From the NCBI GenBank assembly GCA_963720685.1, contig CAVRGF010000008.1, forward strand, positions 89-64,088: 64,000 bases of DNA, in the 5' to 3' direction. Shown here one piece after another: positions 1 to 64,000 of the stretch. Every line of letters begins with the position of its first letter. Position 1 is the first letter of the stretch. This stretch comes from an uncultured bacterium. Lineage in GTDB: Bacteria > Actinomycetota > Thermoleophilia > Solirubrobacterales > 70-9. The notes beneath the pieces are model-generated. The model worked only from the letters and a program-made list of their open reading frames with translations, was not told the DNA's origin and made no database searches. The position numbers were made by a program, and so were the translations under genes.

Positions 1-56
1 TGACGAGGCCGGATCCTGGACTCACGACTGGCTATGGCGGTCGGGCTACGCTCACC

Positions 57-1526
57 GTGCAGCCAGTCGCCCTGCCTTTGCTTCTGTTCGTAGCGGCGCT
101 CGCCATGCTCGCCCTAGCCCTCACAGCCGGGCGCTATGGCTATCACCGCGACGAGCTCTATTTCATCGCCGCCGGCGCCCATCCCGCCTGGGGCTATCCA
201 GACCAGCCCCTGCTGACGCCTCTGCTGGCGCATGCCATGAACTCCCTCGCGCCTGGCTCATTGCTCATGCTTCGGGCCCCGGCCATCCTGGCCTCCGGTC
301 TGACGACGATAACGGCGGGCCTGCTTGCGCGGGAGCTTGGGGGTGGACGCCGCGCCCAGCTGGTTGCCGCAGCATGCTGGGCGGGAGGCGCGGTGTGCCT
401 CGTAACGGGCCACTTCCTCACCACGACGACCTATGACGTCTGCGCCACGGCGATCGTCTCGCTGCTCATCGTCCGGCTCCTGCGTAGCGGCGACACGCGT
501 CTCTGGCTGCCCGCCGGCGCGATCCTCGGCGTCGCCCTGCTCAACAAGTCGCTGATCGCAATGGTCATTGGGGCCGCGATTCTCGCCCTCGTGCTTCTCG
601 GCCCACGCGATGTCCTTTCTTCGAGGTGGTTCGCCGGAGGCCTTGCGCTCGGCATCCTCGGTGCGTTGCCCTACGGGCTTTGGCAGATTGCCCATGGCCT
701 GCCCCAGCAGCAACTGGCTAGTTCGATCGCGAGCAGCGGTGATCAAGGGGGTCGGCCCGGATTCATTCCGTTCCAGCTCCTCCTGATCGGGCCCCTGCTC
801 GCACCAATCTGGATCTGGGGCTTGGTGGCCCTGCTGCGTGATCGGCAGATGCGCTCGTTTCGCTGCTTCGCCGTCGCCTACCTAGGCTTGATCCCACTGT
901 TCATCGTTGCTGGCGGCAAGGCCTATTACGTGGCCGGTCTTTACCCGATGCTGCTCGCAGCAGGTGCGGTTCGAGTAGAGCGCTGGACGATCCAGCGGCC
1001 TTTGCGACTTGCATCCGTTGGGGCGGCCGTCGTAGTGACGGCCGCCATCAGTGCCGTCATTGGTCTGTCGCTGCTGCCCGCCAACCAGCTTCAGGGCAGC
1101 GTTGTAATGGCAGTCAATCCGGATACCGGGGAGATGGTTGGTTGGCCGCGCTTCACGGACACCGTCGCACGCGCCTATCGGTCGTTGCCGCCGTCTCGGA
1201 GACGGAAGGCCGTGATCTTCACGGAGAACTATGGCGAGGCGGGTGCGATCTCGAAGTTCGGTCCGGCCCGGGGCCTGCCCACGCCGTACAGCGGTCATAA
1301 CGGCTGGGCGCTCTGGGGGCCGCCTCCTGACGCGGACATGACAGCGGTTGTGGTCGGTTTGGACCGCTTCGAAACGCGACGCTACTTTCGCGGCTGTCGC
1401 TTGGGGGCGCGGATCGACAACGGGCTCGCCCTGAACAACGATGAGCAGGGACGACCGATCTGGATCTGCACCGGCGAGCGCCGGCCGTGGTCGGCGCTCT
1501 GGGACTCACTGCGGCACTACGACTGA
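57..1526 (+). CDS. Polytopic membrane glycosyltransferase, GT39 / ArnT-PMT-like (GT-C fold)
   Basis: 489-aa ORF with GTG start and many hydrophobic helices. The N-terminal loop GRYGYHRDELYFIAAG resembles the DE-motif loop of PMT/ArnT-type lipid-linked sugar transferases. Family call is from motif memory only. Confidence 0.7.
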   Translation: MQPVALPLLLFVAALAMLALALTAGRYGYHRDELYFIAAGAHPAWGYPDQPLLTPLLAHAMNSLAPGSLLMLRAPAILASGLTTITAGLLARELGGGRRAQLVAAACWAGGAVCLVTGHFLTTTTYDVCATAIVSLLIVRLLRSGDTRLWLPAGAILGVALLNKSLIAMVIGAAILALVLLGPRDVLSSRWFAGGLALGILGALPYGLWQIAHGLPQQQLASSIASSGDQGGRPGFIPFQLLLIGPLLAPIWIWGLVALLRDRQMRSFRCFAVAYLGLIPLFIVAGGKAYYVAGLYPMLLAAGAVRVERWTIQRPLRLASVGAAVVVTAAISAVIGLSLLPANQLQGSVVMAVNPDTGEMVGWPRFTDTVARAYRSLPPSRRRKAVIFTENYGEAGAISKFGPARGLPTPYSGHNGWALWGPPPDADMTAVVVGLDRFETRRYFRGCRLGARIDNGLALNNDEQGRPIWICTGERRPWSALWDSLRHYD

Positions 1527-1629
1527 CCGCTGCCATCGAACTCCGTGGGAAGTAGCAATTCCAGGTTTCGCGCAAAGCAGTAGCGATAGCGGAACCTAGA
1601 AATGCAGGGTAGGGTTGGCCGGCGGAACC

Positions 1630-1752
1630 GTGATCGAGTTGAGGGGCTACTTGGAGCGCGCCCAAGCCTTCGAAGCCGCCGGACTCTCGGAGTAGGCGAT
1701 GTCGCAGGAGAACGTAGAGGTGGTTCATCGGGCAGTTCGACCCCTGTCCTGA
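1630..1752 (+). pseudogene. Remnants of tandem NTF2/SnoaL-like genes (3' end of one copy plus truncated 5' end of the next)
   Basis: The frame ending TAG 1693-1695 reads VIELRGYLERAQAFEAAGLSE*. ATG 1699 then reads MSQENVEVVHRAVRPLS*. These match the usual C-terminal (..EAAGLSE) and N-terminal (MSQENVE..) ends of short SnoaL-like proteins as I remember them. Both pieces are far too short to function. The 20-nt ggcgatgtcgcaggagaacg (1695-1714) recurs exactly at 1931-1950. Confidence 0.4.
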
Positions 1753-2014
1753 TTTGGTCGCGCGCTATCGGGTAAACGCATAGATGAGGCGCGGCGTATC
1801 CCGTGCGTCCGGCGATGAGCGGGATCCCGCAGCGAGCTGCGACAAGAACGTTGCGGTGCACGCGGCCAGGGTGGGCCGCGCCTCACCTTCATGCTTCCTG
1901 ATGCCGGACCACCTCGCGAGATACTGCGCGGGCGATGTCGCAGGAGAACGCGGCTCGCGGCGCCGTGCGGCCACCCTGCCAGCCCCCTCGACGAAGCGCA
2001 TAGACTGCGCAGCG

Positions 2015-2437
2015 ATGAAGCGCGCTGCCCTGGTGCTGGCCTTGGCCCTCGCTCTCTCGTCGCTGATACTGCCCTTCGGTGCCGGCGCGGCCTCGCGCCA
2101 CTCGACGAAGGTGATCTGCATCACGAGCTTCCAGCCGCCCAGGGGTTCGTATCGGTTCCGACCGCATGCCTGCACCCTTCACGAGCGGCACCAGTTTCCG
2201 ATCAACGCCAGCAACGTCGCCAACCTGAGGCACCTTCATTGGTTCTCGTGGGGTGAACGTGCTCGCGCCCGAGGGAAGATCGCCTTCAACATGGTGGGGT
2301 ACAAGCCGGTCAAGGTGCAGCTCTACGCCCGTCGGACGCTCTGCGACCACACCGTCTACACCCGGGCACGCCTGGACTTCCGGCTCAATGGCAAGCGCCA
2401 CCGCGGGCGCTTTCGCATCGACACCTGCCTCAGATAG
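2015..2437 (+). CDS. Small secreted Cys-containing protein, no family recognised
   Basis: Starting at ATG 2015 gives 140 aa beginning MKRAALVLALALALSSLILPFGAGAAS (signal-peptide-like) with 4 Cys in the mature part. The 217-aa track ORF from 1784 adds an Arg-rich extension that looks like a GC artefact. Confidence 0.5.
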   Translation: MKRAALVLALALALSSLILPFGAGAASRHSTKVICITSFQPPRGSYRFRPHACTLHERHQFPINASNVANLRHLHWFSWGERARARGKIAFNMVGYKPVKVQLYARRTLCDHTVYTRARLDFRLNGKRHRGRFRIDTCLR

Positions 2438-2554
2438 CGCTCTGCTTCGGTGCCGAGCGCTCGGGGCAAACCCCGGAACTTCGGCCGCCCAGCACCTCCT
2501 CCTGACCAGGAGCGTCAGCACTCGAAGCTGAATCGGCTCCAGGCTCTTGCCTGC

Positions 2555-2806
2555 GCCCTTCAGCGAGAGGACGCGGGTTCCCTCGTTGGCGGGCACTGGA
2601 GTAACGCTGACCTCGAACACGTCGAGCTGATCCAGGACCAGGACGCCATCGCCCCCGTCATGGGACTTGGTGGCCAGGTAGCCGAACGAGAAGCCCATCG
2701 CGCCCGACTTCATCGCACGCCATACCTGCTGACCGCGATCCGTTTCGAGATCTACGGATCGCCCGCTGGCGGACAAGCGGCAAGACGCTGCCGATCTCGA
2801 ACTCAC
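2555..2806 (-). pseudogene. C-terminal fragment of an HK97-family phage prohead protease
   Basis: The minus-strand frame reads ..GRSVDLETDRGQQVWRAMKSGAMGFSFGYLATKSHDGGDGVLVLDQLDVFEVSVTPVPANEGT.. The G.SxGY ... L.EVS.V..PAN pattern is the conserved C-terminal half of HK97 prohead proteases. No N-terminal half or capsid gene is present, and the frame runs on into the antisense of the neighbouring gene. Confidence 0.5.
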
Positions 2807-2954
2807 TCATCGCTTCCTTCCACCGTTCCCGCGGTCCTCGACCTCCTCGCGGAGGTCGGCGGGTATTCGTCTGTCGTTCCCGACTTGGCCCCCGTGTGGG
2901 CTCCTGATCGGGTACTTCAAATTCTAAAGCGTGGCCCGGCCCGATCACGGTCGG

Positions 2955-2986
2955 TCCCTGACATTCCGTTCGTTCCCTGACATTCC
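2955..2986. repeat. Two direct copies of tccctgacattcc with a 19-nt period
   Basis: Exact 13-mers at 2955-2967 and 2974-2986, in a locally less GC-rich non-coding stretch next to the protease fragment. Confidence 0.8.
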
Positions 2987-3156
2987 ATTACCTGTTTTCA
3001 GTGCACCCCATTGACTGGCGGGTCGCGAAGGCCATAGGGTCGGGGTGGCTCGAGCGCTCTCGAGACCACAAGTTCCTGGGAAGGAATTTCCCCTGAGGAG
3101 GCTTAGCTCGGCTCGCCGGAGGCGCTCTCGGCGATCCAACGACAAAAGGAGAGGGT

Positions 3157-4011
3157 GTGCAATCACTCCCTGACGTAATCAGAAGGCGGCTCCGCCGGCC
3201 GTCGCCCGCGATGGCATTGGCGTTCATCGCGCTGTTCGCGGCGGTCGCGGGTGGCGCGTACGCCGCCACGAACATCCCGAACAACAGCATCGGGCAGGGC
3301 AAGCTGACCCCGACGACCCGAATGAAGCTGAACCACAGCGTCGGCGCCCACTGGGGCGTGATCGACCGCAACACGATCGGCTCCGGCATCGCGGACCTTC
3401 GGCCGGGCCCGTACGGCTCGTTCGGAGTGACCGGCAAGCCCGGCAAGCCGCCGTTCGGCACCGGCAGCCTCGGGATCCAGGTGTCCGGCAACGCGACCAA
3501 CCAGTCGCCGGCCGCCGAGAAGGTCGCCTTCGGCAACGAGGTCGACTTCTTCGGGAATCCGGTGAGCGGTCTCAGCAGGGTTGGATTCCGCGTCTTCCAG
3601 ACCGGGGAGAACGCGACGATCGGCTCACGCAACATGCCGAACATCACGTTGGAGATCGATCCGAATCTGAACGCGACTCCAGCCAACTACACCTCGATGA
3701 TCTGGGTGCCCGACGCGGCTCCGGTCACCGACCAGTGGACCGGGTACATCGACGCGACGACGACCGGTGACTGGTACTTCACCGGCGCCGCCGGGACGGC
3801 AACCGGCTGCAACCAGTCGTCCTTCTGCACGTTCGCGGGCGCGAAGAGCGCACTGGCCGCCACAGACGGCGGCACACCGGCCAGCATCGACACGGTCGCA
3901 GTCGCGAAGGGTCGCGACGACGACTGGGCCGGCGCGGTCGACGGGCTGCGGGTCAACAACACGATCTACAACTTCGAGCCCACGGGGGTTCAGGCGATCA
4001 ACTCGCCGTAG
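3157..4011 (+). CDS. Membrane-anchored/secreted protein, no family recognised
   Basis: 284 aa; GTG start preceded by aaaggagaggg (SD). Arg-rich N-terminus followed by the hydrophobic anchor MALAFIALFAAVAGGAYAA. The remainder is Gly/Thr/Asn-rich. Confidence 0.6.
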   Translation: MQSLPDVIRRRLRRPSPAMALAFIALFAAVAGGAYAATNIPNNSIGQGKLTPTTRMKLNHSVGAHWGVIDRNTIGSGIADLRPGPYGSFGVTGKPGKPPFGTGSLGIQVSGNATNQSPAAEKVAFGNEVDFFGNPVSGLSRVGFRVFQTGENATIGSRNMPNITLEIDPNLNATPANYTSMIWVPDAAPVTDQWTGYIDATTTGDWYFTGAAGTATGCNQSSFCTFAGAKSALAATDGGTPASIDTVAVAKGRDDDWAGAVDGLRVNNTIYNFEPTGVQAINSP

Positions 4012-4068
4012 ATCCGTCGAAGCGCTCGGGCGCCGCGCGGCGACGCACGACGCCTGACGACCGCGCGA

Positions 4069-4117
4069 GCGGCCGCCCATCGGTCTCCCCAGGAGGGAGG
4101 TCCCGATGGGCGGCCGC
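4069..4117. terminator. Strong hairpin between convergent genes (bidirectional terminator candidate)
   Basis: gcggccgcccatcgg (4069-4083) is perfectly complementary to ccgatgggcggccgc (4103-4117). The 19-nt spacer can pair further (ctccc/gggag). It is followed by ttcttg and sits between stop 4011 (+) and stop 4130 (-). Confidence 0.6.
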
Positions 4118-4129
4118 TTCTTGCGCGCC

Positions 4130-4576
4130 TCAGGAGGCTGCGAGCGCCCGGGCGAGCCTTCGCATCGCCTTGCCGTTGGCGCGCTTGATGAAGGCGGCGT
4201 TCAGAGGGGCGCCGAGCCGTTCCAGCCGCGGCGCCTCGAGCCACGAGAGCTCGAAGGAAACGCGGGTCCCGCCCTCGGGAAGCTCATCGAGCGTGTACGT
4301 GCCGCGGGTCCGCCGCTTGCCACCCGCCCCGATCGTCTCCTCGACCGAACGCCGGGGCGGGTCGACCTCGAGCACCTCGATCGAGACGACCTCGTTCGAG
4401 CCCGGAGCCCTGACCCGCGCCGTTGCCTGCGCGCCGACCCCGGACGGCGGGCCGGAGAGCTCCCAGTCGGTCAGCAGGTGGTCGGTGAACCGCTCGTGGT
4501 TCGCGAGCAGGTCGAGGAAGGCCCAGACCTCTTCGCGCGGGCTCGGGACCTCGACCGAGACGGTGACAGGCTTCAT
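4130..4576 (-). CDS. SRPBCC (START/polyketide-cyclase-like) family protein
   Basis: Starting at ATG 4576 (MKPVTVSVEVPSPREEVWAFLDLLANHERFTDHL..) gives 148 aa. The 'sv.v.ap.e.vw..l.d...' opening is typical of the SRPBCC fold. The track ORF has 13 extra N-terminal codons. Confidence 0.65.
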   Translation of the reverse strand: MKPVTVSVEVPSPREEVWAFLDLLANHERFTDHLLTDWELSGPPSGVGAQATARVRAPGSNEVVSIEVLEVDPPRRSVEETIGAGGKRRTRGTYTLDELPEGGTRVSFELSWLEAPRLERLGAPLNAAFIKRANGKAMRRLARALAAS

Positions 4577-4647
4577 CGCCGGCGCAGTCTCGCATCCCGC
4601 GCCGGTGGTTTGCATCGGCGCCGCCGAGGGTCTACGGTCGTCGCGCG

Positions 4648-5595
4648 ATGGGTCGAAGGGCGGGAATTCGCACCACGCTCGGCGCGGCGATGGCGGTCGC
4701 GCTCGGCCTGATCGCCCCTGCCGCCGCTGATCCAGCCGCCGACGCGACCATCCGGGCGACCGGCTGGTCCGCGGAGCAGGGCTTGAGCGGCGCCTTCGCG
4801 AACTGCCCCGGCAGCCGCCGGGCGGTTGGCGGTGGCGTCGTCCAAGCAGGAGCCCGGGGCGTCCACCTGGCCGCGAGCGGGCCGCTCGACGGCTCGGGCG
4901 CCGGCGGGCCGCTCGACCCCTCCGGCTCGGTGGCGAGCACCAAGGACGGCGACGTGGCGAAGCGCTGGTACGCGGGTGTCTCGAATCCTGACCCGCCGAG
5001 CGCGCGGGTCAAGGTGCTGGCGCTCTGCTCGGCCGCCTCCGATGCGACGGTCCAGGCGACGCCGTTCTCGGTCGCGGGTCGCAAGACCGGCCACGCGACC
5101 GCTCGCTGTCCCGCCGGCAAGCGCGCGCTCGGGGGCGGGCTCGTCCAGTCGGGATGGCCGGACGACCGGGTCTTGGCAAGCGGGCCGCGCGATGCGTCGG
5201 GAACGATCGGCCACACGCAGGACGGCGACGTGGCGAGAGAGTGGTACGCGGCGGTCCACAACCTCCCGGCTCACCGGGTCGGCTTCAAGGTCTTCGCGCT
5301 CTGCTCCGCGGATTCGCGAGCCACGATCGAGGCGACCCGCTTCACGGTCCCGGGCGGGCGAACCAGCGGTGCCTCCGTGCGGTGTCCCGCCTCTCGGCGC
5401 GTCGTGGGGGGCGGGCTGGTCCAGGAGGGCCCGCCGAGGTTCCTCCGCGAGACTGCGAGCGCGCCACTCGACGCCTCGGGTAGCGTCGCGGGAACGGGGG
5501 ACGGGGACGTGGCGAAGCGCTGGCGGGCGTCGGTCGAGAACCGCAACGCCGGCGGGGTCGGCTTCAAGGTGCTCGCAATCTGCGAGCCGGGCTAG
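4648..5595 (+). CDS. Secreted protein made of three tandem ~92-100-aa Cys-containing repeats; domain not recognised
   Basis: 315 aa with signal-like MGRRAGIRTTLGAAMAVALGLIAPAAA. Each repeat has (D/R)AT(I/V)xAT ... CPxxxRAxGGG(V/L)VQ ... ASGPxDxSG ... DGDVA(K/R)xW ... FKVxA(L/I)C. Confidence 0.7.
   Translation: MGRRAGIRTTLGAAMAVALGLIAPAAADPAADATIRATGWSAEQGLSGAFANCPGSRRAVGGGVVQAGARGVHLAASGPLDGSGAGGPLDPSGSVASTKDGDVAKRWYAGVSNPDPPSARVKVLALCSAASDATVQATPFSVAGRKTGHATARCPAGKRALGGGLVQSGWPDDRVLASGPRDASGTIGHTQDGDVAREWYAAVHNLPAHRVGFKVFALCSADSRATIEATRFTVPGGRTSGASVRCPASRRVVGGGLVQEGPPRFLRETASAPLDASGSVAGTGDGDVAKRWRASVENRNAGGVGFKVLAICEPG
4741..5592 (+). repeat. Three in-frame tandem coding repeats (aa 32-131, 132-223, 224-315)
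   Basis: Hand alignment of the translated product. Repeat starts are at nt 4741, 5041 and 5317. Two Cys are conserved per repeat. Confidence 0.75.
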
Positions 5596-6452
5596 GCCCT
5601 CGCGGCTCTCGAGGTCGCCCCGACCAGGCTTCGCAGGAAGACCACCTGCGGCATCAGGATTCGCAGGACGACGACCTGCGGCTGCACGACAACCGCGATG
5701 TGGCGGACCGCCCCGGCGACGATCGAGGCCGGAGTCCGGGGCGCGTTCAGGCCTTGCTGGGGGATCCGCGCATGGGTCACCCGGTCGGGACGGGCTCTCG
5801 GGGCCGCAGGCACGGGATTCAGGCAGGCCTTCACGCCCTGGGCGATGATCCTCGCCCGCACCGCGGCCCCCGCTGTGTTCGGGTGGAGGTCGTCGGATTG
5901 CATCAGGTCGGGACGGGTTGCGACCGCGTGCGCCCAGTCGGGCACCTGGGTTCCGGGCCGCGAGGCGGCGAACGACCTGACGACGCGGTTCTTGCCCGAG
6001 TTGTCGACCCCGTCGACCGTGAAGCCGTGGATCGTCGGGACCACCATGCAGCGGTCGCCGACACTCGCCGCGACCTTGGCGAGGTTCCCGGCGAGTATCT
6101 GGGGATCGGCGGGGTTGTCGTTGGTTCCCGCGTCGAAGACGATCACGGACTGCGAGGGGTCGTAGCTCTGCTTGAAGAGGTCGTAGATCTGGTAGCTGTT
6201 GTATCCGCCCTCGGCATCGACCGTCAGGTGCACGCCCGGCAGGTAGCGCTGGAGGTACGGCGAGGTCAGCACCTCCAGGCTGTCGCCGACCACCAGCACG
6301 CCGCCGTTCCGGAGAGCCGGCGTGGATTGCTGTCCGGTCGCCGAGCGCTGCCCCGGGCTCGCCCGGGCGGGCGCTACGGGAGGAGCCAGCGACACGGCTC
6401 CGAGCGCCGCGCACAGGCACGTGATCACGAGTAGAGACGGTTTTCGAAACAC
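5592..6452 (-). CDS. Secreted SGNH/GDSL-family hydrolase
   Basis: Blocks VLVVGDSL (GDS), FDAGTNDN (GxND) and DDLHPN (DxxH). I prefer GTG 6452 (VFRKPSLLVITCLCAALGAVSLAPP, signal-like) over the longer track ORF start at 6575. The 3' end overlaps the convergent gene by 4 nt. Confidence 0.7.
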   Translation of the reverse strand: MFRKPSLLVITCLCAALGAVSLAPPVAPARASPGQRSATGQQSTPALRNGGVLVVGDSLEVLTSPYLQRYLPGVHLTVDAEGGYNSYQIYDLFKQSYDPSQSVIVFDAGTNDNPADPQILAGNLAKVAASVGDRCMVVPTIHGFTVDGVDNSGKNRVVRSFAASRPGTQVPDWAHAVATRPDLMQSDDLHPNTAGAAVRARIIAQGVKACLNPVPAAPRARPDRVTHARIPQQGLNAPRTPASIVAGAVRHIAVVVQPQVVVLRILMPQVVFLRSLVGATSRAARA

Positions 6453-6664
6453 GGCGGATGGGTAGTGTGGCAAGCGCGGCCACGGTCTCTGGCGGCGACG
6501 GGCCAAGCCCGGGGGCGCCCCCGGTGCCCCGTGCCCGCGGGCTGCTGCCCCGCCAGGTGGTACATATCGGATCATGGGCCCGCATCCCCGAGGATTCCCC
6601 GATAGATCTTGAGCGGCTGACCCGCAGATGCCGGATCGCGGGGTCGCGACCCTGGTGAGGGGCG

Positions 6665-8653
6665 ATGCCTGAGCCCGTCAAGCGCGGACAGCGCTACATG
6701 CCGGGGCTCGACGGCCTGCGGGCGATCGCGGTGCTCGCGGTCGTCGCGTACCACCTGGCGTTCTCGTGGGCGCCGGGCGGCCTGCTCGGGGTCGGCGTCT
6801 TCTTCACGCTGAGCGGCTACCTGATCACGGACCTGCTCCTGGCCCAGGTGGCGTCACGCGGCAGGATCCATCTGACGTCGTTCTGGCTTGCCCGTGCCCG
6901 CCGCCTGCTGCCCGCGCTCGTCGTGATGCTGGTCGTGGTCATGGCCTGGGTCACCGTGATCGGCCCCCACCAGGCCCCCGACTTCAAGGACGCCGCAGCG
7001 AGCGGCCTCTTCTACTTCAACAACTGGTGGCTGATCTTCCACAACGTCTCCTACTTCGCTCAGTTCGCCGCGCCGGCCCCGCTCAACCATCTGTGGTCGC
7101 TGTCGATCGAGGAGCAGTTCTACATCGTGTGGCCGTTCATGCTGACGCTCGGCCTCGTGGTGATCCGGGAGCCGAGCAGCTCGAACGGTCTGCGCCCCCG
7201 CCTTGCCGCGGTCACCCTGGCGCTGGCCATCGTCTCGGCGATCTTGATGATCGTCCTCTACCACCCTGGCCTGGACCCATCCCGCGTCTACTACGGGACC
7301 GACACCAGGGCCCAGGAGATCCTTCTCGGGGCGGTGCTCGCGATGCTGTGGCCGAGCCGGCGACTGAGCCGCGACGTCACGGCCGGCGCCCGGACCGTGA
7401 TCGACGGCGCGGGGACCGTCGGGCTGGCGGTGATCCTGCTGCTGATCTGGCGCACCGGCGAGTACTCCCCGTTTCTCTATCGAGGGGGATTCCTGTTGCT
7501 TTCGCTGGCGACGGTCGTCGTGGTCGCGGCGCTGTCGCATCCGGCCACCCGCCTGGGGCGGGTCGTCGGGTGCCGGCCGCTGCGCTGGATCGGCGAGCGC
7601 TCCTACGGGATCTACCTGTGGCACTTCCCGATCATCGTCCTGACCACGCCCGAGGGAGACCACACGGCGAATCCGGTGCGGGCCCTCTTCCAGGTGGCGG
7701 CGACCGGAATCGTCGCGGCGGTTTCGTGGAAGTACGTGGAGGACCCGATCCGCCACGGGGCGCTGGGCCGCTACTGGAAGAGGATGCGAGCCGGGGCGTG
7801 GCGGCGCGAGACGCTCAGCCCGCGGGCGCGAGCCGTCACCCTGGCATCCGGACTCGTCCTCGCGGCCGCGATCGCCGGCCTCGCCGGGGTGGGGGATGAC
7901 CCGAGCAAGGCGAACCAGCCAGGTGGCCTCACCGTGGCCGAGACGATCACTTCGGGCCGTGATACGAAGTCCCACGGCAACCCGTGCCACTCCGTGATCC
8001 ACATCGGGGACTCGACCTCGGAGGGCCTGATCTCGGCCGACTATCTGCCCAATCGAAAGCAGCGGATACCGGCCCAGTACAAGCGAATAGGGGCCACCAC
8101 CCAGCACATCGAGATCTCCGGCGCGCGATCGATCTACGAGACGTTCGAGGGCAATCCGAACGCGGCGGAGGTTGCCCAGGCGTGGATGAGCCGCGGCTTC
8201 GACGGATGCTGGGTCCTGGCCCTGGGGACCAACGACACCGCCAACGTCGCCGCGGGCTCGAGCTTCGGACTCGACCAGCGGATCGACAAGATGATGTCGG
8301 TGGTCGGCAAGGAGCCGGTGATGTGGATCACGGTGCGCTCGCTGCTGACCAGCGGGCCCTACGCGGAGGCCGGGATGCTTCACTGGAACGCGGACCTGAA
8401 GCGGGCCTGCGACCGCTATCCGCACATGCGGATCTACGACTGGGCATCCGACGTCAAGAACTCATGGTTCATCGACGACGGGATCCACTTCACGACGCCC
8501 GGCTACGCGGCGCGAAGCCGGTTGATCGCCGACGCACTGCACGAGGCGTTCCCACCGGGTGAGCCCGTTCAGGACACCGACAGCTCCGATTGCGTCGTCG
8601 ATCCGGGAGCGCACTCCGCGAGTGGGTCCGGGTCGGTTGCGAACCCTGGATAG
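6665..8653 (+). CDS. Acyltransferase_3 (OafA/YrhL-type) membrane O-acyltransferase with C-terminal SGNH domain
   Basis: 662 aa. The N-terminus PGLDGLRAIAVLAVVAYHL is followed by about 10 TM helices. The C-terminal domain has HIGDSTSEG, ALGTNDT and DDGIHFT (SGNH blocks). Confidence 0.85.
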   Translation: MPEPVKRGQRYMPGLDGLRAIAVLAVVAYHLAFSWAPGGLLGVGVFFTLSGYLITDLLLAQVASRGRIHLTSFWLARARRLLPALVVMLVVVMAWVTVIGPHQAPDFKDAAASGLFYFNNWWLIFHNVSYFAQFAAPAPLNHLWSLSIEEQFYIVWPFMLTLGLVVIREPSSSNGLRPRLAAVTLALAIVSAILMIVLYHPGLDPSRVYYGTDTRAQEILLGAVLAMLWPSRRLSRDVTAGARTVIDGAGTVGLAVILLLIWRTGEYSPFLYRGGFLLLSLATVVVVAALSHPATRLGRVVGCRPLRWIGERSYGIYLWHFPIIVLTTPEGDHTANPVRALFQVAATGIVAAVSWKYVEDPIRHGALGRYWKRMRAGAWRRETLSPRARAVTLASGLVLAAAIAGLAGVGDDPSKANQPGGLTVAETITSGRDTKSHGNPCHSVIHIGDSTSEGLISADYLPNRKQRIPAQYKRIGATTQHIEISGARSIYETFEGNPNAAEVAQAWMSRGFDGCWVLALGTNDTANVAAGSSFGLDQRIDKMMSVVGKEPVMWITVRSLLTSGPYAEAGMLHWNADLKRACDRYPHMRIYDWASDVKNSWFIDDGIHFTTPGYAARSRLIADALHEAFPPGEPVQDTDSSDCVVDPGAHSASGSGSVANPG

Positions 8654-8797
8654 CCGCTGTAACGGTCGGGTGTGGATCGGTGACAGCACCAGGGGGAAGG
8701 GGCGGCGCGACTGTTCGACGCGGTGTGGAACCGGCGCGCGTCGAAAACCACCCTGTTAGGGTCGCCGCGCTTGGCTCGGATACGCACCCGCACACCC

Positions 8798-10798
8798 ATG
8801 GGAATCGGTTGGCGCCCGGCGGCGCTTGCGATCGGTGTCACGATCGTTGTCCTCGCCCTGCCGGCGCTCGCCGGTGCTCACATCGAGCGCCCCGCCTACT
8901 GGCCCGACCCGAAGCCCGACACCGCGGTGACACCGGCGGCCGGAGGGAAGGTGCCCACCGCCAAGACGCTCGGCTCGGCGCTCAACGCGTCGCTTCCCGG
9001 CCACACCCTCGTGGTATGCCGGACGAACTCGATGTTCCTGGCTCGGCGGTCGATCCAGTCGGCGCGGAAGGACGGTTACAGGCTTCGCCCCACCACGAAG
9101 AACCATCGACTCTCGGCCGACGCGGCTGATCACCTGATCCAGCTGAACCAGCAGTTCCGTCACCGCTGCGCGTACCACTCGATCCAGAAGGCGGTCTTCG
9201 CCGCTCACAACAACGACTTCGTCGTCGTCATGCCCGGCGTCTACAGCGAGCCGGACTCGCGCGCCCAGCCCACCAACGATCCGGCCTGCCAGAAGTACCT
9301 CACCGACACAGACTTCGGCGGCGGCGGCCCGGTTGGCCTGTCGTACCGTTACCAATGGAACTGCCCGAACGACCAGGCGTTGGTCAACGTGCTCGGACGC
9401 CGCCCGGCCCCTGGCGCTCCGCCGCCGCCCCAGGCAGACCGCCACGGGATCCCCGACCTCGGGCCATGCGTGCGCTGCAACCTCCAGATCCAGGGGTCGG
9501 GGGCCAAGCCGGAGGACGTGGTGATCGATTCGGGCAAGGTCTCAGCAGGCAACGGCGGCCCGAGTGCCGTCGGGTCGAAGAAGGACGTCGCCCTGAAGGT
9601 CGACCGGGCCGATGGCTTCGTGCTCAAGAACATGACCATGCGGCACGCCCAGGAGCATGATCTCTACGTGCTCGAGACCGACGGCTACCTACTCGACCGG
9701 GTGAAGTTCTTCTACGCGGGCGAGTACGGGCAGCTCACCTTCGCCGACGACCACGGCCTGACCGAGAACTGCGAGGGGGTCGGAAACGGTGACTCGGCCG
9801 TCTACCCGGGCGGCGCCCCCGACACCGGCGACGACACCGCCCCGAACGCGCCTGACCCCCGGGACACATCGTTCTATCCCCGCCATCGCCTCAACCAGAA
9901 GATCACCCACTGCGACCTTCACCACAACAACCTCGGCTACTCGGGGACGATGGGGAACGCGACCCACGTCGTGCACAACAACTTCTATGGCAACACCACC
10001 GCCATCGCCACGGATTCATTCTTCGCCGGCGGCCATCCGGGATTCCCCCAGAACTCGTCGGTGTTCGAGAAGAACAACATCTATTCGAACAACTTCAACG
10101 ACTACCACTACCCGGCGAACTACCCGGACGACAAGAAGGTGGAATCGAGCGTCGGGGTGCCGGTCGGCACCGGGATCCTGATCGCGGGGGGAAACGATGA
10201 CCTCGTCCGCGGCAACCGGATCTACGACAACTGGCGCCGCGGAACGATGCTGCTCGCAGTGCCCGATGCACTCAGCTGTCCCCCGGGGAGCGAGACCTGC
10301 ACCTCCCAGAACCCCGCCTCGACCTCGTACGACACCGAGTACCACAACAACACCATGGGCCTGGCTCCGGGCGGCAAGGTGAAGCTGAACGGGGTGGACT
10401 TCTGGTGGGACGAGTTCCCGAACAACACCGGGGACTGCTGGTCGCACAACATCGGTCCCGACGGAACGAACGCGAGCTGGACGGGCGACCCGCAGCGATT
10501 CCCGCAGCACAACATGTCGGTGCCGCACTTTTTGCCCGAGGATTGCGCCACGAGCGTCGGCTCGGGCAACCCCGAGAAGGAGGCGGTGCTGGCGTACTGC
10601 GCCAATGCCTCGATCGGCGACACGAGCTGCGAGTGGTACACGGAGCCGCCGCGGCCCGCAAGCAAGGCGTCCGCGAAGTATCAGCTGGACGAGAAGCGCC
10701 GTGCGCGGGCGCTCGTCGCGGCGGGCCGATTCGCGGCCCCGGCCTGCGAGCTGGTCAGCACGACGCTGAGCTGCTCCGGATACGCGAACCGGCCGTGA
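8798..10798 (+). CDS. Secreted right-handed parallel beta-helix repeat protein
   Basis: Starting at ATG 8798 (MGIGWRPAALAIGVTIVVLALPALAGA) gives 666 aa. Repeated motifs of the type G..i.dN.i..N and hhNNxxG (HHNNLGYSG, VHNNFYGN, EKNNIYSNN, RGNRIYDN) are typical of pectate-lyase-fold beta-helices. Confidence 0.65.
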   Translation: MGIGWRPAALAIGVTIVVLALPALAGAHIERPAYWPDPKPDTAVTPAAGGKVPTAKTLGSALNASLPGHTLVVCRTNSMFLARRSIQSARKDGYRLRPTTKNHRLSADAADHLIQLNQQFRHRCAYHSIQKAVFAAHNNDFVVVMPGVYSEPDSRAQPTNDPACQKYLTDTDFGGGGPVGLSYRYQWNCPNDQALVNVLGRRPAPGAPPPPQADRHGIPDLGPCVRCNLQIQGSGAKPEDVVIDSGKVSAGNGGPSAVGSKKDVALKVDRADGFVLKNMTMRHAQEHDLYVLETDGYLLDRVKFFYAGEYGQLTFADDHGLTENCEGVGNGDSAVYPGGAPDTGDDTAPNAPDPRDTSFYPRHRLNQKITHCDLHHNNLGYSGTMGNATHVVHNNFYGNTTAIATDSFFAGGHPGFPQNSSVFEKNNIYSNNFNDYHYPANYPDDKKVESSVGVPVGTGILIAGGNDDLVRGNRIYDNWRRGTMLLAVPDALSCPPGSETCTSQNPASTSYDTEYHNNTMGLAPGGKVKLNGVDFWWDEFPNNTGDCWSHNIGPDGTNASWTGDPQRFPQHNMSVPHFLPEDCATSVGSGNPEKEAVLAYCANASIGDTSCEWYTEPPRPASKASAKYQLDEKRRARALVAAGRFAAPACELVSTTLSCSGYANRP

Positions 10799-11295
10799 AG
10801 CCGCCGTACGCCGAAGGGGTCGCGACCGGCGGCTGGCCCGGCGTCGGCGTTCCCGCCGCGCGCTCGCGCCGCGTTCGGCGGCTGATCGGCACGCTCAGCG
10901 AGCGTACGCGGCTCATCTGGCTGGCAGCGGTCGTGCTCGTGGCGGCGCTGGCGGCGGCGGCGTACGTCGCCGAGCGCCCGGGCGGGGGGACCCCGGTGGG
11001 GGCCTCGCACGGCACCGCCTTCCTCGGAACCGCCACCTGCGCCGACTGGCAGGGCGCGGGCGATTCCCGAAGGCTGGCGATCATCGGTGCTCTCGCGACA
11101 GCGGCCACCCAACCCGACCCCGAGAACCCGGGCGCGACGCTCTCGCGGGGATCCGCCTACGGGCTCTTCCAGCGCGCCTGCCGGACGGCGGCCTCTCGGC
11201 ACGTGCTCCTCTACGAGGCATACAACCGGGCCGCGTCGTTCTCCGCCCCGCACATGGCGCAGAGCGCCAGCTGGGGCTCTTCAGCCCGTCGCTAG
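10795..11295 (+). CDS. Single-pass membrane protein, unknown function
   Basis: GTG 10795 overlaps the upstream TGA (GTGA), suggesting translational coupling. 166 aa with TM LIWLAAVVLVAALAAAAYV. The 296-aa track ORF upstream part lies inside the previous CDS. Confidence 0.5.
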   Translation: MKPPYAEGVATGGWPGVGVPAARSRRVRRLIGTLSERTRLIWLAAVVLVAALAAAAYVAERPGGGTPVGASHGTAFLGTATCADWQGAGDSRRLAIIGALATAATQPDPENPGATLSRGSAYGLFQRACRTAASRHVLLYEAYNRAASFSAPHMAQSASWGSSARR

Positions 11296-11432
11296 ATCAG
11301 CTGGCTCGCCCGAGGCCCGGCTGGAGGATCGTCCCGGCCCCTTTTGTCGCGCTCGTGACGAGCCGATAAGACGGGTAGCATCGTCGCGACGCCGAGGGCC
11401 GCGGCGAGGACGGTCAGCTGCTTCGCCGGCCA

Positions 11433-13253
11433 GTGATCTTGCGACCAGAAACACCGGTTCGATCACCGGCCTCTGCCGGTCCGCTCGCCGTCGCCCTCGT
11501 CGTGGCCGTCTTCGCGCTCGATCTGATCTGGAGCCTCGTCTCGAGCTCCACGGCCCCGACGGAGTTCGCGCTCGTGGACGAGCCCGTCCACCTCGCGACG
11601 ACCCTCGTGTTCCTGATCGCCCTGGTCACGCTGGTGGAGTCGCGCCGGCCCGCGCCGGCCTTCATCGCAGCCGCGGTCGTTGCAGGCGTGGCGATCGACC
11701 TCGACCACCTCCCCGGGCTGCTGGGGTGGAACGGGCTGACCGCCGGGGTCCCCCGGCCCTACACGCACTCCCTCGTCACGCCGCTTGTCCTGATCGCGGT
11801 CGGGGCGCTGGTGGGAGGACGGGCCAGGCCGATCGCGTTCGGAGCCGCGTTCGGGGTCGGGGCCCATCTGTTCCGCGACCTGTGCACGGGCCCGGGCCTG
11901 GCGCTTGCATGGCCGGTTTCGAGCGAGGTGGTCCGGCTCTCCTATGCCGTCTTCGCCACGGGGCTCATCGCCGCGGCCGCGGCGGTCGTCGCCGCGGGTC
12001 GGCGAGGCCGGGCCCCGGCGAGCAGGGTGGGCGCCCCGCTGCGCACGCGCCGCCCGTCTCGGCTTCTGCCGGGCTTGCTGGCGCTCGCCGTGGGCGTGGT
12101 CGTCGCGGTGGCGCCGGATCACGCCCAGGCGTCACCGACTGCGTTCGGCGTCTACCTCCCCGGTGCGGACCAACGGCCCTCCCTGCTCGACTCGTTCGGC
12201 GCTCGGGTCGGCCGTGAGCCGGCGATCGTCAGCTCATACAAGCGCTGGCGCCTGCCCCCGTTCCCTCGCGGCGAGCTGCAAGCCGCCTGGGGCCGGGGCG
12301 CGGTTCCCCTCGTCACCTGGGAGCCCTGGACCGCGGACGCGCGGGGATTCTCGCTGCGGCGGATCGCCGACGGCGCCTACGACGATTACGCTCGGCGGGC
12401 GGCGAGATCCGCCGCCGCGTGGGGGCACCCGATCCTGCTGCGCTTCGCGCACGAGATGAACGGCACCTGGTATCCGTGGGGTCGCGGGATGGACGGGAGC
12501 ACACCCGCCGTCTACCGGGCCGCGTGGCGCCATCTGGTCCAGATCTTTCGCTCCGCTGGGGCCACGAACGTCAGGTGGGTGTGGACGCCCAACGTGGACG
12601 GCGGCGGCCAGTACCCGTTTCGCGCCTACTACCCCGGCGACAGGTGGGTGGACTGGGTGGGCCTGGACGGGTTCAACTGGGCGAGGAGGGGCGAATGGGA
12701 GTCGTTCACCGACCTGTTCGGCGCCTCCTATGACACGCTCTCCCACCTCACCTCTCGACCCATGATCATCGCCGAGACCGGCTCGAGCCAAAGCGGCGGC
12801 GACAAGGCCCAATGGGTCGCCAGCGCTCTCGGGAGCGAGATCCCCGGGTTCGCCAGGGTGCGCGCCGTGGTCTGGTTCAGCGACCGGGTCGGCGACGTCG
12901 ATTTTCGAATCGATAGCTCCAGGTCTTCGCTGAAGGCGTTTCGGTCCGGGATCGCCACCCGCCGCTATGGCCTGGGCCGCAGCGCCCTCCTCAAGACGCC
13001 CGCTGAGGTGAGGGGCCCGTCATCGGCGCCGCCTGCGCCGAGCGGTGGCTTCGGCCAACCGTCCCTTGCGTACAGGCTGACCCAGAAGCTCCATGGGCGA
13101 TATCTGTTCGTCGCCATCGGGTTGGGAGCAGCGGCGATCGCTCTCGGAGCGCTCGTCATCGTGCACCTCAGAAGGCGTAGGCGTGCGCGGATGACGCCGT
13201 CGGAGCCGTCGAACCCGGGAAGGCGCACCGGAGGCCCAGAGCCCCAGAAGTAG
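11433..13253 (+). CDS. Fusion protein: YdjM-like membrane metal-hydrolase domain + GH26 glycoside hydrolase + C-terminal TM anchor
   Basis: 606 aa. The N-terminal ~190 aa are polytopic with DLDHLPG and HS motifs. The central domain has FAHEMNGTWYPWG (acid/base Glu) and IIAETGS (nucleophile Glu), typical of GH26 beta-mannanase-type enzymes. The C-terminal helix is YLFVAIGLGAAAIALGALVIV followed by RRRRR. Confidence 0.7.
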   Translation: MILRPETPVRSPASAGPLAVALVVAVFALDLIWSLVSSSTAPTEFALVDEPVHLATTLVFLIALVTLVESRRPAPAFIAAAVVAGVAIDLDHLPGLLGWNGLTAGVPRPYTHSLVTPLVLIAVGALVGGRARPIAFGAAFGVGAHLFRDLCTGPGLALAWPVSSEVVRLSYAVFATGLIAAAAAVVAAGRRGRAPASRVGAPLRTRRPSRLLPGLLALAVGVVVAVAPDHAQASPTAFGVYLPGADQRPSLLDSFGARVGREPAIVSSYKRWRLPPFPRGELQAAWGRGAVPLVTWEPWTADARGFSLRRIADGAYDDYARRAARSAAAWGHPILLRFAHEMNGTWYPWGRGMDGSTPAVYRAAWRHLVQIFRSAGATNVRWVWTPNVDGGGQYPFRAYYPGDRWVDWVGLDGFNWARRGEWESFTDLFGASYDTLSHLTSRPMIIAETGSSQSGGDKAQWVASALGSEIPGFARVRAVVWFSDRVGDVDFRIDSSRSSLKAFRSGIATRRYGLGRSALLKTPAEVRGPSSAPPAPSGGFGQPSLAYRLTQKLHGRYLFVAIGLGAAAIALGALVIVHLRRRRRARMTPSEPSNPGRRTGGPEPQK

Positions 13254-13256
13254 CGT

Positions 13257-13287
13257 TTTGCCGAGCGCGAGGCGCCCGCGCGGGCAA
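13257..13287 (+). terminator. Weak GC hairpin after the GH26 fusion gene
   Basis: ttgcc-ga-gcgcg-aggcgcc-cgcgc-g-ggcaa: 5+5 bp with a bulge, directly after stop 13253. Confidence 0.3.
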
Positions 13288-13359
13288 ATCCCTCCTACAG
13301 GCGTCCAGCAGGCACGGTCGACGTGGGGTTGAACCCGGGTCGAGTCGAGTGGAATAGAG

Positions 13360-14652
13360 GTGCACGGATCCGCGCTTCTTAACCGCCGAACTCTTCTCGT
13401 GATGCTCGTGGCCTGCTCGGCTCTCGCGTTCACGGTCGTCCGCCCCGCTCACGCAGCGGCGGCGCCGATCCAGCTCGGCGCATACGTTCCGAATGCCCCC
13501 GAGGACGGCAACGCGCTCGACGACTACGCCGCCATGGTGGGGGGCATGCCGGGGATCGTCATGAAGTACAGCAACGTCACCGACCCGCTCCTCACCCCGA
13601 CTGAGATCTCCAACCTTCAGTCCCGTGATGAGGCCGCGATGGTGACCTGGCAGCTCTACAAGTCCGGGTGGAGCGGCCCCACGATCTCGCTGTCGGATAT
13701 CGCCGCCGGCGACTATGACCGCGATCTGCGCCGCGCCGCGGACCTGGCGAAGACGCTTCCGTTTGAGGTGATGATCCGCTTCGGCCACGAGATGAACGGC
13801 GACTGGTACCCGTGGAGCGGCAAGCCCTCCGCCTACGTTGCGGCATGGCGCCACAGCGTTTCGGTCTTCAGGCACGAGGGTGCCGACAACGTCAAATGGG
13901 TCTGGTCGCCGAACGTCGAGCAGGGCAGCTACCCGTTCGCTCGTTACTTCCCGGGCGACGCCTGGGTCGACTACGTGGGCCTCGACGGCTACAACTGGGG
14001 CACGTCTGGAGTCGGGACCAACCGATGGCAGAGCCTGTCTCAGGTCTTCGCCGCCTCGTACAAGCATCTGACCGAGATGAGCAGCAAGCCGGTGATCATC
14101 TGCGAGACGTCCTCCAGCGATGCCGGCGGCGATAAGGCGCAGTGGATCCGAAACGGCCTCCTGAAGACGATCCCGCAGGATTTCCCCCGCGTGCGAGCGG
14201 TCATGTGGTTCGACCGCTCGATGGAGCAGGACTGGCGGGTCAACTCCTCCCAGGCCTCCTTGGAGGCGTTTCGAAGCGTCGTCTCGAGCTCGGTCTACGG
14301 CGGCCCGGACCCCGCACCCACCGCCTCGGCGGCCAGCGCAGCGGTGCGAAAGCTTCGGGTGACGCGATCACGGACGAGCGCAGGCACGACGTCGCGAGCC
14401 CCGCTTCGCGCCAAGGTGGTCTATGGGCTGTCCAGACGGGCCCCGGTGCGGATCGCCGTGCGCGGCACTCGTGACGGCTCGATAAAGAGGGCCGTCACGA
14501 TTCGCAAGGCGAAGCAGAGGGGTCGCATCTCGCTTTCCAAGGTGGTGGGCAGAAGCCGCATTCGGCGCGGCAGGTATTGCGTCGTGGCGAAGGTCGCCGG
14601 GCCGGGAGCGCGCCACTCGAAGGCGCGACAGGTCCGGTTCCGAGTCGTCTAG
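13360..14652 (+). CDS. Secreted GH26-family glycoside hydrolase (paralog of 11433-13253 catalytic domain)
   Basis: 430 aa, GTG start, signal-like LLVMLVACSALAFTVVRPAHAAAAP. Motifs FGHEMNGDWYPWSG and IICETSS. Basic Ser/Arg-rich C-terminal tail. Confidence 0.75.
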   Translation: MHGSALLNRRTLLVMLVACSALAFTVVRPAHAAAAPIQLGAYVPNAPEDGNALDDYAAMVGGMPGIVMKYSNVTDPLLTPTEISNLQSRDEAAMVTWQLYKSGWSGPTISLSDIAAGDYDRDLRRAADLAKTLPFEVMIRFGHEMNGDWYPWSGKPSAYVAAWRHSVSVFRHEGADNVKWVWSPNVEQGSYPFARYFPGDAWVDYVGLDGYNWGTSGVGTNRWQSLSQVFAASYKHLTEMSSKPVIICETSSSDAGGDKAQWIRNGLLKTIPQDFPRVRAVMWFDRSMEQDWRVNSSQASLEAFRSVVSSSVYGGPDPAPTASAASAAVRKLRVTRSRTSAGTTSRAPLRAKVVYGLSRRAPVRIAVRGTRDGSIKRAVTIRKAKQRGRISLSKVVGRSRIRRGRYCVVAKVAGPGARHSKARQVRFRVV

Positions 14653-14669
14653 CGGGCGGGCCGCTCGAG

Positions 14670-16040
14670 TCAGAGTCGCTCGAAGGTCGGAGCGTCGAGA
14701 GCCGCCAGCGCCGCCAGCTCCTCGTCGGTGTCGAGCCGAGGTTCCTCGGCGTCATCGGGCCGCAGGCCTTCGATCACGTCCCTGGCCATCACGAGCGCCT
14801 CGACGCACAGTCCCGCCAGCCACCCCCACGCGACACCGTCGAGGCCGCCCAGCATTGCGCCGGCCGCGCCGCCCCCGAGCTCGAGGACCGTGCCGCCCCA
14901 GACGACGGGGAGCGCCGACCTGAGCCGCTTGTGCACCCGATGGATCGCGACGTAGTGCGTCTTGAAGGTGAGCGGGAACACGCCGAGCGCCAGGATGTGA
15001 AGCGTCGTCGTCGCCTGGTCGGCGTAGCTGGGGCCGAAGATCGCCAGGGCAGGTGACGCCGCGGGGATCAGCACCAGGTTTGCGATCAGCCCGAACCCGA
15101 GCGAGATCGCGAACGTGAACCTGAACCGCCGCGCGAGGCCGGCCGCGTCGGCCGATCCAATCGCGTAGGCGACCATGCTCAGCGCAAGCGGGACCATGAC
15201 CAGGAAGCCGGCGATCATCCAGGCGATGTAGAAGCTCGCGTTGGCGCTTGCTGAGAGGAGCACGACGACCAGGATCGGCATCACGAGGTCGGCGGTCTCG
15301 AGCGCCAGGTTGACCGCCGCGTGAGAGGCGGCCGAGGCCCGCATCTGGATCAGCAGGCCGAAGTTCGGCCGCAGCCCCTCTCCGTCGCGCCTCGCGTAGA
15401 CGCGAACCAGGACGAGCAGTGAGACCGCGATCCCGGCGCCCCAGGCGGTGTAGATCCATGGCGCGCCGGCATTCGAGGCCAGCACCGCGATCGCGACGAG
15501 CGCGACCAGCTTGATCAATGCGAAGACGACGTTCCGGATCAGCTGGAGGCCGCCGTGCAGCATCCCGATCATCGCCTGGTCGAGGACGAAGGCGAGCGCG
15601 GTGAGACCGACCCCCGCCGCGAAGAAGACGGTCGAGGGAACGCTCTCGCCGATTGCTCCGAGGTTCGAGGAGACCAGGGGGGCGATCAGGGCGAAGGTGA
15701 GCCCCAAGACCGAGCCCGCCGCCATGTTGATCAGGAGGGCGGCGTTCAGGAGCGAGTGATGGTGATCGTCCCGGCTCGGCAGCTCACCCATCAGGAGCGT
15801 CCCCAGTCCGAGCGTCCCCATGAACCCCAGCAGGGTCATCGCGGCGACCGCCGCACTCGCCACCCCGACGGCGCTCTGGCTGAAGTTGTGCGCGGCCACC
15901 AGCCAGAACACGACGCCGAGCATTGACGTGATCAGGGTCGTGCCGACCATCGATCCGGCGTTGGTGAGCAGGGTGCGATTGGATCCCGCCATGGCTCGGA
16001 TTCGCTCTGTCAGGCTCGTCCAGCCCGCCGGGAGCCTCAT
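14670..16040 (-). CDS. Polysaccharide/oligosaccharide flippase (MOP superfamily, Wzx-like)
   Basis: 456 aa with 12 or more TM helices. N-terminus ..NRTLLTNAGSMVGTTLITSMLGVVFW is typical of Polysacc_synt proteins. ATG overlaps the upstream stop (ATGA at 16037-16040). Confidence 0.7.
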   Translation of the reverse strand: MRLPAGWTSLTERIRAMAGSNRTLLTNAGSMVGTTLITSMLGVVFWLVAAHNFSQSAVGVASAAVAAMTLLGFMGTLGLGTLLMGELPSRDDHHHSLLNAALLINMAAGSVLGLTFALIAPLVSSNLGAIGESVPSTVFFAAGVGLTALAFVLDQAMIGMLHGGLQLIRNVVFALIKLVALVAIAVLASNAGAPWIYTAWGAGIAVSLLVLVRVYARRDGEGLRPNFGLLIQMRASAASHAAVNLALETADLVMPILVVVLLSASANASFYIAWMIAGFLVMVPLALSMVAYAIGSADAAGLARRFRFTFAISLGFGLIANLVLIPAASPALAIFGPSYADQATTTLHILALGVFPLTFKTHYVAIHRVHKRLRSALPVVWGGTVLELGGGAAGAMLGGLDGVAWGWLAGLCVEALVMARDVIEGLRPDDAEEPRLDTDEELAALAALDAPTFERL

Positions 16041-18022
16041 CCCGACCTCAGTCCCGAAGTGGAGTAGATGGCGATCGGGCCGTTGACGAAGACCTTGCTC
16101 AGCCCGCGCGCGCCATTGAACTTGGTGAGTGGGGCCGGGCTGATCGGCTTGGTGCGGCTGAATGCGCCCGCCTCGTCGGGCTCGACGTAGTAGCCGAGCA
16201 CCGGAAGCTCCCGGCTGAGGCGGCGGTCGACCACGATGTAGTCGATCAGGTCGTCCTTGATCGCCTGTCGGTCGCGCCGGTCGAATCGCCTGCTGAACAG
16301 GACCCGCGTGACCGGGGTTCCGTTGATCCGTCCGAAGACGGGATTCAGGTCGCCGTAGGAGGTCATCAGCGTGCCGTTGGATCGATCGACCAGAACCCGG
16401 CTGTGCGGGGGCAGGTTGTCGGCCGCGAACCGCGCTGCGTCCACGCCCTGGGGGCTGATCGAGCGGTCCTCGGCGCCGACGAGAAAGGGTCCGGGCTGCC
16501 TGGTCGCCGGCAGCTCACCGATGATGAATCCGCCCAGGAAGACCACCACCGCGACCGCGGTCAGCGCCAGGGCCGTGGCGTTGCGCCTCAACCACCGTTT
16601 GGGCCAGCGGAAGTTGCAGAGCACGACGCCGGCGAAGAACGCGACCCCGACGAATACGAACTCCGACGCACGCTGTGAGGTCTCCGACCCGGCCTGGGTC
16701 AGACGCATTGCGAGAGTCACCGGATAGAGCACCGCCGTCAGGGCCAGGACTCGCCACAGCGGACTGGAATCGGGGGCCCGCCACGTCCGCCTCAGGCCGA
16801 GCGGGATCAGGGCGAGCAGGGGGATCACCGACCCGATCGCGAGCGCCCGCGCTCCCAGGGTGTTGCTCTGCCCGCTCCCCGTGAAGAGGGTCTTCGATCC
16901 GGAGCCGCCGAACACCAGCCGCAGCGTGGAGTCGACCGCCCCGGTGATCACCTTGCCGAGCTCGGCGATCGTGACGGCGCCGGCGGCCAAGGCGAACCAC
17001 GTCACCGCCATCCCCACCATCAGGAGCGCGGGGAGCCCAGGACCGTCGAGGAACGGACGCCGTTGTGCCACCAAGGCCCCGCCGCCATTGGCCCCGAGCC
17101 CGGCGCCGCGCGTCACGGCGCCGGCCTTGCGAGCGGCGAGGACGGTGAGCGCCGTCCAGGCGGCCAGGAAGGCGAGCAGCGCGTACGAGCTCATGTGATG
17201 GGTGATCGTCACCGTGGCCGCCAGCAGCGCCATCGCCGCGACGAGCCCGCGCACGGGACGCGGTCCATCCGGCCACTCGGGCTCCGACCAGCGGACGGTG
17301 ACGAGCAGCAGGGTTGCCGCGATCATCAGCGCCAGTGACTCGTAGGCGAACTGGGCGTCGAAGTAGAGGAAGCTGGGGTTGCAGGCGTAGACGGCGACCC
17401 CTATGCCCCCGGCGCGGGCCGATCGGGTGACCCGCTCGATGAGCAGGAACAGCACGAGGACGAACGTCAGCCGGGCGAGTCCCAGGACGACCAGGCCCGC
17501 GTGGAAGATGCTGAGCCCGGCCAGCTGGGCAACGGACGCGGTCAGGGCCTCGAGGCCCGGGAAGCCCGCGGTGCTCACGATCAGCGGGTTGGCCGTCAGC
17601 AGGTGGCCGGTCAGGAGCACTTCGTTGGTGGCGCGCCATGTGCCCAGCTCGTCGAAGCGAACGAACCCGGCCGGACTGGCCAGGATCTTGACGGCGAACA
17701 GGGAAACGCCCAGGATGCCCACGAGCGCGATCCGCTCCGCTCGCGACGCGGACGTCGAGAGGAGGCGGAAGACGACCGGCGCGTAGATCGCCACCAGGCC
17801 ACCCCAGAAGAGGGGCTGCGCGCCGGTCGCGCCCTGGCGCGCCGCGTCGTTGCCGTGGGCGATCATCACCAGGCCGCCGGCGGCGAGGAGGGCGATGGCC
17901 GGTGCAGCGCCAAGCCGCCAGTGCATCCCCGTGCCGGGCTTCGGCCGGGCAACCCGGCGCGCCCGCGGGCGGTGCTTGGCCGCAGGGCGCTGGGCGCCGG
18001 GGTCGCGCGTCCTCAGGAGCAT
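16037..18022 (-). CDS. Large polytopic membrane protein (GT-C / polymerase-like) of the glycan operon
   Basis: Starting at ATG 18022, which shares one nt with the upstream TGA (TGATG), gives 661 aa. About 12-14 TM helices plus a ~150-aa soluble C-terminal domain. The 826-aa track ORF N-terminus is Arg/Pro-rich and overlaps the previous gene. Function is inferred from context only. Confidence 0.5.
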   Translation of the reverse strand: MLLRTRDPGAQRPAAKHRPRARRVARPKPGTGMHWRLGAAPAIALLAAGGLVMIAHGNDAARQGATGAQPLFWGGLVAIYAPVVFRLLSTSASRAERIALVGILGVSLFAVKILASPAGFVRFDELGTWRATNEVLLTGHLLTANPLIVSTAGFPGLEALTASVAQLAGLSIFHAGLVVLGLARLTFVLVLFLLIERVTRSARAGGIGVAVYACNPSFLYFDAQFAYESLALMIAATLLLVTVRWSEPEWPDGPRPVRGLVAAMALLAATVTITHHMSSYALLAFLAAWTALTVLAARKAGAVTRGAGLGANGGGALVAQRRPFLDGPGLPALLMVGMAVTWFALAAGAVTIAELGKVITGAVDSTLRLVFGGSGSKTLFTGSGQSNTLGARALAIGSVIPLLALIPLGLRRTWRAPDSSPLWRVLALTAVLYPVTLAMRLTQAGSETSQRASEFVFVGVAFFAGVVLCNFRWPKRWLRRNATALALTAVAVVVFLGGFIIGELPATRQPGPFLVGAEDRSISPQGVDAARFAADNLPPHSRVLVDRSNGTLMTSYGDLNPVFGRINGTPVTRVLFSRRFDRRDRQAIKDDLIDYIVVDRRLSRELPVLGYYVEPDEAGAFSRTKPISPAPLTKFNGARGLSKVFVNGPIAIYSTSGLRSG

Positions 18023-18801
18023 CAGCCGCCGTCCCCAAGCCGGAGGGCGACACGGTGGTAGCGCCGTCCGCCATGGTCGAGCCGGGCTGTAAGCGGCCCC
18101 GCGCCCGAGATCGCCTCGGCGGCCAGCTGTGCCTGCCAATCCTGGTTTGCCTCGAGGCGAAGCCGCCATTGCCGGATCGTTCGGCCACCTCGCATCACGC
18201 TCAAGCTGTACGCAGCCGTTCGCCCCTCGTGATTCGAGACGCCGACATTGACCGGCGAGGAGGTCTGCGAGGGACCGACAGGGACCAGCCACAGAGAGGA
18301 GAAGTGGGCGTCGTCGGCCTGCCGATGGGCGCCCTCGGTCGCGATCGCGATCGCCCAGCCGCCGATTCCGACCGCGGCGAGCATCGCCAGCAACGAGACC
18401 ACGCCGATGCGAGGGATGCGAAGGGTGGGCTGCTCGGTGTCGGCTGGCATTCCGTCTCGCCGCCGGAGCGCCACGACGGAGGCGAGCACCGTGACGAGGG
18501 CCAGCAGCGTGGCCCACACCGGGCGGTCGAGTGGGATCGCGAGCTGCACGATCAAGCCGCCGACGGCGGACACGCCAACGCTGAACGCAACGCTCAAGAC
18601 GAGGCGAAGGTCCAGGCGGATCTCCCCGGGCAGGAAGAGCGCGCAGGTCAGCGCGTAGCCGGGGAGGATCAGGACGAGGGGCAGGAGCACGGCGTCACGG
18701 GCCGGCCCGCTGGCCGGCGACAATGCCACGGCGAACCCGACCGCGGTGCATGCCAGCACTGCCGTCAGGTCTCCCCACCAGGGCGCCGACAACCGCCGCA
18801 C
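18022..18801 (-). CDS. DUF1616-like membrane protein
   Basis: 259 aa, GTG start. The N-terminal helices with LVLILPGYALTCALFLPGE match my memory of the DUF1616 signature (PGYAL). Four TM helices plus a C-terminal beta-rich domain. Confidence 0.5.
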   Translation of the reverse strand: MRRLSAPWWGDLTAVLACTAVGFAVALSPASGPARDAVLLPLVLILPGYALTCALFLPGEIRLDLRLVLSVAFSVGVSAVGGLIVQLAIPLDRPVWATLLALVTVLASVVALRRRDGMPADTEQPTLRIPRIGVVSLLAMLAAVGIGGWAIAIATEGAHRQADDAHFSSLWLVPVGPSQTSSPVNVGVSNHEGRTAAYSLSVMRGGRTIRQWRLRLEANQDWQAQLAAEAISGAGPLTARLDHGGRRYHRVALRLGDGG

Positions 18802-18803
18802 GA

Positions 18804-21419
18804 CTACCTCTCCTGCGAAACAGCGATCGTGTCGTAATAGAAGCGCTCGAGCTGAGGCACGACCGCTTCGCGCGTGTAGCGGCTCGCCCGTTCCTTCGCC
18901 TCATGGCCGAGGCGCTCGCGCAGCGCCGCGTCGTCGATCAGTCGGGCCATCGCCACGGCGAGGGCCCTGGAGTCCCCTCCGGGAACCAAGAACCCGGTCT
19001 CACCGTCGTCGATCATGTCCTCATGGCCACCGGGCGTCGTGCCGATCACCGGCCGGCCGTTGCTCATCGCCTCGTGGACCACGGTCGCGAGCGGCTCGGG
19101 CCACTTGCTGGGAAACACTCCGAAGAGCGCCCTCTCCCACATCGCCATCACGGTCGCATGGGGAACGGCGGTCAGGGCCGTGATGCCCTCCGGAAAGCGT
19201 TCCGGAGAGTCCGGCGTCTTGATTCCCACCATCACCAGCGGAGGCGGATCCTCGAGGCCCTCGTAGGCGGCGATCAGCTCGTCGATTCCCTTCAGTCGCC
19301 TGAACGCCCCGACGAACAGGATGAACGGCTCTCCAGGCAGTTGATCGAGAATCTCCTTGTCGACCGGCACCTCGGCCTCGTCCACGTGGAAGTTGGGGAT
19401 CACCACAGACGGCACGCCCGGGATGTCGAGGTCGCGGTTCAACACCGAGGCCACGTAGTGGCTGACGCTGTGGATGGCGGATGTCTTTCGCCGCAGCAGG
19501 GGCCGGACGCCCAAGACGCTTGCAGCGGCGACCGAGCCCTTTGCCAATCCACGCCCCGACGTCGAGCAGGCGAGGCACTTCGCGGGGGCTGGGCCCGAGC
19601 AGATCTCCGTTCCGCGCACCATGGTGCGCATTGCGCAGACGTTCCCGTACTCATGCCCCCAGATCACGAGCGGAATCCGCTTTCCGATCAGCGCCGCCGC
19701 CGCCGAGTGGGCAAGCCATCCGTAGGCGGGGACGAGGTCGGGCTTGAAGTCGTTGATCAGGCGCCGCAGGTGCCACACGGCCTCGGGGTCGGGAAACGGG
19801 GGTGGGGTGTGCCGGCGCGGGTCCTCTGAGATCCAGCGCATTCGGCTGGGCAGGTCGCGGATGCGGTGAATCTCGACCCCGCCGGCCTCCTCGAAGGCCG
19901 GGGCGTCGGCATGCCACGCGGTGGCGATCGCCACCTTGTGCCCCAGCCGAACGAGCTCCTCGGCGAAGAGCTCGATGCAGCGCCCCGCGCCCCCGATGTA
20001 GGGACGGTACTCGTCACTGACCATCAGCACCCGCAGCGAGGAGGGCGGGGCAGGGGCGATGCGCGGAGGGGTCGCTCCGGATCGACGCCTTCGCCGTTGA
20101 TGCCAGCGGCTCCGCGCGTAGGCGAGCGGTCCGTAGGCCATTCCGCGAAGCTCCAGGCGGACGAGCGGTGCCGGGAAGTCCGCCTGCCGACCGGCGTTCT
20201 TCGCCGAGCTCGGAGAGAGCGCGAAGGCGACGCCCTTGGGGAGCTTTCGCAGCAGGTCGCCGAGCAGCGAGGGGTGGGTGACGATCGCCTTCGTCAGGCA
20301 CGCGGTGAGACCGATCCCGTAGCCCCACACCCTCTGCTCGAGCTCGTGGTAGTCGCGCGGATGGGCATGCCAGACGATCGCCGCGGGCTCGTGAACGACC
20401 TGGCGTTCGGCGAGCAACACGCGGAAGAGGGCCTCGATGTCATCGCCGTCATGGGCCAGCGTGCCGGGGCCCAGGGCGGGATCGAATCCACCCTGCGCCA
20501 GCAGCAGGTCGCGGCGGAAGGCCATGTTTCGCCCCGCGCCGAGGTCGCCGACGTTGAACGGGAAGAGCGGTTGGTCCGCGGGCGGATCCAGGAGGTCGTA
20601 GACGCGAGTCTCGAAGCCCCGTGCTCGCCCCCCGAAGCCCTCAACCCACCGTTGGGCCGGGGTCTCGAGGGCGCCGGGGAGTGTCATTCCCGAGGTCGCT
20701 CCCACCCGATCGCCGCGTCCGAACGGGGCGATCAGCGTGACGAGCCAGTCGCGGTCCACCTCGACATCGTCGTCGGCGAAGACGACGATCTCTCCGCTTG
20801 CCTCGTCGAGCCCCCGGTTGCGGGCATTCGAGAGTCCGGGCTCGGGCTCGCGGACCACGCGAACCGCGACCTCGCCGTCGAACTCCGCTGCGGCGATGCC
20901 CACTGCCGCGTCGGCCTCCGAGGCGTTGTCGACCACGATCACCTCGAGGCGCTCGGCCGGATATCGGCAGCTCAGGATCGAGCCCAGGGTCATCCGCACC
21001 GAATCCGGGCGGTTGCGAGTGCAGATGACGACCGAGAGAGAGGGGGCGTCGCGCAGAAGCTCGTCACGCGCCGCGGCGCACGGAGGCGGCTCGGGGCCGG
21101 CGATCCCCTCGGCGGTGACGTCGCTTCGCGGGAGATCGTCGCCGCCGAGATGCCTAGTCACCTCCGGGCTCAGCTCGGATCGGATCCGGGCTGCCAGCTG
21201 GTCAGCCGAGAGCCCGCCCTCGGGGAGCTCGACCTGGATCAGGCCGAGCGGCTTTCCGTGAAGGCGGACCAGGCACAACGACGACGCGAACGAGATGTCC
21301 TGTCCCGGGCCGCCGGAGGAGAGTTCCGGCAGGGCCGCGCCCAGCTCGACGTCGTCCATTCGCACCGGCGCGAACCCCGGCGACTCCGGCTCGGCTCGAT
21401 GGCGCTCGACGACGCTCAT
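18804..21419 (-). CDS. Bifunctional glycosyltransferase: N-terminal GT2 domain fused to C-terminal GT4 domain
   Basis: Starting at ATG 21419 (ATGA overlap with the upstream stop) gives 871 aa. GT2 motifs: LSVVICTRNRP ... VVDNAS ... FADDDV. GT4 motifs: LRVLMVSDEYRPYIGGAG ... EPLATVVHEAMSNGRPVIG (ExxxxxxxE). The 1091-aa track ORF N-terminus is discarded. Confidence 0.8.
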   Translation of the reverse strand: MSVVERHRAEPESPGFAPVRMDDVELGAALPELSSGGPGQDISFASSLCLVRLHGKPLGLIQVELPEGGLSADQLAARIRSELSPEVTRHLGGDDLPRSDVTAEGIAGPEPPPCAAARDELLRDAPSLSVVICTRNRPDSVRMTLGSILSCRYPAERLEVIVVDNASEADAAVGIAAAEFDGEVAVRVVREPEPGLSNARNRGLDEASGEIVVFADDDVEVDRDWLVTLIAPFGRGDRVGATSGMTLPGALETPAQRWVEGFGGRARGFETRVYDLLDPPADQPLFPFNVGDLGAGRNMAFRRDLLLAQGGFDPALGPGTLAHDGDDIEALFRVLLAERQVVHEPAAIVWHAHPRDYHELEQRVWGYGIGLTACLTKAIVTHPSLLGDLLRKLPKGVAFALSPSSAKNAGRQADFPAPLVRLELRGMAYGPLAYARSRWHQRRRRRSGATPPRIAPAPPSSLRVLMVSDEYRPYIGGAGRCIELFAEELVRLGHKVAIATAWHADAPAFEEAGGVEIHRIRDLPSRMRWISEDPRRHTPPPFPDPEAVWHLRRLINDFKPDLVPAYGWLAHSAAAALIGKRIPLVIWGHEYGNVCAMRTMVRGTEICSGPAPAKCLACSTSGRGLAKGSVAAASVLGVRPLLRRKTSAIHSVSHYVASVLNRDLDIPGVPSVVIPNFHVDEAEVPVDKEILDQLPGEPFILFVGAFRRLKGIDELIAAYEGLEDPPPLVMVGIKTPDSPERFPEGITALTAVPHATVMAMWERALFGVFPSKWPEPLATVVHEAMSNGRPVIGTTPGGHEDMIDDGETGFLVPGGDSRALAVAMARLIDDAALRERLGHEAKERASRYTREAVVPQLERFYYDTIAVSQER

Positions 21420-22423
21420 CGCCGGATCACTGCCTGAAGCGGAGCGGCGAGCCGGGCGTGGAGGAAGCCGAAGGCGCTCGACGCGACCCCGACGACGATC
21501 GCCAGGGCGCGAAGACCGCCGTTCGGGTCGCCGTCCAGGAGCTGACGCAGGCCCCGCGCGATGCCACGCGGCAGCACGACGCCGAGATGGCGGCGCTCGG
21601 AGCTGAGCCCGTCGCGAGATCCCACGAACGCGGCGAGCCGGGCCTTTCCAGCACCCTCTTCGAAGCTGCGCCGAAGAAAGTAGGAGAGCGATGCGCGCTC
21701 TCGCGTCACCGTGTGATGCACCTTGGCCTCGGGCTCGTACAGCCAGATGAACTCCGGCCAGCGCTGCTTGACGCGGATCGCCAGGTCGGTGTCGTCGGGA
21801 ACGTTGCCCTGCGCACGCACCACCCCCCGTGAGCGGATCTCGCGCGGCTGCCCTCCGGCGCCCGCCTCGCGAAAGCCACCGATTTCCTCGAGGGTGCGCT
21901 TGCGCACCGCCATGTTGGCTCCGATCGGGTTGCGCACCGGGGAGAGGCGGTCGGGAAGGCCCGTATAGCTGCATCCGAAGACCCAATAGAACTCGGTGGG
22001 CAGCCACGCGGGCACCCCGTTCGCCCATCGGGGAAGCAGCGCACCGCCGGCTCCCACGGCCGTCGGATCGGCGAAGCACGCGGACAGGTGCTGGAGCCAG
22101 TCAGGCTCGGGTGCAGCGTCATCGTCGACGAATGCGACGATCGACCCCTTGGCGGCGGCTATGCCGGCGTTGCGCGCCCCGGCGAGGCCGCGGGCGTGAC
22201 CGTTCTCGATCACGGTGGCCGACGGGAACTCCGCATTTGCCGCGGCCAACAGCCGGGGGTTGTGGTCGACGACCACGATCACCTCGACCGGAGCGGCGGT
22301 CTGGTCGCCGAGCGCGGCCAGGCAGGCGCAAAGGTCGTCCCAGCGCGCCTGATCGAAGGTGGCGACGACGACTGACACGTCGACTTGGCGGGCGTCGACA
22401 AGGGGGGTCACATCAGCACTCAT
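21416..22423 (-). CDS. GT2-family glycosyltransferase
   Basis: Starting at ATG 22423 (MSADVTPLVDARQVDVSVVVATFDQ..) gives 335 aa, with VVVDHN and FVDDDA (DxD). It is the first gene of a five-gene overlapping operon. Confidence 0.8.
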   Translation of the reverse strand: MSADVTPLVDARQVDVSVVVATFDQARWDDLCACLAALGDQTAAPVEVIVVVDHNPRLLAAANAEFPSATVIENGHARGLAGARNAGIAAAKGSIVAFVDDDAAPEPDWLQHLSACFADPTAVGAGGALLPRWANGVPAWLPTEFYWVFGCSYTGLPDRLSPVRNPIGANMAVRKRTLEEIGGFREAGAGGQPREIRSRGVVRAQGNVPDDTDLAIRVKQRWPEFIWLYEPEAKVHHTVTRERASLSYFLRRSFEEGAGKARLAAFVGSRDGLSSERRHLGVVLPRGIARGLRQLLDGDPNGGLRALAIVVGVASSAFGFLHARLAAPLQAVIRR

Positions 22424-22544
22424 CGGCCGGAAGGTACCGGCCCATGAGCGGGCTCCATGCGGGCCTTGCTGGCCTGGCGTTCCGTGCCCATCTCCTGCTG
22501 GCGCGAAGTGACCGAGAACATGCAGGACGCCTATCCTCGGCGGG

Positions 22545-23444
22545 GTGCTGGGAGCGTCCCACCGAAGCTCGGAGCGCGTCCGCCGCGACCGGCTCGCCGG
22601 TGGGCTCGAGGTCCCGTCGCTCGGGCTCGGGGCGGGGCTCGACGTGCAGTGGCTCGGGGTCTCGGGATACAGGCTCACCTACGAGGGCGTCTCGTTGTTC
22701 ATCGACCCCTACGTATCCCGGGTGCCCCTCCGGACGCTGATCACCCGGCGCGCGGCGGTGCCCGACCGCGCCATGCTCGACCGCTACATCTCCGCGCCCG
22801 GCCCGGTGGCTGGGGTGCTGGTCGGCCACACCCACTTCGACCACGCCGTCGACGCGCCCGCGATAGCGAGGCGCTTTGGGGCCAGGGCGTACGGCTCAGC
22901 GTCGCTTCTTCGCCTCATGGATCTGCATGGGCTCGCCGGCCTCGCGGTCGAGGTGGCTCCCCATCGGCCGTACGAGCTCGGGCCGTTCGTGGCCACCTTC
23001 GTTCCGAGCCGTCACTCGAAGCTCCTGTTCGGGCGCCGCGTGCCGTTCGACGGCGAGCTCACCTGCGATCACCTCGACGGCCTCTCGCCCAGCGCCTACA
23101 GGTGCGGCCAGGTCTGGGGGATCCGGATCGAGGTCGCCGGGATCAGCCTCTACCACCAGGGGAGCGCCAACCTGGACGACGACGAGCTCTCGAGCGATCG
23201 GGTCGACGTGTTCCTGGCGGGGGTCGCCGGCCGTACGGTCACCCCGCGCTACTGGGAGCGGATCCTCCCTCGGCTCGATCCGCGGATCGTCGTACCGACC
23301 CACTACGACAACTTCTTCGCGCCGCTCGGGCGAGAGCCGAAGCTGATGCGTCGCGTCGGGCTGGACGCCGTTCCCGAGGAGGTGGCGGCGGTATCGGCGG
23401 ACGCGAGGGTGGCGGCCCTGCCGCGGGTCGACGAGGGCGGGTAG
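22545..23444 (+). CDS. MBL-fold metallo-hydrolase
   Basis: 299 aa, GTG start. Contains VLVGHTHFDHAVD (HxHxDH) and later PTHYD. Confidence 0.75.
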   Translation: MLGASHRSSERVRRDRLAGGLEVPSLGLGAGLDVQWLGVSGYRLTYEGVSLFIDPYVSRVPLRTLITRRAAVPDRAMLDRYISAPGPVAGVLVGHTHFDHAVDAPAIARRFGARAYGSASLLRLMDLHGLAGLAVEVAPHRPYELGPFVATFVPSRHSKLLFGRRVPFDGELTCDHLDGLSPSAYRCGQVWGIRIEVAGISLYHQGSANLDDDELSSDRVDVFLAGVAGRTVTPRYWERILPRLDPRIVVPTHYDNFFAPLGREPKLMRRVGLDAVPEEVAAVSADARVAALPRVDEGG

Positions 23445-23558
23445 CCCGCCGCGCGCCGCCTTGCGCGGGCCCCGACAGCGCTCCCGTCTGCGCGTGGCGG
23501 TCGAGGAACCGCGATTTGGCGACGGCTACGCGGGCTGTGGGAGTCTGTACACGAGAGG

Positions 23559-23747
23559 CTGGTCACTGCCGACCATGACAACACCGTGTACGTCTACGAC
23601 AACCTGGCCGTGTGGCTCCAGAACGCCGGCTACTACACGGGAGTGATCGGCAAGTACCTGAACCAGTACTCGGCCTCGGACGGGGTGCCGCCCGGCTGGT
23701 CGGACTGGGAGGTCGCCACCCCGCACGAGCAGGCCGTCTACGACTAG
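23559..23747 (+). pseudogene. Internal fragment of a sulfatase gene
   Basis: The frame ending TAG 23745-23747 reads LVTADHDNTVYVYDNLAVWLQNAGYYTGVIGKYLNQYSASDGVPPGWSDWEV.. The pattern L...GY.T..iGKylN.Y....vPPGW..W is characteristic of type I sulfatases. There is no start codon, no CxPxR region and no C-terminal part. Confidence 0.45.
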
Positions 23748-23855
23748 CGACGAACCGGACGGGATCCGGGTTCCTTCCAGGCCCCCCGGGCTCACCTTCC
23801 CAAGATCTCACCTCGACATCCCGGCGCCAGCCGCGCCGGGCAACGTCGACGACGC

Positions 23856-26800
23856 CTACCCCCCGGGGCTGGTGTCGACCTCGGCCGGGTAGCCGACGTT
23901 CCCGGCCGGGTCCACGGCGCGGATCGCGACGTAGCGCTGGTGGGTGCGCAGGTCGTAGGTCTGCTTCGTTCCGACCGCCTTCGGCTTCAGGTTCGGCGAC
24001 GGAAGGCGCTTTGCCGCGGCGAAGTTGTGCGCCGTGATCGGATGCGCCGAGGTCGCGATCTCGTAGTGGCCGGCCTTGCCGCAGTTGAAGTTGCCGCCCG
24101 GCGCCTTCCAGCGGAGCGTTCGGCTGCCGGCGGAGAGGGCGGTGGGTGTCGAGGGCGGGGTGCCGTCGGCGTTGTAGTTGCCGGTCTGGTGCGGGTCGTG
24201 GCGGAACTGGGCCCACTCGGTTTGGCATTTGGCGAGCTTCGGGAGCTTCCACTCGAACAGGTAGCCCTCGCGGGTGATGTCGGCCATACGCCCGTCGTTT
24301 GAGAAGGCGGCTGGCGCGAACAGCCAACCCCCGGTCACCTTCGGGAATCCCCCGATGTCCATCCCCGTCGTGCCGTCGTAGGCATGGAGCTGCCCGAGGC
24401 CGGTTCCGGCGACGACCTGGTTGTCGGCCGCGGTCTTGTCGACCCTGGCGATGTCCGAGGAGGACAGGAACTGGAAATCGTCCGTGATCCGCGGCCAGGC
24501 GGGAAGCGGCGCGCCGGTGGTCGAGTCGTAGGCGCCGATCAGGTGGTTGTAGGGGGCGTTCTGGCCAGACAGCAGCAGGTTCGCAACGTCGCTGAGCGAG
24601 AGCCCGTACTTGACCATGTCGAGCGTGCCGCCGGGAATCAGCTTGCCCAGCACCGCCGATTCGAAGAGGTTGATCGTGCCGCTTCGGTCAGTCGCGTTCG
24701 AGCCCGGTCCGTAGGCGCCCTGCTGGACGGCTCGGATCTGGTCGCCGGAGGCGTTGAACTCCTCGATCGTCGCCGAGCCGGTGGTCGAGGCGACGATCAC
24801 CGGCTGGCCGCCGATTCTGGCGACGGCCGGGTTCTGCCCCGGTCCGATCAGGGGCAGCGTCGACTGTATCGCGCCGTCGAGCTCGACCGGCCACCCCGGT
24901 ACGAACGGGCCGCCGTTGTGGTCGTTGCCCTTCGGCCACACCGCATACAGGCGTGAGGAGCCTCCGGCCGCACCGGCGAGCAGCGCCGAGAGACCCTGCG
25001 CTGGGTCCTGGACCGCGCCGTAGGTTTCGTTGGTCGCCGCGATGATCTCGTCGCGACCGTCACCGTTCAAGTCGACGATCGCCGGCTCGTTGATCGACTC
25101 GGCGATCATCTGCTGGTTCTGCGGCACGCTCGGGTCGACCAGCGCCACCGGGAAGCCGGGCAGCGGCTTGCCGTGGCGATCGAAGGCGTAGAGGTGGCCG
25201 TCGAGCGAGGGCGCAACGATGTCGAGCGGCTTGTTCGGCCCCTCAAGATGACCGACCGCGGGGCTGGACAGAAAGCCGCACTTCGGGTGGACCAGGGGCT
25301 GGCTTTCGAGGCCCGGGCCACAGAAGCTGAGCTTCGATGAGACCGGGAATCCAGGCACCGGCTTGCCGCTCGGCTCCCAGGCGTAGATGTGGGTTCCGGC
25401 CGTCTCGACGACCTCCGGTGCACCGTCGCCGTTCAGGTCGGCGACGACCGGGCCTCGCGGAGGCTCACGCGGAGGCGTTCCGCTCGCCACCAGGGTGTGG
25501 ACGCCGGCGGACGAGCCGTGGCCCGCGGCGGCGATCTGCGTCCGCGTGTGGACCGGCCATCCGGGAAGCTCGGATCCGTCCGGCCGATAGGCGTGGACCT
25601 TGCCGTCCTCGGTCGGGACGATCAGCTCCTGCTTGTTGTCGCCGTTCAGGTCCGCGTAGCGGATCGGCGCCTCGCCTCCGGTCCCCATCCGCTTCGGGAA
25701 GCCGCTCCGCAGGCTCGAGTCCCTTGCCGAGGTGAACACCCGCCGGTCGACGCCCGGGGTCGGGATCGACTGGCCGTTGACGACCAGGCGGACCGTGAAC
25801 TCGTGCTTGAAGGGGTTGGGCTCTCCGGGGGCGAACGTGGGTCCGCCGGAGTCGGCGGGCGGGGAGTAGCTCGAAAGCGCGCTCCGGACCTGGTTCAGGT
25901 CGATCGAGCCGAAGCTGGTCACGGTCGTCGTCGAATTGCCGCTCTTGGCCGTATGCCATGCCGTCGGCGCCTCGCCGGCGCCCCATTGGAGCTTCCAGCT
26001 GAAGCTGTGGCCGGTGGCGAAGCGGGCCCGGGCGAGTCCGCCGATCTTGAGGCTCGATCCGGTGAGCGGTGCGTACCAGTCCGGGGAGTCGATCGCCGCC
26101 TCCGGCGGGACCTTGCCCGCATCCGCGAGAGACACGGCGGCGCCGAGGTCGACCCGTCCCCATCCGAAGTGGGTCGTCCACTGGTTGATGCTCGGGGCGC
26201 TCGGGTTGGCGGCCGGGTCGGAGGTGCCGAGGCTGCCCGTATTGCCTGTGGTGACCCGCTCGGCGGTCTGCTCGAGGATCTCCCGGACCTCGTCGGGGCG
26301 AAGGGTCACCCCGGGGCTGGCGTCGCGGGCGGCGCTGATCACCATCGCAGCCGCCCCCGCCGCCTTGCCGGTGTTCTCCGAGCCCGTCGTTCCCTCCATC
26401 GAGATCGAGCTCTTGCCGCCGTACTGGGTGGTGTTCGCGCCCCGGAAGTAGGTGGCGGCGGGGACCGAGGTTCCGGGACATCCAACCGGCGCCGGAATAG
26501 GGGCGCAGAGCCCCTGGAGAGCCTGGGCCGTCTGGTTGCCCGCGTCCTCTCCGAGCCCGATCGTGTCCGGGACGGTGCCCTGGATCAGCATCGCATGGCC
26601 GTAGTTGGCGGGATAGTTGTGATTGCCGGTGTTGAGGTCGTCCCCGGAGTAGGTCTGGACCACACCGTGGTCGTAGGCGTACTGGGAGGCGGCCTCGGCG
26701 AAGGCCGAGTGGTAGACGGATCCGTTCGCGCCCTCGATCACCGAGACGCCGCTGTCGGTCGCGAACAGCATCCCGAGGGCGAACGAGTTGCCGTCGGAGA

Positions 26801-27734
26801 CGAAGGTGTCCCAGGTGCGGACCGGCAGGATCTGGCAGCGGGGGCAGACACCGATACCGCCAGAACCGTCGTTGCCGCGCTCGGCGGCATTCTCGGCGCG
26901 GCCCGTGCCGTGGTTGGCGGCGGCGAAGTAGCTCGAAGCGTCGTAGGGGTTGTTGTCGTTGTCGAAGAAGTCCCAGCCGGCGATATCGTCGACGTAGCCG
27001 TTGGAGTCGGCGTCGCTGCCGTCGGAGAAAGCGTGGATCAGGTCCTCGGCGGTGAGCGCACCCGCGGGACCGTGGCGGCCCGACCAGCTGACGCTGACCC
27101 GACTGTCGCAGACGTAGTCGAGGACGTTGAAGGCGCCGTCTCCGTTGGCGTCGTCGGTGTTCCCCATCGCGGAACAGCTCCCGGCCGGAACCGTTCCCGG
27201 GTCCGAGATCGCGCTCGATCGCGCGTGATTGGGGGTCGGCAGCTCGGCCTTGTTGAGGTGGATCTGGGTGCGAAGGGACCCGTTGTCCCACTTGATCCCG
27301 GTGTCGAGGATCGCAATCGTCACGTCCGTGCGGCCGCGCTCGAGCTTCCAGGCGCCCGAGGCGTTGAAGCCGGAGACCTGGGGCTTTCCGGTGTTCGGTC
27401 CGGTGAGGTAGGTGGCCGATGCCTGGGTTCGCGCCGACGGAAAGCCGAACAGGCCGAACGCTTCGTCGTAGATGTTCGTCGAGGGCGTGACCGTGCCGCC
27501 GTTCGCGGTCGAGTCCGGGTCGTCGGGCTCGGCGTAGTCGTAGCCGGCGTCGTTCGGGGTGTCGTCGCGCTGGACGCTCCCCGGAGCGAACTGCTGCGAG
27601 GTGTCGCTGGACGCCGGATTCTCGAAGTCGCGAGCGGCCGCGACGGCGCTCGCAACCGCGGCAGCGAGCAGCGCGCAGGCCCCCAAGGCCACCCACAGCA
27701 CACGCCACCTCCCCGGACGGGCCCGACGATGCAT
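23856..27734 (-). CDS. Secreted S8 (subtilisin-like) peptidase fused to FG-GAP/VCBS-like beta-propeller and C-terminal beta-rich domain
   Basis: 1292 aa with signal WRVLWVALGACALLAAAVASAVAAA. Asp box VTIAILDTGI and His box ANHGTGRA. At the Ser-box position the sequence reads MEGTTGSENTGKAAGAAAMV (see finding). Repeats DLNGD(N/G)xxE(L/V)(I/V) ... G(K/H)(V/I/L)YA(Y/W/F) .. G.(E/P)(L/V)PG(W/F)PV occur four or more times. Confidence 0.8.
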   Translation of the reverse strand: MHRRARPGRWRVLWVALGACALLAAAVASAVAAARDFENPASSDTSQQFAPGSVQRDDTPNDAGYDYAEPDDPDSTANGGTVTPSTNIYDEAFGLFGFPSARTQASATYLTGPNTGKPQVSGFNASGAWKLERGRTDVTIAILDTGIKWDNGSLRTQIHLNKAELPTPNHARSSAISDPGTVPAGSCSAMGNTDDANGDGAFNVLDYVCDSRVSVSWSGRHGPAGALTAEDLIHAFSDGSDADSNGYVDDIAGWDFFDNDNNPYDASSYFAAANHGTGRAENAAERGNDGSGGIGVCPRCQILPVRTWDTFVSDGNSFALGMLFATDSGVSVIEGANGSVYHSAFAEAASQYAYDHGVVQTYSGDDLNTGNHNYPANYGHAMLIQGTVPDTIGLGEDAGNQTAQALQGLCAPIPAPVGCPGTSVPAATYFRGANTTQYGGKSSISMEGTTGSENTGKAAGAAAMVISAARDASPGVTLRPDEVREILEQTAERVTTGNTGSLGTSDPAANPSAPSINQWTTHFGWGRVDLGAAVSLADAGKVPPEAAIDSPDWYAPLTGSSLKIGGLARARFATGHSFSWKLQWGAGEAPTAWHTAKSGNSTTTVTSFGSIDLNQVRSALSSYSPPADSGGPTFAPGEPNPFKHEFTVRLVVNGQSIPTPGVDRRVFTSARDSSLRSGFPKRMGTGGEAPIRYADLNGDNKQELIVPTEDGKVHAYRPDGSELPGWPVHTRTQIAAAGHGSSAGVHTLVASGTPPREPPRGPVVADLNGDGAPEVVETAGTHIYAWEPSGKPVPGFPVSSKLSFCGPGLESQPLVHPKCGFLSSPAVGHLEGPNKPLDIVAPSLDGHLYAFDRHGKPLPGFPVALVDPSVPQNQQMIAESINEPAIVDLNGDGRDEIIAATNETYGAVQDPAQGLSALLAGAAGGSSRLYAVWPKGNDHNGGPFVPGWPVELDGAIQSTLPLIGPGQNPAVARIGGQPVIVASTTGSATIEEFNASGDQIRAVQQGAYGPGSNATDRSGTINLFESAVLGKLIPGGTLDMVKYGLSLSDVANLLLSGQNAPYNHLIGAYDSTTGAPLPAWPRITDDFQFLSSSDIARVDKTAADNQVVAGTGLGQLHAYDGTTGMDIGGFPKVTGGWLFAPAAFSNDGRMADITREGYLFEWKLPKLAKCQTEWAQFRHDPHQTGNYNADGTPPSTPTALSAGSRTLRWKAPGGNFNCGKAGHYEIATSAHPITAHNFAAAKRLPSPNLKPKAVGTKQTYDLRTHQRYVAIRAVDPAGNVGYPAEVDTSPGG

Positions 27735-27877
27735 TGACGCGAGTCTAATTGCGGGACAGTGGCCGATGCGCCGGTCCCCTGACCATCATCGCCCCACCGC
27801 GCTCCCTGGCGCTGAATTCACCTGGCGGCGGGAATCGCATAGGTTTGAGCGGAGTCAGCTGCGAAAGGGGAGCGCCC

Positions 27878-28738
27878 GTGGAGAGCAAGAGCCTTGATCC
27901 CGTCGAGTTCCGTCACGGGCAGCGGCAGCAGTGGGACAGCGCCGCGAGGGGTTGGCGCAAGTGGTCTGAGCTGATCGACGGGGCGGCCAGCGGGATCAGC
28001 CGGCGCCTCGTCGAGCTTGCCGGCGTCGAGCCGGGGGACCGGGTCTTGGACGTCGCCGCGGGGTACGGCGAACCGAGCCTCACGGCGGCCACGACGGCCG
28101 GCCCCGATGGCAGCGTGGTGGCGATTGACATCTCCGCGGAGATGATCGCCTTCGGCCGGGAGCGCGCCCGCACGGCCGGGCTCCACAACATCGAGTTCGT
28201 CGAGTCGGATGCGGCGTCGCTGGAGTTCCCGGAGAGCAGCTTCGATGCCGCGATCTCGCGGTGGGGGATCATCTTCGAGCCCGACGGCGAGGCGGCGGCG
28301 GCACGGGTGCGCGGCTTTCTCAAGTCCGCCGCGCGGATGGCGATCAGCTCCTGGGGGTCGCCGGATAGGGTGCCGTTCCTGGCCATCCCGATGAGGACCG
28401 CGATGCAGCGACTCGAGGTTGCTCCACCCCCACCGGGAACGCCCGGCCCGCTCTCGCGACCGACACCCGAGGCGCTGGGCGGGTTGCTCACCGGCGCCGG
28501 GTTCTCCGATGTCGAGGTGGAGGAGGCCGACATCAGCTTCGAGTGGGAGTCCCCCGAGGACTTCACCACCTTCGTCAAGGAGATCGCCCCGCCGATCAAT
28601 GCGATCATCGACCCGCACCCGCCGGACGTGCAGGACGAGACCTGGACGGCCATTACCGACGCCGTCCGACAGGAGGCCGCCGGTGACGGGACCGTGAGGT
28701 TCCACAACATGGTCCTCCTGGCCGCGGGGACCGCCTGA
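27878..28738 (+). CDS. Class I SAM-dependent methyltransferase
   Basis: GTG 27878 is preceded by gaaaggggag. 286 aa. Motif I VLDVAAGYGEPS, plus VVAIDIS and later ISRWGIIF. Confidence 0.75.
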   Translation: MESKSLDPVEFRHGQRQQWDSAARGWRKWSELIDGAASGISRRLVELAGVEPGDRVLDVAAGYGEPSLTAATTAGPDGSVVAIDISAEMIAFGRERARTAGLHNIEFVESDAASLEFPESSFDAAISRWGIIFEPDGEAAAARVRGFLKSAARMAISSWGSPDRVPFLAIPMRTAMQRLEVAPPPPGTPGPLSRPTPEALGGLLTGAGFSDVEVEEADISFEWESPEDFTTFVKEIAPPINAIIDPHPPDVQDETWTAITDAVRQEAAGDGTVRFHNMVLLAAGTA

Positions 28739-28802
28739 CGCTACGAAACTTCGTGACCAGCTGATGGTGCGTAGCTCCTGCTGAGGCGCGCACGCCCCGG
28801 CG

Positions 28803-30038
28803 TCAGGGTCGAAGTCGCACCGGCAGCGTCTTGAGCTGATTGATGAACGGCGACTCGGCGAACTGGGGCGTCCCCGCCAGCTCCATCGCTCCGAAGCGCG
28901 CCAGCGTCTCCTCGAGCATGATCCGCAGCTCGAGGCGAGCGAGGGCGGCGCCGAGGCAGAAGTGACGCCCGCCGGCGCCGAAGGCCTGGTGATCGGGGTT
29001 GCGGGTGACGTCGAAGCGGTCGGGGTCCTCGAAGCGTGACTCGTCGCGGTTCGAGGACACGTACCACATGACCACCTTCTCGCCCTCCCGGATCTTCTGC
29101 CCGGAGAGCTCGGTGTCCCGAGTCGCGGTGCGGCGGAAATGGGCGAAGGCGGGGAACATCCGAAGCGACTCCTCGACCGCGCTCGGGACGAGGGTCGGAT
29201 CGTCGAGCAGGAGCTGCCGCTGGTCGGGGTTGTCGATCAATGCCCGCATGCCGCTGCAGTAGGTGGCCTTGGTGCTGTCGTTGCCGGCCGCGACGAGCAG
29301 GAAGAAGCCCATGACGATCTCGTGCTCCTCGAGGCGCTGTCCGTCGACCTCCGCATGGACGAGGACGCTCGTGAGGTCGTCGGTCGGACGCTCGCGTCGC
29401 TCGGCGATCAGCCGCCGACAGCGCTCGAATATCTCCGGCATGTCGCGCTCCATGACCGACTCGACCCCCTCGGGGTTGAGGTCCGGATCGCTCGCGCCCA
29501 GAGTGCTGTTCATCAACCTCGCCCAGATCGCATCGTCCTCCGGCGGGATCCCCATGAAGCTCCCGATCACCCGCGAAACCACCGGCTGGGCGACGTCGGT
29601 GACCAGGTCGCAGGTCTCGCGATCTGCCAGCCCGTCGAGGACTCCGGCGACGATCGCGCGGATCGCGTCCTCGTGCTCGGCGATCCGTTTCGGCGTGAAG
29701 CCGCGCTGGAAGAGCATCTTCAGCCGGTCGTGCTTCGGTGGGTCCATGCCGATGAACATCGCCTGAGTGAGCTCGAGCGGGATGATCGCCTTGGTCAGCG
29801 CCGTGATCCCGCCCACCTCCGACGAGTACGTCTCCCAGTCGCGAGTCACCGCGTGGACGTCGTCGGCCCTGGTCACCGACCAATAGCCGGCCTCGTCGGG
29901 GTACTCGTTGATCCGCGCCGTCCAGTGGACCGGGCATTTCGCCCGGAGCTCCCTGAACAGCTCGTGGGGCGGGCCGTCAGGCCACAGCTCACGCTCGGTG
30001 ATCTGGAGCTCGTCGAGGTCGGTGGGGCGTGTGGACAT
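28803..30038 (-). CDS. Cytochrome P450
   Basis: 411 aa. I-helix LLVAAGNDSTK, ExxR (EESLR) and haem loop FGAGGRHFCLGAALA. Confidence 0.9.
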   Translation of the reverse strand: MSTRPTDLDELQITERELWPDGPPHELFRELRAKCPVHWTARINEYPDEAGYWSVTRADDVHAVTRDWETYSSEVGGITALTKAIIPLELTQAMFIGMDPPKHDRLKMLFQRGFTPKRIAEHEDAIRAIVAGVLDGLADRETCDLVTDVAQPVVSRVIGSFMGIPPEDDAIWARLMNSTLGASDPDLNPEGVESVMERDMPEIFERCRRLIAERRERPTDDLTSVLVHAEVDGQRLEEHEIVMGFFLLVAAGNDSTKATYCSGMRALIDNPDQRQLLLDDPTLVPSAVEESLRMFPAFAHFRRTATRDTELSGQKIREGEKVVMWYVSSNRDESRFEDPDRFDVTRNPDHQAFGAGGRHFCLGAALARLELRIMLEETLARFGAMELAGTPQFAESPFINQLKTLPVRLRP

Positions 30039-30132
30039 GGGATTGTGGTCGAGATTCGCGCCTGCTCGTTGCTGAGCCTACCGCGACGGCAGCGTGGCCA
30101 CCCGAGCTCTGGTCCGTTGACCGCCCGCGTCC

Positions 30133-30368
30133 GTGGCAGGTTCGCTCGGAACCGATGGCTCGGCCACGGCGGCCGAGGCGGTGAGCGTGGCCGTCGAAGT
30201 CGCGCGGCGCTTCGAGGCGAAGCTTGTGCTCGTCAGCGCGTTTCAGGGCCCGGGCGGGATCCCCAAGGACTCGGGGGACGCGGTCGAGGTCCAGTGGGCG
30301 CTGAGCCCGTTCCCAACACGATCATCCACACCGCGCCCTGCTCGGTCTTCATCGTGAAGACGATCTAG
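30133..30368 (+). pseudogene. Universal stress protein (UspA-family) remnant with internal deletion and frameshift
   Basis: The frame from GTG 30133 reads ..LGTDGSATAAEAVSVAVEVARRFEAKLVLVSAF (USP N-terminus). A different frame ending TAG 30366-30368 reads ..VPNTIIHTAPCSVFIVKTI* (USP C-terminus). Only about 78 codons remain in total, versus roughly 140-150 expected. Confidence 0.5.
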
Positions 30369-31684
30369 CCGGAGGCTGGCGATGCGGGTCGAGGACCAAC
30401 GACCACCGGCGTTCCACGCCGGGGAGAGAAGGTGATGTTGCGGCGCGCGATGCCCTCCGGCCGACGCCGCGCGCCCCGCACCGCGCATCGGCGAAGCGTC
30501 TCGCGCAGGACGATCCGCATCTCGAACTCGGCGAATGCGGCGCCGAGGCAGCGCCGAACCCCACCGCCGAAAGGGATCCACGCGTAGGTTTCGGGACCCT
30601 CGTCGAGAAACCGCTCGGGCCGGAACTCCAGCGGCGCGGGGTAGATGTCCTCCCGGGTGTGCGTCAGCCAGATCGCCGGGGTCACGTCGGTCCCCGGCGG
30701 CAGCGTGAAGCCATCGACTCGCAGCTCCTCCCGCAGTCGGCGACCGGCGAGCGGGATCACCGGGCGCAGGCGCAGTGCCTCGGAGATCACCGCCCGCAGG
30801 TAGGCCTCGTCCCCGGCGTCCAATTCGGACCGCAGGCGCTCCAGCGCGGGCGGGTGACGCAGAAGCAGGTCGAAGGTCCAGGCGAGCGCCGTCGCGGTGG
30901 TTTCGTGCCCCGCGAGCAGCAGGGTCATGAGTTGGTCGCGAAGCTCGGTGTCACTGATCGGCTCACCGTCCTCGAAGCGGGCGGCGACGAGCATCGAGAG
31001 GATGTCCTCGCGATCATCCAGCTCAGGGTCGGCGCGACGCTCGGCGACCTCGGCGGCCAACAGCTCGTCGACCTCGGCGTTTCGCCGCTTCAGCGCGGCG
31101 AGCGGGTCGGGCCCTCCGAAGCGCCTGGCGAGGAGAACGCGCACCTGGAGCAGCGGCGAAGAGGTCTGGGTGAGCAGGTCGCCGAGCAGTTCCCGCAGCC
31201 TCGCGACACGCCCCGGGTCGCTGACGCCGAACACGGCCCGCAGGATCACCTCCAGCGTCAGCGCCTGCATGCGCGGGTGGATCGCGAAGGTCTCGCCGAC
31301 CGGCCACGACTCGATCTCGCGGGTCGCGAGCTCCGTGATGATCCCCTCATAGGCCCTCATCCGCTCACCATGAAAGGCGGGGAGCATCAACCGCCGGCGT
31401 GCGAGGTGCTCGCCGCCCTCGAGCAGCAGGATTGAACGAGCACCCACCACCGGTTCGAGGCTGGCGCTTCGCCCCGGGGGAAGGCCGTTCTCGCGGCCCT
31501 GGTAGAGCGATCGGACCGCCTCGGGATCGGACACCATCACCATCGGCGTCTGGAAGCCGAGGAAGGTGACGCTGAAGGCGTCGCCGTGACGGCGCCGGCA
31601 TGTGTCCATGAACTTGATCGGGCGAAACAGCCAGTCCAGGGTCTGGACGGCCGGGGGCGCCGCTGGGCCGGGTGGAAGCGTCAC
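30365..31684 (-). CDS. Cytochrome P450 (second, unrelated class)
   Basis: LPPGP at the N-terminus, I-helix LLLAGHETTA, ExxR (SEALR) and haem loop FGGGVRRCLGAAFA. I prefer GTG 31684 (VTLPPGP, 439 aa). The track start at 31759 would overlap the divergent gene at 31720. Confidence 0.85.
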   Translation of the reverse strand: MTLPPGPAAPPAVQTLDWLFRPIKFMDTCRRRHGDAFSVTFLGFQTPMVMVSDPEAVRSLYQGRENGLPPGRSASLEPVVGARSILLLEGGEHLARRRLMLPAFHGERMRAYEGIITELATREIESWPVGETFAIHPRMQALTLEVILRAVFGVSDPGRVARLRELLGDLLTQTSSPLLQVRVLLARRFGGPDPLAALKRRNAEVDELLAAEVAERRADPELDDREDILSMLVAARFEDGEPISDTELRDQLMTLLLAGHETTATALAWTFDLLLRHPPALERLRSELDAGDEAYLRAVISEALRLRPVIPLAGRRLREELRVDGFTLPPGTDVTPAIWLTHTREDIYPAPLEFRPERFLDEGPETYAWIPFGGGVRRCLGAAFAEFEMRIVLRETLRRCAVRGARRRPEGIARRNITFSPRRGTPVVVGPRPASPASG

Positions 31685-31719
31685 TGCCTGGAGGATCTCA
31701 TGTCGGGCACACTCCCCAC

Positions 31720-32082
31720 ATGGGTCGCTCACGGGGATGGCGATACGCAGCGGCAGCATTCTGGATCGCGAACGGTCTGAACCACTTCCGGGCCCCGAAG
31801 TTCTACGAGGCGATAGTCCCGCCGCCGTTCGAGCGCTGGAGGGGCGAGGTCAACGTGGCCTCCGGCGCGGCCGAGCTGGCCGGCGGGCTGGCCGTGCTGC
31901 CCGACCGCACCCGCCCGGCCGCCCGCCTGTGGTTGATGGGAACGCTCGGAGCGGTCTATTGGGCCAATGTCCACATGGCGTTACGGCCCGAGAAGTTCCC
32001 GCGCGTCCCGCCGGCCCTCCTGTATGCACGACTGCCCGTGCAGGGCCTGTTCGCCTGGCTCACGTGGCGTGGGACCCGATAG
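31720..32082 (+). CDS. Small DoxX-like membrane protein
   Basis: Starting at ATG 31720 gives 120 aa: MGRSRGWRYAAAAFWIANGLNHFRAPKFYEAIVPP ... GAAELAGGLAVL, with 3-4 TM helices. DoxX_2-like by memory. Confidence 0.5.
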   Translation: MGRSRGWRYAAAAFWIANGLNHFRAPKFYEAIVPPPFERWRGEVNVASGAAELAGGLAVLPDRTRPAARLWLMGTLGAVYWANVHMALRPEKFPRVPPALLYARLPVQGLFAWLTWRGTR

Positions 32083-32084
32083 CG

Positions 32085-32276
32085 GGGGTCGCGAGCCGGA
32101 GCGCCTTCGCCGCCGGCCTGCTCGGCGCGGGCTCGGACTCGCTGATCGTCGAGGGCGCCGGCCACTGGCCTCATCGCGAGGGTGAAGACGCGTTCCTTGC
32201 CCGCCTGATCCAGTTCGCCGGCGAGGTCGATCAGACCAACGGCGTCAGTTCCCCGGAGGACTCCCCCTCGAGCTGA
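32085..32276 (+). pseudogene. C-terminal fragment of an alpha/beta-hydrolase
   Basis: The frame reads ..SDSLIVEGAGHWPHREGEDAFLARLIQFAGEV.., the classic catalytic-His end of alpha/beta hydrolases (GaGHw...E.P..f...i..F). No upstream nucleophile-elbow region is present. Confidence 0.4.
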
Positions 32277-32351
32277 TCTCGAGCGCCCACCGCTCCTGAT
32301 CGGCACCAAGGAGGCGGCGTGGGGCGCCCGGGACGGGCGGCCCGGCGACGC

Positions 32352-33902
32352 TCAGGAACGGCCCGCCCCGGGTGGAAACTCCCGCGCCGCTTGCCGTCGC
32401 AGGATCTCGATCCCAACCACGGCGAGCGCCGCAAGCACCACGATCACTCCGACCTGGCCGAGGTTGTTGATGCCCGGGATGAACGACAGCCAGAGCAGGA
32501 ACAGCGCCGCCACGACCGAGTAGACGGCGACGGGATGGTCTCGCAGGTACGGGGCGAGGAAGCGTCGAACCGCGACCTCGTGGCGGCCCGGTCCCGCCAG
32601 GGCGCCCCCGCCGATGAACGCGACGCCGATCGCGAGGACGAACAGGGCCCGCTGGCGAAGCCCCGCGGAGATGATGTCCCAGACCGACGTGATCGCCGGC
32701 TTCACCGTCTCCGAGGCCGCGACCGAGTCCACTCCGTTGCCGATCAGACGCCTGACCAAGAGAACGAAGAGCGTCGCCACCACGATCCCGCCTCCGGCGG
32801 CGATCAGAGCCTCGCGGCGCCATCCCTTCGCCAGGTAGATGGCCGCCAGGTAGAGCAGGAGCGCCAGCAGCGGCAGCACGAAGCCGAGGTTTCGCAGCAG
32901 GCTGACGAGCTTTTGAAGCCCCGAGAGCTGATTCGAGCTCATCAGAACGAGCTGGCCGGGCGTCTGCACGGCCTGGCGGTTGAGGACCGTGTTGATCCGC
33001 GACTCAGCGGAGGAGAGCGCGGCATCGAGCCTTGAGACGTTCGCGGTGCTGGGGTTTGCGAGCACCGCGGCCGTGCGCTGGTTGAGCACCGTTACCTTGG
33101 CGTCGGCCTTGGACAGCCGGCCCTTGAGCTGGGTCAACCGGCCCTTGAGCTGGGAGGGGACGCTCCCTTCGACCCCCTTGATCGCTTCCTCGAGGCTCCT
33201 GATCTTCGCCTGGAGCTTCGCGGTGTTCGCGCGGAGGTCCTGGAGGCTCTGCTTCAGCTCGGGGCTCAGCGTCCCGGCCTGCGCCTGAGACAGCGTCGCC
33301 TGAGCCGAGGCGATCTTGCCCTGGGCCGTGGTCAGGCGCTGGCGCAGATCGGTTGTGAAGCTCTGGACCAGCCCCTGGAGCTTGGAGATCGTCGCCGGGT
33401 TCACCCCGAGGCGGGTCGCCAGGTCAGCGACCACGCTTCCGTAGTCGAGGGTGACATCGCCGCCCGTGGTCGAGACGTAGGCGTCCTTGTTCTCGATCAG
33501 GCTGACGAACTGCTCGTGGGCCCGAGCGATGGCGGTGGAGACCAGGCTCTGGACCTGGGGGGAGGCGAGCGCCCTCTCGGCCGCGTTTGTGGCGAGCTGC
33601 CTGGTCGCCGCGGCGACCGGAAGCGCCAGCGGCTGGGCGGCGCTCGGCAGCTCGTTTTCGATCTGGCCCTGGACGTCGACGTTGGCGTAGAGCTGATCGA
33701 CGGTGTAGGTGGCGAGCGCCTGCTGGACGTCCGGGTCGGCGAGGATCTGGTCGGTCGTGCTCTTGATCTGGTTGGTATCCAGAGCCTCGCGCTGAACCCA
33801 GTTGGCGAAGATCGAAAAGACCAGGACCACCGACGCGAGCACGATCAGCGGCCACACCAGGCCGCGGCGGCGATGCTTCGGCTTTGGGCCCCGGGCCTCC
33901 AT
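32352..33902 (-). CDS. Integral membrane protein with long extracytoplasmic coiled-coil region
   Basis: 516 aa. N-terminal TM LVWPLIVLASVVLVFSIFA, a ~330-aa Ala/Gln/Leu/Ser-rich helical region, and 5-6 C-terminal TM helices. No family name recalled. Confidence 0.6.
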   Translation of the reverse strand: MEARGPKPKHRRRGLVWPLIVLASVVLVFSIFANWVQREALDTNQIKSTTDQILADPDVQQALATYTVDQLYANVDVQGQIENELPSAAQPLALPVAAATRQLATNAAERALASPQVQSLVSTAIARAHEQFVSLIENKDAYVSTTGGDVTLDYGSVVADLATRLGVNPATISKLQGLVQSFTTDLRQRLTTAQGKIASAQATLSQAQAGTLSPELKQSLQDLRANTAKLQAKIRSLEEAIKGVEGSVPSQLKGRLTQLKGRLSKADAKVTVLNQRTAAVLANPSTANVSRLDAALSSAESRINTVLNRQAVQTPGQLVLMSSNQLSGLQKLVSLLRNLGFVLPLLALLLYLAAIYLAKGWRREALIAAGGGIVVATLFVLLVRRLIGNGVDSVAASETVKPAITSVWDIISAGLRQRALFVLAIGVAFIGGGALAGPGRHEVAVRRFLAPYLRDHPVAVYSVVAALFLLWLSFIPGINNLGQVGVIVVLAALAVVGIEILRRQAAREFPPGAGRS

Positions 33903-33936
33903 GTCACCGGCAGTACACCAGCCCGCCCGGCCGGCT

Positions 33937-33988
33937 TCATCACCCCGATCAGATGATGTCGGAGCGTGCGCCGATCGTAAAGCTGGTG
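33937..33988 (+). promoter_or_regulatory. Conserved 52-nt element, copy A (divergent promoter region)
   Basis: tcatcaccccgatcagatgatgtcggagcgtgcgccgatcgtaaagctggtg. 43/52 identical to 59230-59281 by hand alignment, and the 26-nt core atcagatgatgtcgRagcgtgcgccg has one mismatch. Confidence 0.6.
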
Positions 33989-34049
33989 GGAGCTAGTAGG
34001 GTCGCGGGAGCGTGGAGTCACTCCAGGCTTCCGCCCGCCCACTCCAGCC

Positions 34050-34730
34050 ATGGGCAACATCTTCCTTCTCTCGCTCGTCGCGGCGGCCAACGCCACCCTG
34101 CTCGCCGCCGTGACGGTGATGCTCTTCCTGCCGAGCCCCAAGCGGCTTCTGCTCGGTTACCTCGTGGGCGCGCTCCTGATCAGCCTCACAACGGGGTTCG
34201 TGATCGTCTTCGCCGTTCATGGCAACGGGGCCACGAGCACCGCGCAAAACAGCCTCAGCCCGTCAATGGACATCACACTCGGGCTGATCGCCCTGGTGGT
34301 CGCCTATGTGCTTCATGGCGGTCACGACGAGCGGCTGAAGCGTCGGCGCAAGAAGAAGGACGAGGGGGCGGAGAAATCTCCCTCGAAGGTCGAGCAGCTG
34401 CTCGGCAGAGGCTCCGCTCGCGTCACCTTCGCGGTCGGCGTGGTGCTCACCCTGCCGGGCATCGCATATCTCGCCGCGCTCCATGACCTCGACGAGCTGA
34501 ACTACGGGACCGTCCCGACGGTCCTGGTCATCCTCGGCTTCAACGTCATGCTCCTGATCTTGTTGGAGATTCCGCTGCTCGGCTACGCGATCGCGCCCGA
34601 GAGGACCGTGGTGGAGGTGCAGCGCTTCAGAGCCTGGCTGAGCCGAAACGGTCGGCGGATGGCGATCATCGGCGCTGCGGGTATCGGTGCCCTGCTGGTT
34701 GCGCGTGGTGTGATCGGGTTCCTCACGTAG
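34050..34730 (+). CDS. GAP-family (Sap-like) membrane protein
   Basis: 226 aa, 6 TM helices in two halves separated by a Lys/Arg/Glu-rich loop (HDERLKRRRKKKDEGAEK). The architecture matches the GAP family as I remember it. Confidence 0.55.
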   Translation: MGNIFLLSLVAAANATLLAAVTVMLFLPSPKRLLLGYLVGALLISLTTGFVIVFAVHGNGATSTAQNSLSPSMDITLGLIALVVAYVLHGGHDERLKRRRKKKDEGAEKSPSKVEQLLGRGSARVTFAVGVVLTLPGIAYLAALHDLDELNYGTVPTVLVILGFNVMLLILLEIPLLGYAIAPERTVVEVQRFRAWLSRNGRRMAIIGAAGIGALLVARGVIGFLT

Positions 34731-34845
34731 CCCCACGACACGATCGGTCGTCGATGACGATCTGTGATCGCGGACTGCCAAGCTTCGGAACGATCTTTGG
34801 AGATCTGACGAGAGTCGGCGTTCTACCCGTTGCGGCGGGCGCCGC

Positions 34846-35820
34846 TCAGTGCTCGCGTGGCCGACGGGAGCGGTCTTTCGCGGCCATCAACTCCGAATCC
34901 GCTGCGGCGAGCAGGGTTGCCGGATCGGCGTCGGTGATCCCGGCGACCCCGAACGATATGGCGATCGCGCCGCCGCCGAGCTGTGCGTCGCGCACCTGCC
35001 CGGCGATCCGCGCCGCGGCGATGCCCGCCTCCTTTCGCGTCGTCTCGGGCATCACGATTGCGAACTCGTCGCCGCCGATCCGAAAGCAGTCGTCGGTGAG
35101 CCGCGACTCGTCGAGGATCCTGGCGACCGAGCGGAGGACCTGGTCCCCGCCGGCGTGGCCGAGTCGCTCGTTCACATCGTCGAAACCGTTGAGGTCCAGC
35201 AGGCACAGGGAGAACGGATGCTCATAGCGGCTGGAACGGGCGACCTCGACCGCCAGCCGCTCCTCGAACGCGCGGCGGTTGGGCAGGGCTGTCAATGAGT
35301 CATGACGGTTGTCGTGTGACTCGATTTCGTTCAGGGTCGCGTTTGAGAGGTGGGCGGCGATCAGCTCGCTCAGCAGCTCGAGCGTTTCGACATCGCCGTC
35401 GTCGAAGTGAAACGCCTCGGGCGAGTACACCTTGAGCACGCCGACAGGTTCGCCCCTTTGGACGAACGGCACGCAGATCATCGAGGCGGCGTTGACCCGG
35501 CGGCAGGCGTCAGCGTCGACGCGGGCGTCGTTGCCGGTGTCGTCGCTCCGCAGCACCCGGCCTTCCGTGAGGCACAGGCCCGAGAGGCTCGACTCCATCT
35601 TCGAGCTCGTCCCCAGATATGGCGCCGCCTCTCCGGTGGTGACCGCGTAGACCATCTCGTCCTCCTCGGCGAGCTCGATCACGCCCGCGCTCGCGCGAGT
35701 CAGCTCCTGGGCCCGCTCGGCGATCAGCTCCATGATCGCGTTCAGCTCCAGATCGCCGCCGGCGATCTCGGTCTGGGTTCGAATCAGCGCCCGCAGCTCG
35801 CTCTCTGTCTGAGGGGCCAT
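34846..35820 (-). CDS. GAF-domain diguanylate cyclase (GGDEF)
   Basis: 324 aa. N-terminal GAF-like domain; C-terminal D.LT.LPNRR ... RIGGDEFAIV with an intact GGDEF. An RxxD I-site (RLTD) lies five residues upstream of the GGDEF. Confidence 0.85.
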   Translation of the reverse strand: MAPQTESELRALIRTQTEIAGGDLELNAIMELIAERAQELTRASAGVIELAEEDEMVYAVTTGEAAPYLGTSSKMESSLSGLCLTEGRVLRSDDTGNDARVDADACRRVNAASMICVPFVQRGEPVGVLKVYSPEAFHFDDGDVETLELLSELIAAHLSNATLNEIESHDNRHDSLTALPNRRAFEERLAVEVARSSRYEHPFSLCLLDLNGFDDVNERLGHAGGDQVLRSVARILDESRLTDDCFRIGGDEFAIVMPETTRKEAGIAAARIAGQVRDAQLGGGAIAISFGVAGITDADPATLLAAADSELMAAKDRSRRPREH

Positions 35821-35929
35821 ACAAACCCTGATCGGCGTCGACGACCCATTTGCTTAGCCGCCAACAGGCGGAGAAGAGCGATGGAGGCGCGTCCGCGGGG
35901 CGGCGGCCGTTGCGCATCCAGCTGGGCCC

Positions 35930-35967
35930 TGACTTTGGCCCTCAGGCGGACATGAGAATGCTCTTAG
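35930..35967 (+). promoter_or_regulatory. Shared cis element, site S1 (upstream of response regulator 1, divergent from GGDEF gene)
   Basis: tgactttggccctcaggcggacATGAGAATGCTCTTAG. The 16-mer core is 15/16 identical to site S2. Confidence 0.55.
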
Positions 35968-36009
35968 AGAGAACCGGGAGGATTGCCGCGTGCCTACGAT
36001 GCCGGAGAA

Positions 36010-36684
36010 ATGAGGATCCTGATCGTCGAAGACGAGTCGGGCATCGCCGACTTCCTTCGACGCGGACTCGAGTCGGAGGGCTACGCGGTCGAGTGGACTG
36101 CCGATGGCAGGGATGGTGAGGCCCTCGCACTGAGCGGCGACTTCGACCTGGTGCTGCTCGACGTGATGCTTCCCGGTCGCGACGGGCTCGAGATCCTCGC
36201 ATCCGTCCGCCGCTCGCTCCCCTTGCTGCCCGTGATCCTGCTCACCGCTCGAGGTCAGGTCGAGGATCGGGTTCGCGGCCTCGATTCGGGGGCGACCGAT
36301 TACGTTACGAAGCCGTTTTCGTTCGACGAGCTCGCGGCTCGGGTGCGCGCACGCCTTCGTCAACCCGAGCCCGACCGGGGCACGCGGCTCGAGGTGGGAG
36401 ACATATCGATCGACCTGCTTCGCCGCCAAGTCAGGAGGGGCGGGGTCGAGATTCGTCTCTCGGCCACAGAGTTCGGCCTGCTTGCCTTCCTGGCCCGCCA
36501 ACCGGATCAGGTGGTGCCGCGAGAACGGATTCTGAAGGCGGTGTGGGGCTACGACTTCGACCCGGGCACGAACGTGCTCGGGGTGTACATCGGCTATCTA
36601 CGGAGGAAGCTGGCGCGCTCCGGCCGTCCAGCGCCGATTGAGACGATTCGATCGGTCGGCTACCGGTTGAGCACGGGTGCCTGA
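36010..36684 (+). CDS. OmpR/PhoB-family response regulator (TCS-1)
   Basis: Starting at ATG 36010 (MRILIVEDE..), with DLVLLDVMLPGRDG (phospho-Asp), a TA...K box and a C-terminal winged helix ..IETIRSVGYRL. Confidence 0.9.
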   Translation: MRILIVEDESGIADFLRRGLESEGYAVEWTADGRDGEALALSGDFDLVLLDVMLPGRDGLEILASVRRSLPLLPVILLTARGQVEDRVRGLDSGATDYVTKPFSFDELAARVRARLRQPEPDRGTRLEVGDISIDLLRRQVRRGGVEIRLSATEFGLLAFLARQPDQVVPRERILKAVWGYDFDPGTNVLGVYIGYLRRKLARSGRPAPIETIRSVGYRLSTGA

Positions 36685-38140
36685 CTCGCTGATCGCCAGA
36701 CTGCGCGGAACGGGGCTTCGTACCCGGCTTGCGGTCACGATCGCCGCGATCGTCCTGGCGGCGGCCGGGGCGACCTTCGTAACCGTGTACCGAGGAACCG
36801 GATCGCGGGTCAGGGACCAGATCGAGCGCGATCTGACCACCGAGGTGGACTCACTGACGGGTCGACTCTCCGAGCATGGCGCGGCGGGCCGCGGCATCAC
36901 CGTGCTCCGGGCGCGCCACTCGATAGCGTCGGAGCCCGCGTTCGGGCCGTCCTCGCGGCTTGTCGTGGTGGACGTTCCGCCGGCCGGCATCGCTACCAAC
37001 GAGCCGGAGCTTCTGGGGCTCGGGGGCGCCAACCGATCCGAGGAATCGGGCCCGGATCGGCGTCGAGAGGCGGGTGAGGCCCGGGCGATTCGCGACGCTC
37101 CACTCGGTCTGTCGACCGTGCATCTCGAGGATGCCGGGGATGTCGCACTGATGAAGCGGGCGCTGCCATCCGGCGGGCGCAAACCGGTGACGATCACGGT
37201 CGGTCAGCCGCTGGCGCCTGTCGATCGAGCCCAGGAGGGCCTCGCGAAGACCTTTCTGATCGCCGGCTCGCTCACCGTCGCTGCCGCGCTCCTGGCTGCG
37301 TTCTTCGCCGCAGCCTGGATCGCCTCTCCGCTTCGCCGGATGGCCCGCGCCGCAGGTGCAGTCGATGGGGGGGACATCTCTGGCCGCGTGCCTGAGCGGG
37401 GGGCCCGCGAGGTGCAACAGCTCGCGGAGTCGTTCAACCACATGCTCGACCGGCTTGAGGATGCGTTCGCACGACAACGTGCCTTCGTCTCCGATGCGTC
37501 GCACGAGCTGCGTACGCCCCTGACGGCAATCCGCGGCCAGATCGAGATTCTGGGCCGCTCCAAGGTTCCGAACGACAGCGAGGTTGAGGTCACTGCTGCG
37601 GCGGTCAATCGAGAGATCGCGAGGATGGATCGGCTCGTTGACGACCTGACTCTGCTGGCCCAGAGCGACGAGGGAATGGCATATCAAGAGGGTTGGATCG
37701 ACCTCGAGCCGTTCGTCGCCGAGACCGTGGAGGTCGCGCGCGGCGCCGGTACGCGCGTGGAGGTCGGCAGCGTCCCCCGGGGTCGTCTGATGGGCGACGG
37801 CGACCGGCTCGCCCAGGTGCTGCGCAACTTGGTCCAGAACGCGCTCGAGCACACGGGGCCTGGCGGTCTGGTGCGCGTCTCGGCTACCCGGAGGGGCGAT
37901 CGGGTTCGAATTTCCGTTGACGACGACGGACCGGGAATCCCCACCACTGAACGGGAGCTGATCTTTGACCGTTTCCATAGAACCGACTTCTCGCGTACCC
38001 GCAGGGAAGGGGGGAGCGGGCTCGGCCTCGCGATCGCGCGGGCGATCGTCGCGGCCCATCAGGGTTCGATCTGGGCGGAGGCATCGCCGCAGGGCGGGGC
38101 CAGGATCGTCCTCGAGCTCCCCCGCTTCGAGGCACGGTAG
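36677..38140 (+). CDS. Sensor histidine kinase (TCS-1)
   Basis: GTG 36677 overlaps the RR stop by 8 nt. 487 aa with two TM helices flanking a ~150-aa sensor loop, then a HAMP domain. H-box SHELRTPLT, and N/G boxes NALEHT, DDGPGI, GSGLGLAIAR. Confidence 0.9.
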   Translation: MPDSLIARLRGTGLRTRLAVTIAAIVLAAAGATFVTVYRGTGSRVRDQIERDLTTEVDSLTGRLSEHGAAGRGITVLRARHSIASEPAFGPSSRLVVVDVPPAGIATNEPELLGLGGANRSEESGPDRRREAGEARAIRDAPLGLSTVHLEDAGDVALMKRALPSGGRKPVTITVGQPLAPVDRAQEGLAKTFLIAGSLTVAAALLAAFFAAAWIASPLRRMARAAGAVDGGDISGRVPERGAREVQQLAESFNHMLDRLEDAFARQRAFVSDASHELRTPLTAIRGQIEILGRSKVPNDSEVEVTAAAVNREIARMDRLVDDLTLLAQSDEGMAYQEGWIDLEPFVAETVEVARGAGTRVEVGSVPRGRLMGDGDRLAQVLRNLVQNALEHTGPGGLVRVSATRRGDRVRISVDDDGPGIPTTERELIFDRFHRTDFSRTRREGGSGLGLAIARAIVAAHQGSIWAEASPQGGARIVLELPRFEAR

Positions 38141-38173
38141 CCGAGGTCCTGGGCGCGGCGAATCCTCGCCGGC

Positions 38174-40177
38174 TCAGCCGGTGTAGGGATGGGTCGGAGT
38201 GGTGCCCGATGGGCCGAGTAGGTCGAAACCGTCTGGAATCCTCAATTGACCCGGTCGCTTGCCGGGGTGGTTCGTGCGCCCGTACTGCCAGACGATTCGC
38301 TTCGTACGCGGGTCGATGAGAGCGACCCGATCGCGGTAGTCGTCGGTCACGGCGATCAGGCCCCCCGGGAATCGCTCGGCGAGGCTGGGATGGTCGAGCA
38401 TCCCATCGCCCGAGGCTGGGTGGTACGACCAGAGGATGCGGCCCTCGCGATCGAATTCGTAGATTCCCCCGGGACGAGCGTAGTCGGCGACCAGATAGCG
38501 ATTTGGACCCAGCTGCTGCGGATCGGACGGATAGGCGATGGGCAGATGCGCGCTCCAGACGAGGTGGCCGCGACGAGTGAACTCGTCGACATACGAGCCG
38601 TTGACCTCGGAAACGAGGACGTCTCCGTTGGCCAGCGGGGTGTCGCCGTTCGGCGAGCCGAGGCTGCGCGGCGGATCGTGGGTGCAGGTTCCGGTCGTGC
38701 CGATCTGCGACGAACGGTGGCCGGGGCCCAGGAAGAGGACTCGGCAGTTCTGCGCGTCGGCGACTGTGACGGTTCCATCCCGCAGCAGGTAGGCGTCGTC
38801 GGGCTCGTGGAAGTACCCAGAGCTCGATCCGATCACCCCGGGATGCCCGAACGACGCGATCACGTTCCCGGCCGGGTAGCCGAGCTCCACAATCGCCTCG
38901 TTCTCCTCCTCGTTGGAGATGATCCCGTGCCCGTGATCGATGAAGAACGCGTCGTCGGGAAAGTAGAACCCTCCAGCAGGCGTCGGCCGAGAGCCCGGGT
39001 AACGCCAGAGGATTCGCTTGCGGGCGTTGACGACGAGCAATCGGTTGTTGCCGCGATCGGCGATCAGGAGGCGACCTTGAAAGGGGGTGTCAGAAGCGGC
39101 AGATGAAGGACGATCGGTGGGCCCAGACGGAGCGGAGGTGACCTGCTCGCTCCTGATCGCAACCACGGAGCTGAGCGGCGAGCCGCTCGGCCCGATGCCT
39201 CCCACCAGGTACCCGGTTGCGCCAACCGTCGCGGCTGCCGCGTTCGTTACCGGCGTCGGGAGATCGCCGGCTGGAGTGGCGCGGCCGTTGGACGGATCGA
39301 AACGGAGAATCGTGGCCCTCGCCCGTCCCCCTGCGGTTCCGCCCAGAACGTAGATCTGCCCCGCCAGTGAGATTGCAGAGGCGTGGGCCACGGGACCCGG
39401 TAGACGCCCGACGACCGACACCTGCCCGGTCGACACCCGGATCGCTTGGATTGCATCCGTCGGATGGCCGCTGGCGGTCTCGCCTCCGAACGCGTAGATC
39501 GTGTCCCCGGCCGTCGCGACCGCCGGGTAGCGAACCGGCACGGGCAGGTGCGCGACGGTGGTGAAGCTTCGGCCGTCGCTCGTCCGCAGAACGTCCGGGG
39601 AGGGGGCCCGACCGTCGTAGCCGCCAATCACATAGACCTGGCCGCCGACCACGGCGGCGGCCAGGTCCGAGCGTGGTGCCGGAAGCTGGCCCACGATCCG
39701 GCCGGCGCCGCCAGTGCCGATGACCTCCACGGCAGTCGTGCTGGCGCTTGTCCCGCCGCCCAAGACCAGGATCCGTCGACCGACCGTTGCGGCCGCTGCA
39801 TCGTGAACCGGGCGCGGCAGGGTGGCTGCCGGGCTGAGGCCACCGCTCCGCGGATCGAGCCGGAACACCCCGCTCGCCGATTGGTCGGCGGCATCCAACC
39901 CGCCGAGCACCAGAATGTCGCCTCGGTACGGGGTCGCCGCCTCGCCGGAGATCGGTGCTGGAAGCGTGGTCGGCAGCTCTCTGGCCACCAGCCTCGAGCG
40001 AGGCCGCCCCCCGCCCCCCGAGCTGGTCCCGGTGTCGCCTCCGCCGTCGGAGCCGAGCGTGCTCCAGACGGCCGCGGCGACGATGACCGGTGCAACGCAG
40101 GCGCCGACCGCCACCAGTCGGCGCCGTCGGAAGACGGCTCGGCTCGACCGACGCAACCTACGTCGCGACGCAGTCAC
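38174..40177 (-). CDS. Membrane-anchored double beta-propeller protein (Kelch-repeat N-half, NHL/ASST-like C-half)
   Basis: I prefer GTG 40177 (VTASRRRLRR.. then TM VAVGACVAPVIVAAAVW). The track start at 40204 is a TTG lying inside the cis element. Kelch-like repeats (VLGG, YVIGGYDG, YAFGG, YVLGG, YLVGG) are followed by a second set of blades (RILWRY, HLVWSA, RILWSY, RIVWQY). Confidence 0.7.
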   Translation of the reverse strand: MTASRRRLRRSSRAVFRRRRLVAVGACVAPVIVAAAVWSTLGSDGGGDTGTSSGGGGRPRSRLVARELPTTLPAPISGEAATPYRGDILVLGGLDAADQSASGVFRLDPRSGGLSPAATLPRPVHDAAAATVGRRILVLGGGTSASTTAVEVIGTGGAGRIVGQLPAPRSDLAAAVVGGQVYVIGGYDGRAPSPDVLRTSDGRSFTTVAHLPVPVRYPAVATAGDTIYAFGGETASGHPTDAIQAIRVSTGQVSVVGRLPGPVAHASAISLAGQIYVLGGTAGGRARATILRFDPSNGRATPAGDLPTPVTNAAAATVGATGYLVGGIGPSGSPLSSVVAIRSEQVTSAPSGPTDRPSSAASDTPFQGRLLIADRGNNRLLVVNARKRILWRYPGSRPTPAGGFYFPDDAFFIDHGHGIISNEEENEAIVELGYPAGNVIASFGHPGVIGSSSGYFHEPDDAYLLRDGTVTVADAQNCRVLFLGPGHRSSQIGTTGTCTHDPPRSLGSPNGDTPLANGDVLVSEVNGSYVDEFTRRGHLVWSAHLPIAYPSDPQQLGPNRYLVADYARPGGIYEFDREGRILWSYHPASGDGMLDHPSLAERFPGGLIAVTDDYRDRVALIDPRTKRIVWQYGRTNHPGKRPGQLRIPDGFDLLGPSGTTPTHPYTG

Positions 40178-40199
40178 GTGGCAAGCTTCGCGACCCGGG

Positions 40200-40268
40200 G
40201 TCAAGCTCGCCTAAGCGTTCGCGTGAGAATGCTCTTAGGTCAGGGACTCCCCATAAGGGCTTTCTCAC
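40200..40268. promoter_or_regulatory. Shared cis element, site S2, with an inverted second half-site
   Basis: GTCAAGctcgccTAAGcgttcgcGTGAGAATGCTCTTAG occupies 40200-40238. The 16-mer 40223-40238 is matched in inverse orientation by ATAAGGGCTTTCTCAC at 40253-40268 (13/16 complementary, 14-nt spacer). The site lies between the divergent Kelch gene and ApbE operon A. Confidence 0.6.
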
Positions 40269-40313
40269 CCGCAGCACAGCCGCTCCTAAGGTTGGGCCTC
40301 AATCATCCGGGGC

Positions 40314-40664
40314 ATGGATTCGATTCCCTCCGGGCAACCGGCCTCACCCGCCGCTGCTCGCGACGCGGGTCTCGCTCGTCTCAACCGGCTTCGGCGCCTG
40401 CTCGTCGTCGCGAGCCTGGCGTTGGTCGGCGTGTTCGCGGGCGTGGTCGCACAGGCCAGGCCCGGAAAGTCGTCCGGCACGCCGACCGGGTCAGGCGGGG
40501 CGGGGACATCAGATCGCCGCTCGTCGTCGGGCCAACCATCTTCACGGTTCGCGCCGAGCGCGGGCGAGGAAGCCGTCCCGGCGCCGAGCATCTCGCCCCC
40601 CGCGCAGGCGCCTCTGCCGGCGCCCGCCGCACCCGCACCGCCGATCGTCTCCGGCGGGTCATGA
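40314..40664 (+). CDS. Small single-pass membrane protein with Pro/Ser/Gly-rich tail (first gene of cluster A)
   Basis: 116 aa. Positively charged N-terminus, TM LLVVASLALVGVFAGVVA, then a low-complexity tail. The stop overlaps the apbE start (ATGA). Confidence 0.5.
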   Translation: MDSIPSGQPASPAAARDAGLARLNRLRRLLVVASLALVGVFAGVVAQARPGKSSGTPTGSGGAGTSDRRSSSGQPSSRFAPSAGEEAVPAPSISPPAQAPLPAPAAPAPPIVSGGS

Positions 40665-41590
40665 GCCCGGTCGCCTGGGACTCCTTCCCGGCGCTGGGAA
40701 CCACTGCCGCATTGTTCGTCACCGAGGGCAATGGTCTGGATCGGGCCCGAAGCGCGCTGGAGGCGGAGTTGGCGGCGATCGACCGCGCCTGCAGCCGCTT
40801 TCGATCCGACTCCGAGCTCTCGCGAGTCAATCGCGCCCAAGGCCGGGCGATCCCAGTGAGCGAGCTGTTCGCGGAAGCCGTGGGCGTGGCGCTCGATGCC
40901 GCGCGGGTGACCGCCGGCGCCGTCGACCCCACGATCGGCCGCTCGCTGCGAGCGATCGGGTACGACTGCGACTTCGCCGACATCGTGCCCGGTTCGGACC
41001 GCCCGCTGCGGGTTCGCGCAATGCGAATCGGCGGGTGGCGCGCCGTTCGGCTCGATCGACGAACCCGGACCATTCGGCTCCCGAAGGACGTCGAGCTGGA
41101 TCTCGGAGCGACCGCCAAGGCACTCGCGGCCGACCGGGCCGCACGTCGCGCCCAGCGGGAGATCGGGGGAGGCGTGCTCGTCAACCTCGGGGGCGACCTG
41201 TCGGTCGCCGGAACGACGCCGCCGCAGGGCTGGTCGGTTCGCGTCACTGACGATCACGCCGGAACCGGGGGCGATTGCGGACAGACGGTTCGCATCTCGG
41301 TCGGTGGTTTGGCGACTTCCAGCACGACCGTACGGCGCTGGGCCACCTCCGACGGCTCGCGCCATCACATCGTGGACCCCCGGAGTGGGGACTCGGCGGC
41401 CGAGGTCTGGCGGACGGTGAGCGTCGCGGCCAGCTCGTGCGTCGACGCCAACGTCGCCGCCACGGCCGCGATCGTCCGTGGCGAGTCGGCTCCCGCGTGG
41501 CTCACCGAGCTCGGTTTGCCGAGTCGCATGGTGTCTCGGGATGGAAGGGTCGTGCTGGTGGGCGCCTGGCCCGAGGAGCTCCCCGCTTGA
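40661..41590 (+). CDS. apbE: FAD:protein FMN transferase (ApbE family), copy A
   Basis: Starting at ATG 40661 gives 309 aa. Motifs ..SRFRSDSELSRVN.., DLGATAKALAAD, RHHIVDPRSG. No signal peptide or lipobox at the N-terminus (MSPVAWDSFPALGTTAALFV). The 714-aa track ORF upstream part is antisense to the Kelch gene. Confidence 0.85.
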   Translation: MSPVAWDSFPALGTTAALFVTEGNGLDRARSALEAELAAIDRACSRFRSDSELSRVNRAQGRAIPVSELFAEAVGVALDAARVTAGAVDPTIGRSLRAIGYDCDFADIVPGSDRPLRVRAMRIGGWRAVRLDRRTRTIRLPKDVELDLGATAKALAADRAARRAQREIGGGVLVNLGGDLSVAGTTPPQGWSVRVTDDHAGTGGDCGQTVRISVGGLATSSTTVRRWATSDGSRHHIVDPRSGDSAAEVWRTVSVAASSCVDANVAATAAIVRGESAPAWLTELGLPSRMVSRDGRVVLVGAWPEELPA

Positions 41591-42702
41591 GCCCCCTCGT
41601 GGCCAGCGCGCCGAGTGCCTATTGGTATGCGACCCGCGGCGCCGGCATCGTCGCCCTGCTCCTGTTGACCGCGAGCCTCGTGATGGGGATCGTCGACCTG
41701 AGCCGCTGGCAGTCCGTGCGGCTGCCTCGCTTCGTGCTCGACGGAGTCCATCGAACGCTGTCGCTCCTGGCCGTCGCGATGGTGGCGATTCACGTCGTGA
41801 CCACCGTGGCGGACGGCTTCACCCCAATCGGCCTGACGGATGCGGTGATCCCGTTTGCGTCGGCGTACCGACCCCTTTGGCTGGGCCTGGGCGCACTCGC
41901 CTTCGACCTACTCCTCGCGGTGACCCTGACCAGCGTGCTTCGCCGGCGGATCGGCCACCGCGCCTGGCGAGCGACCCATTGGGCGGCCTACGCATGCTGG
42001 CCGCTTGCCCTGGTCCACGGGTTGGGCACCGGGACGGACACCCAGGTTCCATGGGTGCTGCTACTCAGCGCCGCCTGCCTACTGATCGTGCTCGTTTCCG
42101 TGGGGTGGAGGGTCGCAACGGCCTGGCCCGGCGACAGCGGCCGGCGGACGCTGGCCGGTGCCCTCGGCGCCACCGGGCTGCTCGCCCTGGTCATCTGGGT
42201 GGTCGGCGGGCCCCTCGGAGCGAACTGGGCGAGTCGAGCAGGCACGCCCGCCCCGCTCCTGGCCAGCGTCGGAGCGGGCTCGTCCTCGGGGGCCACCCCG
42301 CACGCGGCCAGCGCGGCATCGTTGCCGATCCCGTTCTCCGCGGATCTCGCAGGGAGCCTGCACGAGCGCGCTGCGGCCTCCTCGGATCTCGTCGTGCTGC
42401 AGATTCGAACCTCACTGCACGGTGGCGCCAAAGGGAAGCTCGGGATCCAGATCGAGGGAGTTCCCCTGGGCGGCGGCGGTGTCTCGATGCAGGCCAGTCG
42501 CGTCACGCTCGGCCCGCCCAGCGAGCCATCGCAATATCGCGGCCGGCTGATCCAGCTGCGAGGCCAGCGCCTGCTCGGGAGTCTGTCTGACGGCGCCTCG
42601 GTCATCCAGCTGAATGCGAACCTCTCGATCGACCAGGCGAGCCAGCGGGTGACAGGCACGGCGGCCGCGCAGCCGGTCGCCGGCCGGGGACGAACGAGCT
42701 GA
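41587..42702 (+). CDS. Ferric-reductase-like (FRD/MsrQ/NOX-type) dihaem transmembrane protein with extra TM and ~170-aa C-terminal domain, copy A
   Basis: TTG 41587 overlaps the apbE TGA (alternative GTG at 41599). Six TM helices carry two His pairs: HRTLSLLAVAMVAIH (H-x13-H) and HWAAYACWPLALVH (H-x12-H). A seventh helix LAGALGATGLLALVIWVV and a soluble beta-rich domain follow. Confidence 0.8.
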   Translation: MSPLVASAPSAYWYATRGAGIVALLLLTASLVMGIVDLSRWQSVRLPRFVLDGVHRTLSLLAVAMVAIHVVTTVADGFTPIGLTDAVIPFASAYRPLWLGLGALAFDLLLAVTLTSVLRRRIGHRAWRATHWAAYACWPLALVHGLGTGTDTQVPWVLLLSAACLLIVLVSVGWRVATAWPGDSGRRTLAGALGATGLLALVIWVVGGPLGANWASRAGTPAPLLASVGAGSSSGATPHAASAASLPIPFSADLAGSLHERAAASSDLVVLQIRTSLHGGAKGKLGIQIEGVPLGGGGVSMQASRVTLGPPSEPSQYRGRLIQLRGQRLLGSLSDGASVIQLNANLSIDQASQRVTGTAAAQPVAGRGRTS

Positions 42703-43973
42703 TGGATGGCGCCGCCCTCCCAAGGGTGACCGCCGCCTGGCGGGATGATCAGGCGATCGGCTTCCCGGAGCACCTCGCCGCCGCGGGGCCGTTGCCTGTG
42801 CCCGACCCGCGCGGGCGCCACGAATTGATCGCCGCGATCGATCGCAGCGGGTTGCTGGGTCGCGGAGGCGCTGGATTCCCCACCGCCGTCAAGATGCGAG
42901 CCGCGGCCGCCCGGAGGGGACGGCGGATCGTCGTCGCGAACGGCGCCGAAGGGGAGCCGGCAAGCGAAAAGGACCGGGCCCTGATGGCGCGGGCGCCGCA
43001 CTTGGTGCTTGACGGTGCGGTCCTCGCCGCCGCAGCAATTGGAGCCGGCGAGGTGATCGTCTGTGCGGAGCGGGACTCGAGCGAGGCGATCGACGCCCTG
43101 GCGACCGCGATCGGCGAGCGGCCCCACACGACCGGGGTCGAGATCAGCCTGGTCGAGGTCCCGTCCACATACCTGGCGGGCGAGGAGAGCGCTCTCACCA
43201 ACTATCTCAACACCGGTCAGGTACTCCCGACATTCGTCCCGCCCCGCCCCTTCGAGCGCGGAGTCGATGGCAGGCCGACGTTGATTCAGAATGTCGAGAC
43301 CCTTGCCAACGTGGCGCTGATCGCCCGCCGTGGCCCGGAGTGGTTCCGGGGCGTGGGCACCCAGGGTGACCCCGGCTCGACCCTGATCACGCTCGGCGGT
43401 GCGGTGGTTGAGCCGGGCGTCTATGAGGTTCCGAGCGGCATCCTCCTGGGCGACCTGGTCGAGCGGGCGGGTGGCTCTTCGACCTCGATCCGGGCCTTCT
43501 TGATCGGCGGCTACGCGGGATCGTGGCTCGCACCCGAGCGCGCCCTGGAACAGCCCGTCGACCGCGCTCGCCGTGCGCGTGGCTGGGGGCTCGGTGCGGG
43601 TGTCGTGATCGCGCTCCCGGCGACCGCGTGCGGCGTCTGCGAGACGGCGCGCGTTGCACGCTACCTCGCCGAGGAATCGGCGGGGCAATGCGGCCCCTGC
43701 GTCCATGGCCTCGGCTCGATCGCCGACCTGCTCGACGAGATCAGCGAAGGGATCGCCGCGCCGGGCACGCACCTGTGGCTCGAGAGATGGGCCGAGGACA
43801 TCGCCGGCCGAGGAGCATGCGGCCACCCAGACGGCACGGTCCGGTTCGTCGCCAGCGCCGTGTCGACCTTCAGGGACGAGATCGGCCGGCACGAGTCCGG
43901 CGGCAACGCGTGCCGCGGGCGCTCGGGCGGGCCATGGGTCCTGCCGCTACCGCACTATGCGGCGGCCCGCTGA
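42702..43973 (+). CDS. NuoF-like NAD(H)-binding flavoprotein with Fe-S binding region (soluble)
   Basis: ATG shares one nt with the upstream TGA. 423 aa. GRGGAGFPTAVKM and ANGAEGEPASEKDRALM (51-kDa-subunit FMN/NADH motifs), a SLBB-like middle, and a C-terminal Cys pattern ACGVCE..ESAGQCGPCVHG..GACGHPDG. Confidence 0.8.
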   Translation: MDGAALPRVTAAWRDDQAIGFPEHLAAAGPLPVPDPRGRHELIAAIDRSGLLGRGGAGFPTAVKMRAAAARRGRRIVVANGAEGEPASEKDRALMARAPHLVLDGAVLAAAAIGAGEVIVCAERDSSEAIDALATAIGERPHTTGVEISLVEVPSTYLAGEESALTNYLNTGQVLPTFVPPRPFERGVDGRPTLIQNVETLANVALIARRGPEWFRGVGTQGDPGSTLITLGGAVVEPGVYEVPSGILLGDLVERAGGSSTSIRAFLIGGYAGSWLAPERALEQPVDRARRARGWGLGAGVVIALPATACGVCETARVARYLAEESAGQCGPCVHGLGSIADLLDEISEGIAAPGTHLWLERWAEDIAGRGACGHPDGTVRFVASAVSTFRDEIGRHESGGNACRGRSGGPWVLPLPHYAAAR

Positions 43974-44230
43974 TGGCCAGGCTGCGAGTCAACCCGATCG
44001 CCTGCGAGGCTCACGGCCTTTGCGCCGAGCTGTTTCCCGAGTGGATCACGCTCGACGATTGGGGTTACCCGATCGTCGATGACGCGATCATCCCCGCTTC
44101 GCTGCTCGAGCACGCCGAGCGCGCCGCCGACGCCTGTCCGACGCTGGCGTTGCTCCTCGAGTCATCGGATCGTCCCGTGTCGACCGGATCGCTCACCGAA
44201 ACACCGGCTCGGCGGTCTCGGAGTCGGTGA
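43973..44230 (+). CDS. Small ferredoxin (single-cluster, Fer4_15-like), copy A
   Basis: ATG shares one nt with the upstream TGA. 85 aa: MARLRVNPIACEAHGLCAELFPE ... AADACPTLAL (CxxHGxC...CP). Confidence 0.75.
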   Translation: MARLRVNPIACEAHGLCAELFPEWITLDDWGYPIVDDAIIPASLLEHAERAADACPTLALLLESSDRPVSTGSLTETPARRSRSR

Positions 44231-44240
44231 GGCTCGGACT

Positions 44241-44918
44241 TCAGTTGGGGTGGCCGGTCTGCCAGCCCGCGATCGCGCCGAGCAGTGAGAGCGCGAGCGC
44301 CACACCGGCACCGAGCGATGCAGCCACGAGCATGCCCCGAATTCCCGCCCCCGGGAATGCCCGGCGTGGGCCTGCACCCCAGTCGCCCGCCAGCGAGCGG
44401 ATCACGCGCGGGATGTGGGCCAGGAAGTGGGCGGCGAACACGGCGCCCCAGACGACGAAGGTGATCTTGTGGAGCAGCAGGAGCTGATCGGAGCGATGCC
44501 CGAGGAGCAACAGCAACACGCCTGTCACGAAGACTCCGGCGGTGGCGGCCACAAGGGCCGGGGCGAGCAGCCGGAGCGGTAGCGGGGGCGGGCCCTTCTC
44601 GCGGTAGGCCCTCGCGCCTGTGTAATAACGGACGAAGCGATAGCCGGTGCTGGCCAGCTTCAGGAGCACGGGCGGGATCAGCACCAGCCCAACGAACATG
44701 TGGACGCTCACGAGCCCGCCCATGCGCAGGATCGTGATGCCCTCGGCTAGGAGCAGCACGGTCAGCACCGCGGCGGTCGCGCTGGTGAGGATCTCGTTGC
44801 CCTGCGTGCCGCCAAGGCGATCACGACGGCCGAGCGCTGTCGTGGGTCGGATTTCACTGCGAGACGGCGACTCGGCGGCACGCTTCGCGGGCAGCGCGGT
44901 GTGTTCGCCCAGTCGCAT
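44241..44918 (-). CDS. Four-TM His-containing membrane protein, unknown function
   Basis: 225 aa. Conserved-looking His residues lie in helices (SVHMFVG, LLLHKITF, AAHFLAHIP). Cis element S3 lies 24-61 nt upstream of its ATG. Confidence 0.55.
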   Translation of the reverse strand: MRLGEHTALPAKRAAESPSRSEIRPTTALGRRDRLGGTQGNEILTSATAAVLTVLLLAEGITILRMGGLVSVHMFVGLVLIPPVLLKLASTGYRFVRYYTGARAYREKGPPPLPLRLLAPALVAATAGVFVTGVLLLLLGHRSDQLLLLHKITFVVWGAVFAAHFLAHIPRVIRSLAGDWGAGPRRAFPGAGIRGMLVAASLGAGVALALSLLGAIAGWQTGHPN

Positions 44919-44941
44919 CGGTCGAACCGTCAGACCTCGCC

Positions 44942-44979
44942 GTCAAGGCGAGCTAAGACGCACGTGAGAATTCGCTTAC
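44942..44979 (+). promoter_or_regulatory. Shared cis element, site S3
   Basis: GTCAAGgcgagcTAAGacgcacGTGAGAATTCGCTTAC aligns with S2 over ~39 nt with a single 1-nt indel. The 16-mer core is 13/16 identical. Confidence 0.55.
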
Positions 44980-45043
44980 GCGGGCACGGTGCCCGCCGGA
45001 GAGCACGTCGCGGTGGCCGAAAGGATGTGGGAGGGAGCCCCCC

Positions 45044-45541
45044 TCAGGGCTTGAAGACCATCAGCACGAGGATGGCGACGGCGATGCCCGCCGCAAGGTA
45101 GTTCGTCGCCCGCGACAAGCGGTCGTCCAGGAGTGCGCGAAGCTCGGCGGACGCCGGGTGCCCTTCGGCCCCGAGCCTCGATGCCAAGAGCCGCGCCTGC
45201 TTCGGGCGTTGCCCGCCGACGGCGCCGAGCGCCATCGCGGCCACGAACAGCACGAGCGCTGCGTCGATCCAGCCGTCGCCATAGCCGAAATCACGCAGGT
45301 GAACCAGCCATAGCCCGAATCCGAGCAACACCACGCCCCCCGATACGACCAGCAGGACTCCAATCCGGGTCAAGCCGAGAAGCAGCGCAATCTCGGCGGG
45401 TTGCCGGCGCCGTCGGGCGGCCTCGAAGCCGACCCCGGCAACGACGATCCCGGAAGCAAACGCCAGCGCTCCCAGGATGTGAAAGAACAACGCGATGTCA
45501 TCCACTGCGGGGAGTCTGACGACTCGGTTCGGCTGGCGCAC
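45044..45541 (-). CDS. DUF2269-like membrane protein
   Basis: 165 aa, 4 TM helices. The FFHILGALAFASGIVVAG opening is typical of DUF2269 as I recall it. The start could be a few codons downstream. Confidence 0.5.
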   Translation of the reverse strand: MRQPNRVVRLPAVDDIALFFHILGALAFASGIVVAGVGFEAARRRRQPAEIALLLGLTRIGVLLVVSGGVVLLGFGLWLVHLRDFGYGDGWIDAALVLFVAAMALGAVGGQRPKQARLLASRLGAEGHPASAELRALLDDRLSRATNYLAAGIAVAILVLMVFKP

Positions 45542-45613
45542 ACACCCACCTCGTGCGACCAGCGCAGGGGTGTCCCAAATCTGCGAACCGAGCAGGGGTG
45601 GTCGATGGCTCGG

Positions 45614-45892
45614 TCAGGTGATCCCGTGGTCCCGCTTCGCCTGTGCCTCCATGACCTCGAGACGCGCATAGTAGTCGGGAAACTCGTTCAGGTGCGCCAG
45701 GGCGATCTTCCCGGTCACAGTGGGGTCGTCGCTGGTTACGTTGGTCGCGGGATCATGGGACCCGTGCTCGAGCTCGACGTCGAGCCCCGTCCGGAACTCT
45801 TCGACGTCGAACGGCGCCGTGGTCCAGTCGATGCCGATCTCCTCGCCGATCTGGCGCGCCTCCTCGATCGTGAACGTCGTTCTCGCCGCCAT
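45614..45892 (-). CDS. DUF5661-like small soluble protein
   Basis: 92 aa. GLDVELEHG ... KIALAHLNEFPDYYARL. GGAGGA SD upstream. 6-nt gap to the preceding gene. Confidence 0.55.
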   Translation of the reverse strand: MAARTTFTIEEARQIGEEIGIDWTTAPFDVEEFRTGLDVELEHGSHDPATNVTSDDPTVTGKIALAHLNEFPDYYARLEVMEAQAKRDHGIT

Positions 45893-45898
45893 GGGGCC

Positions 45899-46861
45899 TC
45901 ACTTTCCTCCCTCGATCCGCCGGTAATGGTCGCGCCAGATCAGTCGGTGGACGCCAAGGTGGCGCGGGAGGCTTCGAAGTCCGGGAATGAAGGGGACGCA
46001 GATGAAGGCGAGGCTCAGCACCATCATCAACACCCAGATCTGGGCGTCGGCGTTTTCGGAGGTGTTGAAGGGAGAGATCTGATACCAGAAGGTGTAGAGC
46101 CACAGCCATACCTGTCCCGGATAGCTTCCGGTCTCATTCATCATTCCCCACTGGTCTCCCAGCAGGTGCTGAGCCTCGGCGCGGGACTCGAAGTACCCGC
46201 CGCCGGAAAGGAACAGGAGCGGCTTGGTGAAGTTCGTCTGGTAGAACTGGCTCGACGTCAGCAGCGCCCCGTCGAGGCCGCCGCTCTCCGCGAGCCCGGC
46301 GAGGGAGCTCATGATCGGCGCCACGGGCCCATAGGGGCCGGGGGGCAGGACCGGGAGCCCATCCGGGTAGCGCGCCTTCTCGAGCCCAGCCGTGTAAGCG
46401 TTGGTCCACCGCGATTGGAGCCTCGGCGGGGCGGCCTGATAGGCGGCCAGGGCCCGCTTCAGTCGCACGTTGCCGGGGATGCTGTGCAGCGGATCGAGCA
46501 CGAAGTCGCGCGCCGTGTCGATCCGATAGTGCACTCCCGGCCAGCGTTGCGTGGGGACCCCGAGGACCTTCTGTCCAGCACCAGGGGTGTCGTTGTAGGG
46601 CGGGCCGTAGGTTGCGACCTCGCTCGTCCCGTCGAGCTCCGTGACCGCGGTTGCCACGAAATCGCCCGGGTCGGCTTGGGCCCAGCTCTGGATCGTGATC
46701 GGCGGATCGTCGGGAGATGAGAACAGCACCGCCAGGACCACCGTCAAAGCCGTGATCGCCGCCAGCGCGACGACGAACTCCTTGATCAGGTCGTAGCGGA
46801 CGTAGTCGCCCCGCCACTCGCGTTCATCGGAGGCCGGGGCCGGTGCGTCGGCCGGGCTCAC
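45899..46861 (-). CDS. Membrane protein co-translated with cytochrome b (N-terminal TM, ~220-aa external domain, C-terminal TM pair)
   Basis: GTG overlaps the cyt b TGA (GTGA). 320 aa. TM FVVALAAITALTVVLAVLF, then C-terminal ..YPGQVWLWLYTFWYQISPF.. and IWVLMMVLSLAFICVPFIPGL. It may stand in for the subunit-IV/cyt b C-terminal part, but this was not recognised with confidence. Confidence 0.5.
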   Translation of the reverse strand: MSPADAPAPASDEREWRGDYVRYDLIKEFVVALAAITALTVVLAVLFSSPDDPPITIQSWAQADPGDFVATAVTELDGTSEVATYGPPYNDTPGAGQKVLGVPTQRWPGVHYRIDTARDFVLDPLHSIPGNVRLKRALAAYQAAPPRLQSRWTNAYTAGLEKARYPDGLPVLPPGPYGPVAPIMSSLAGLAESGGLDGALLTSSQFYQTNFTKPLLFLSGGGYFESRAEAQHLLGDQWGMMNETGSYPGQVWLWLYTFWYQISPFNTSENADAQIWVLMMVLSLAFICVPFIPGLRSLPRHLGVHRLIWRDHYRRIEGGK

Positions 46862-47514
46862 GATGGATCACCGCTTTCGGCGGCGGCCCTGGCCCTGGCC
46901 TGGGAACGAGCCGGATATGGCGGTACGACCCCGTGACTGCGAACCAGCAGGACGTGAGCAACGACCAAGGCGACCACGACGGTGGGGAGCAGGATGACGT
47001 GGAAGGTGTACATCTGCCCGAAGTCGGCGACGTTGAAGTAGGCGCCGATTCCGACCGCGTTGAGCCCGTCCTTGCCCTCGCTCGCTATCCACTGCGCGTC
47101 GAAGTTCTGCTGCGAGAGATAGCCGGTGAACGCTGTTCCAATCGCGACCAGGAACACGACCGCCCCCGTGACCCAGGTTCGGGCGCGTCCCCCCCGCCAG
47201 GCGCCCATGAAGAACTTTCCCCACAGGTGTACGACCATGACGAAGAAGAAGAGCTCCACGGACCACAGGTGCACGCTGTTGAAGAACCGCCCGACGCCGG
47301 ACACGTGCCACCAGGCTGGGCCCTTGAGGCCGAGGATCACACCCGAGGCCACGACCACGATCAGCGCCGCGATCGTGGCGACGCCGAACACGTAGATCCA
47401 GGAGGAGACGTAGCTGGGCTGCCGGTCGGGGAGCAGCTTCTCGGGCGGAAGGGCGCCGACGGCCCGCTCTCGCACCCATTCCGTCCACATCTGGGACTCG
47501 CGCTGATCGCTCAC
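46858..47514 (-). CDS. Cytochrome b/b6 N-terminal-domain protein (four-helix, dihaem)
   Basis: I prefer GTG 47514 (GTGA overlap with the upstream small ORF); the alternative is ATG 47490. Helix B HLWSVELFFFVMVVH (H-x13-H), helix D HVILLPTVVVALVVAH (H-x14-H, b6-type spacing), TGYLL-like FTGYLS. Confidence 0.8.
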   Translation of the reverse strand: MSDQRESQMWTEWVRERAVGALPPEKLLPDRQPSYVSSWIYVFGVATIAALIVVVASGVILGLKGPAWWHVSGVGRFFNSVHLWSVELFFFVMVVHLWGKFFMGAWRGGRARTWVTGAVVFLVAIGTAFTGYLSQQNFDAQWIASEGKDGLNAVGIGAYFNVADFGQMYTFHVILLPTVVVALVVAHVLLVRSHGVVPPYPARSQARARAAAESGDPS

Positions 47515-47708
47515 GGCCGACCACCCCGGTGCGGGAACGGCAGCAGGATCGCCGCCACGAAGACGGCGACCATCAGCAGGATCACGACGATGTTCGCCAC
47601 CGACATCTGGAAGAAGTGCCAGTGCACGTAGTGGGCGGGACCGTTGAGGTCGAAGACCGCCGGCGCTGGGAGCCACCGTAGACGGCCTCCGGTGATCACG
47701 AGTGGCAC
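47511..47708 (-). CDS. Small single-TM protein preceding cytochrome b
   Basis: 65 aa, GTG start. ..HYVHWHFFQMSVANIVVILLMVAVFVAAILLPFP. The stop overlaps the cyt b start. The coding call rests mainly on this coupling. Confidence 0.45.
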   Translation of the reverse strand: MPLVITGGRLRWLPAPAVFDLNGPAHYVHWHFFQMSVANIVVILLMVAVFVAAILLPFPHRGGRP

Positions 47709-47890
47709 CGACCGCTAGGCACGGGGAGGCGGTTCCTGGGCTGATCGCCGTGAATCTCGTGCATGGTGCCCGATCCTCATCGCCCTACGATCCTCCGCCA
47801 TCCGGACAGATCCGCGGAGTCGGTGCGGGTAACTACGGTGCCAGCACGGGGTGACGCCAATCGACGCTCGCCATGCTGCCCGAGGAGCAT

Positions 47891-47920
47891 CGTCTCGGGT
47901 CGCACGCTCGGCCCGAGACG
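47891..47920 (-). terminator. Hairpin just downstream of ferredoxin B (end of cluster B operon)
   Basis: cgtctcggg (47891-47899) is perfectly complementary to cccgagacg (47912-47920) with a 12-nt loop. It lies 11 nt after the stop at 47931. No U-tract. Confidence 0.45.
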
Positions 47921-47930
47921 ACCCCGTCGC

Positions 47931-48137
47931 TCACGGGAACACCGTCTCCCCGGTCTCGGAGTCGGTGACCGTGATCGCCAGCGAGGGGCAGGCTCTGGCC
48001 GCTTCGAGGATCAGCTCGTCAGGTCCCGCGCCGATCACTATCGCCGTGTCGTCGAGCTCGAAGACCTCAGGGGCGATGTCGACGCAGTCGCCGTGGGCGC
48101 TGCAGGCGCCCGGATCGATCGTGGGCAGGTATCTCAT
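47931..48137 (-). CDS. Small ferredoxin (single-cluster, Fer4_15-like), copy B
   Basis: Starting at ATG 48137 (ATGA overlap with the reductase stop) gives 68 aa: MRYLPTIDPGACSAHGDCVDIAPE ... AARACPSLAI (CxxHGxC...CP). Confidence 0.8.
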   Translation of the reverse strand: MRYLPTIDPGACSAHGDCVDIAPEVFELDDTAIVIGAGPDELILEAARACPSLAITVTDSETGETVFP

Positions 48138-49318
48138 GGATGGACCTCCTCGGGGTCGTGGTCGGAGTGTGAAAGTTCGATCTCGCGCCGGAGCGCGACC
48201 AGCTCTCGCGGCTGATCGACGACCAGCGCGGCGATGGCCCGCCCTCTCCGCGTGTAGGTGACCCTGAGCTCGCGCCCTTCGCGATCGCATTCGAAGCAGG
48301 CGCGGTCCGCGTGCTCGGCGTGGCCGACGTACTGGATGCGAAGCCCGTATTGGTCGCTCCAAAAGCTCGGCAGCGGGGGTGGCCCCGGATCGTCGCCCAG
48401 CATCGCCTTTGCCGCCGCGGCGCCCTCGCGAGCGGCGGTCTCCCAGTGCTCGGCACGGGTGTGGAGGCCGAACCGCGGGTCGAAGGATCTGGCCACGTCG
48501 CCGGCTGCGAAGACGTTCGGGATCGACGTTCGGCCCGCCGGGTCGGTCAGCACGCCATCCGGCTCGAGCCCGCTGTCGCCAAGCCACTCAGCGGCGGGAA
48601 GGACACCGACGCCGACCACCACCACGTCACAGCCGACACGCCGACCATCCTCGAGCACCAGCTCCTCGACCCGCCCGTTGCCGAGTCCTCCCGCGAGCTT
48701 GGCAGAGAGCAGCACCTGAACCTCCTGGCTGCGATGCAGATCCACCAGCCACCGGCCGACGTTCTCGCCGAGGATGGGCGCGAGGGGTGCGGGGAGCGCC
48801 TCGACGATCGTCACATCGAGGCCCGCTCCGCGTGCCGTCGCCGCCACCTCCTGTCCGATGAATCCGCCTCCCACGATGACCAGGCGCGCTCCGGGCCGCA
48901 GGGCGGCTCGCAGCCGGCGGGCATCGGCGAGGCTTCGCAGGTAGTGGACGTTCGGCCAGCCCTCGAGCGGCGCCAGGCGGCGCGCGGCGCTTCCGGTGGC
49001 GATCAGCAGCTTCTCGTAGCCCAGGGCGGGCCCAGCGTCCAGCTCGAGGCGCCTCTCGGTGGGGTCGAGCCGCGTCGCCGTGTGACCCAGGATCAGATCG
49101 ATCTCATTGTCCTCGTACCAGGCGGGGGGCCGGAGGGTGATCGAGTCCTCATCGACCGCGCCGGCGAGGAGCTCCTTGGAGAGCGGGGGACGGTCGTAGG
49201 GAGGCTCGGGCTCGGCGCAGACGATGCGAACCGCGCCTTCGTATCCGCGGGTCCTGAGCGTCTGCGCGCACCGCTGGGCCGCCAGCCCCCCGCCGACGAT
49301 GACGACGTCGCCACTCAT
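48134..49318 (-). CDS. FAD/NAD(P)H-dependent ferredoxin reductase (putidaredoxin-reductase-like)
   Basis: Starting at ATG 49318 (ATGA overlap with the FRD-B stop) gives 394 aa. VVIVGGGLAAQRCA (FAD GxGxxG), LVIVGGGFIGQEVA (NAD GxGxxG), FAAGDVA, and a C-terminal Reductase_C-like domain. Confidence 0.85.
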   Translation of the reverse strand: MSGDVVIVGGGLAAQRCAQTLRTRGYEGAVRIVCAEPEPPYDRPPLSKELLAGAVDEDSITLRPPAWYEDNEIDLILGHTATRLDPTERRLELDAGPALGYEKLLIATGSAARRLAPLEGWPNVHYLRSLADARRLRAALRPGARLVIVGGGFIGQEVAATARGAGLDVTIVEALPAPLAPILGENVGRWLVDLHRSQEVQVLLSAKLAGGLGNGRVEELVLEDGRRVGCDVVVVGVGVLPAAEWLGDSGLEPDGVLTDPAGRTSIPNVFAAGDVARSFDPRFGLHTRAEHWETAAREGAAAAKAMLGDDPGPPPLPSFWSDQYGLRIQYVGHAEHADRACFECDREGRELRVTYTRRGRAIAALVVDQPRELVALRREIELSHSDHDPEEVHP

Positions 49319-49971
49319 GCCGGGTCCTCGCTGATCGCCGGTTGAGCCGTCTGCATGCCCGGCATCGGGTGATGGCGGGGCGCTCTTGGGATGGGCCGGT
49401 GCGCCGCGGGCCGCGCCGATCGGGCGCGCGCGGATCGCCGCGCGCCGATCATCCGGGCGACGAACAGGACCGCGATCACCGGGACGGTCGCAAACAGCCA
49501 GATGCGCATCCAGGGCGTTGAGGCATCGGTGCCGGCACCGAGCGTGTGGGCAACCGCGAGCCCATAGACCACCACGGTCAGCCTGTGAGCCTGCCGCCAC
49601 AGCCTCGGCCCGATTCGCCGGCGGATGTAGAAGCTGAGCCCGAGGAGGGCCCCCAGGTAGCCGGCGACGATTCCGAGCCCAGTCCAAAGCGGCCGGTACT
49701 GCATCGTGAACGGCACCGTGATCCCAGCGGGGCCCGGGTTGAGCCAGGGATCGCCGAGAAGGGTGACGCCGTGTGCCGCGATCGCCACCAGTGAGGTGAC
49801 CGCGGTCTGTTCGTGGATCGCTGCGAGCACGCGCGGTAGGCCGGGCTTGCGCGCCCAGCGTCCGGCCATCGTCAACCCGAGTCCGACCGAGATGGTGACC
49901 AGCGCCAGCGCAACGATCCCGGAGGCCCGGCTGGCGAGCCACCATGCGTGTTGCGCCAGGTCGGTATTCAC
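49315..49971 (-). CDS. Ferric-reductase-like dihaem transmembrane protein, copy B (minimal, no extra domain)
   Basis: GTG overlaps the ApbE-B TGA (GTGA). 218 aa. HEQTAVTSLVAIAAH (H-x13-H) and HRLTVVVYGLAVAH (H-x12-H). The N-terminus AWWLASRASGIVALALV parallels copy A (AYWYATRGAGIVALLLL). Confidence 0.8.
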   Translation of the reverse strand: MNTDLAQHAWWLASRASGIVALALVTISVGLGLTMAGRWARKPGLPRVLAAIHEQTAVTSLVAIAAHGVTLLGDPWLNPGPAGITVPFTMQYRPLWTGLGIVAGYLGALLGLSFYIRRRIGPRLWRQAHRLTVVVYGLAVAHTLGAGTDASTPWMRIWLFATVPVIAVLFVARMIGARRSARARSARPAAHRPIPRAPRHHPMPGMQTAQPAISEDPA

Positions 49972-50966
49972 GCCGTCGCTCCGGCTCGATCCAGCAGCTC
50001 CCGTGGAACCGTGATCTGAACTCGTCTGTGAGAGTTCAGGGGGCCCAGGAGCTCGACCTCGCCGCTGTCGTGGACGAGGAAGCCTCCAGTCCGCTCGAGG
50101 AACTGGCGGCCTCGCTCGGGCCCCGACAGGAGCGCGGCCTTGGAGAGCGTCTCGGCCTCGAGCGTGGTGTCACCGAGCGCAGTGACCCCGATCAGCCCGG
50201 TCCACGCCGGCTCGCCGGTGGAGGGATCGAGGAGATGGTGGGCGAAGCGGCCATTCTCCTTCTGCCACAGCCTCACGTTCAGGCCTGAGGTCGCGATGCC
50301 CCCCGAGGCGAGCGTCACCACGTGTGCCCTCTCCCCGGTGAGCGGGTTCTCGACCTCGATCTCGAAGGGCCTCACCTCGGTGGCGAAGCCACCGACTCGG
50401 ATGTCCCCTCCGCAGTCGACGACGAAGCGCCCGTAGTCGCCGAGGCGGCGCGCGAGCATGTCAGCTGCCAGCCCCTTGCCGGTCCCGCCGGTGTCGAACG
50501 CGACCCCAGGGGGACGATGGACGATCCCCTCACGATCGTCGACGTGGATCGTTCGCCAAGCGCTCTGGGCCCGCGGCCGGGCGGGCTTGCGCTCCGGCGC
50601 CAGGAGCAGGGCATCCCTCAGAGAGGCGGGGCGAACGCCGGCGCGTGAGTCCGTGTACCCGGCCTGTTCGATCTCGTGGACCAGGGTCGGGTCGACCAGG
50701 CCGCCGCTCAGCCGGGCGGCGTGCAGGCCGGCGTCGACCGCCGCCCTGAGCAGGCTCGACGCTCGAACCCTGGGGCGCGGATCCCCGTTCATCGCACAGA
50801 GCTCGCTGTCGGGACGAAATCGGGACAGCTTGGCATTGAAGTTCTCGATGAAACGCTGCGCCTCGAGAGCCGCGTGTGCGGGATCCGGCGCCCCGGCACG
50901 GGGCTCCTCGATGATCAGCCTGACCTCGCTGCCCATCGCCGCGAAGGTGATGTCGCATCGACTCAT
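49968..50966 (-). CDS. apbE: FAD:protein FMN transferase (ApbE family), copy B
   Basis: Starting at ATG 50966 (ATGA overlap with the upstream stop) gives 332 aa. LSRFRPDSELCAMN, DTGGTGKGLAADM, AHHLLDPSTG. No signal peptide (MSRCDITFAAMGSEVRLII). Confidence 0.85.
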   Translation of the reverse strand: MSRCDITFAAMGSEVRLIIEEPRAGAPDPAHAALEAQRFIENFNAKLSRFRPDSELCAMNGDPRPRVRASSLLRAAVDAGLHAARLSGGLVDPTLVHEIEQAGYTDSRAGVRPASLRDALLLAPERKPARPRAQSAWRTIHVDDREGIVHRPPGVAFDTGGTGKGLAADMLARRLGDYGRFVVDCGGDIRVGGFATEVRPFEIEVENPLTGERAHVVTLASGGIATSGLNVRLWQKENGRFAHHLLDPSTGEPAWTGLIGVTALGDTTLEAETLSKAALLSGPERGRQFLERTGGFLVHDSGEVELLGPLNSHRRVQITVPRELLDRAGATA

Positions 50967-51355
50967 GACGAGGCTGTCACGGGAGCGGGTGCCGGTGCGG
51001 CCGGCGCCGGAGCTGCCGGGGCGGCGACGGTCGAGGAGCCGCCGCCGGTCGACCCGGCCGTCTCGCTCGCGACGGCGATGCTCGACCCGGATGGCCCGGA
51101 CTCGACGACACGGCGGACCACGATCCGGCGATGGATGACCACGGGACGAGGCCGGGCCCCGGGGCGCGCTTCTGCGCCGGCCGTTGTGCCGAGCGCAGGG
51201 TCGTGGCCGGCGCGAAGCTGGAAGGCCAGGAACTCGAACATGACCGCGAAGCAGGCAAGCGAGGCAAGAACCGTCGGCAGCGTGGGGATGCGCCGTGATC
51301 GGGCCCGCCCCGATCCGGGGCCGCCATGGACGGTAGCGCCGGTGGGGTCGGTCAT
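50963..51355 (-). CDS. Small single-pass membrane protein P3 (paralog of P2)
   Basis: 130 aa. MTDPTGATVHGG..RARSRR then TM + motif VLASLACFAVMFEFLAFQLRAGHDPALG. Pro/Ala/Ser-rich tail. Confidence 0.55.
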   Translation of the reverse strand: MTDPTGATVHGGPGSGRARSRRIPTLPTVLASLACFAVMFEFLAFQLRAGHDPALGTTAGAEARPGARPRPVVIHRRIVVRRVVESGPSGSSIAVASETAGSTGGGSSTVAAPAAPAPAAPAPAPVTASS

Positions 51356-51810
51356 CAGACGCCACCCTCGTGCTCGTATCCGTCTTCGCCGGATGTGGAG
51401 CGGAGTCCGGATCCGCCACCACCGCTGCTGCGGGTGGCGATCGCGTGCGAGTGGCGCTGCGCTGGCCGGGCGCCGGCCGCAGGAGCGGGGGCAGTGGAAG
51501 CGACGCTGGCCGAGACGCCGCTTGCGCGCGTAACCAGGCCTCCCGATGACGCGGAGCCCGACTGCGCTCCAGGGCCCGAGCCCGAGCGCACCTGCGCAGT
51601 CAGCGCGCTGCCCCCAATCGCTGGGTCGTGGCCCGATCGAAGCTGGTAGGCGAGCAGCTCGAAGACGACCAGGAAGCCCGCGATCGCGGCGACCGCCGTG
51701 ACCTTGAGGCTCGGCACGCGGCGCCGGCGAGCGCCGCCCGTGGCTGGGCTCGCCCGCCGGGCCGTCGTGCCTGTCCCGTGTTCCGCCTCCGGGAGGACTG
51801 GCTCAGTCAT
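51355..51810 (-). CDS. Small single-pass membrane protein P2 (paralog of P3)
   Basis: Starting at ATG 51810 gives 151 aa. ..ARRRRVPSLKVTAVAAIAGFLVVFELLAYQLRSGHDPAIG. Gly/Ser-rich tail ending ..SGEDGYEHEGGV. The stop shares one nt with the P3 ATG. Confidence 0.55.
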   Translation of the reverse strand: MTEPVLPEAEHGTGTTARRASPATGGARRRRVPSLKVTAVAAIAGFLVVFELLAYQLRSGHDPAIGGSALTAQVRSGSGPGAQSGSASSGGLVTRASGVSASVASTAPAPAAGARPAQRHSHAIATRSSGGGGSGLRSTSGEDGYEHEGGV

Positions 51811-52279
51811 CGCCCCCACCGCCGCCACTCTCGTGCTCGCCGCCACCACCACCGCCGGCTCCGCTCGTGTGGGTGGTGACCGGACCACCGCCGCCACCGC
51901 CACCCCCGCTGCCGCTGGTGTGCGTCGCCACCGGCTGAGATGAGCTCGAGGTCGATGGGGCACCGCTTGACTGCGACACCACCGGGGCGCTCGTCGGCGC
52001 CGGCGCGGGGGACGGCGCCGCGACGGGGGCCGGCGGTGGGGCGGCGCCGGCCGAGGTTCCGCCGGGGGGACCGCTCGCAGCCGCACCGGGCTTGTGCTTC
52101 GGCTTGACATGAACCGTCCGGTGCATCACCTGCGTCTTCACCTTGGGCTTCGGCTTCTGCGTCAAGGCGGCCTGGGTCTGCGTCGCAGACCCGGTGTTGG
52201 AGTTCATCGCGTAGCCGCCGAGCGCTCCCAGCCCGGCCACGCTGGCGAGTGCGGCGATCTTCATTCTCAGGCTGGTCAC
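51803..52279 (-). CDS. Secreted/anchored low-complexity Pro-Ala / Gly-His protein P1 (first gene of cluster B)
   Basis: GTG 52279 lies 8 nt after GGAGGAG. 158 aa: VTSLRMKIAALASVAGLGALGGYA (signal/anchor), a Lys-rich segment, a PAPxP run, then HTSGSGGGGGGGG..HTSGAGGGGGGEHESGGGGGDD. Confidence 0.5.
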   Translation of the reverse strand: MTSLRMKIAALASVAGLGALGGYAMNSNTGSATQTQAALTQKPKPKVKTQVMHRTVHVKPKHKPGAAASGPPGGTSAGAAPPPAPVAAPSPAPAPTSAPVVSQSSGAPSTSSSSQPVATHTSGSGGGGGGGGPVTTHTSGAGGGGGGEHESGGGGGDD

Positions 52280-52352
52280 GTCGTCGTCTCCTCCTTTGGG
52301 AGGTGGCATGGAAATCGTGGCTGCCAGTCTGAGGAGGGCCCGGGAAGCGGAC

Positions 52353-52392
52353 GTCAAGGGCCGGGTTAAGAGTGGGGAAAATGTCGACTTGG
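52353..52392 (+). promoter_or_regulatory. Degenerate fourth copy (S4) of the shared cis element
   Basis: GTCAAGggccgggtTAAGagtgGGGAAAATGTCGACTTGG, between cluster B and response regulator 2. It keeps GTCAAG, TAAG, G.GA.AAT and C.TT, but the spacing differs. Weak. Confidence 0.3.
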
Positions 52393-52405
52393 ACGGTCAG
52401 CCTGG

Positions 52406-53146
52406 GTGAGCCGCCGGTACAGTGATCCGGTGGCCAGTGAGGTGAAAAGCGGCCGCATCCTGTTCGTGGAGGACGAGAATGCGATCTCGGAGCCGTTCTC
52501 ACAGGCCCTGAAGCGGGCCGGCTTCGACCCCGTAGTCGCGAGGACGGCGGCTCAGGCCCTCGACCTCGCCGAGCGCTTCGAGCCCGACCTCGTCCTGCTC
52601 GACCTCCGGTTGCCCGACGGGGATGGGCGCGATGTCTGCCGTCAGCTTCGGCGTGGCTCCGACGTGCCGATCGTGATGCTGACCGCAAGCGGGACCGAGA
52701 CCGACCGCATCATCGGGCTGGAGCTGGGGGCAGACGACTACGTGGTCAAGCCGTTCAGCTCGGGCGAGGTGATCTCGAGGATCCGGGCTGTGTTGCGACG
52801 GGCGGCTTGGCGGGAGCCCGATTCACCCGAGGCGGTCGAGGCCGGCGAGCTGGTGATCGACTTTGCGGCGCGGCGGGCGACCCTGGCCGGCGAGCAACTG
52901 AAGCTTCCGCGCAAGGAGTTCGACCTGCTCGCCGAGCTGGCTCGCCACGCGGGCGAGGTCGTGGGACGCGAGGACCTGATGGCGCGGGTCTGGGACGTCA
53001 ACTGGTTCGGATCGACGAAGACCCTCGACGTCCACATCCGATCGCTTCGAAAGAAGCTCGGCGACGACCCCGCCCACCCCACATACATCGAGACGGTGCG
53101 CGGGGTGGGGTTCCGTTTCATCGCCCCGGAGGTCCAGGCACCGTAA
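52406..53146 (+). CDS. OmpR/PhoB-family response regulator (TCS-2)
   Basis: 246 aa from GTG 52406; later in-frame GTGs are possible. RILFVEDE, DLVLLDLRLPDGDG, and a C-terminal winged helix ..IETVRGVGFRF. Confidence 0.9.
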   Translation: MSRRYSDPVASEVKSGRILFVEDENAISEPFSQALKRAGFDPVVARTAAQALDLAERFEPDLVLLDLRLPDGDGRDVCRQLRRGSDVPIVMLTASGTETDRIIGLELGADDYVVKPFSSGEVISRIRAVLRRAAWREPDSPEAVEAGELVIDFAARRATLAGEQLKLPRKEFDLLAELARHAGEVVGREDLMARVWDVNWFGSTKTLDVHIRSLRKKLGDDPAHPTYIETVRGVGFRFIAPEVQAP

Positions 53147-53148
53147 GC

Positions 53149-54558
53149 CTGCGAGCTCGTCTTCTCCTGGCTTCGGCCTACCTGCTGCTCCTGGCGATCG
53201 TCGCGCTCGGCATCCCGCTGGCGCTCAGTCTCCGCGACCGGGTCGACACCGAGGTCCGATCACAGGCACGCAGCCAGGCCGACGTGGTCGCCGCGACCAG
53301 CGCGGAGCTCGTCGGCCGCGGCAGCCGTGCGACGCTCGACAGCCTGGCCAGGAAGTCGGCGCACGCCGTCCGCGGACGGGTGATGGTGGTGTCCGGCTCA
53401 GGCCGGGTGATCGCCGACAGCGCTGGCGGCTCCACGCTCGGGACCAGCTACCGCTCGCGGCCGGAGGTCAAGACCGCGCTCGGTGGCACCAGCTACCAGG
53501 AGACCCGCCCGAGCCAGACGCTCGGGACCGAGCTCTTGGCGACCGCGGTCCCGATCGTCCACGGAGGGCTCACGGTTGGTGCCGTGCGGGTCACCCAGAG
53601 CGTCGAGGCGGTGAACAGCGCCGTAAGGCGGGCGATCGTCGGCCTGGCGCTGCTCAGCGTGATCGTTCTCGCCCTCGGACTCGCCGCGGGGGCACTGATC
53701 GCCCAGCAGATCGCCCGCCCGATTCGCCGCCTCGACGTCGCGGCCCGCAGGGTGGCAGCGGGCGACCTCGACGCGCGGGCCCCGGTGGAGGGAAGCAGCG
53801 AGCAGCGCTCGCTGGCGGCGAGCTTCAACGAGATGACGGTTCGGGTCTCACGACTGCTCAGGATGCAACGTGACTTCGTGGCCGACGCCTCGCATCAGCT
53901 TCGAACTCCGCTCACCGGCCTGCGCCTCCAGCTCGAGGAGCTCCGCGAGACGACCCCCGATCAGGACCCCCGCGCCAAGCGGCTGGACGCGGGCATGTCG
54001 GAGGTGGATCGCCTCTCGCAGATGGTCGACGAGCTTCTCGTCCTGAGCCGGGCCGGCGAGCACGACCAGCCGGCGATCGACGTCGATCTGGCGCGAGTCG
54101 CCGACCGGGCGCACGAGCGCTGGCAGAAGGCCGCTGACGACGCCGGAATCGAGCTCGTGCGGATGAGCCCGGATGGCTCCTCGACTGTCCGGAGCACCGT
54201 CGCCGACCTCGATCGAACGCTCGATGCGCTGATCGAGAACGCGATCCGCTACGGCCCACCCGGGTCGCGAGTCACGATCGTGAATGGAAGGAGGCGGCTC
54301 GAGATTCTCGACGACGGCCCCGGGCTGGAGCCCGGTGAGGAGGAGGTGGTGTTCGAGCGCTTTCACCGCGGACGGGCTGGTCGACGGGGCGTCAAGGGGA
54401 CCGGCCTGGGTCTGCCCATCGCCCGCGAGCTGGTCGAGCAATGGGGGGGCTCGGTGACGATCGCCAACCGAGAGGAGCGCGGGGCTCGCGCTGTGATCGA
54501 GTGGTCGCATTCGGGCCCGTCGGCCGGGGCTCGCAAGCGGGGAGGGAACCGAGCATGA
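53149..54558 (+). CDS. Sensor histidine kinase (TCS-2); start codon unresolved
   Basis: H-box SHQLRTPLT; N/G boxes NAIRYG, DDGPGL, GTGLGLPIAR; HAMP. TM1 (LLLASAYLLLLAIVALGIPLAL) begins right after the RR stop. There is no in-frame ATG/GTG/TTG between 52807 and 53287, so I place the start at CTG 53149 provisionally. Confidence 0.8.
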   Translation: MRARLLLASAYLLLLAIVALGIPLALSLRDRVDTEVRSQARSQADVVAATSAELVGRGSRATLDSLARKSAHAVRGRVMVVSGSGRVIADSAGGSTLGTSYRSRPEVKTALGGTSYQETRPSQTLGTELLATAVPIVHGGLTVGAVRVTQSVEAVNSAVRRAIVGLALLSVIVLALGLAAGALIAQQIARPIRRLDVAARRVAAGDLDARAPVEGSSEQRSLAASFNEMTVRVSRLLRMQRDFVADASHQLRTPLTGLRLQLEELRETTPDQDPRAKRLDAGMSEVDRLSQMVDELLVLSRAGEHDQPAIDVDLARVADRAHERWQKAADDAGIELVRMSPDGSSTVRSTVADLDRTLDALIENAIRYGPPGSRVTIVNGRRRLEILDDGPGLEPGEEEVVFERFHRGRAGRRGVKGTGLGLPIARELVEQWGGSVTIANREERGARAVIEWSHSGPSAGARKRGGNRA

Positions 54559-54899
54559 CTGGTTGGCTTCGATGGACGCTTCTCGCATTGCTCGGGTTGG
54601 CCGTCGCCGCCGCGATCTCGGTCGCGGCCAGCAACCTGGTGAGCCAGCGGATCGGCCTCGCCTCCGAGCCCTTGTCCGCCGGCCGGGAGCTGGCGCCGCC
54701 TCCGCGGGGCGAGGGACGACACCCCAACGACCGTCACTCCGGTTCGACGACAGCTCCGACGACCACTCCGACCACGACCGCGGCACCGCCGGCGCCGAGT
54801 GTGCCGACGGGTGGCCCCTACTCGGGTCCGACGACGACGCCCGCGCCCCGCCCTTCTCCGCCTGGAGGAGGTACCGAGCACGACGGCGGCGACGACTGA
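54555..54899 (+). CDS. Small single-pass membrane protein with Pro/Thr-rich tail, coupled to HK-2
   Basis: ATG overlaps the HK TGA (ATGA). 114 aa. TM WTLLALLGLAVAAAISVAA. The tail ends ..PPGGGTEHDGGDD, similar to the P1 and P2 C-termini. Confidence 0.5.
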   Translation: MTGWLRWTLLALLGLAVAAAISVAASNLVSQRIGLASEPLSAGRELAPPPRGEGRHPNDRHSGSTTAPTTTPTTTAAPPAPSVPTGGPYSGPTTTPAPRPSPPGGGTEHDGGDD

Positions 54900-55129
54900 G
54901 GATGCCGCCCCCGCCGGCGGGAAACCCGAACCCTTACGCTGCTCGATCCCGACCCTCCCCGACGCCCGCTCGATGTCGAGGTTGCCCTTCCAAGTGAATG
55001 GCACAAGGAGCCGATGACGATGGACCCCTCAGGCCACCCGACGTCGGGTGGCGGCCTCCCGCGCTTTACCCAGACCCGGGTAGGCTGGCTTCAGTGAATG
55101 ACGGGTCGCATCCCGAGGAGGCGGCCTCG

Positions 55130-56068
55130 ATGGGCCCCCCTTGTTGTGCCCCAGACGCGCGGCACGACGCACCGGTCGAGCCAGCCGTGGCGATCAACCC
55201 CAGGGCTGCGGCCCCCCTGGCCGACGACATGGTCCTGATCAGCAGCGGCTCATTCGCGATGGGAAGCGACGATGCTTGGGCCTACCCGGCCGACGGGGAG
55301 GGACCGGTACGCGAGATCACACTCGATGCCTTCTGGATCGACACCGTGGCGGTCTCCAACGAGGCCTTTGCTTCCTTCATCGAAGCGACCGGATACGCCA
55401 CGGAGGCGGAGCGGTTCGGCTGGTCGTTCGTCTTTGCGGGGCTCCTGCCCGACGACTTTCCGCCCACCCAGTCGGTGGTTCAGGCACCATGGTGGCGAAA
55501 GGTCGAGGGGGCTGACTGGCGGCACCCGGAGGGCCCACATTCATCGCTGGAGGAGCGCCTCGATCACCCCGCGGTGCACGTCTCCTGGAACGACGCTCGG
55601 GCGTACTGCACATGGACCGACCGGCGCCTGCCGACCGAGGCGGAGTGGGAGTTCGCGGCCCGCGGCGGACTTGATGGCAACACCTTCCCCTGGGGCGACG
55701 AGCGTGAGCCGGGCGGCGAGCATCGGATGAACGTTTGGCAGGGCGTCTTCCCGACCACGAACACCAACGCCGACGGCTATTACGGAACCTGCCCCGTGGA
55801 CGCCTTCCCGCCCAATGGCTTCGGGCTCCAGAACGTGACCGGCAACGTCTGGGAGTGGGCCGCCGACTGGTTCGATCCTCGGTTTCGCGAGCAGGATCGA
55901 GACCACGATCCCCGTGGCCCGACCGCAGGCACGATCAAGATCCAGAAGGGCGGCTCATACCTCTGCCACGACTCATATTGCCGCCGGTATCGAGTCGCGG
56001 CCCGGCAGGGCAACTCACCGGATAGCTCGGCTGGGAACGTCGGCTTTCGCTGCGCGCACGACGGGTGA
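55130..56068 (+). CDS. Formylglycine-generating enzyme (SUMF1/FGE family)
   Basis: ATG 55130 lies 8 nt after GAGGAGG. 312 aa. N-terminal PPCCAP, then GSFAMGSD, HPAVHVSWNDARAYC, RLPTEAEWEFAARGG, NVWEW, GGSYLCH.SYC.RYR.AAR. Confidence 0.85.
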   Translation: MGPPCCAPDARHDAPVEPAVAINPRAAAPLADDMVLISSGSFAMGSDDAWAYPADGEGPVREITLDAFWIDTVAVSNEAFASFIEATGYATEAERFGWSFVFAGLLPDDFPPTQSVVQAPWWRKVEGADWRHPEGPHSSLEERLDHPAVHVSWNDARAYCTWTDRRLPTEAEWEFAARGGLDGNTFPWGDEREPGGEHRMNVWQGVFPTTNTNADGYYGTCPVDAFPPNGFGLQNVTGNVWEWAADWFDPRFREQDRDHDPRGPTAGTIKIQKGGSYLCHDSYCRRYRVAARQGNSPDSSAGNVGFRCAHDG

Positions 56069-56071
56069 GCG

Positions 56072-56105
56072 GCCCGTCGATCATCCCTCCCCTGATGGGA
56101 CGGGC
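56072..56105. terminator. Imperfect hairpin between convergent FGE and DUF1269-like genes
   Basis: gcccgtcgatca ... tgatgggacgggc (7+4 bp with a bulge). Confidence 0.3.
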
Positions 56106-56135
56106 ATCAGCCTTGCGGGCCCCTCATGGTGGGAC

Positions 56136-56648
56136 CTAGGTGCCCTCTTCGGACATCCTCTTCTGAGCGTCCGCGAGCGCGCCCTTCACCGCCTGGACGT
56201 GGCGCCCTTCGGCCTCGCCTTTCGCCTGCTTGATGGCCCGCGAAATCGCGGGCTCGACCTTCTCGGCCTCGGGCTTCGAGTAGACGACGATCAGGCCAGC
56301 GCCGCCGAGCGGGATCGTCTCACCCGCCTGATCCCCGATCTTGTCGGCGGCCTTGTGATGGAGCAACTTGCCGGCGCCTGCGCCGAGCGCCGCCCCGATC
56401 GCCGTCGTCGCCAAGAGGGGCGGAGCGGCCAGGCCGATCGCCAATCCAACGCCGCCGAGGGTCCCCGCGCCCTCGCGAACCATGTGGTCGGTCTGTACGA
56501 CCGAGAGGTCGCCCTCCAGGTCCTTGGCGACGAGCGCCATTCCCTGCAGCTCGCCGCCGCTTGCCTGGACTGCCTCGTAGTCCTCCTCGGCGGCGTCCTT
56601 CGACATGTAGCCGCCGATCAGGACGTCGATCGTGTCGTGGATCTTCAT
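56136..56648 (-). CDS. DUF1269-like glycine-zipper membrane protein
   Basis: 170 aa. N-terminal alpha/beta domain (..DAAEEDYEAVQ..ALVAKDLEGDLSV), then Gly-zipper helices GTLGGVGLAIGL..AIGAALGAGAG. Immediately downstream of the arylsulfatase gene. Confidence 0.55.
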   Translation of the reverse strand: MKIHDTIDVLIGGYMSKDAAEEDYEAVQASGGELQGMALVAKDLEGDLSVVQTDHMVREGAGTLGGVGLAIGLAAPPLLATTAIGAALGAGAGKLLHHKAADKIGDQAGETIPLGGAGLIVVYSKPEAEKVEPAISRAIKQAKGEAEGRHVQAVKGALADAQKRMSEEGT

Positions 56649-56672
56649 AAGGACGTCCTCACCGCACCCGGG

Positions 56673-59087
56673 TCAGGCCGAGAGCGCGTGCGCGGTGTGT
56701 CCATGGCGCTGGGCTGTGTGCAGCTCATGGGCCACCTCCTTCGTGGGCTGGGGCTTGATCTCGAAGACGACCTTCTCGATCGTCCCGGTGAACTCGAACG
56801 GCTTGCGATCCTCGTACGCCGGGTCGACCACACCGCCGTTGTCCCGTCCTATGTCCATCCCCGCGTAGCCGGAGAAGCGGATCGGGACCGTGTGGTCCAT
56901 GCGGCCCTTGCCCACGGCCCGGTCGCCGATGAAGAGCGTCACCTCGCCTCCGGTCGCCGGCTTCGGCTCGTCGGCGGCGAACTCCATCCGCACCGTGACC
57001 TCGCCGCCGGGCAGCTCCTCCTCGGCCTGCTGGCGAAAGACGAAGACGCCCATCATCGAGTAGGTGTGCGTCAGCCTGCCGCCGTCGACAAAAAGCGAGA
57101 AACCCCCCAGGTGGTCGGCCTCGGCAACGATCACCCCTTCGGCGCCGCCCTTCGGGATCACCAGGTCGGCGCTGATCGAGTAGGAGTGGTTGTAGATCCG
57201 CGGGATCATCCCCGAGAGGACGTTTTGGACGTCGCCGCGGAACTCGTACCTGGCGACCTCGGGCAATGGCGGCACGATGCCGAAGAACGGTGCAAGCGTG
57301 GCGAGCAGGGGCGTCACGTTGTACTTCTCGGCCTCCTGCCAGAAGAGCTCCTTGAGCTCTTTCACCCTCTCCGGTCGCTCCGCGGCGAGGTCATGGGCCT
57401 GTGAGAAGTCGTCGGGCAGGTAGTAGAGCTCGACGGGATCCTGATCGGGGTCCCAAGTACCAGGCGTGTACGGCTTCAGCGCCTCCGGGGTGATCACCCA
57501 GGGGACGCGCTCCGTCCTCATCGCGAGCCACCAGCCGTCCTTGTACATCGCCCGATTGCCGATCGTCTCGAAGTACTGCTGCGTGTGGCGCTCGGGGGCG
57601 TCCGCGTCCGTGAGCGAGTCGGCGAACGTCTCGCCGTGCATGGGCTGCTGCTCGATGCCGTCGATGTGGGTCGGCATCGGTACGCCGGCGATGTCGAGGA
57701 CCGTCGGCCCGATATCGATCACGTGGGTGAAGTGGGTGCGGAGCGTGCCGCTCTCCTTGATCCTGTCGGGCCAGTGGACGACCATCGGGTTGCGTGTGCC
57801 CCCGAGGTGCGAGCCCACCTGCTTTCCCCACTTGAACGGCGTGTTGCCCGCCCATGCCCAAGCCGCCGAGTAGTGCGGCGCCATCATCTGGTTTCCCCAC
57901 GCCTCAACTCCCCCGTAGCGCTCCGAGAGCTGCAGCTGCATCTCGTCCGTCAACGGGATGCCGTTCTGCATCGTCAGCTCGTTGAACGAGCCGGTGATCG
58001 TGCCCTCCATGCTGGCGCCGTTGTCGCCCCAGATCCAGAACACCAGCGTGTTCTCGAGCTCGCCGAGCTCGTCGATCGAGTCGATCACCCGCCCGACGTT
58101 GTAGTCGGCATTCTCTGAATAGCCGGCATAAACCTCCATCTGCCGTGCGTAGAACGCCTTCAGCTTGTCCGGCACGTCCTCCCAGGCGGGAAACGCCTCA
58201 TCGCGTTCCGTCAGCTCCGCGTCCGGAGGGATGACCCCGAGCTCCTTCTGCCTGGCGAAGGTCTCCTCGCGCAGCTCGTCCCAGCCCTGGTCGAACTTGC
58301 CCTTGTACTTCTGGGCCCACCTGTCCGAAACGTGGTGCGGCGCGTGGCTACACCCGGTGGAGAAGTAGGCGAAGAACGGCTTCGTGGCGTCCTGGGCCCG
58401 GATCGCGTGCAGCCACTCGATCGTCTTGTCCCCCATGTCGTCGGGCAGGTAGTAGGGGTCGTCGCCATCGTCGCCGTAAAAGGCCTCGGGGGTGCCGATG
58501 ATCTTCTGGTTCTCGGCCAGGCATGGGTCCCACTGGCCGGAACCTCCGCCGAGGAAGCCGTAGAAGTAGTCGAAACCCCAGCCGACGGGCCAGCGGGTGA
58601 ATGGGCCGGCCGGGCCCTGCTGTCCGTCAGGCGTCAGGTGCCACTTGCCGAAGGCGGCCGTGCAGTACCCGTTGTCCCGCAGGATCCTCGGGAAGGGAAC
58701 GCAGTCATCCGGGACGAACGCCGTGTAGCCCGGGAAGCCTGTCGAGAACTCGCCGACCGAGCCGAAGCCGACCGCGTGGCTGTTGCGGCCAGTGAGCAAC
58801 GCCGCCCGCGTTGGCGAGCAGAGCGCGGGGACGTGGAAGCGGTTATAGCGGACGCCCTCGTCCGCCATCCGGGTGTAGTTCGGTGTGTCGATCGGCCCGC
58901 CGAAGGTGGCGGGGTTGCCGAAACCCGCGTCGTCGATCAGCACCACCAGGACGTTTGGGGCCCCATCGGGAGCCTCGACGTGGCCGATCGCCTCCCAGTC
59001 CGGCTGCGAGCCGTCGAGCGTGCGTTTGGTGACCCCGCCGAAGGGAGGCATGCGGATTGGCAGCTTGCTTCGATCGGGCTGGCTCAT
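56673..59087 (-). CDS. Large arylsulfatase (type I, formylglycine-dependent)
   Basis: 804 aa. GGAGG SD. NVLVVLIDDAGFG, the CSPTRAALLTGR FGly motif (CxPxR), and GKWHL. Confidence 0.9.
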   Translation of the reverse strand: MSQPDRSKLPIRMPPFGGVTKRTLDGSQPDWEAIGHVEAPDGAPNVLVVLIDDAGFGNPATFGGPIDTPNYTRMADEGVRYNRFHVPALCSPTRAALLTGRNSHAVGFGSVGEFSTGFPGYTAFVPDDCVPFPRILRDNGYCTAAFGKWHLTPDGQQGPAGPFTRWPVGWGFDYFYGFLGGGSGQWDPCLAENQKIIGTPEAFYGDDGDDPYYLPDDMGDKTIEWLHAIRAQDATKPFFAYFSTGCSHAPHHVSDRWAQKYKGKFDQGWDELREETFARQKELGVIPPDAELTERDEAFPAWEDVPDKLKAFYARQMEVYAGYSENADYNVGRVIDSIDELGELENTLVFWIWGDNGASMEGTITGSFNELTMQNGIPLTDEMQLQLSERYGGVEAWGNQMMAPHYSAAWAWAGNTPFKWGKQVGSHLGGTRNPMVVHWPDRIKESGTLRTHFTHVIDIGPTVLDIAGVPMPTHIDGIEQQPMHGETFADSLTDADAPERHTQQYFETIGNRAMYKDGWWLAMRTERVPWVITPEALKPYTPGTWDPDQDPVELYYLPDDFSQAHDLAAERPERVKELKELFWQEAEKYNVTPLLATLAPFFGIVPPLPEVARYEFRGDVQNVLSGMIPRIYNHSYSISADLVIPKGGAEGVIVAEADHLGGFSLFVDGGRLTHTYSMMGVFVFRQQAEEELPGGEVTVRMEFAADEPKPATGGEVTLFIGDRAVGKGRMDHTVPIRFSGYAGMDIGRDNGGVVDPAYEDRKPFEFTGTIEKVVFEIKPQPTKEVAHELHTAQRHGHTAHALSA

Positions 59088-59229
59088 CGTCTACCTCCGA
59101 ATCTCAGGGCGAATGCGGCGAGGAGTCCGATCGCCTGACCGCTTCGTTCAATGCGCCGACAGGACGCTCATGCGATGCGTCCAGCGTCACGGCGCTCAGC
59201 CGCCAGCAAACCAGACCGTTCGGCATGCA

Positions 59230-59281
59230 TCATCACCCGAATCAGATGATGTCGAAGCGTGCGCCGCCCGAGATGCTGGTT
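59230..59281 (+). promoter_or_regulatory. Conserved 52-nt element, copy B (divergent promoter region)
   Basis: tcatcacccgaatcagatgatgtcgaagcgtgcgccgcccgagatgctggtt. See copy A at 33937-33988. Here catcatc (59228-59234) can pair with gatgatg (59245-59251). Confidence 0.6.
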
Positions 59282-59365
59282 GCGAGATCGTGCACGGTGC
59301 ATAGAGTGCTGGGCTCAGCTCGCCATCCGGCCGCATGACGCGGTCGCTACCAAAGGAGACCGTCT

Positions 59366-59740
59366 ATGAGAGGTGCCGGCCGAGTCATCTTCGCAGGAGT
59401 CCTGCTGCTGATCGCGGGAACGCTCAATGTCATCTATGGCATCGCCGCGATCGGTGATGCCAACTTCTACACCAGCTCTGGGACGCACTACGTATTCGGA
59501 ACCCTCCACACGTGGGGCTGGATCACCCTGATCCTGGGCGTCATCCAGCTCACCGCCGGGTTCTCGCTGTTCGGCGGCGGAGCGTACGGCCGCGTGATCG
59601 GGGTCATCGCCGCGAGCCTCGGCGCGCTCGGCGCGCTGCTGGCGATCGGGACGGTGCCCTTCTGGTCGCTGGGCGTCTTCGCGATCTGCCTCTGGGTTGC
59701 CTACGGCCTGATCGTCTACGGCGAGCCCGAGCAGGTCTAG
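59366..59740 (+). CDS. Small four-TM membrane protein (HdeD/DUF308-like)
   Basis: 124 aa. AAAGGAG SD. Helices rich in G/I/L with repeated ..LLIAGTLNVIYG.. / ..LILGVIQLTAGF.. patterns. Confidence 0.55.
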   Translation: MRGAGRVIFAGVLLLIAGTLNVIYGIAAIGDANFYTSSGTHYVFGTLHTWGWITLILGVIQLTAGFSLFGGGAYGRVIGVIAASLGALGALLAIGTVPFWSLGVFAICLWVAYGLIVYGEPEQV

Positions 59741-59748
59741 CCGTATCG

Positions 59749-59778
59749 GCGGGAGCCTGGCGTTCGCCAGGCTCCCGC
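59749..59778 (+). terminator. Perfect 13-bp GC hairpin after the HdeD-like gene
   Basis: gcgggagcctggc - gttc - gccaggctcccgc, starting 9 nt after stop 59740. Confidence 0.6.
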
Positions 59779-59925
59779 ATAGCTCTATCGTCCATCAGGG
59801 CTGAGGGCGATCGAGACCGATCGATTTCACCCGGTTCGGCTGATGCGCGGCACGCTTCGGCTTCTGTTGCATTGACGCCGCTGGAGACCACGAGCACCTA
59901 CGACCCGTCGCAAGGAAGGATCGCA

Positions 59926-60219
59926 ATGCCCATCATGAGAAGACGACCCCTGATGAGAGCCGCGATGGTCGGCGGCGCCGGATACGCAGTGGGAAAGCAC
60001 CGCGCCGCAAAGGCCGAGCAGGAGCAGGCGCAGAACGCGCCCGTCGCCGCGCAGACAACGCCCCAGGAGCAACCGCCGGCCGCGCCGCCGCAGGGGGGTC
60101 AAGGCTCGGAGGCCGACCGGATCGAGGCGCTGACGAAGCTCAAATCGCTCCTCGACTCCGGGGTTCTGACCCAGGAGCAGTATGAGTCCGAGCGCCAGAA
60201 GCTGACCGAGGGCATCTAG
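59926..60219 (+). CDS. SHOCT-domain small protein
   Basis: ATG 59926 after AAGGAAGGA. 97 aa. N-terminal Gly-rich anchor MRAAMVGGAGYAVG. C-terminal IEALTKLKSLLDSGVLTQEQYESERQKL (SHOCT signature). Confidence 0.7.
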   Translation: MPIMRRRPLMRAAMVGGAGYAVGKHRAAKAEQEQAQNAPVAAQTTPQEQPPAAPPQGGQGSEADRIEALTKLKSLLDSGVLTQEQYESERQKLTEGI

Positions 60220-60246
60220 CCCACCCACCGAGGAGAGGAATACGAG

Positions 60247-60738
60247 ATGGAACTGGCACCTGTGCAGCTGCTCGTCGTCGGCTTCGAGCACGGCAAGTTC
60301 GAGGGCAAGGTCCTCGCCGAGCTTCGACGCCTGCGCGAGCACGACATCATCCGCATCGTGGATCTGCTGTTGGTCGCCAAGGACCAACAGGGCGAGATAG
60401 CCAAGCTCGAGCACAGCGACCTCTCGCAGGAAGAGGCGATGGAGTTCGGAGCCTTGGCCGGAGCGCTCCTGGGCCTGGGAGCGGGCGGCGAGGAGGGGGC
60501 GGAAGCCGGCGCCGTCGCCGGCGCGATCGCCGCGGAGGATGGGTCGGTTCTCGATGACGACGACGTCTGGTACCTGGCCGATGCGATCCCACCGGGAACC
60601 GCGGCGGCGATCGCCCTGATCGAGCATCGCTGGGCGATCCCTCTGCGCGACGCAATCCAGGCGGCCGGCGGGCAGGCCCTTGCCGACACATGGGTTCACC
60701 CAGAGGACCTGGTCGCGATCGGGGCGGCATCCGGCTGA
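60247..60738 (+). CDS. DUF6325-like protein
   Basis: 163 aa. APVQLLVVGFEHGKFEGKVLAELRRLREHDIIRIVDLLLVAKDQQGEI, then a Gly/Ala-rich middle and a second half-domain. Family name from memory. Confidence 0.5.
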   Translation: MELAPVQLLVVGFEHGKFEGKVLAELRRLREHDIIRIVDLLLVAKDQQGEIAKLEHSDLSQEEAMEFGALAGALLGLGAGGEEGAEAGAVAGAIAAEDGSVLDDDDVWYLADAIPPGTAAAIALIEHRWAIPLRDAIQAAGGQALADTWVHPEDLVAIGAASG

Positions 60739-60843
60739 TGTAGGTCGGGCGCCGGCGGATCGGGCTCCGGGACATTCGGTCTGTCCAGGAGCTTTCCGGG
60801 GTAATGTGGGCGTGGAGTTGGTGAGCATGGACGGCTTCACCCC

Positions 60844-63099
60844 ATGACCGGGAATCGCGTGGTCAGTGCCCCGCGGGGCACGAACACTGGACTCCGCCTG
60901 GTGTCCGCCGGCTCTGCCTGGGTGGACCGGCCACGCCTGCTTCGAAAGCTCGACGAGGCGGCGACGCCGGTGATCCTCCTCAATGCACCATCCGGCTACG
61001 GCAAGTCGGTCCTCCTCACTCAGTGGGCCGAGCGCGACTCGCGCCCGTTCGCGTCGATCATCCTCGGCGACGAGCACAACGACCCGGCGAGGCTGCTCGC
61101 TTCGATCGTGGAAGCGCTCGATGAGATCGAGCCCGTGCCATCAAACGTCTCAGCGGCGCTCGCGGGTCCCGAGCCGAATATCGATGGCGCTGCCCTGCCT
61201 CGCCTGGGGCGGGTGCTTGCCGAGCGCCAGGCATCTTTCGTCCTCGTACTGGATGACCTCGAACGGCTCGAGTCTCCACAGTCTCTTCACGCCGTTTCGG
61301 CGATCGGGACCCACCTTGCGCGGGATTCGCAGCTCGTCGTGGCAACACGAACAGAGCCGGCATTGCCGATCGGCAGACTTCGAGCTCACCGCGAGCTGAC
61401 CGAATTCGGCCGATCCGATCTGCTGATGACCAAGACGGAGTGCGGGGCGCTACTCGCTGGGCTTGACCTCAGTCTCTCCCCGAGGCAGCTCGACAGCCTG
61501 GTCCGGCACACCGAGGGCTGGCCGGCAGCCCTGTATCTGGCGGGCCTCGCCCTGAGTGAGGAGCCCGATCTCGGCAAGGGCATCGCGAGGTTCGCCGGCG
61601 ACGACCGGGTCGTCGTCGACTACATCAGGGATGAGTTCCTGGATTCTCTCTCGCGGCGCCGTCTTGAGTTCCTCCGCCGGGCCTCGGTCCTCGATCGCCT
61701 CAGCGGCGACGTCTGCGACGCCGTCCTGGGTCGAACCGGCTCGGCAACGGTGCTCCGCGACCTGTCCCGCTCGAACATGCTTCTGATGGCGATGGACCGG
61801 CGTGACGAGTGGTTCCGCTTCCATGCCCTCTTCGGCGAGATGCTGCGCTCGGAGCTCCACCGGATGGAGCCGGGCGAGGAGGTCGGGCTCCATCGTCGTG
61901 CCTCAGACTGGTGGGCAGAGCACGACGACCTCGACCGGGCGATCCATCACGCGATCGAAGGTGGGGCTTTCGCTCGTGCCGGCGAGCTTCTCTGGAGTGG
62001 GGTCCCCGATTACATGAGCCGTGGCCGCAATGCCACCGTGATGCGCTGGCTCGACCGCCTCGGCGACGACACCGTCTCCTCGGATCCGGCATTGAGCCTG
62101 ACCGCGGCGGTCTCGCAGGTCACGCGGGGCGCCGGGGCCCTGGCCGAGCACTGGGCCGCGGTCTCCCGCGGGCTGCTTCAGAAGATGAGACCCACGGCCA
62201 AGACGAGGCCTCTGACGTCGGGATTGTCGCTGGTCGAAGCCGCGTTGGCGCGAGACGGGGTCGAAGCGATGAGCGCTCACACCACGACGGCCGCAGAGCA
62301 GCTTCCCGACGAAAGCCCCTGGCTGTCGATGTGCTTCCTGATCGATGGAGTCGGACTCCATCTGCGTGGGTTCCGCCGAGACGCCCACGACGCCCTGGCG
62401 GAGGGGGCGCGGCGTGGGGCCGTCGGCGCACCGAACATCCAGGTGCTCTGCCTGGCCCAGCTCGCCCTACTCGCGATCGATGAAGACGACTGGCAACTGG
62501 CGGAGATGCTGGCGTCCCAGGGCCGGTCCCAGGTCGACCGATCCGGCCTCGGCGACTACTCCATGATGGCCTTGGGTGTGGCGGTGTCGGCGCTGGTTCG
62601 CTCTCACAGCGGCAAAGCCGAGAAGGCGGCGGCGGACCTCAGGCTTGCGACGCGCCTGCTCGAGGGGCTCGACGAGTTCGCACCCTGGTTTGAGGCAGAG
62701 ACCAGGATCGTGCTGGCGCGGGCCGCGGGTCGGCTCGACGATGCGGCCACGGCCAAGCTCCTCCTCCACGACGCGGCCCGGCTGCTGAAGCTGACCCCCG
62801 ATGCCACGGTGCTCGGGGAGTGGATCGAGCAGGCGGCCGCGATGGTCGAAACCGTCTCTGTCTCGGCGGTCAAGGACCTGACCCCGGCCGAGCTGCGCGT
62901 GCTCGAGTTTCTGCCCACCCACCTCTCCTTTGCGAAGATCGCAGCGCGGGTCCAGGTCTCCCCGAACACGATCAAGACCCAGGCCCAAAGCGTGTACCGA
63001 AAGCTCGGGGTCTCGTCGAGGCTGGAGGCGGTCGAGCATGCTCGCTCCGCCGGCTTGCTGGACGATGAGCGATCTGGGCCTGGCCGGTCGGAACTCTGA
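60844..63099 (+). CDS. MalT/LuxR-family STAND NTPase transcriptional regulator
   Basis: 751 aa. Walker A LLNAPSGYGKS and Walker B FVLVLDDLE, a long helical-repeat middle, and a C-terminal LuxR HTH LTPAELRVLEFLPTHLSFAKIAARVQVSPNTIKTQAQSVYRKLGV. Confidence 0.85.
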   Translation: MTGNRVVSAPRGTNTGLRLVSAGSAWVDRPRLLRKLDEAATPVILLNAPSGYGKSVLLTQWAERDSRPFASIILGDEHNDPARLLASIVEALDEIEPVPSNVSAALAGPEPNIDGAALPRLGRVLAERQASFVLVLDDLERLESPQSLHAVSAIGTHLARDSQLVVATRTEPALPIGRLRAHRELTEFGRSDLLMTKTECGALLAGLDLSLSPRQLDSLVRHTEGWPAALYLAGLALSEEPDLGKGIARFAGDDRVVVDYIRDEFLDSLSRRRLEFLRRASVLDRLSGDVCDAVLGRTGSATVLRDLSRSNMLLMAMDRRDEWFRFHALFGEMLRSELHRMEPGEEVGLHRRASDWWAEHDDLDRAIHHAIEGGAFARAGELLWSGVPDYMSRGRNATVMRWLDRLGDDTVSSDPALSLTAAVSQVTRGAGALAEHWAAVSRGLLQKMRPTAKTRPLTSGLSLVEAALARDGVEAMSAHTTTAAEQLPDESPWLSMCFLIDGVGLHLRGFRRDAHDALAEGARRGAVGAPNIQVLCLAQLALLAIDEDDWQLAEMLASQGRSQVDRSGLGDYSMMALGVAVSALVRSHSGKAEKAAADLRLATRLLEGLDEFAPWFEAETRIVLARAAGRLDDAATAKLLLHDAARLLKLTPDATVLGEWIEQAAAMVETVSVSAVKDLTPAELRVLEFLPTHLSFAKIAARVQVSPNTIKTQAQSVYRKLGVSSRLEAVEHARSAGLLDDERSGPGRSEL

Positions 63100-63207
63100 C
63101 GGCGGCAGGGCGGCGAATCACCTTTTTCGGGCGATGTGGGGAAAGGTGGCTGTCGCATAGCCTGCAATCGGCGCCGTCCGCTCAGTCCGCGGCAGCTCCG
63201 ATCACGG

Positions 63208-63657
63208 ATGCCCAATCTGATCGCCATCGCGTATCAGGAGGAGACCATCGCCGGCCAGGCCGCGGGGGAGCTCGAACGGCGGGCCGACGATCTGGCCATC
63301 GACCCCGACGCGATCGGCGCGATCGTTTGCGAGCGGGACGGCAGGTGTCAGCTGACGACCAGCCGGCGCCCCGGCGCCACGGCCGCCTGGAGCAAGTTCT
63401 GGGGGGTGATCCTGGGGGCCGTGATGGGCGAGGCCGAGATGACCGGACTCGACCCCTCGTTTCGGGAGCGAATCAACCGGATGCTCACGCCGGCCACCTC
63501 GGTCGTGCTCGTCGTTGTCTGGGGAAGGACCGAACCGTCGATTCAGGCCGTGAGCCAGTACGAGGGCACGGCGCTCCGGTGCTCGCTCACCGTGGACAGC
63601 ATGGAACCCCTTGTCACGACCAGCGGGCCGCAGGCCTTGCCGTGGCGTGGCCTGTAG
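63208..63657 (+). CDS. DUF1269-like protein
   Basis: Starting at ATG 63208 gives 149 aa. MPNLIAIAYQEETIAGQAAGELERRADDLAIDPDAIGAIVCERDGR..., then the hydrophobic WSKFWGVILGAVMG. Confidence 0.55.
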   Translation: MPNLIAIAYQEETIAGQAAGELERRADDLAIDPDAIGAIVCERDGRCQLTTSRRPGATAAWSKFWGVILGAVMGEAEMTGLDPSFRERINRMLTPATSVVLVVVWGRTEPSIQAVSQYEGTALRCSLTVDSMEPLVTTSGPQALPWRGL

Positions 63658-64000
63658 GCGCGGCAAGGGCCGAGTCTGAGCGCTGCTCCTCTCCGCTGAT
63701 GCTGTCTACCTGGTGAGCGGCCGGGGCATCAGCTTGGGCGCGTGTCCGACACGCCACGATGGCTTGGCTGCCAACGTCCGAAGGAGCAAGCGATGGCCAC
63801 AGTCGAGAAGAGCCACTACGAGGCAGCTGTAAGGTCTCGGGCGTCGGGCGCGAGAACCACAAGATGATGCTCGATCACTACAGACCAAGTGCATGCTCGT
63901 GAGCTACGACCCGAAGCCGCTCGGCCTCCTCTAGACCCGGTGACCGCGACGCTTTCAGCCACCCCCCGCAGACGGCTCGACACTGAGAGGCAGGCCAGGG

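Follow-up and report, generated by a model that had tools for sequence, protein, structure and literature searches.

A repeated inverted-repeat element at the promoters of a redox gene block in an uncultured Solirubrobacterales bacterium is probably the operator of a CusR/CopR/HprR-like response regulator

In class II promoters of the PhoB type, the -35 element is absent or poor, and about 10 bp separate the end of the pho boxes from the -10 element downstream. In E. coli, the HprR/CusR box CATTACAAAATTGTAATG lies between hprR and hiuH-msrPQ (PMC9302797). CopR of C. glutamicum recognises one repeat, TGAAGATTTnnTGAAGATTT, which lies in the region between the divergent copR and cg3286 and from which CopR activates the genes on either side; this site is unique in the C. 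glutamicum genome, and phosphorylated CopR binds it more tightly (PMC3140484). Here we describe a short element that recurs between the genes of a two-component system and a set of redox and membrane genes in an uncultured member of the Solirubrobacterales, and we compare it with these systems.

The window (the whole stretch of DNA that we analysed, 64,000 nt, positions 89-64088 of contig C8) belongs to an assembly of 2.99 Mb with 69% G+C. The genes, the copies of the element (S1, S2+, S2- and S3) and the promoters that we predict are collected in Table 1. Pfam confirmed the FRD and NuoF domains of cluster A. For the Kelch protein we considered a copper-radical-oxidase (GlxA-like) identity and rejected it, since a search of solved structures gave only generic Kelch/NHL propellers. 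A hairpin, GCGGGCACGGTGCCCGC, lies directly beside S3 in the window (44980-44996), and a second hairpin, GAGGG...CCCTC, follows the DUF2269 stop codon at about 45030-45050. We take both to be probable terminators of the minus-strand operon upstream; in that case, the membrane protein gene would be transcribed as a unit of its own.

Table 1. Genes, copies of the element and predicted promoters at the locus (positions in the window unless a contig is named).
Feature	Position	Strand	Details
GAF-GGDEF protein	34846-35820	-	Pfam and frame analysis
S1	35942..35966	+	Box TCAG 35942-35945, 7 nt, core TGAGAATGCTCTTA 35953-35966; upstream of RR1
Likely RR1 promoter and start	35995..36012	+	TACGAT 35995-36000, 9 nt, ATG 36010; predicted
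RR1, OmpR type	36010-36684	+	Pfam: receiver and winged-helix domains
Histidine kinase HK1	36677-38140	+	Pfam
Membrane-anchored Kelch/NHL protein	38174-40177	-	Pfam and frame analysis
Likely leaderless Kelch promoter	40175..40189	-	GAAGCT 40189..40184, 6 nt, GTG 40177; predicted
S2+	40200..40237	-	Assigned to the Kelch gene by layout on the gene strand; plus-strand reading: GTCAAG 40200-40205, TAAG 40212-40215, core TGAGAATGCTCTTA 40224-40237
S2-	40254..40291	+	Core TAAGGGCTTTCTCA 40254-40267, box CTAAGG 40286-40291; assigned to cluster A
Likely leaderless promoter of the first cluster A gene (small membrane protein)	40301..40316	+	AATCAT 40301-40306, 7 nt, ATG 40314; predicted
Cluster A	from 40314	+	Small membrane protein, ApbE-like, FRD-type membrane protein, NuoF-like, ferredoxin
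Membrane protein gene	44241-44918	-
Likely leaderless promoter of the membrane protein gene	44916..44931	-	GACGGT 44931..44926, 7 nt, ATG 44918; predicted
S3	44942..44978	-	Assigned to the membrane protein gene 44241-44918; plus-strand reading: GTCAAG 44942-44947, TAAG 44954-44957, core TGAGAATTCGCTTA 44965-44978
DUF2269 / DUF5661 / cytochrome b operon		-	Beyond the membrane protein gene 44241-44918
Cluster B		-	Followed by RR2-HK2 (+)
S4, proposed degenerate fourth copy	52353..52392	+	Between cluster B and RR2; not accepted
Fifth, weaker site	C4:16413-16454		Outside the window; GGTGAGG..CCTCAGG..TGAGAATTCGTTGAG

The first-pass annotation of this DNA had reported that the 16-mer GTGAGAATGCTCTTAG at 40223-40238 recurs at three places, and the positions were exact: the relative at 35952 has one mismatch, and those at 44964 and, on the reverse strand, at 40253-40268 have three each. 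Dinucleotide-preserving shuffles of the window gave a mean of 0.16 matches, and none of the 100 shuffles reached four. Searched genome-wide, as the annotation had suggested, the relaxed core TGAGAA-N4-CTTA has exactly four matches, all at this locus (35953, 40224, 40254 on the reverse strand, and 44965). All four are intergenic, in line with what had been said of every copy. We also ranked the genome with an ungapped position weight matrix that was trained solely on sites from other genomes. The four window sites came 1st to 4th with 24.6-31.3 bits, the next match was on contig C4 with 19.9 bits, and all others had at most 15.9 bits. From the uniqueness in the genome and the top four matrix ranks, we therefore concluded that the motif is real, rare and specific to this locus. 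A dispersed repeat (REP/MITE-like) has many copies across unrelated loci; the exact pattern here has four copies within one 9-kb stretch, plus the weaker copy on C4, which does not fit such a repeat. The other near-matches we put down to chance: one (C3:89414) falls at the 3' end of a coding gene, one (C6:42704) adjoins a tRNA gene, and those on C7, C9 and C10 are within coding sequence or out of context. We found no further convincing site among the 21 TGAGAAT occurrences outside coding sequence, as defined by a crude ORF filter.

The core is a 14-bp imperfect inverted repeat with a 6-2-6 layout, TGAGA(A/G)-NN-CTCTTA, and an auxiliary TAAG box stands 7-8 nt to its left. The order-wide consensus from 20 sites is TaAG-N7-TGAGAG-Tt-CTCTTA, and the variant in the genus of the window is TGAGAA-TG-CTCTTA. 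The reverse complement of TGAGAG is CTCTCA, hence the repeat is imperfect; its CTCTTA half and its GAGA(A/G) half are equally conserved. At orthologous promoters we found a pair of related half-sites with a constant short spacing, with the core TGAGAG-NN-CTCTTA at the 20 sites upstream of RR1 and at the S1 and S2 positions of two congeners (G009 and G019). The block that had been noted as common to the copies at 40200 and 44942 is real, in the form GTCAAG-N5/6-TAAG. We also tried a model of four phased TnAG direct repeats with a period of about 11 bp (GTCAAG / CTAAG / TGAGAA / CTTAG), to which a regulator may bind in tandem. This model fits the window copies, but we dropped it because CTCTTA is conserved whole across the order and the outermost box is not. 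In its place we adopted the 6-2-6 inverted repeat plus one auxiliary box.

We examined how the element and its genes are arranged in relatives. In the congeners G009 and G019, S1, S2+ and S2- are at the orthologous places, and the S1 core is identical. Six members of the genus (G004, G005, G014, G024, G054 and G041) have a collinear operon of RR, HK, ApbE, FRD, NuoF and Kelch genes, and we therefore read the arrangement in the window as a broken-up single operon. The collinear operon of G041 has the membrane protein gene after Kelch, and in G019 this gene still follows cluster A in the same orientation, without a site of its own; an S3-like site is absent from the operon-internal membrane protein gene in both genomes. 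In G046, one site serves RR1 and the divergent small membrane protein gene. The homologue, in the genome studied here, of a 476-aa protein that follows a site in G014 has no site.

Across the order, we found RR1 orthologues with 56-69% identity in 83 of 301 sampled genomes. We compared 27 RR1 loci, all from other genera and families. The test at relatives that the annotation had proposed came out in favour of the element, with the box upstream of the RR gene at 17 of the 27 loci and in at least ten genera of the order. At the remaining ten RR1-like loci there is no box within 130 nt, and these may be paralogues. The product of the divergent gene beside RR1 in other genera is a small membrane protein with a single pass, as is that of the first gene of cluster A, and in all three genera checked (G148, G320 and G108) ApbE and FRD genes come next in the divergent operon. 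At several loci of the order, as in the window, there is a second site on the other flank at a distance of 2-4 kb.

Two of these three genera have second operator copies 2.4-3.6 kb from the RR1-proximal one, beyond the kinase gene in G148 (L128:9194) and beyond the reductase gene in G320 (L129:9815), and this window is therefore not alone in having several operators at one locus. In all three (L128, L129 and L130), the partner of the RR1-type system is an ApbE with 40-53% identity to the ApbE of cluster B, and in G320 a Pyr_redox reductase follows it. Cluster B in this genome adjoins RR2-HK2, which is unrelated to RR1-HK1, and regulators and clusters appear to have swapped partners.

A consensus sigma-70 scan of 35700-52600 found no promoters. 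The distances between the cores and the start codons are regular. On the strand of the Kelch gene, TAAGAGCA-TTCTCA is followed by 34 nt, GAAGCT, 6 nt and GTG 40177. Cluster A is reached from the reverse-strand copy by TTCTCA, 33 nt, AATCAT, 7 nt and ATG 40314, and the membrane protein gene by TTCTCA, 33 nt, GACGGT, 7 nt and ATG 44918. The layout of 33-34 nt, a hexamer of the form nAnnnT and 6-7 nt to the start is kept in G009 and G019 at both Kelch and cluster A. At the Kelch gene, GA(A/G)GCT with 6-7 nt to GTG is kept in all three species; at cluster A, the hexamers are CACCAT in G019 and GATCCT in G009, with the 33-nt spacing kept. The divergent small membrane protein genes of other genera have [C/G]AnnnT exactly 33 nt after the core at 13 of 14 loci, and in the same 13 the hexamer is 6-7 nt before ATG. 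The -10-like hexamers of the target genes begin with C or G, not T, a point against the operator model given below. No Shine-Dalgarno sequence is present at the Kelch gene, cluster A or the membrane protein gene. The simplest reading is that these three have leaderless mRNAs from weak promoters with a -10 element only; the transcription start sites used here are predictions from the sequence.

The RR1 side has its own spacing, in which the end of the core is followed by 28 nt, TACGAT, 9 nt and ATG 36010, and the promoter segment CGTGCCTACGATGCC is identical in three species. TAGCAT or TACGAT is found 6-11 nt before the start codon in 20 orthologous RR1 loci. Most loci have 28-30 nt between the end of the core and this hexamer; three have 38, 40 and 51 nt, and these longer spacings would be close to whole helical turns beyond 28-30 nt. 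The core is centred at about -47.5 at RR1 and at about -52.5 at the targets. The difference of about 5 bp is half a helical turn, which is awkward for a single symmetric mode of activation at the two types of promoter.

The arrangement between Kelch and cluster A had been described as palindromic, and we considered whether it could be one palindromic operator. The two cores face each other across a gap of 16 nt here, against 17 nt in G019 and 26 nt in G009, with no conservation of the gap sequence, but each core keeps its 33-34 nt to its own hexamer. A fixed distance from core to hexamer combined with a variable gap argues for two independent back-to-back operators, each predicted to serve the gene on its far side. 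This is the reverse of the gene pairing that the first-pass annotation implied.

Which protein binds the box? The gene next to S1 encodes RR1, in which Pfam finds a receiver (Response_reg, 1e-28) and a winged-helix domain (Trans_reg_C, 2.7e-24), and its closest solved structures are DrrD, PrrA and MtrA. The exact sequence TGAGAGNNCTCTTA has 35 matches in the 301 genomes versus 7 for a reversed control, and 18 of the 35 are within 5 kb of an RR1 orthologue where chance gives roughly 0.1 (coordinate tally), although related genomes are non-independent samples and these counts overstate independence. The earlier suggestion that one of the two OmpR-type regulators has these sites as its common operator has thus gained ground, and the box upstream of RR1 orthologues in many genera, together with the 18 nearby matches, points to RR1, not RR2, as the likely binder.

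The sequence of RR1 itself seems to vary along with the site. The segment that precedes the recognition helix is DPGTN (WGYDxDPGTN) in every one of the 20 RR1 orthologues with a core, and in five genus members with a core-less RR1 promoter the segment is DVDSG, DADTS or TADTG; in G004, G005 and G014, whose sequences we compared, it is DVDSG. The TGAGAA core is absent at the RR1 promoters of G004, G024, G005 and G014. This fits co-variation between the DPGTN segment and the core, and the operator specificity may have shifted in the members with the collinear operon. In the same four genomes (L047, L049, L050 and L053-L055), the RR1 promoter has TAACAT or TAAGAT, 6 nt and GTG, a leaderless layout. 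In place of the core, a GTGACG-N4-GTGACG repeat lies upstream of RR1 in G004, and G005 and G024 have a single clear GTGACG.

Taken together, we think that the element is probably the operator of the adjacent RR1, a member of the OmpR/PhoB family closest to the CusR/CopR/HprR branch, and that RR1 activates the promoters from it. Phosphorylated RR1 would bind the core, centred about 47-53 bp upstream of the transcription start, and would aid RNA polymerase at promoters that have a -10-like hexamer alone and whose mRNAs are leaderless. The divergent RR1-HK1 and small-membrane-protein/ApbE/FRD operons would, in most of the order, share a single operator between them. In this lineage, the ancestral operon would have been broken up and the Kelch and membrane protein genes inverted, and each new transcription unit would carry its own copy of the operator at the same spacing. 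S2+ would then act on the Kelch gene, S2- on cluster A and S3 on the membrane protein gene, and S1 would keep the autoregulatory position before RR1.

We suggest activation rather than repression because the conserved core is upstream of the -35 region in nearly all loci (centred at -47 to -53), because the target hexamers [C/G]AnnnT are weak and without a recognisable -35, as in activator-dependent promoters, and because the characterised relatives CopR, CusR and HprR activate. The spacing steps of 28, 38 and 51 nt are near helical turns, which also fits activation from one face of the helix. It is possible to turn the model around and have RR1 repress from the site by blocking weak promoters, or have a dual role, for example negative autoregulation at S1. 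The target elements in the window span the -35 region to about -23 by way of their CTTAGG and CTTGAC boxes, the distant orthologue L101 has a core just 11 nt from the -10 hexamer, and the RR1 promoter, with its good TAnnAT hexamer, may need no activator. Set against the position of the core in nearly all other loci, we consider repression unlikely.

Activation by RR1 also has to be weighed against binding by some other regulator, either RR2 or an unlinked factor, in which case the box would be near RR1 through co-regulated neighbours. G004, G005 and G014 keep a good site at the small membrane protein gene even though the segment is altered in their RR1 and the core is missing from the RR1 promoter itself, which counts against RR1. 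G017 has the site at the small membrane protein gene, and we found no RR1 orthologue in its assembly, which is 83% complete. In addition, 17 of the 35 exact matches across the order are away from RR1 orthologues. However, the other 18 are close to RR1 orthologues across many genera, the box stands at a fixed 28-29 nt from the -10 hexamer of RR1, the promoters of RR2 orthologues in G004, G005 and G046 do not have the box, and there is no regulator gene near the C4 site, so we regard another binder as quite unlikely.

The element could also be the promoter itself, as the first-pass annotation had proposed with GAGAAT as the -10 hexamer. A promoter needs a gene downstream of GAGAAT at every copy; in the plus direction, all that follows the 44965 copy is the hairpin and then the DUF2269 gene, which is convergent and presents its 3' end, and the C4 copy in the same direction faces the 3' end of a convergent gene. 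A specialised promoter in the plus direction, with GAGAAT as -10 and GTCAAG or TTGACC as a -35-like hexamer 18-19 nt upstream, is very unlikely: GAGAAT and GAGAGT do fit nAnnnT and some copies have a TTGAC-like hexamer 17-19 nt upstream, but that hexamer is not conserved, the equal conservation of the CTCTTA half suggests a dyad protein site, the sigma-70 scan was empty, and each served gene has a better -10 hexamer of its own at a leaderless distance (6-9 nt before the start codon) and a fixed distance from the core.

We did not accept the degenerate fourth copy that had been proposed at 52353-52392 (S4), which has no real core and to which the ungapped matrix gives less than 8 bits. S4 resembles the outer boxes of the copies at 40200 and 44942, and the pattern GTCAAG.{14,22}[TG]GA[GA]AAT, which was made after the fact, matches these two and 52353 only in the whole genome. 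In the closest relative, G009, the substitutions at S4 are exactly in the supposed boxes (GCCAAG, TTAAC and TTTGG), and neither the 33-nt nor the 28-nt spacing to a -10 element is present. Support for a copy at 52353 is weak, and we leave it out of the set. At the RR2 orthologue promoters of G004, G005 and G046, we found neither an S4-like box nor a core. The start of RR2 is probably GTG 52430 and not 52406. TACAGT at 52418-52423 is 6 nt upstream of GTG 52430, and both are kept in G009; RR2 would be another leaderless regulator gene if this start holds.

The weaker site on C4 is upstream of a gene for a tiny membrane protein, MTLAITLNLIFVILLLVLLGATMSLPFLLPRGE, which adjoins a Caa3_CtaG paralogue and the gene for cytochrome c oxidase subunit I. 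The layout at this site is TTCTCA, 33 nt and GATCGT, followed by a leader that contains a Shine-Dalgarno sequence. The site and its 33-nt spacing to GAnnnT are kept in G009, G017, G014, G005 and G004 (L058, L059, L062, L063 and L066), which makes six species with this one. We looked for a regulator gene near the C4 site and found none.

For the place of RR1 and HK1 among known two-component systems, the best NCBIfam matches were the heavy-metal CztR/SilR/CopR regulator for RR1 and the CztS kinase for HK1, followed by HprR. Both stay under the curated thresholds of TIGR01387 and TIGR01386 (223.8 against 279.2 bits for RR1, and 230.8 against 292.55 bits for HK1), so that they resemble the CusR/CopR/HprR branch but are below its membership cut-offs. 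As a kind of element, this is an ordinary response-regulator operator. In the literature we found no description of the box sequence, its conservation across the order or the architecture of the leaderless promoters.

Experimental genetics hardly exists for the Solirubrobacterales, although the order is abundant in soil, and the locus gives one of its widespread two-component systems a concrete candidate regulon and operator. ApbE/FRD (MsrQ-like) electron-transfer clusters are thereby linked to the RR1 system, and knowledge of the signal of HK1 would tell when the clusters are used. From the constant operator-promoter spacing, start sites can be predicted, with leaderless mRNAs and weak [C/G]AnnnT hexamers. 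The window is also a clean case of operator copies that follow genes after an operon is split.

Compared with the pho box, the CTTGAC boxes end in a similar way, 10 nt before the -10 hexamers of the Kelch and membrane protein genes. However, the best-conserved part of the element here is further upstream, at about -50, and the promoter-proximal boxes are lineage-specific and not kept across the order. C. glutamicum CopR is, like RR1, an actinobacterial regulator of the CopR/CusR branch with a site beside its own gene, and its half-site TGAAGAT resembles TGAGAAT here. At the CopR site the repeat is direct and perfect, with a period of 11 bp, whereas the core here reads best as an inverted repeat; the CopR regulon is copper resistance, whereas redox and membrane genes are the predicted targets here.

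The closest analogue is E. coli HprR/CusR. Both are OmpR-family systems of the CusR branch that are divergent from an operon with an MsrQ-type (FRD-superfamily) two-haem protein, and in each case the intergenic region between system and operon holds an inverted-repeat box whose centre is 2 bp long (PMC9302797). A CusR/HprR-like system that controls a divergent MsrQ-type (FRD/ApbE) operon through a dyad box may be a module, ancient or convergent, that is found in both Proteobacteria and Solirubrobacterales, which we offer as a tentative and rather doubtful idea. If true, flavinylation-associated clusters would be inducible systems for envelope stress and repair that respond to oxidant or copper, and not constitutive wires for respiration or extracellular electron transfer, and the window would record an operator-promoter module that was copied to each fragment of a broken operon. 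The differences from E. coli are also clear. The half-sites are unrelated (TGAGAG/TAAGAG here and TTACAA there), the partners here are ApbE, NuoF-like, ferredoxin and Kelch proteins and not MsrP or HiuH, and the locus described here has leaderless-looking promoters and several copies of the operator.
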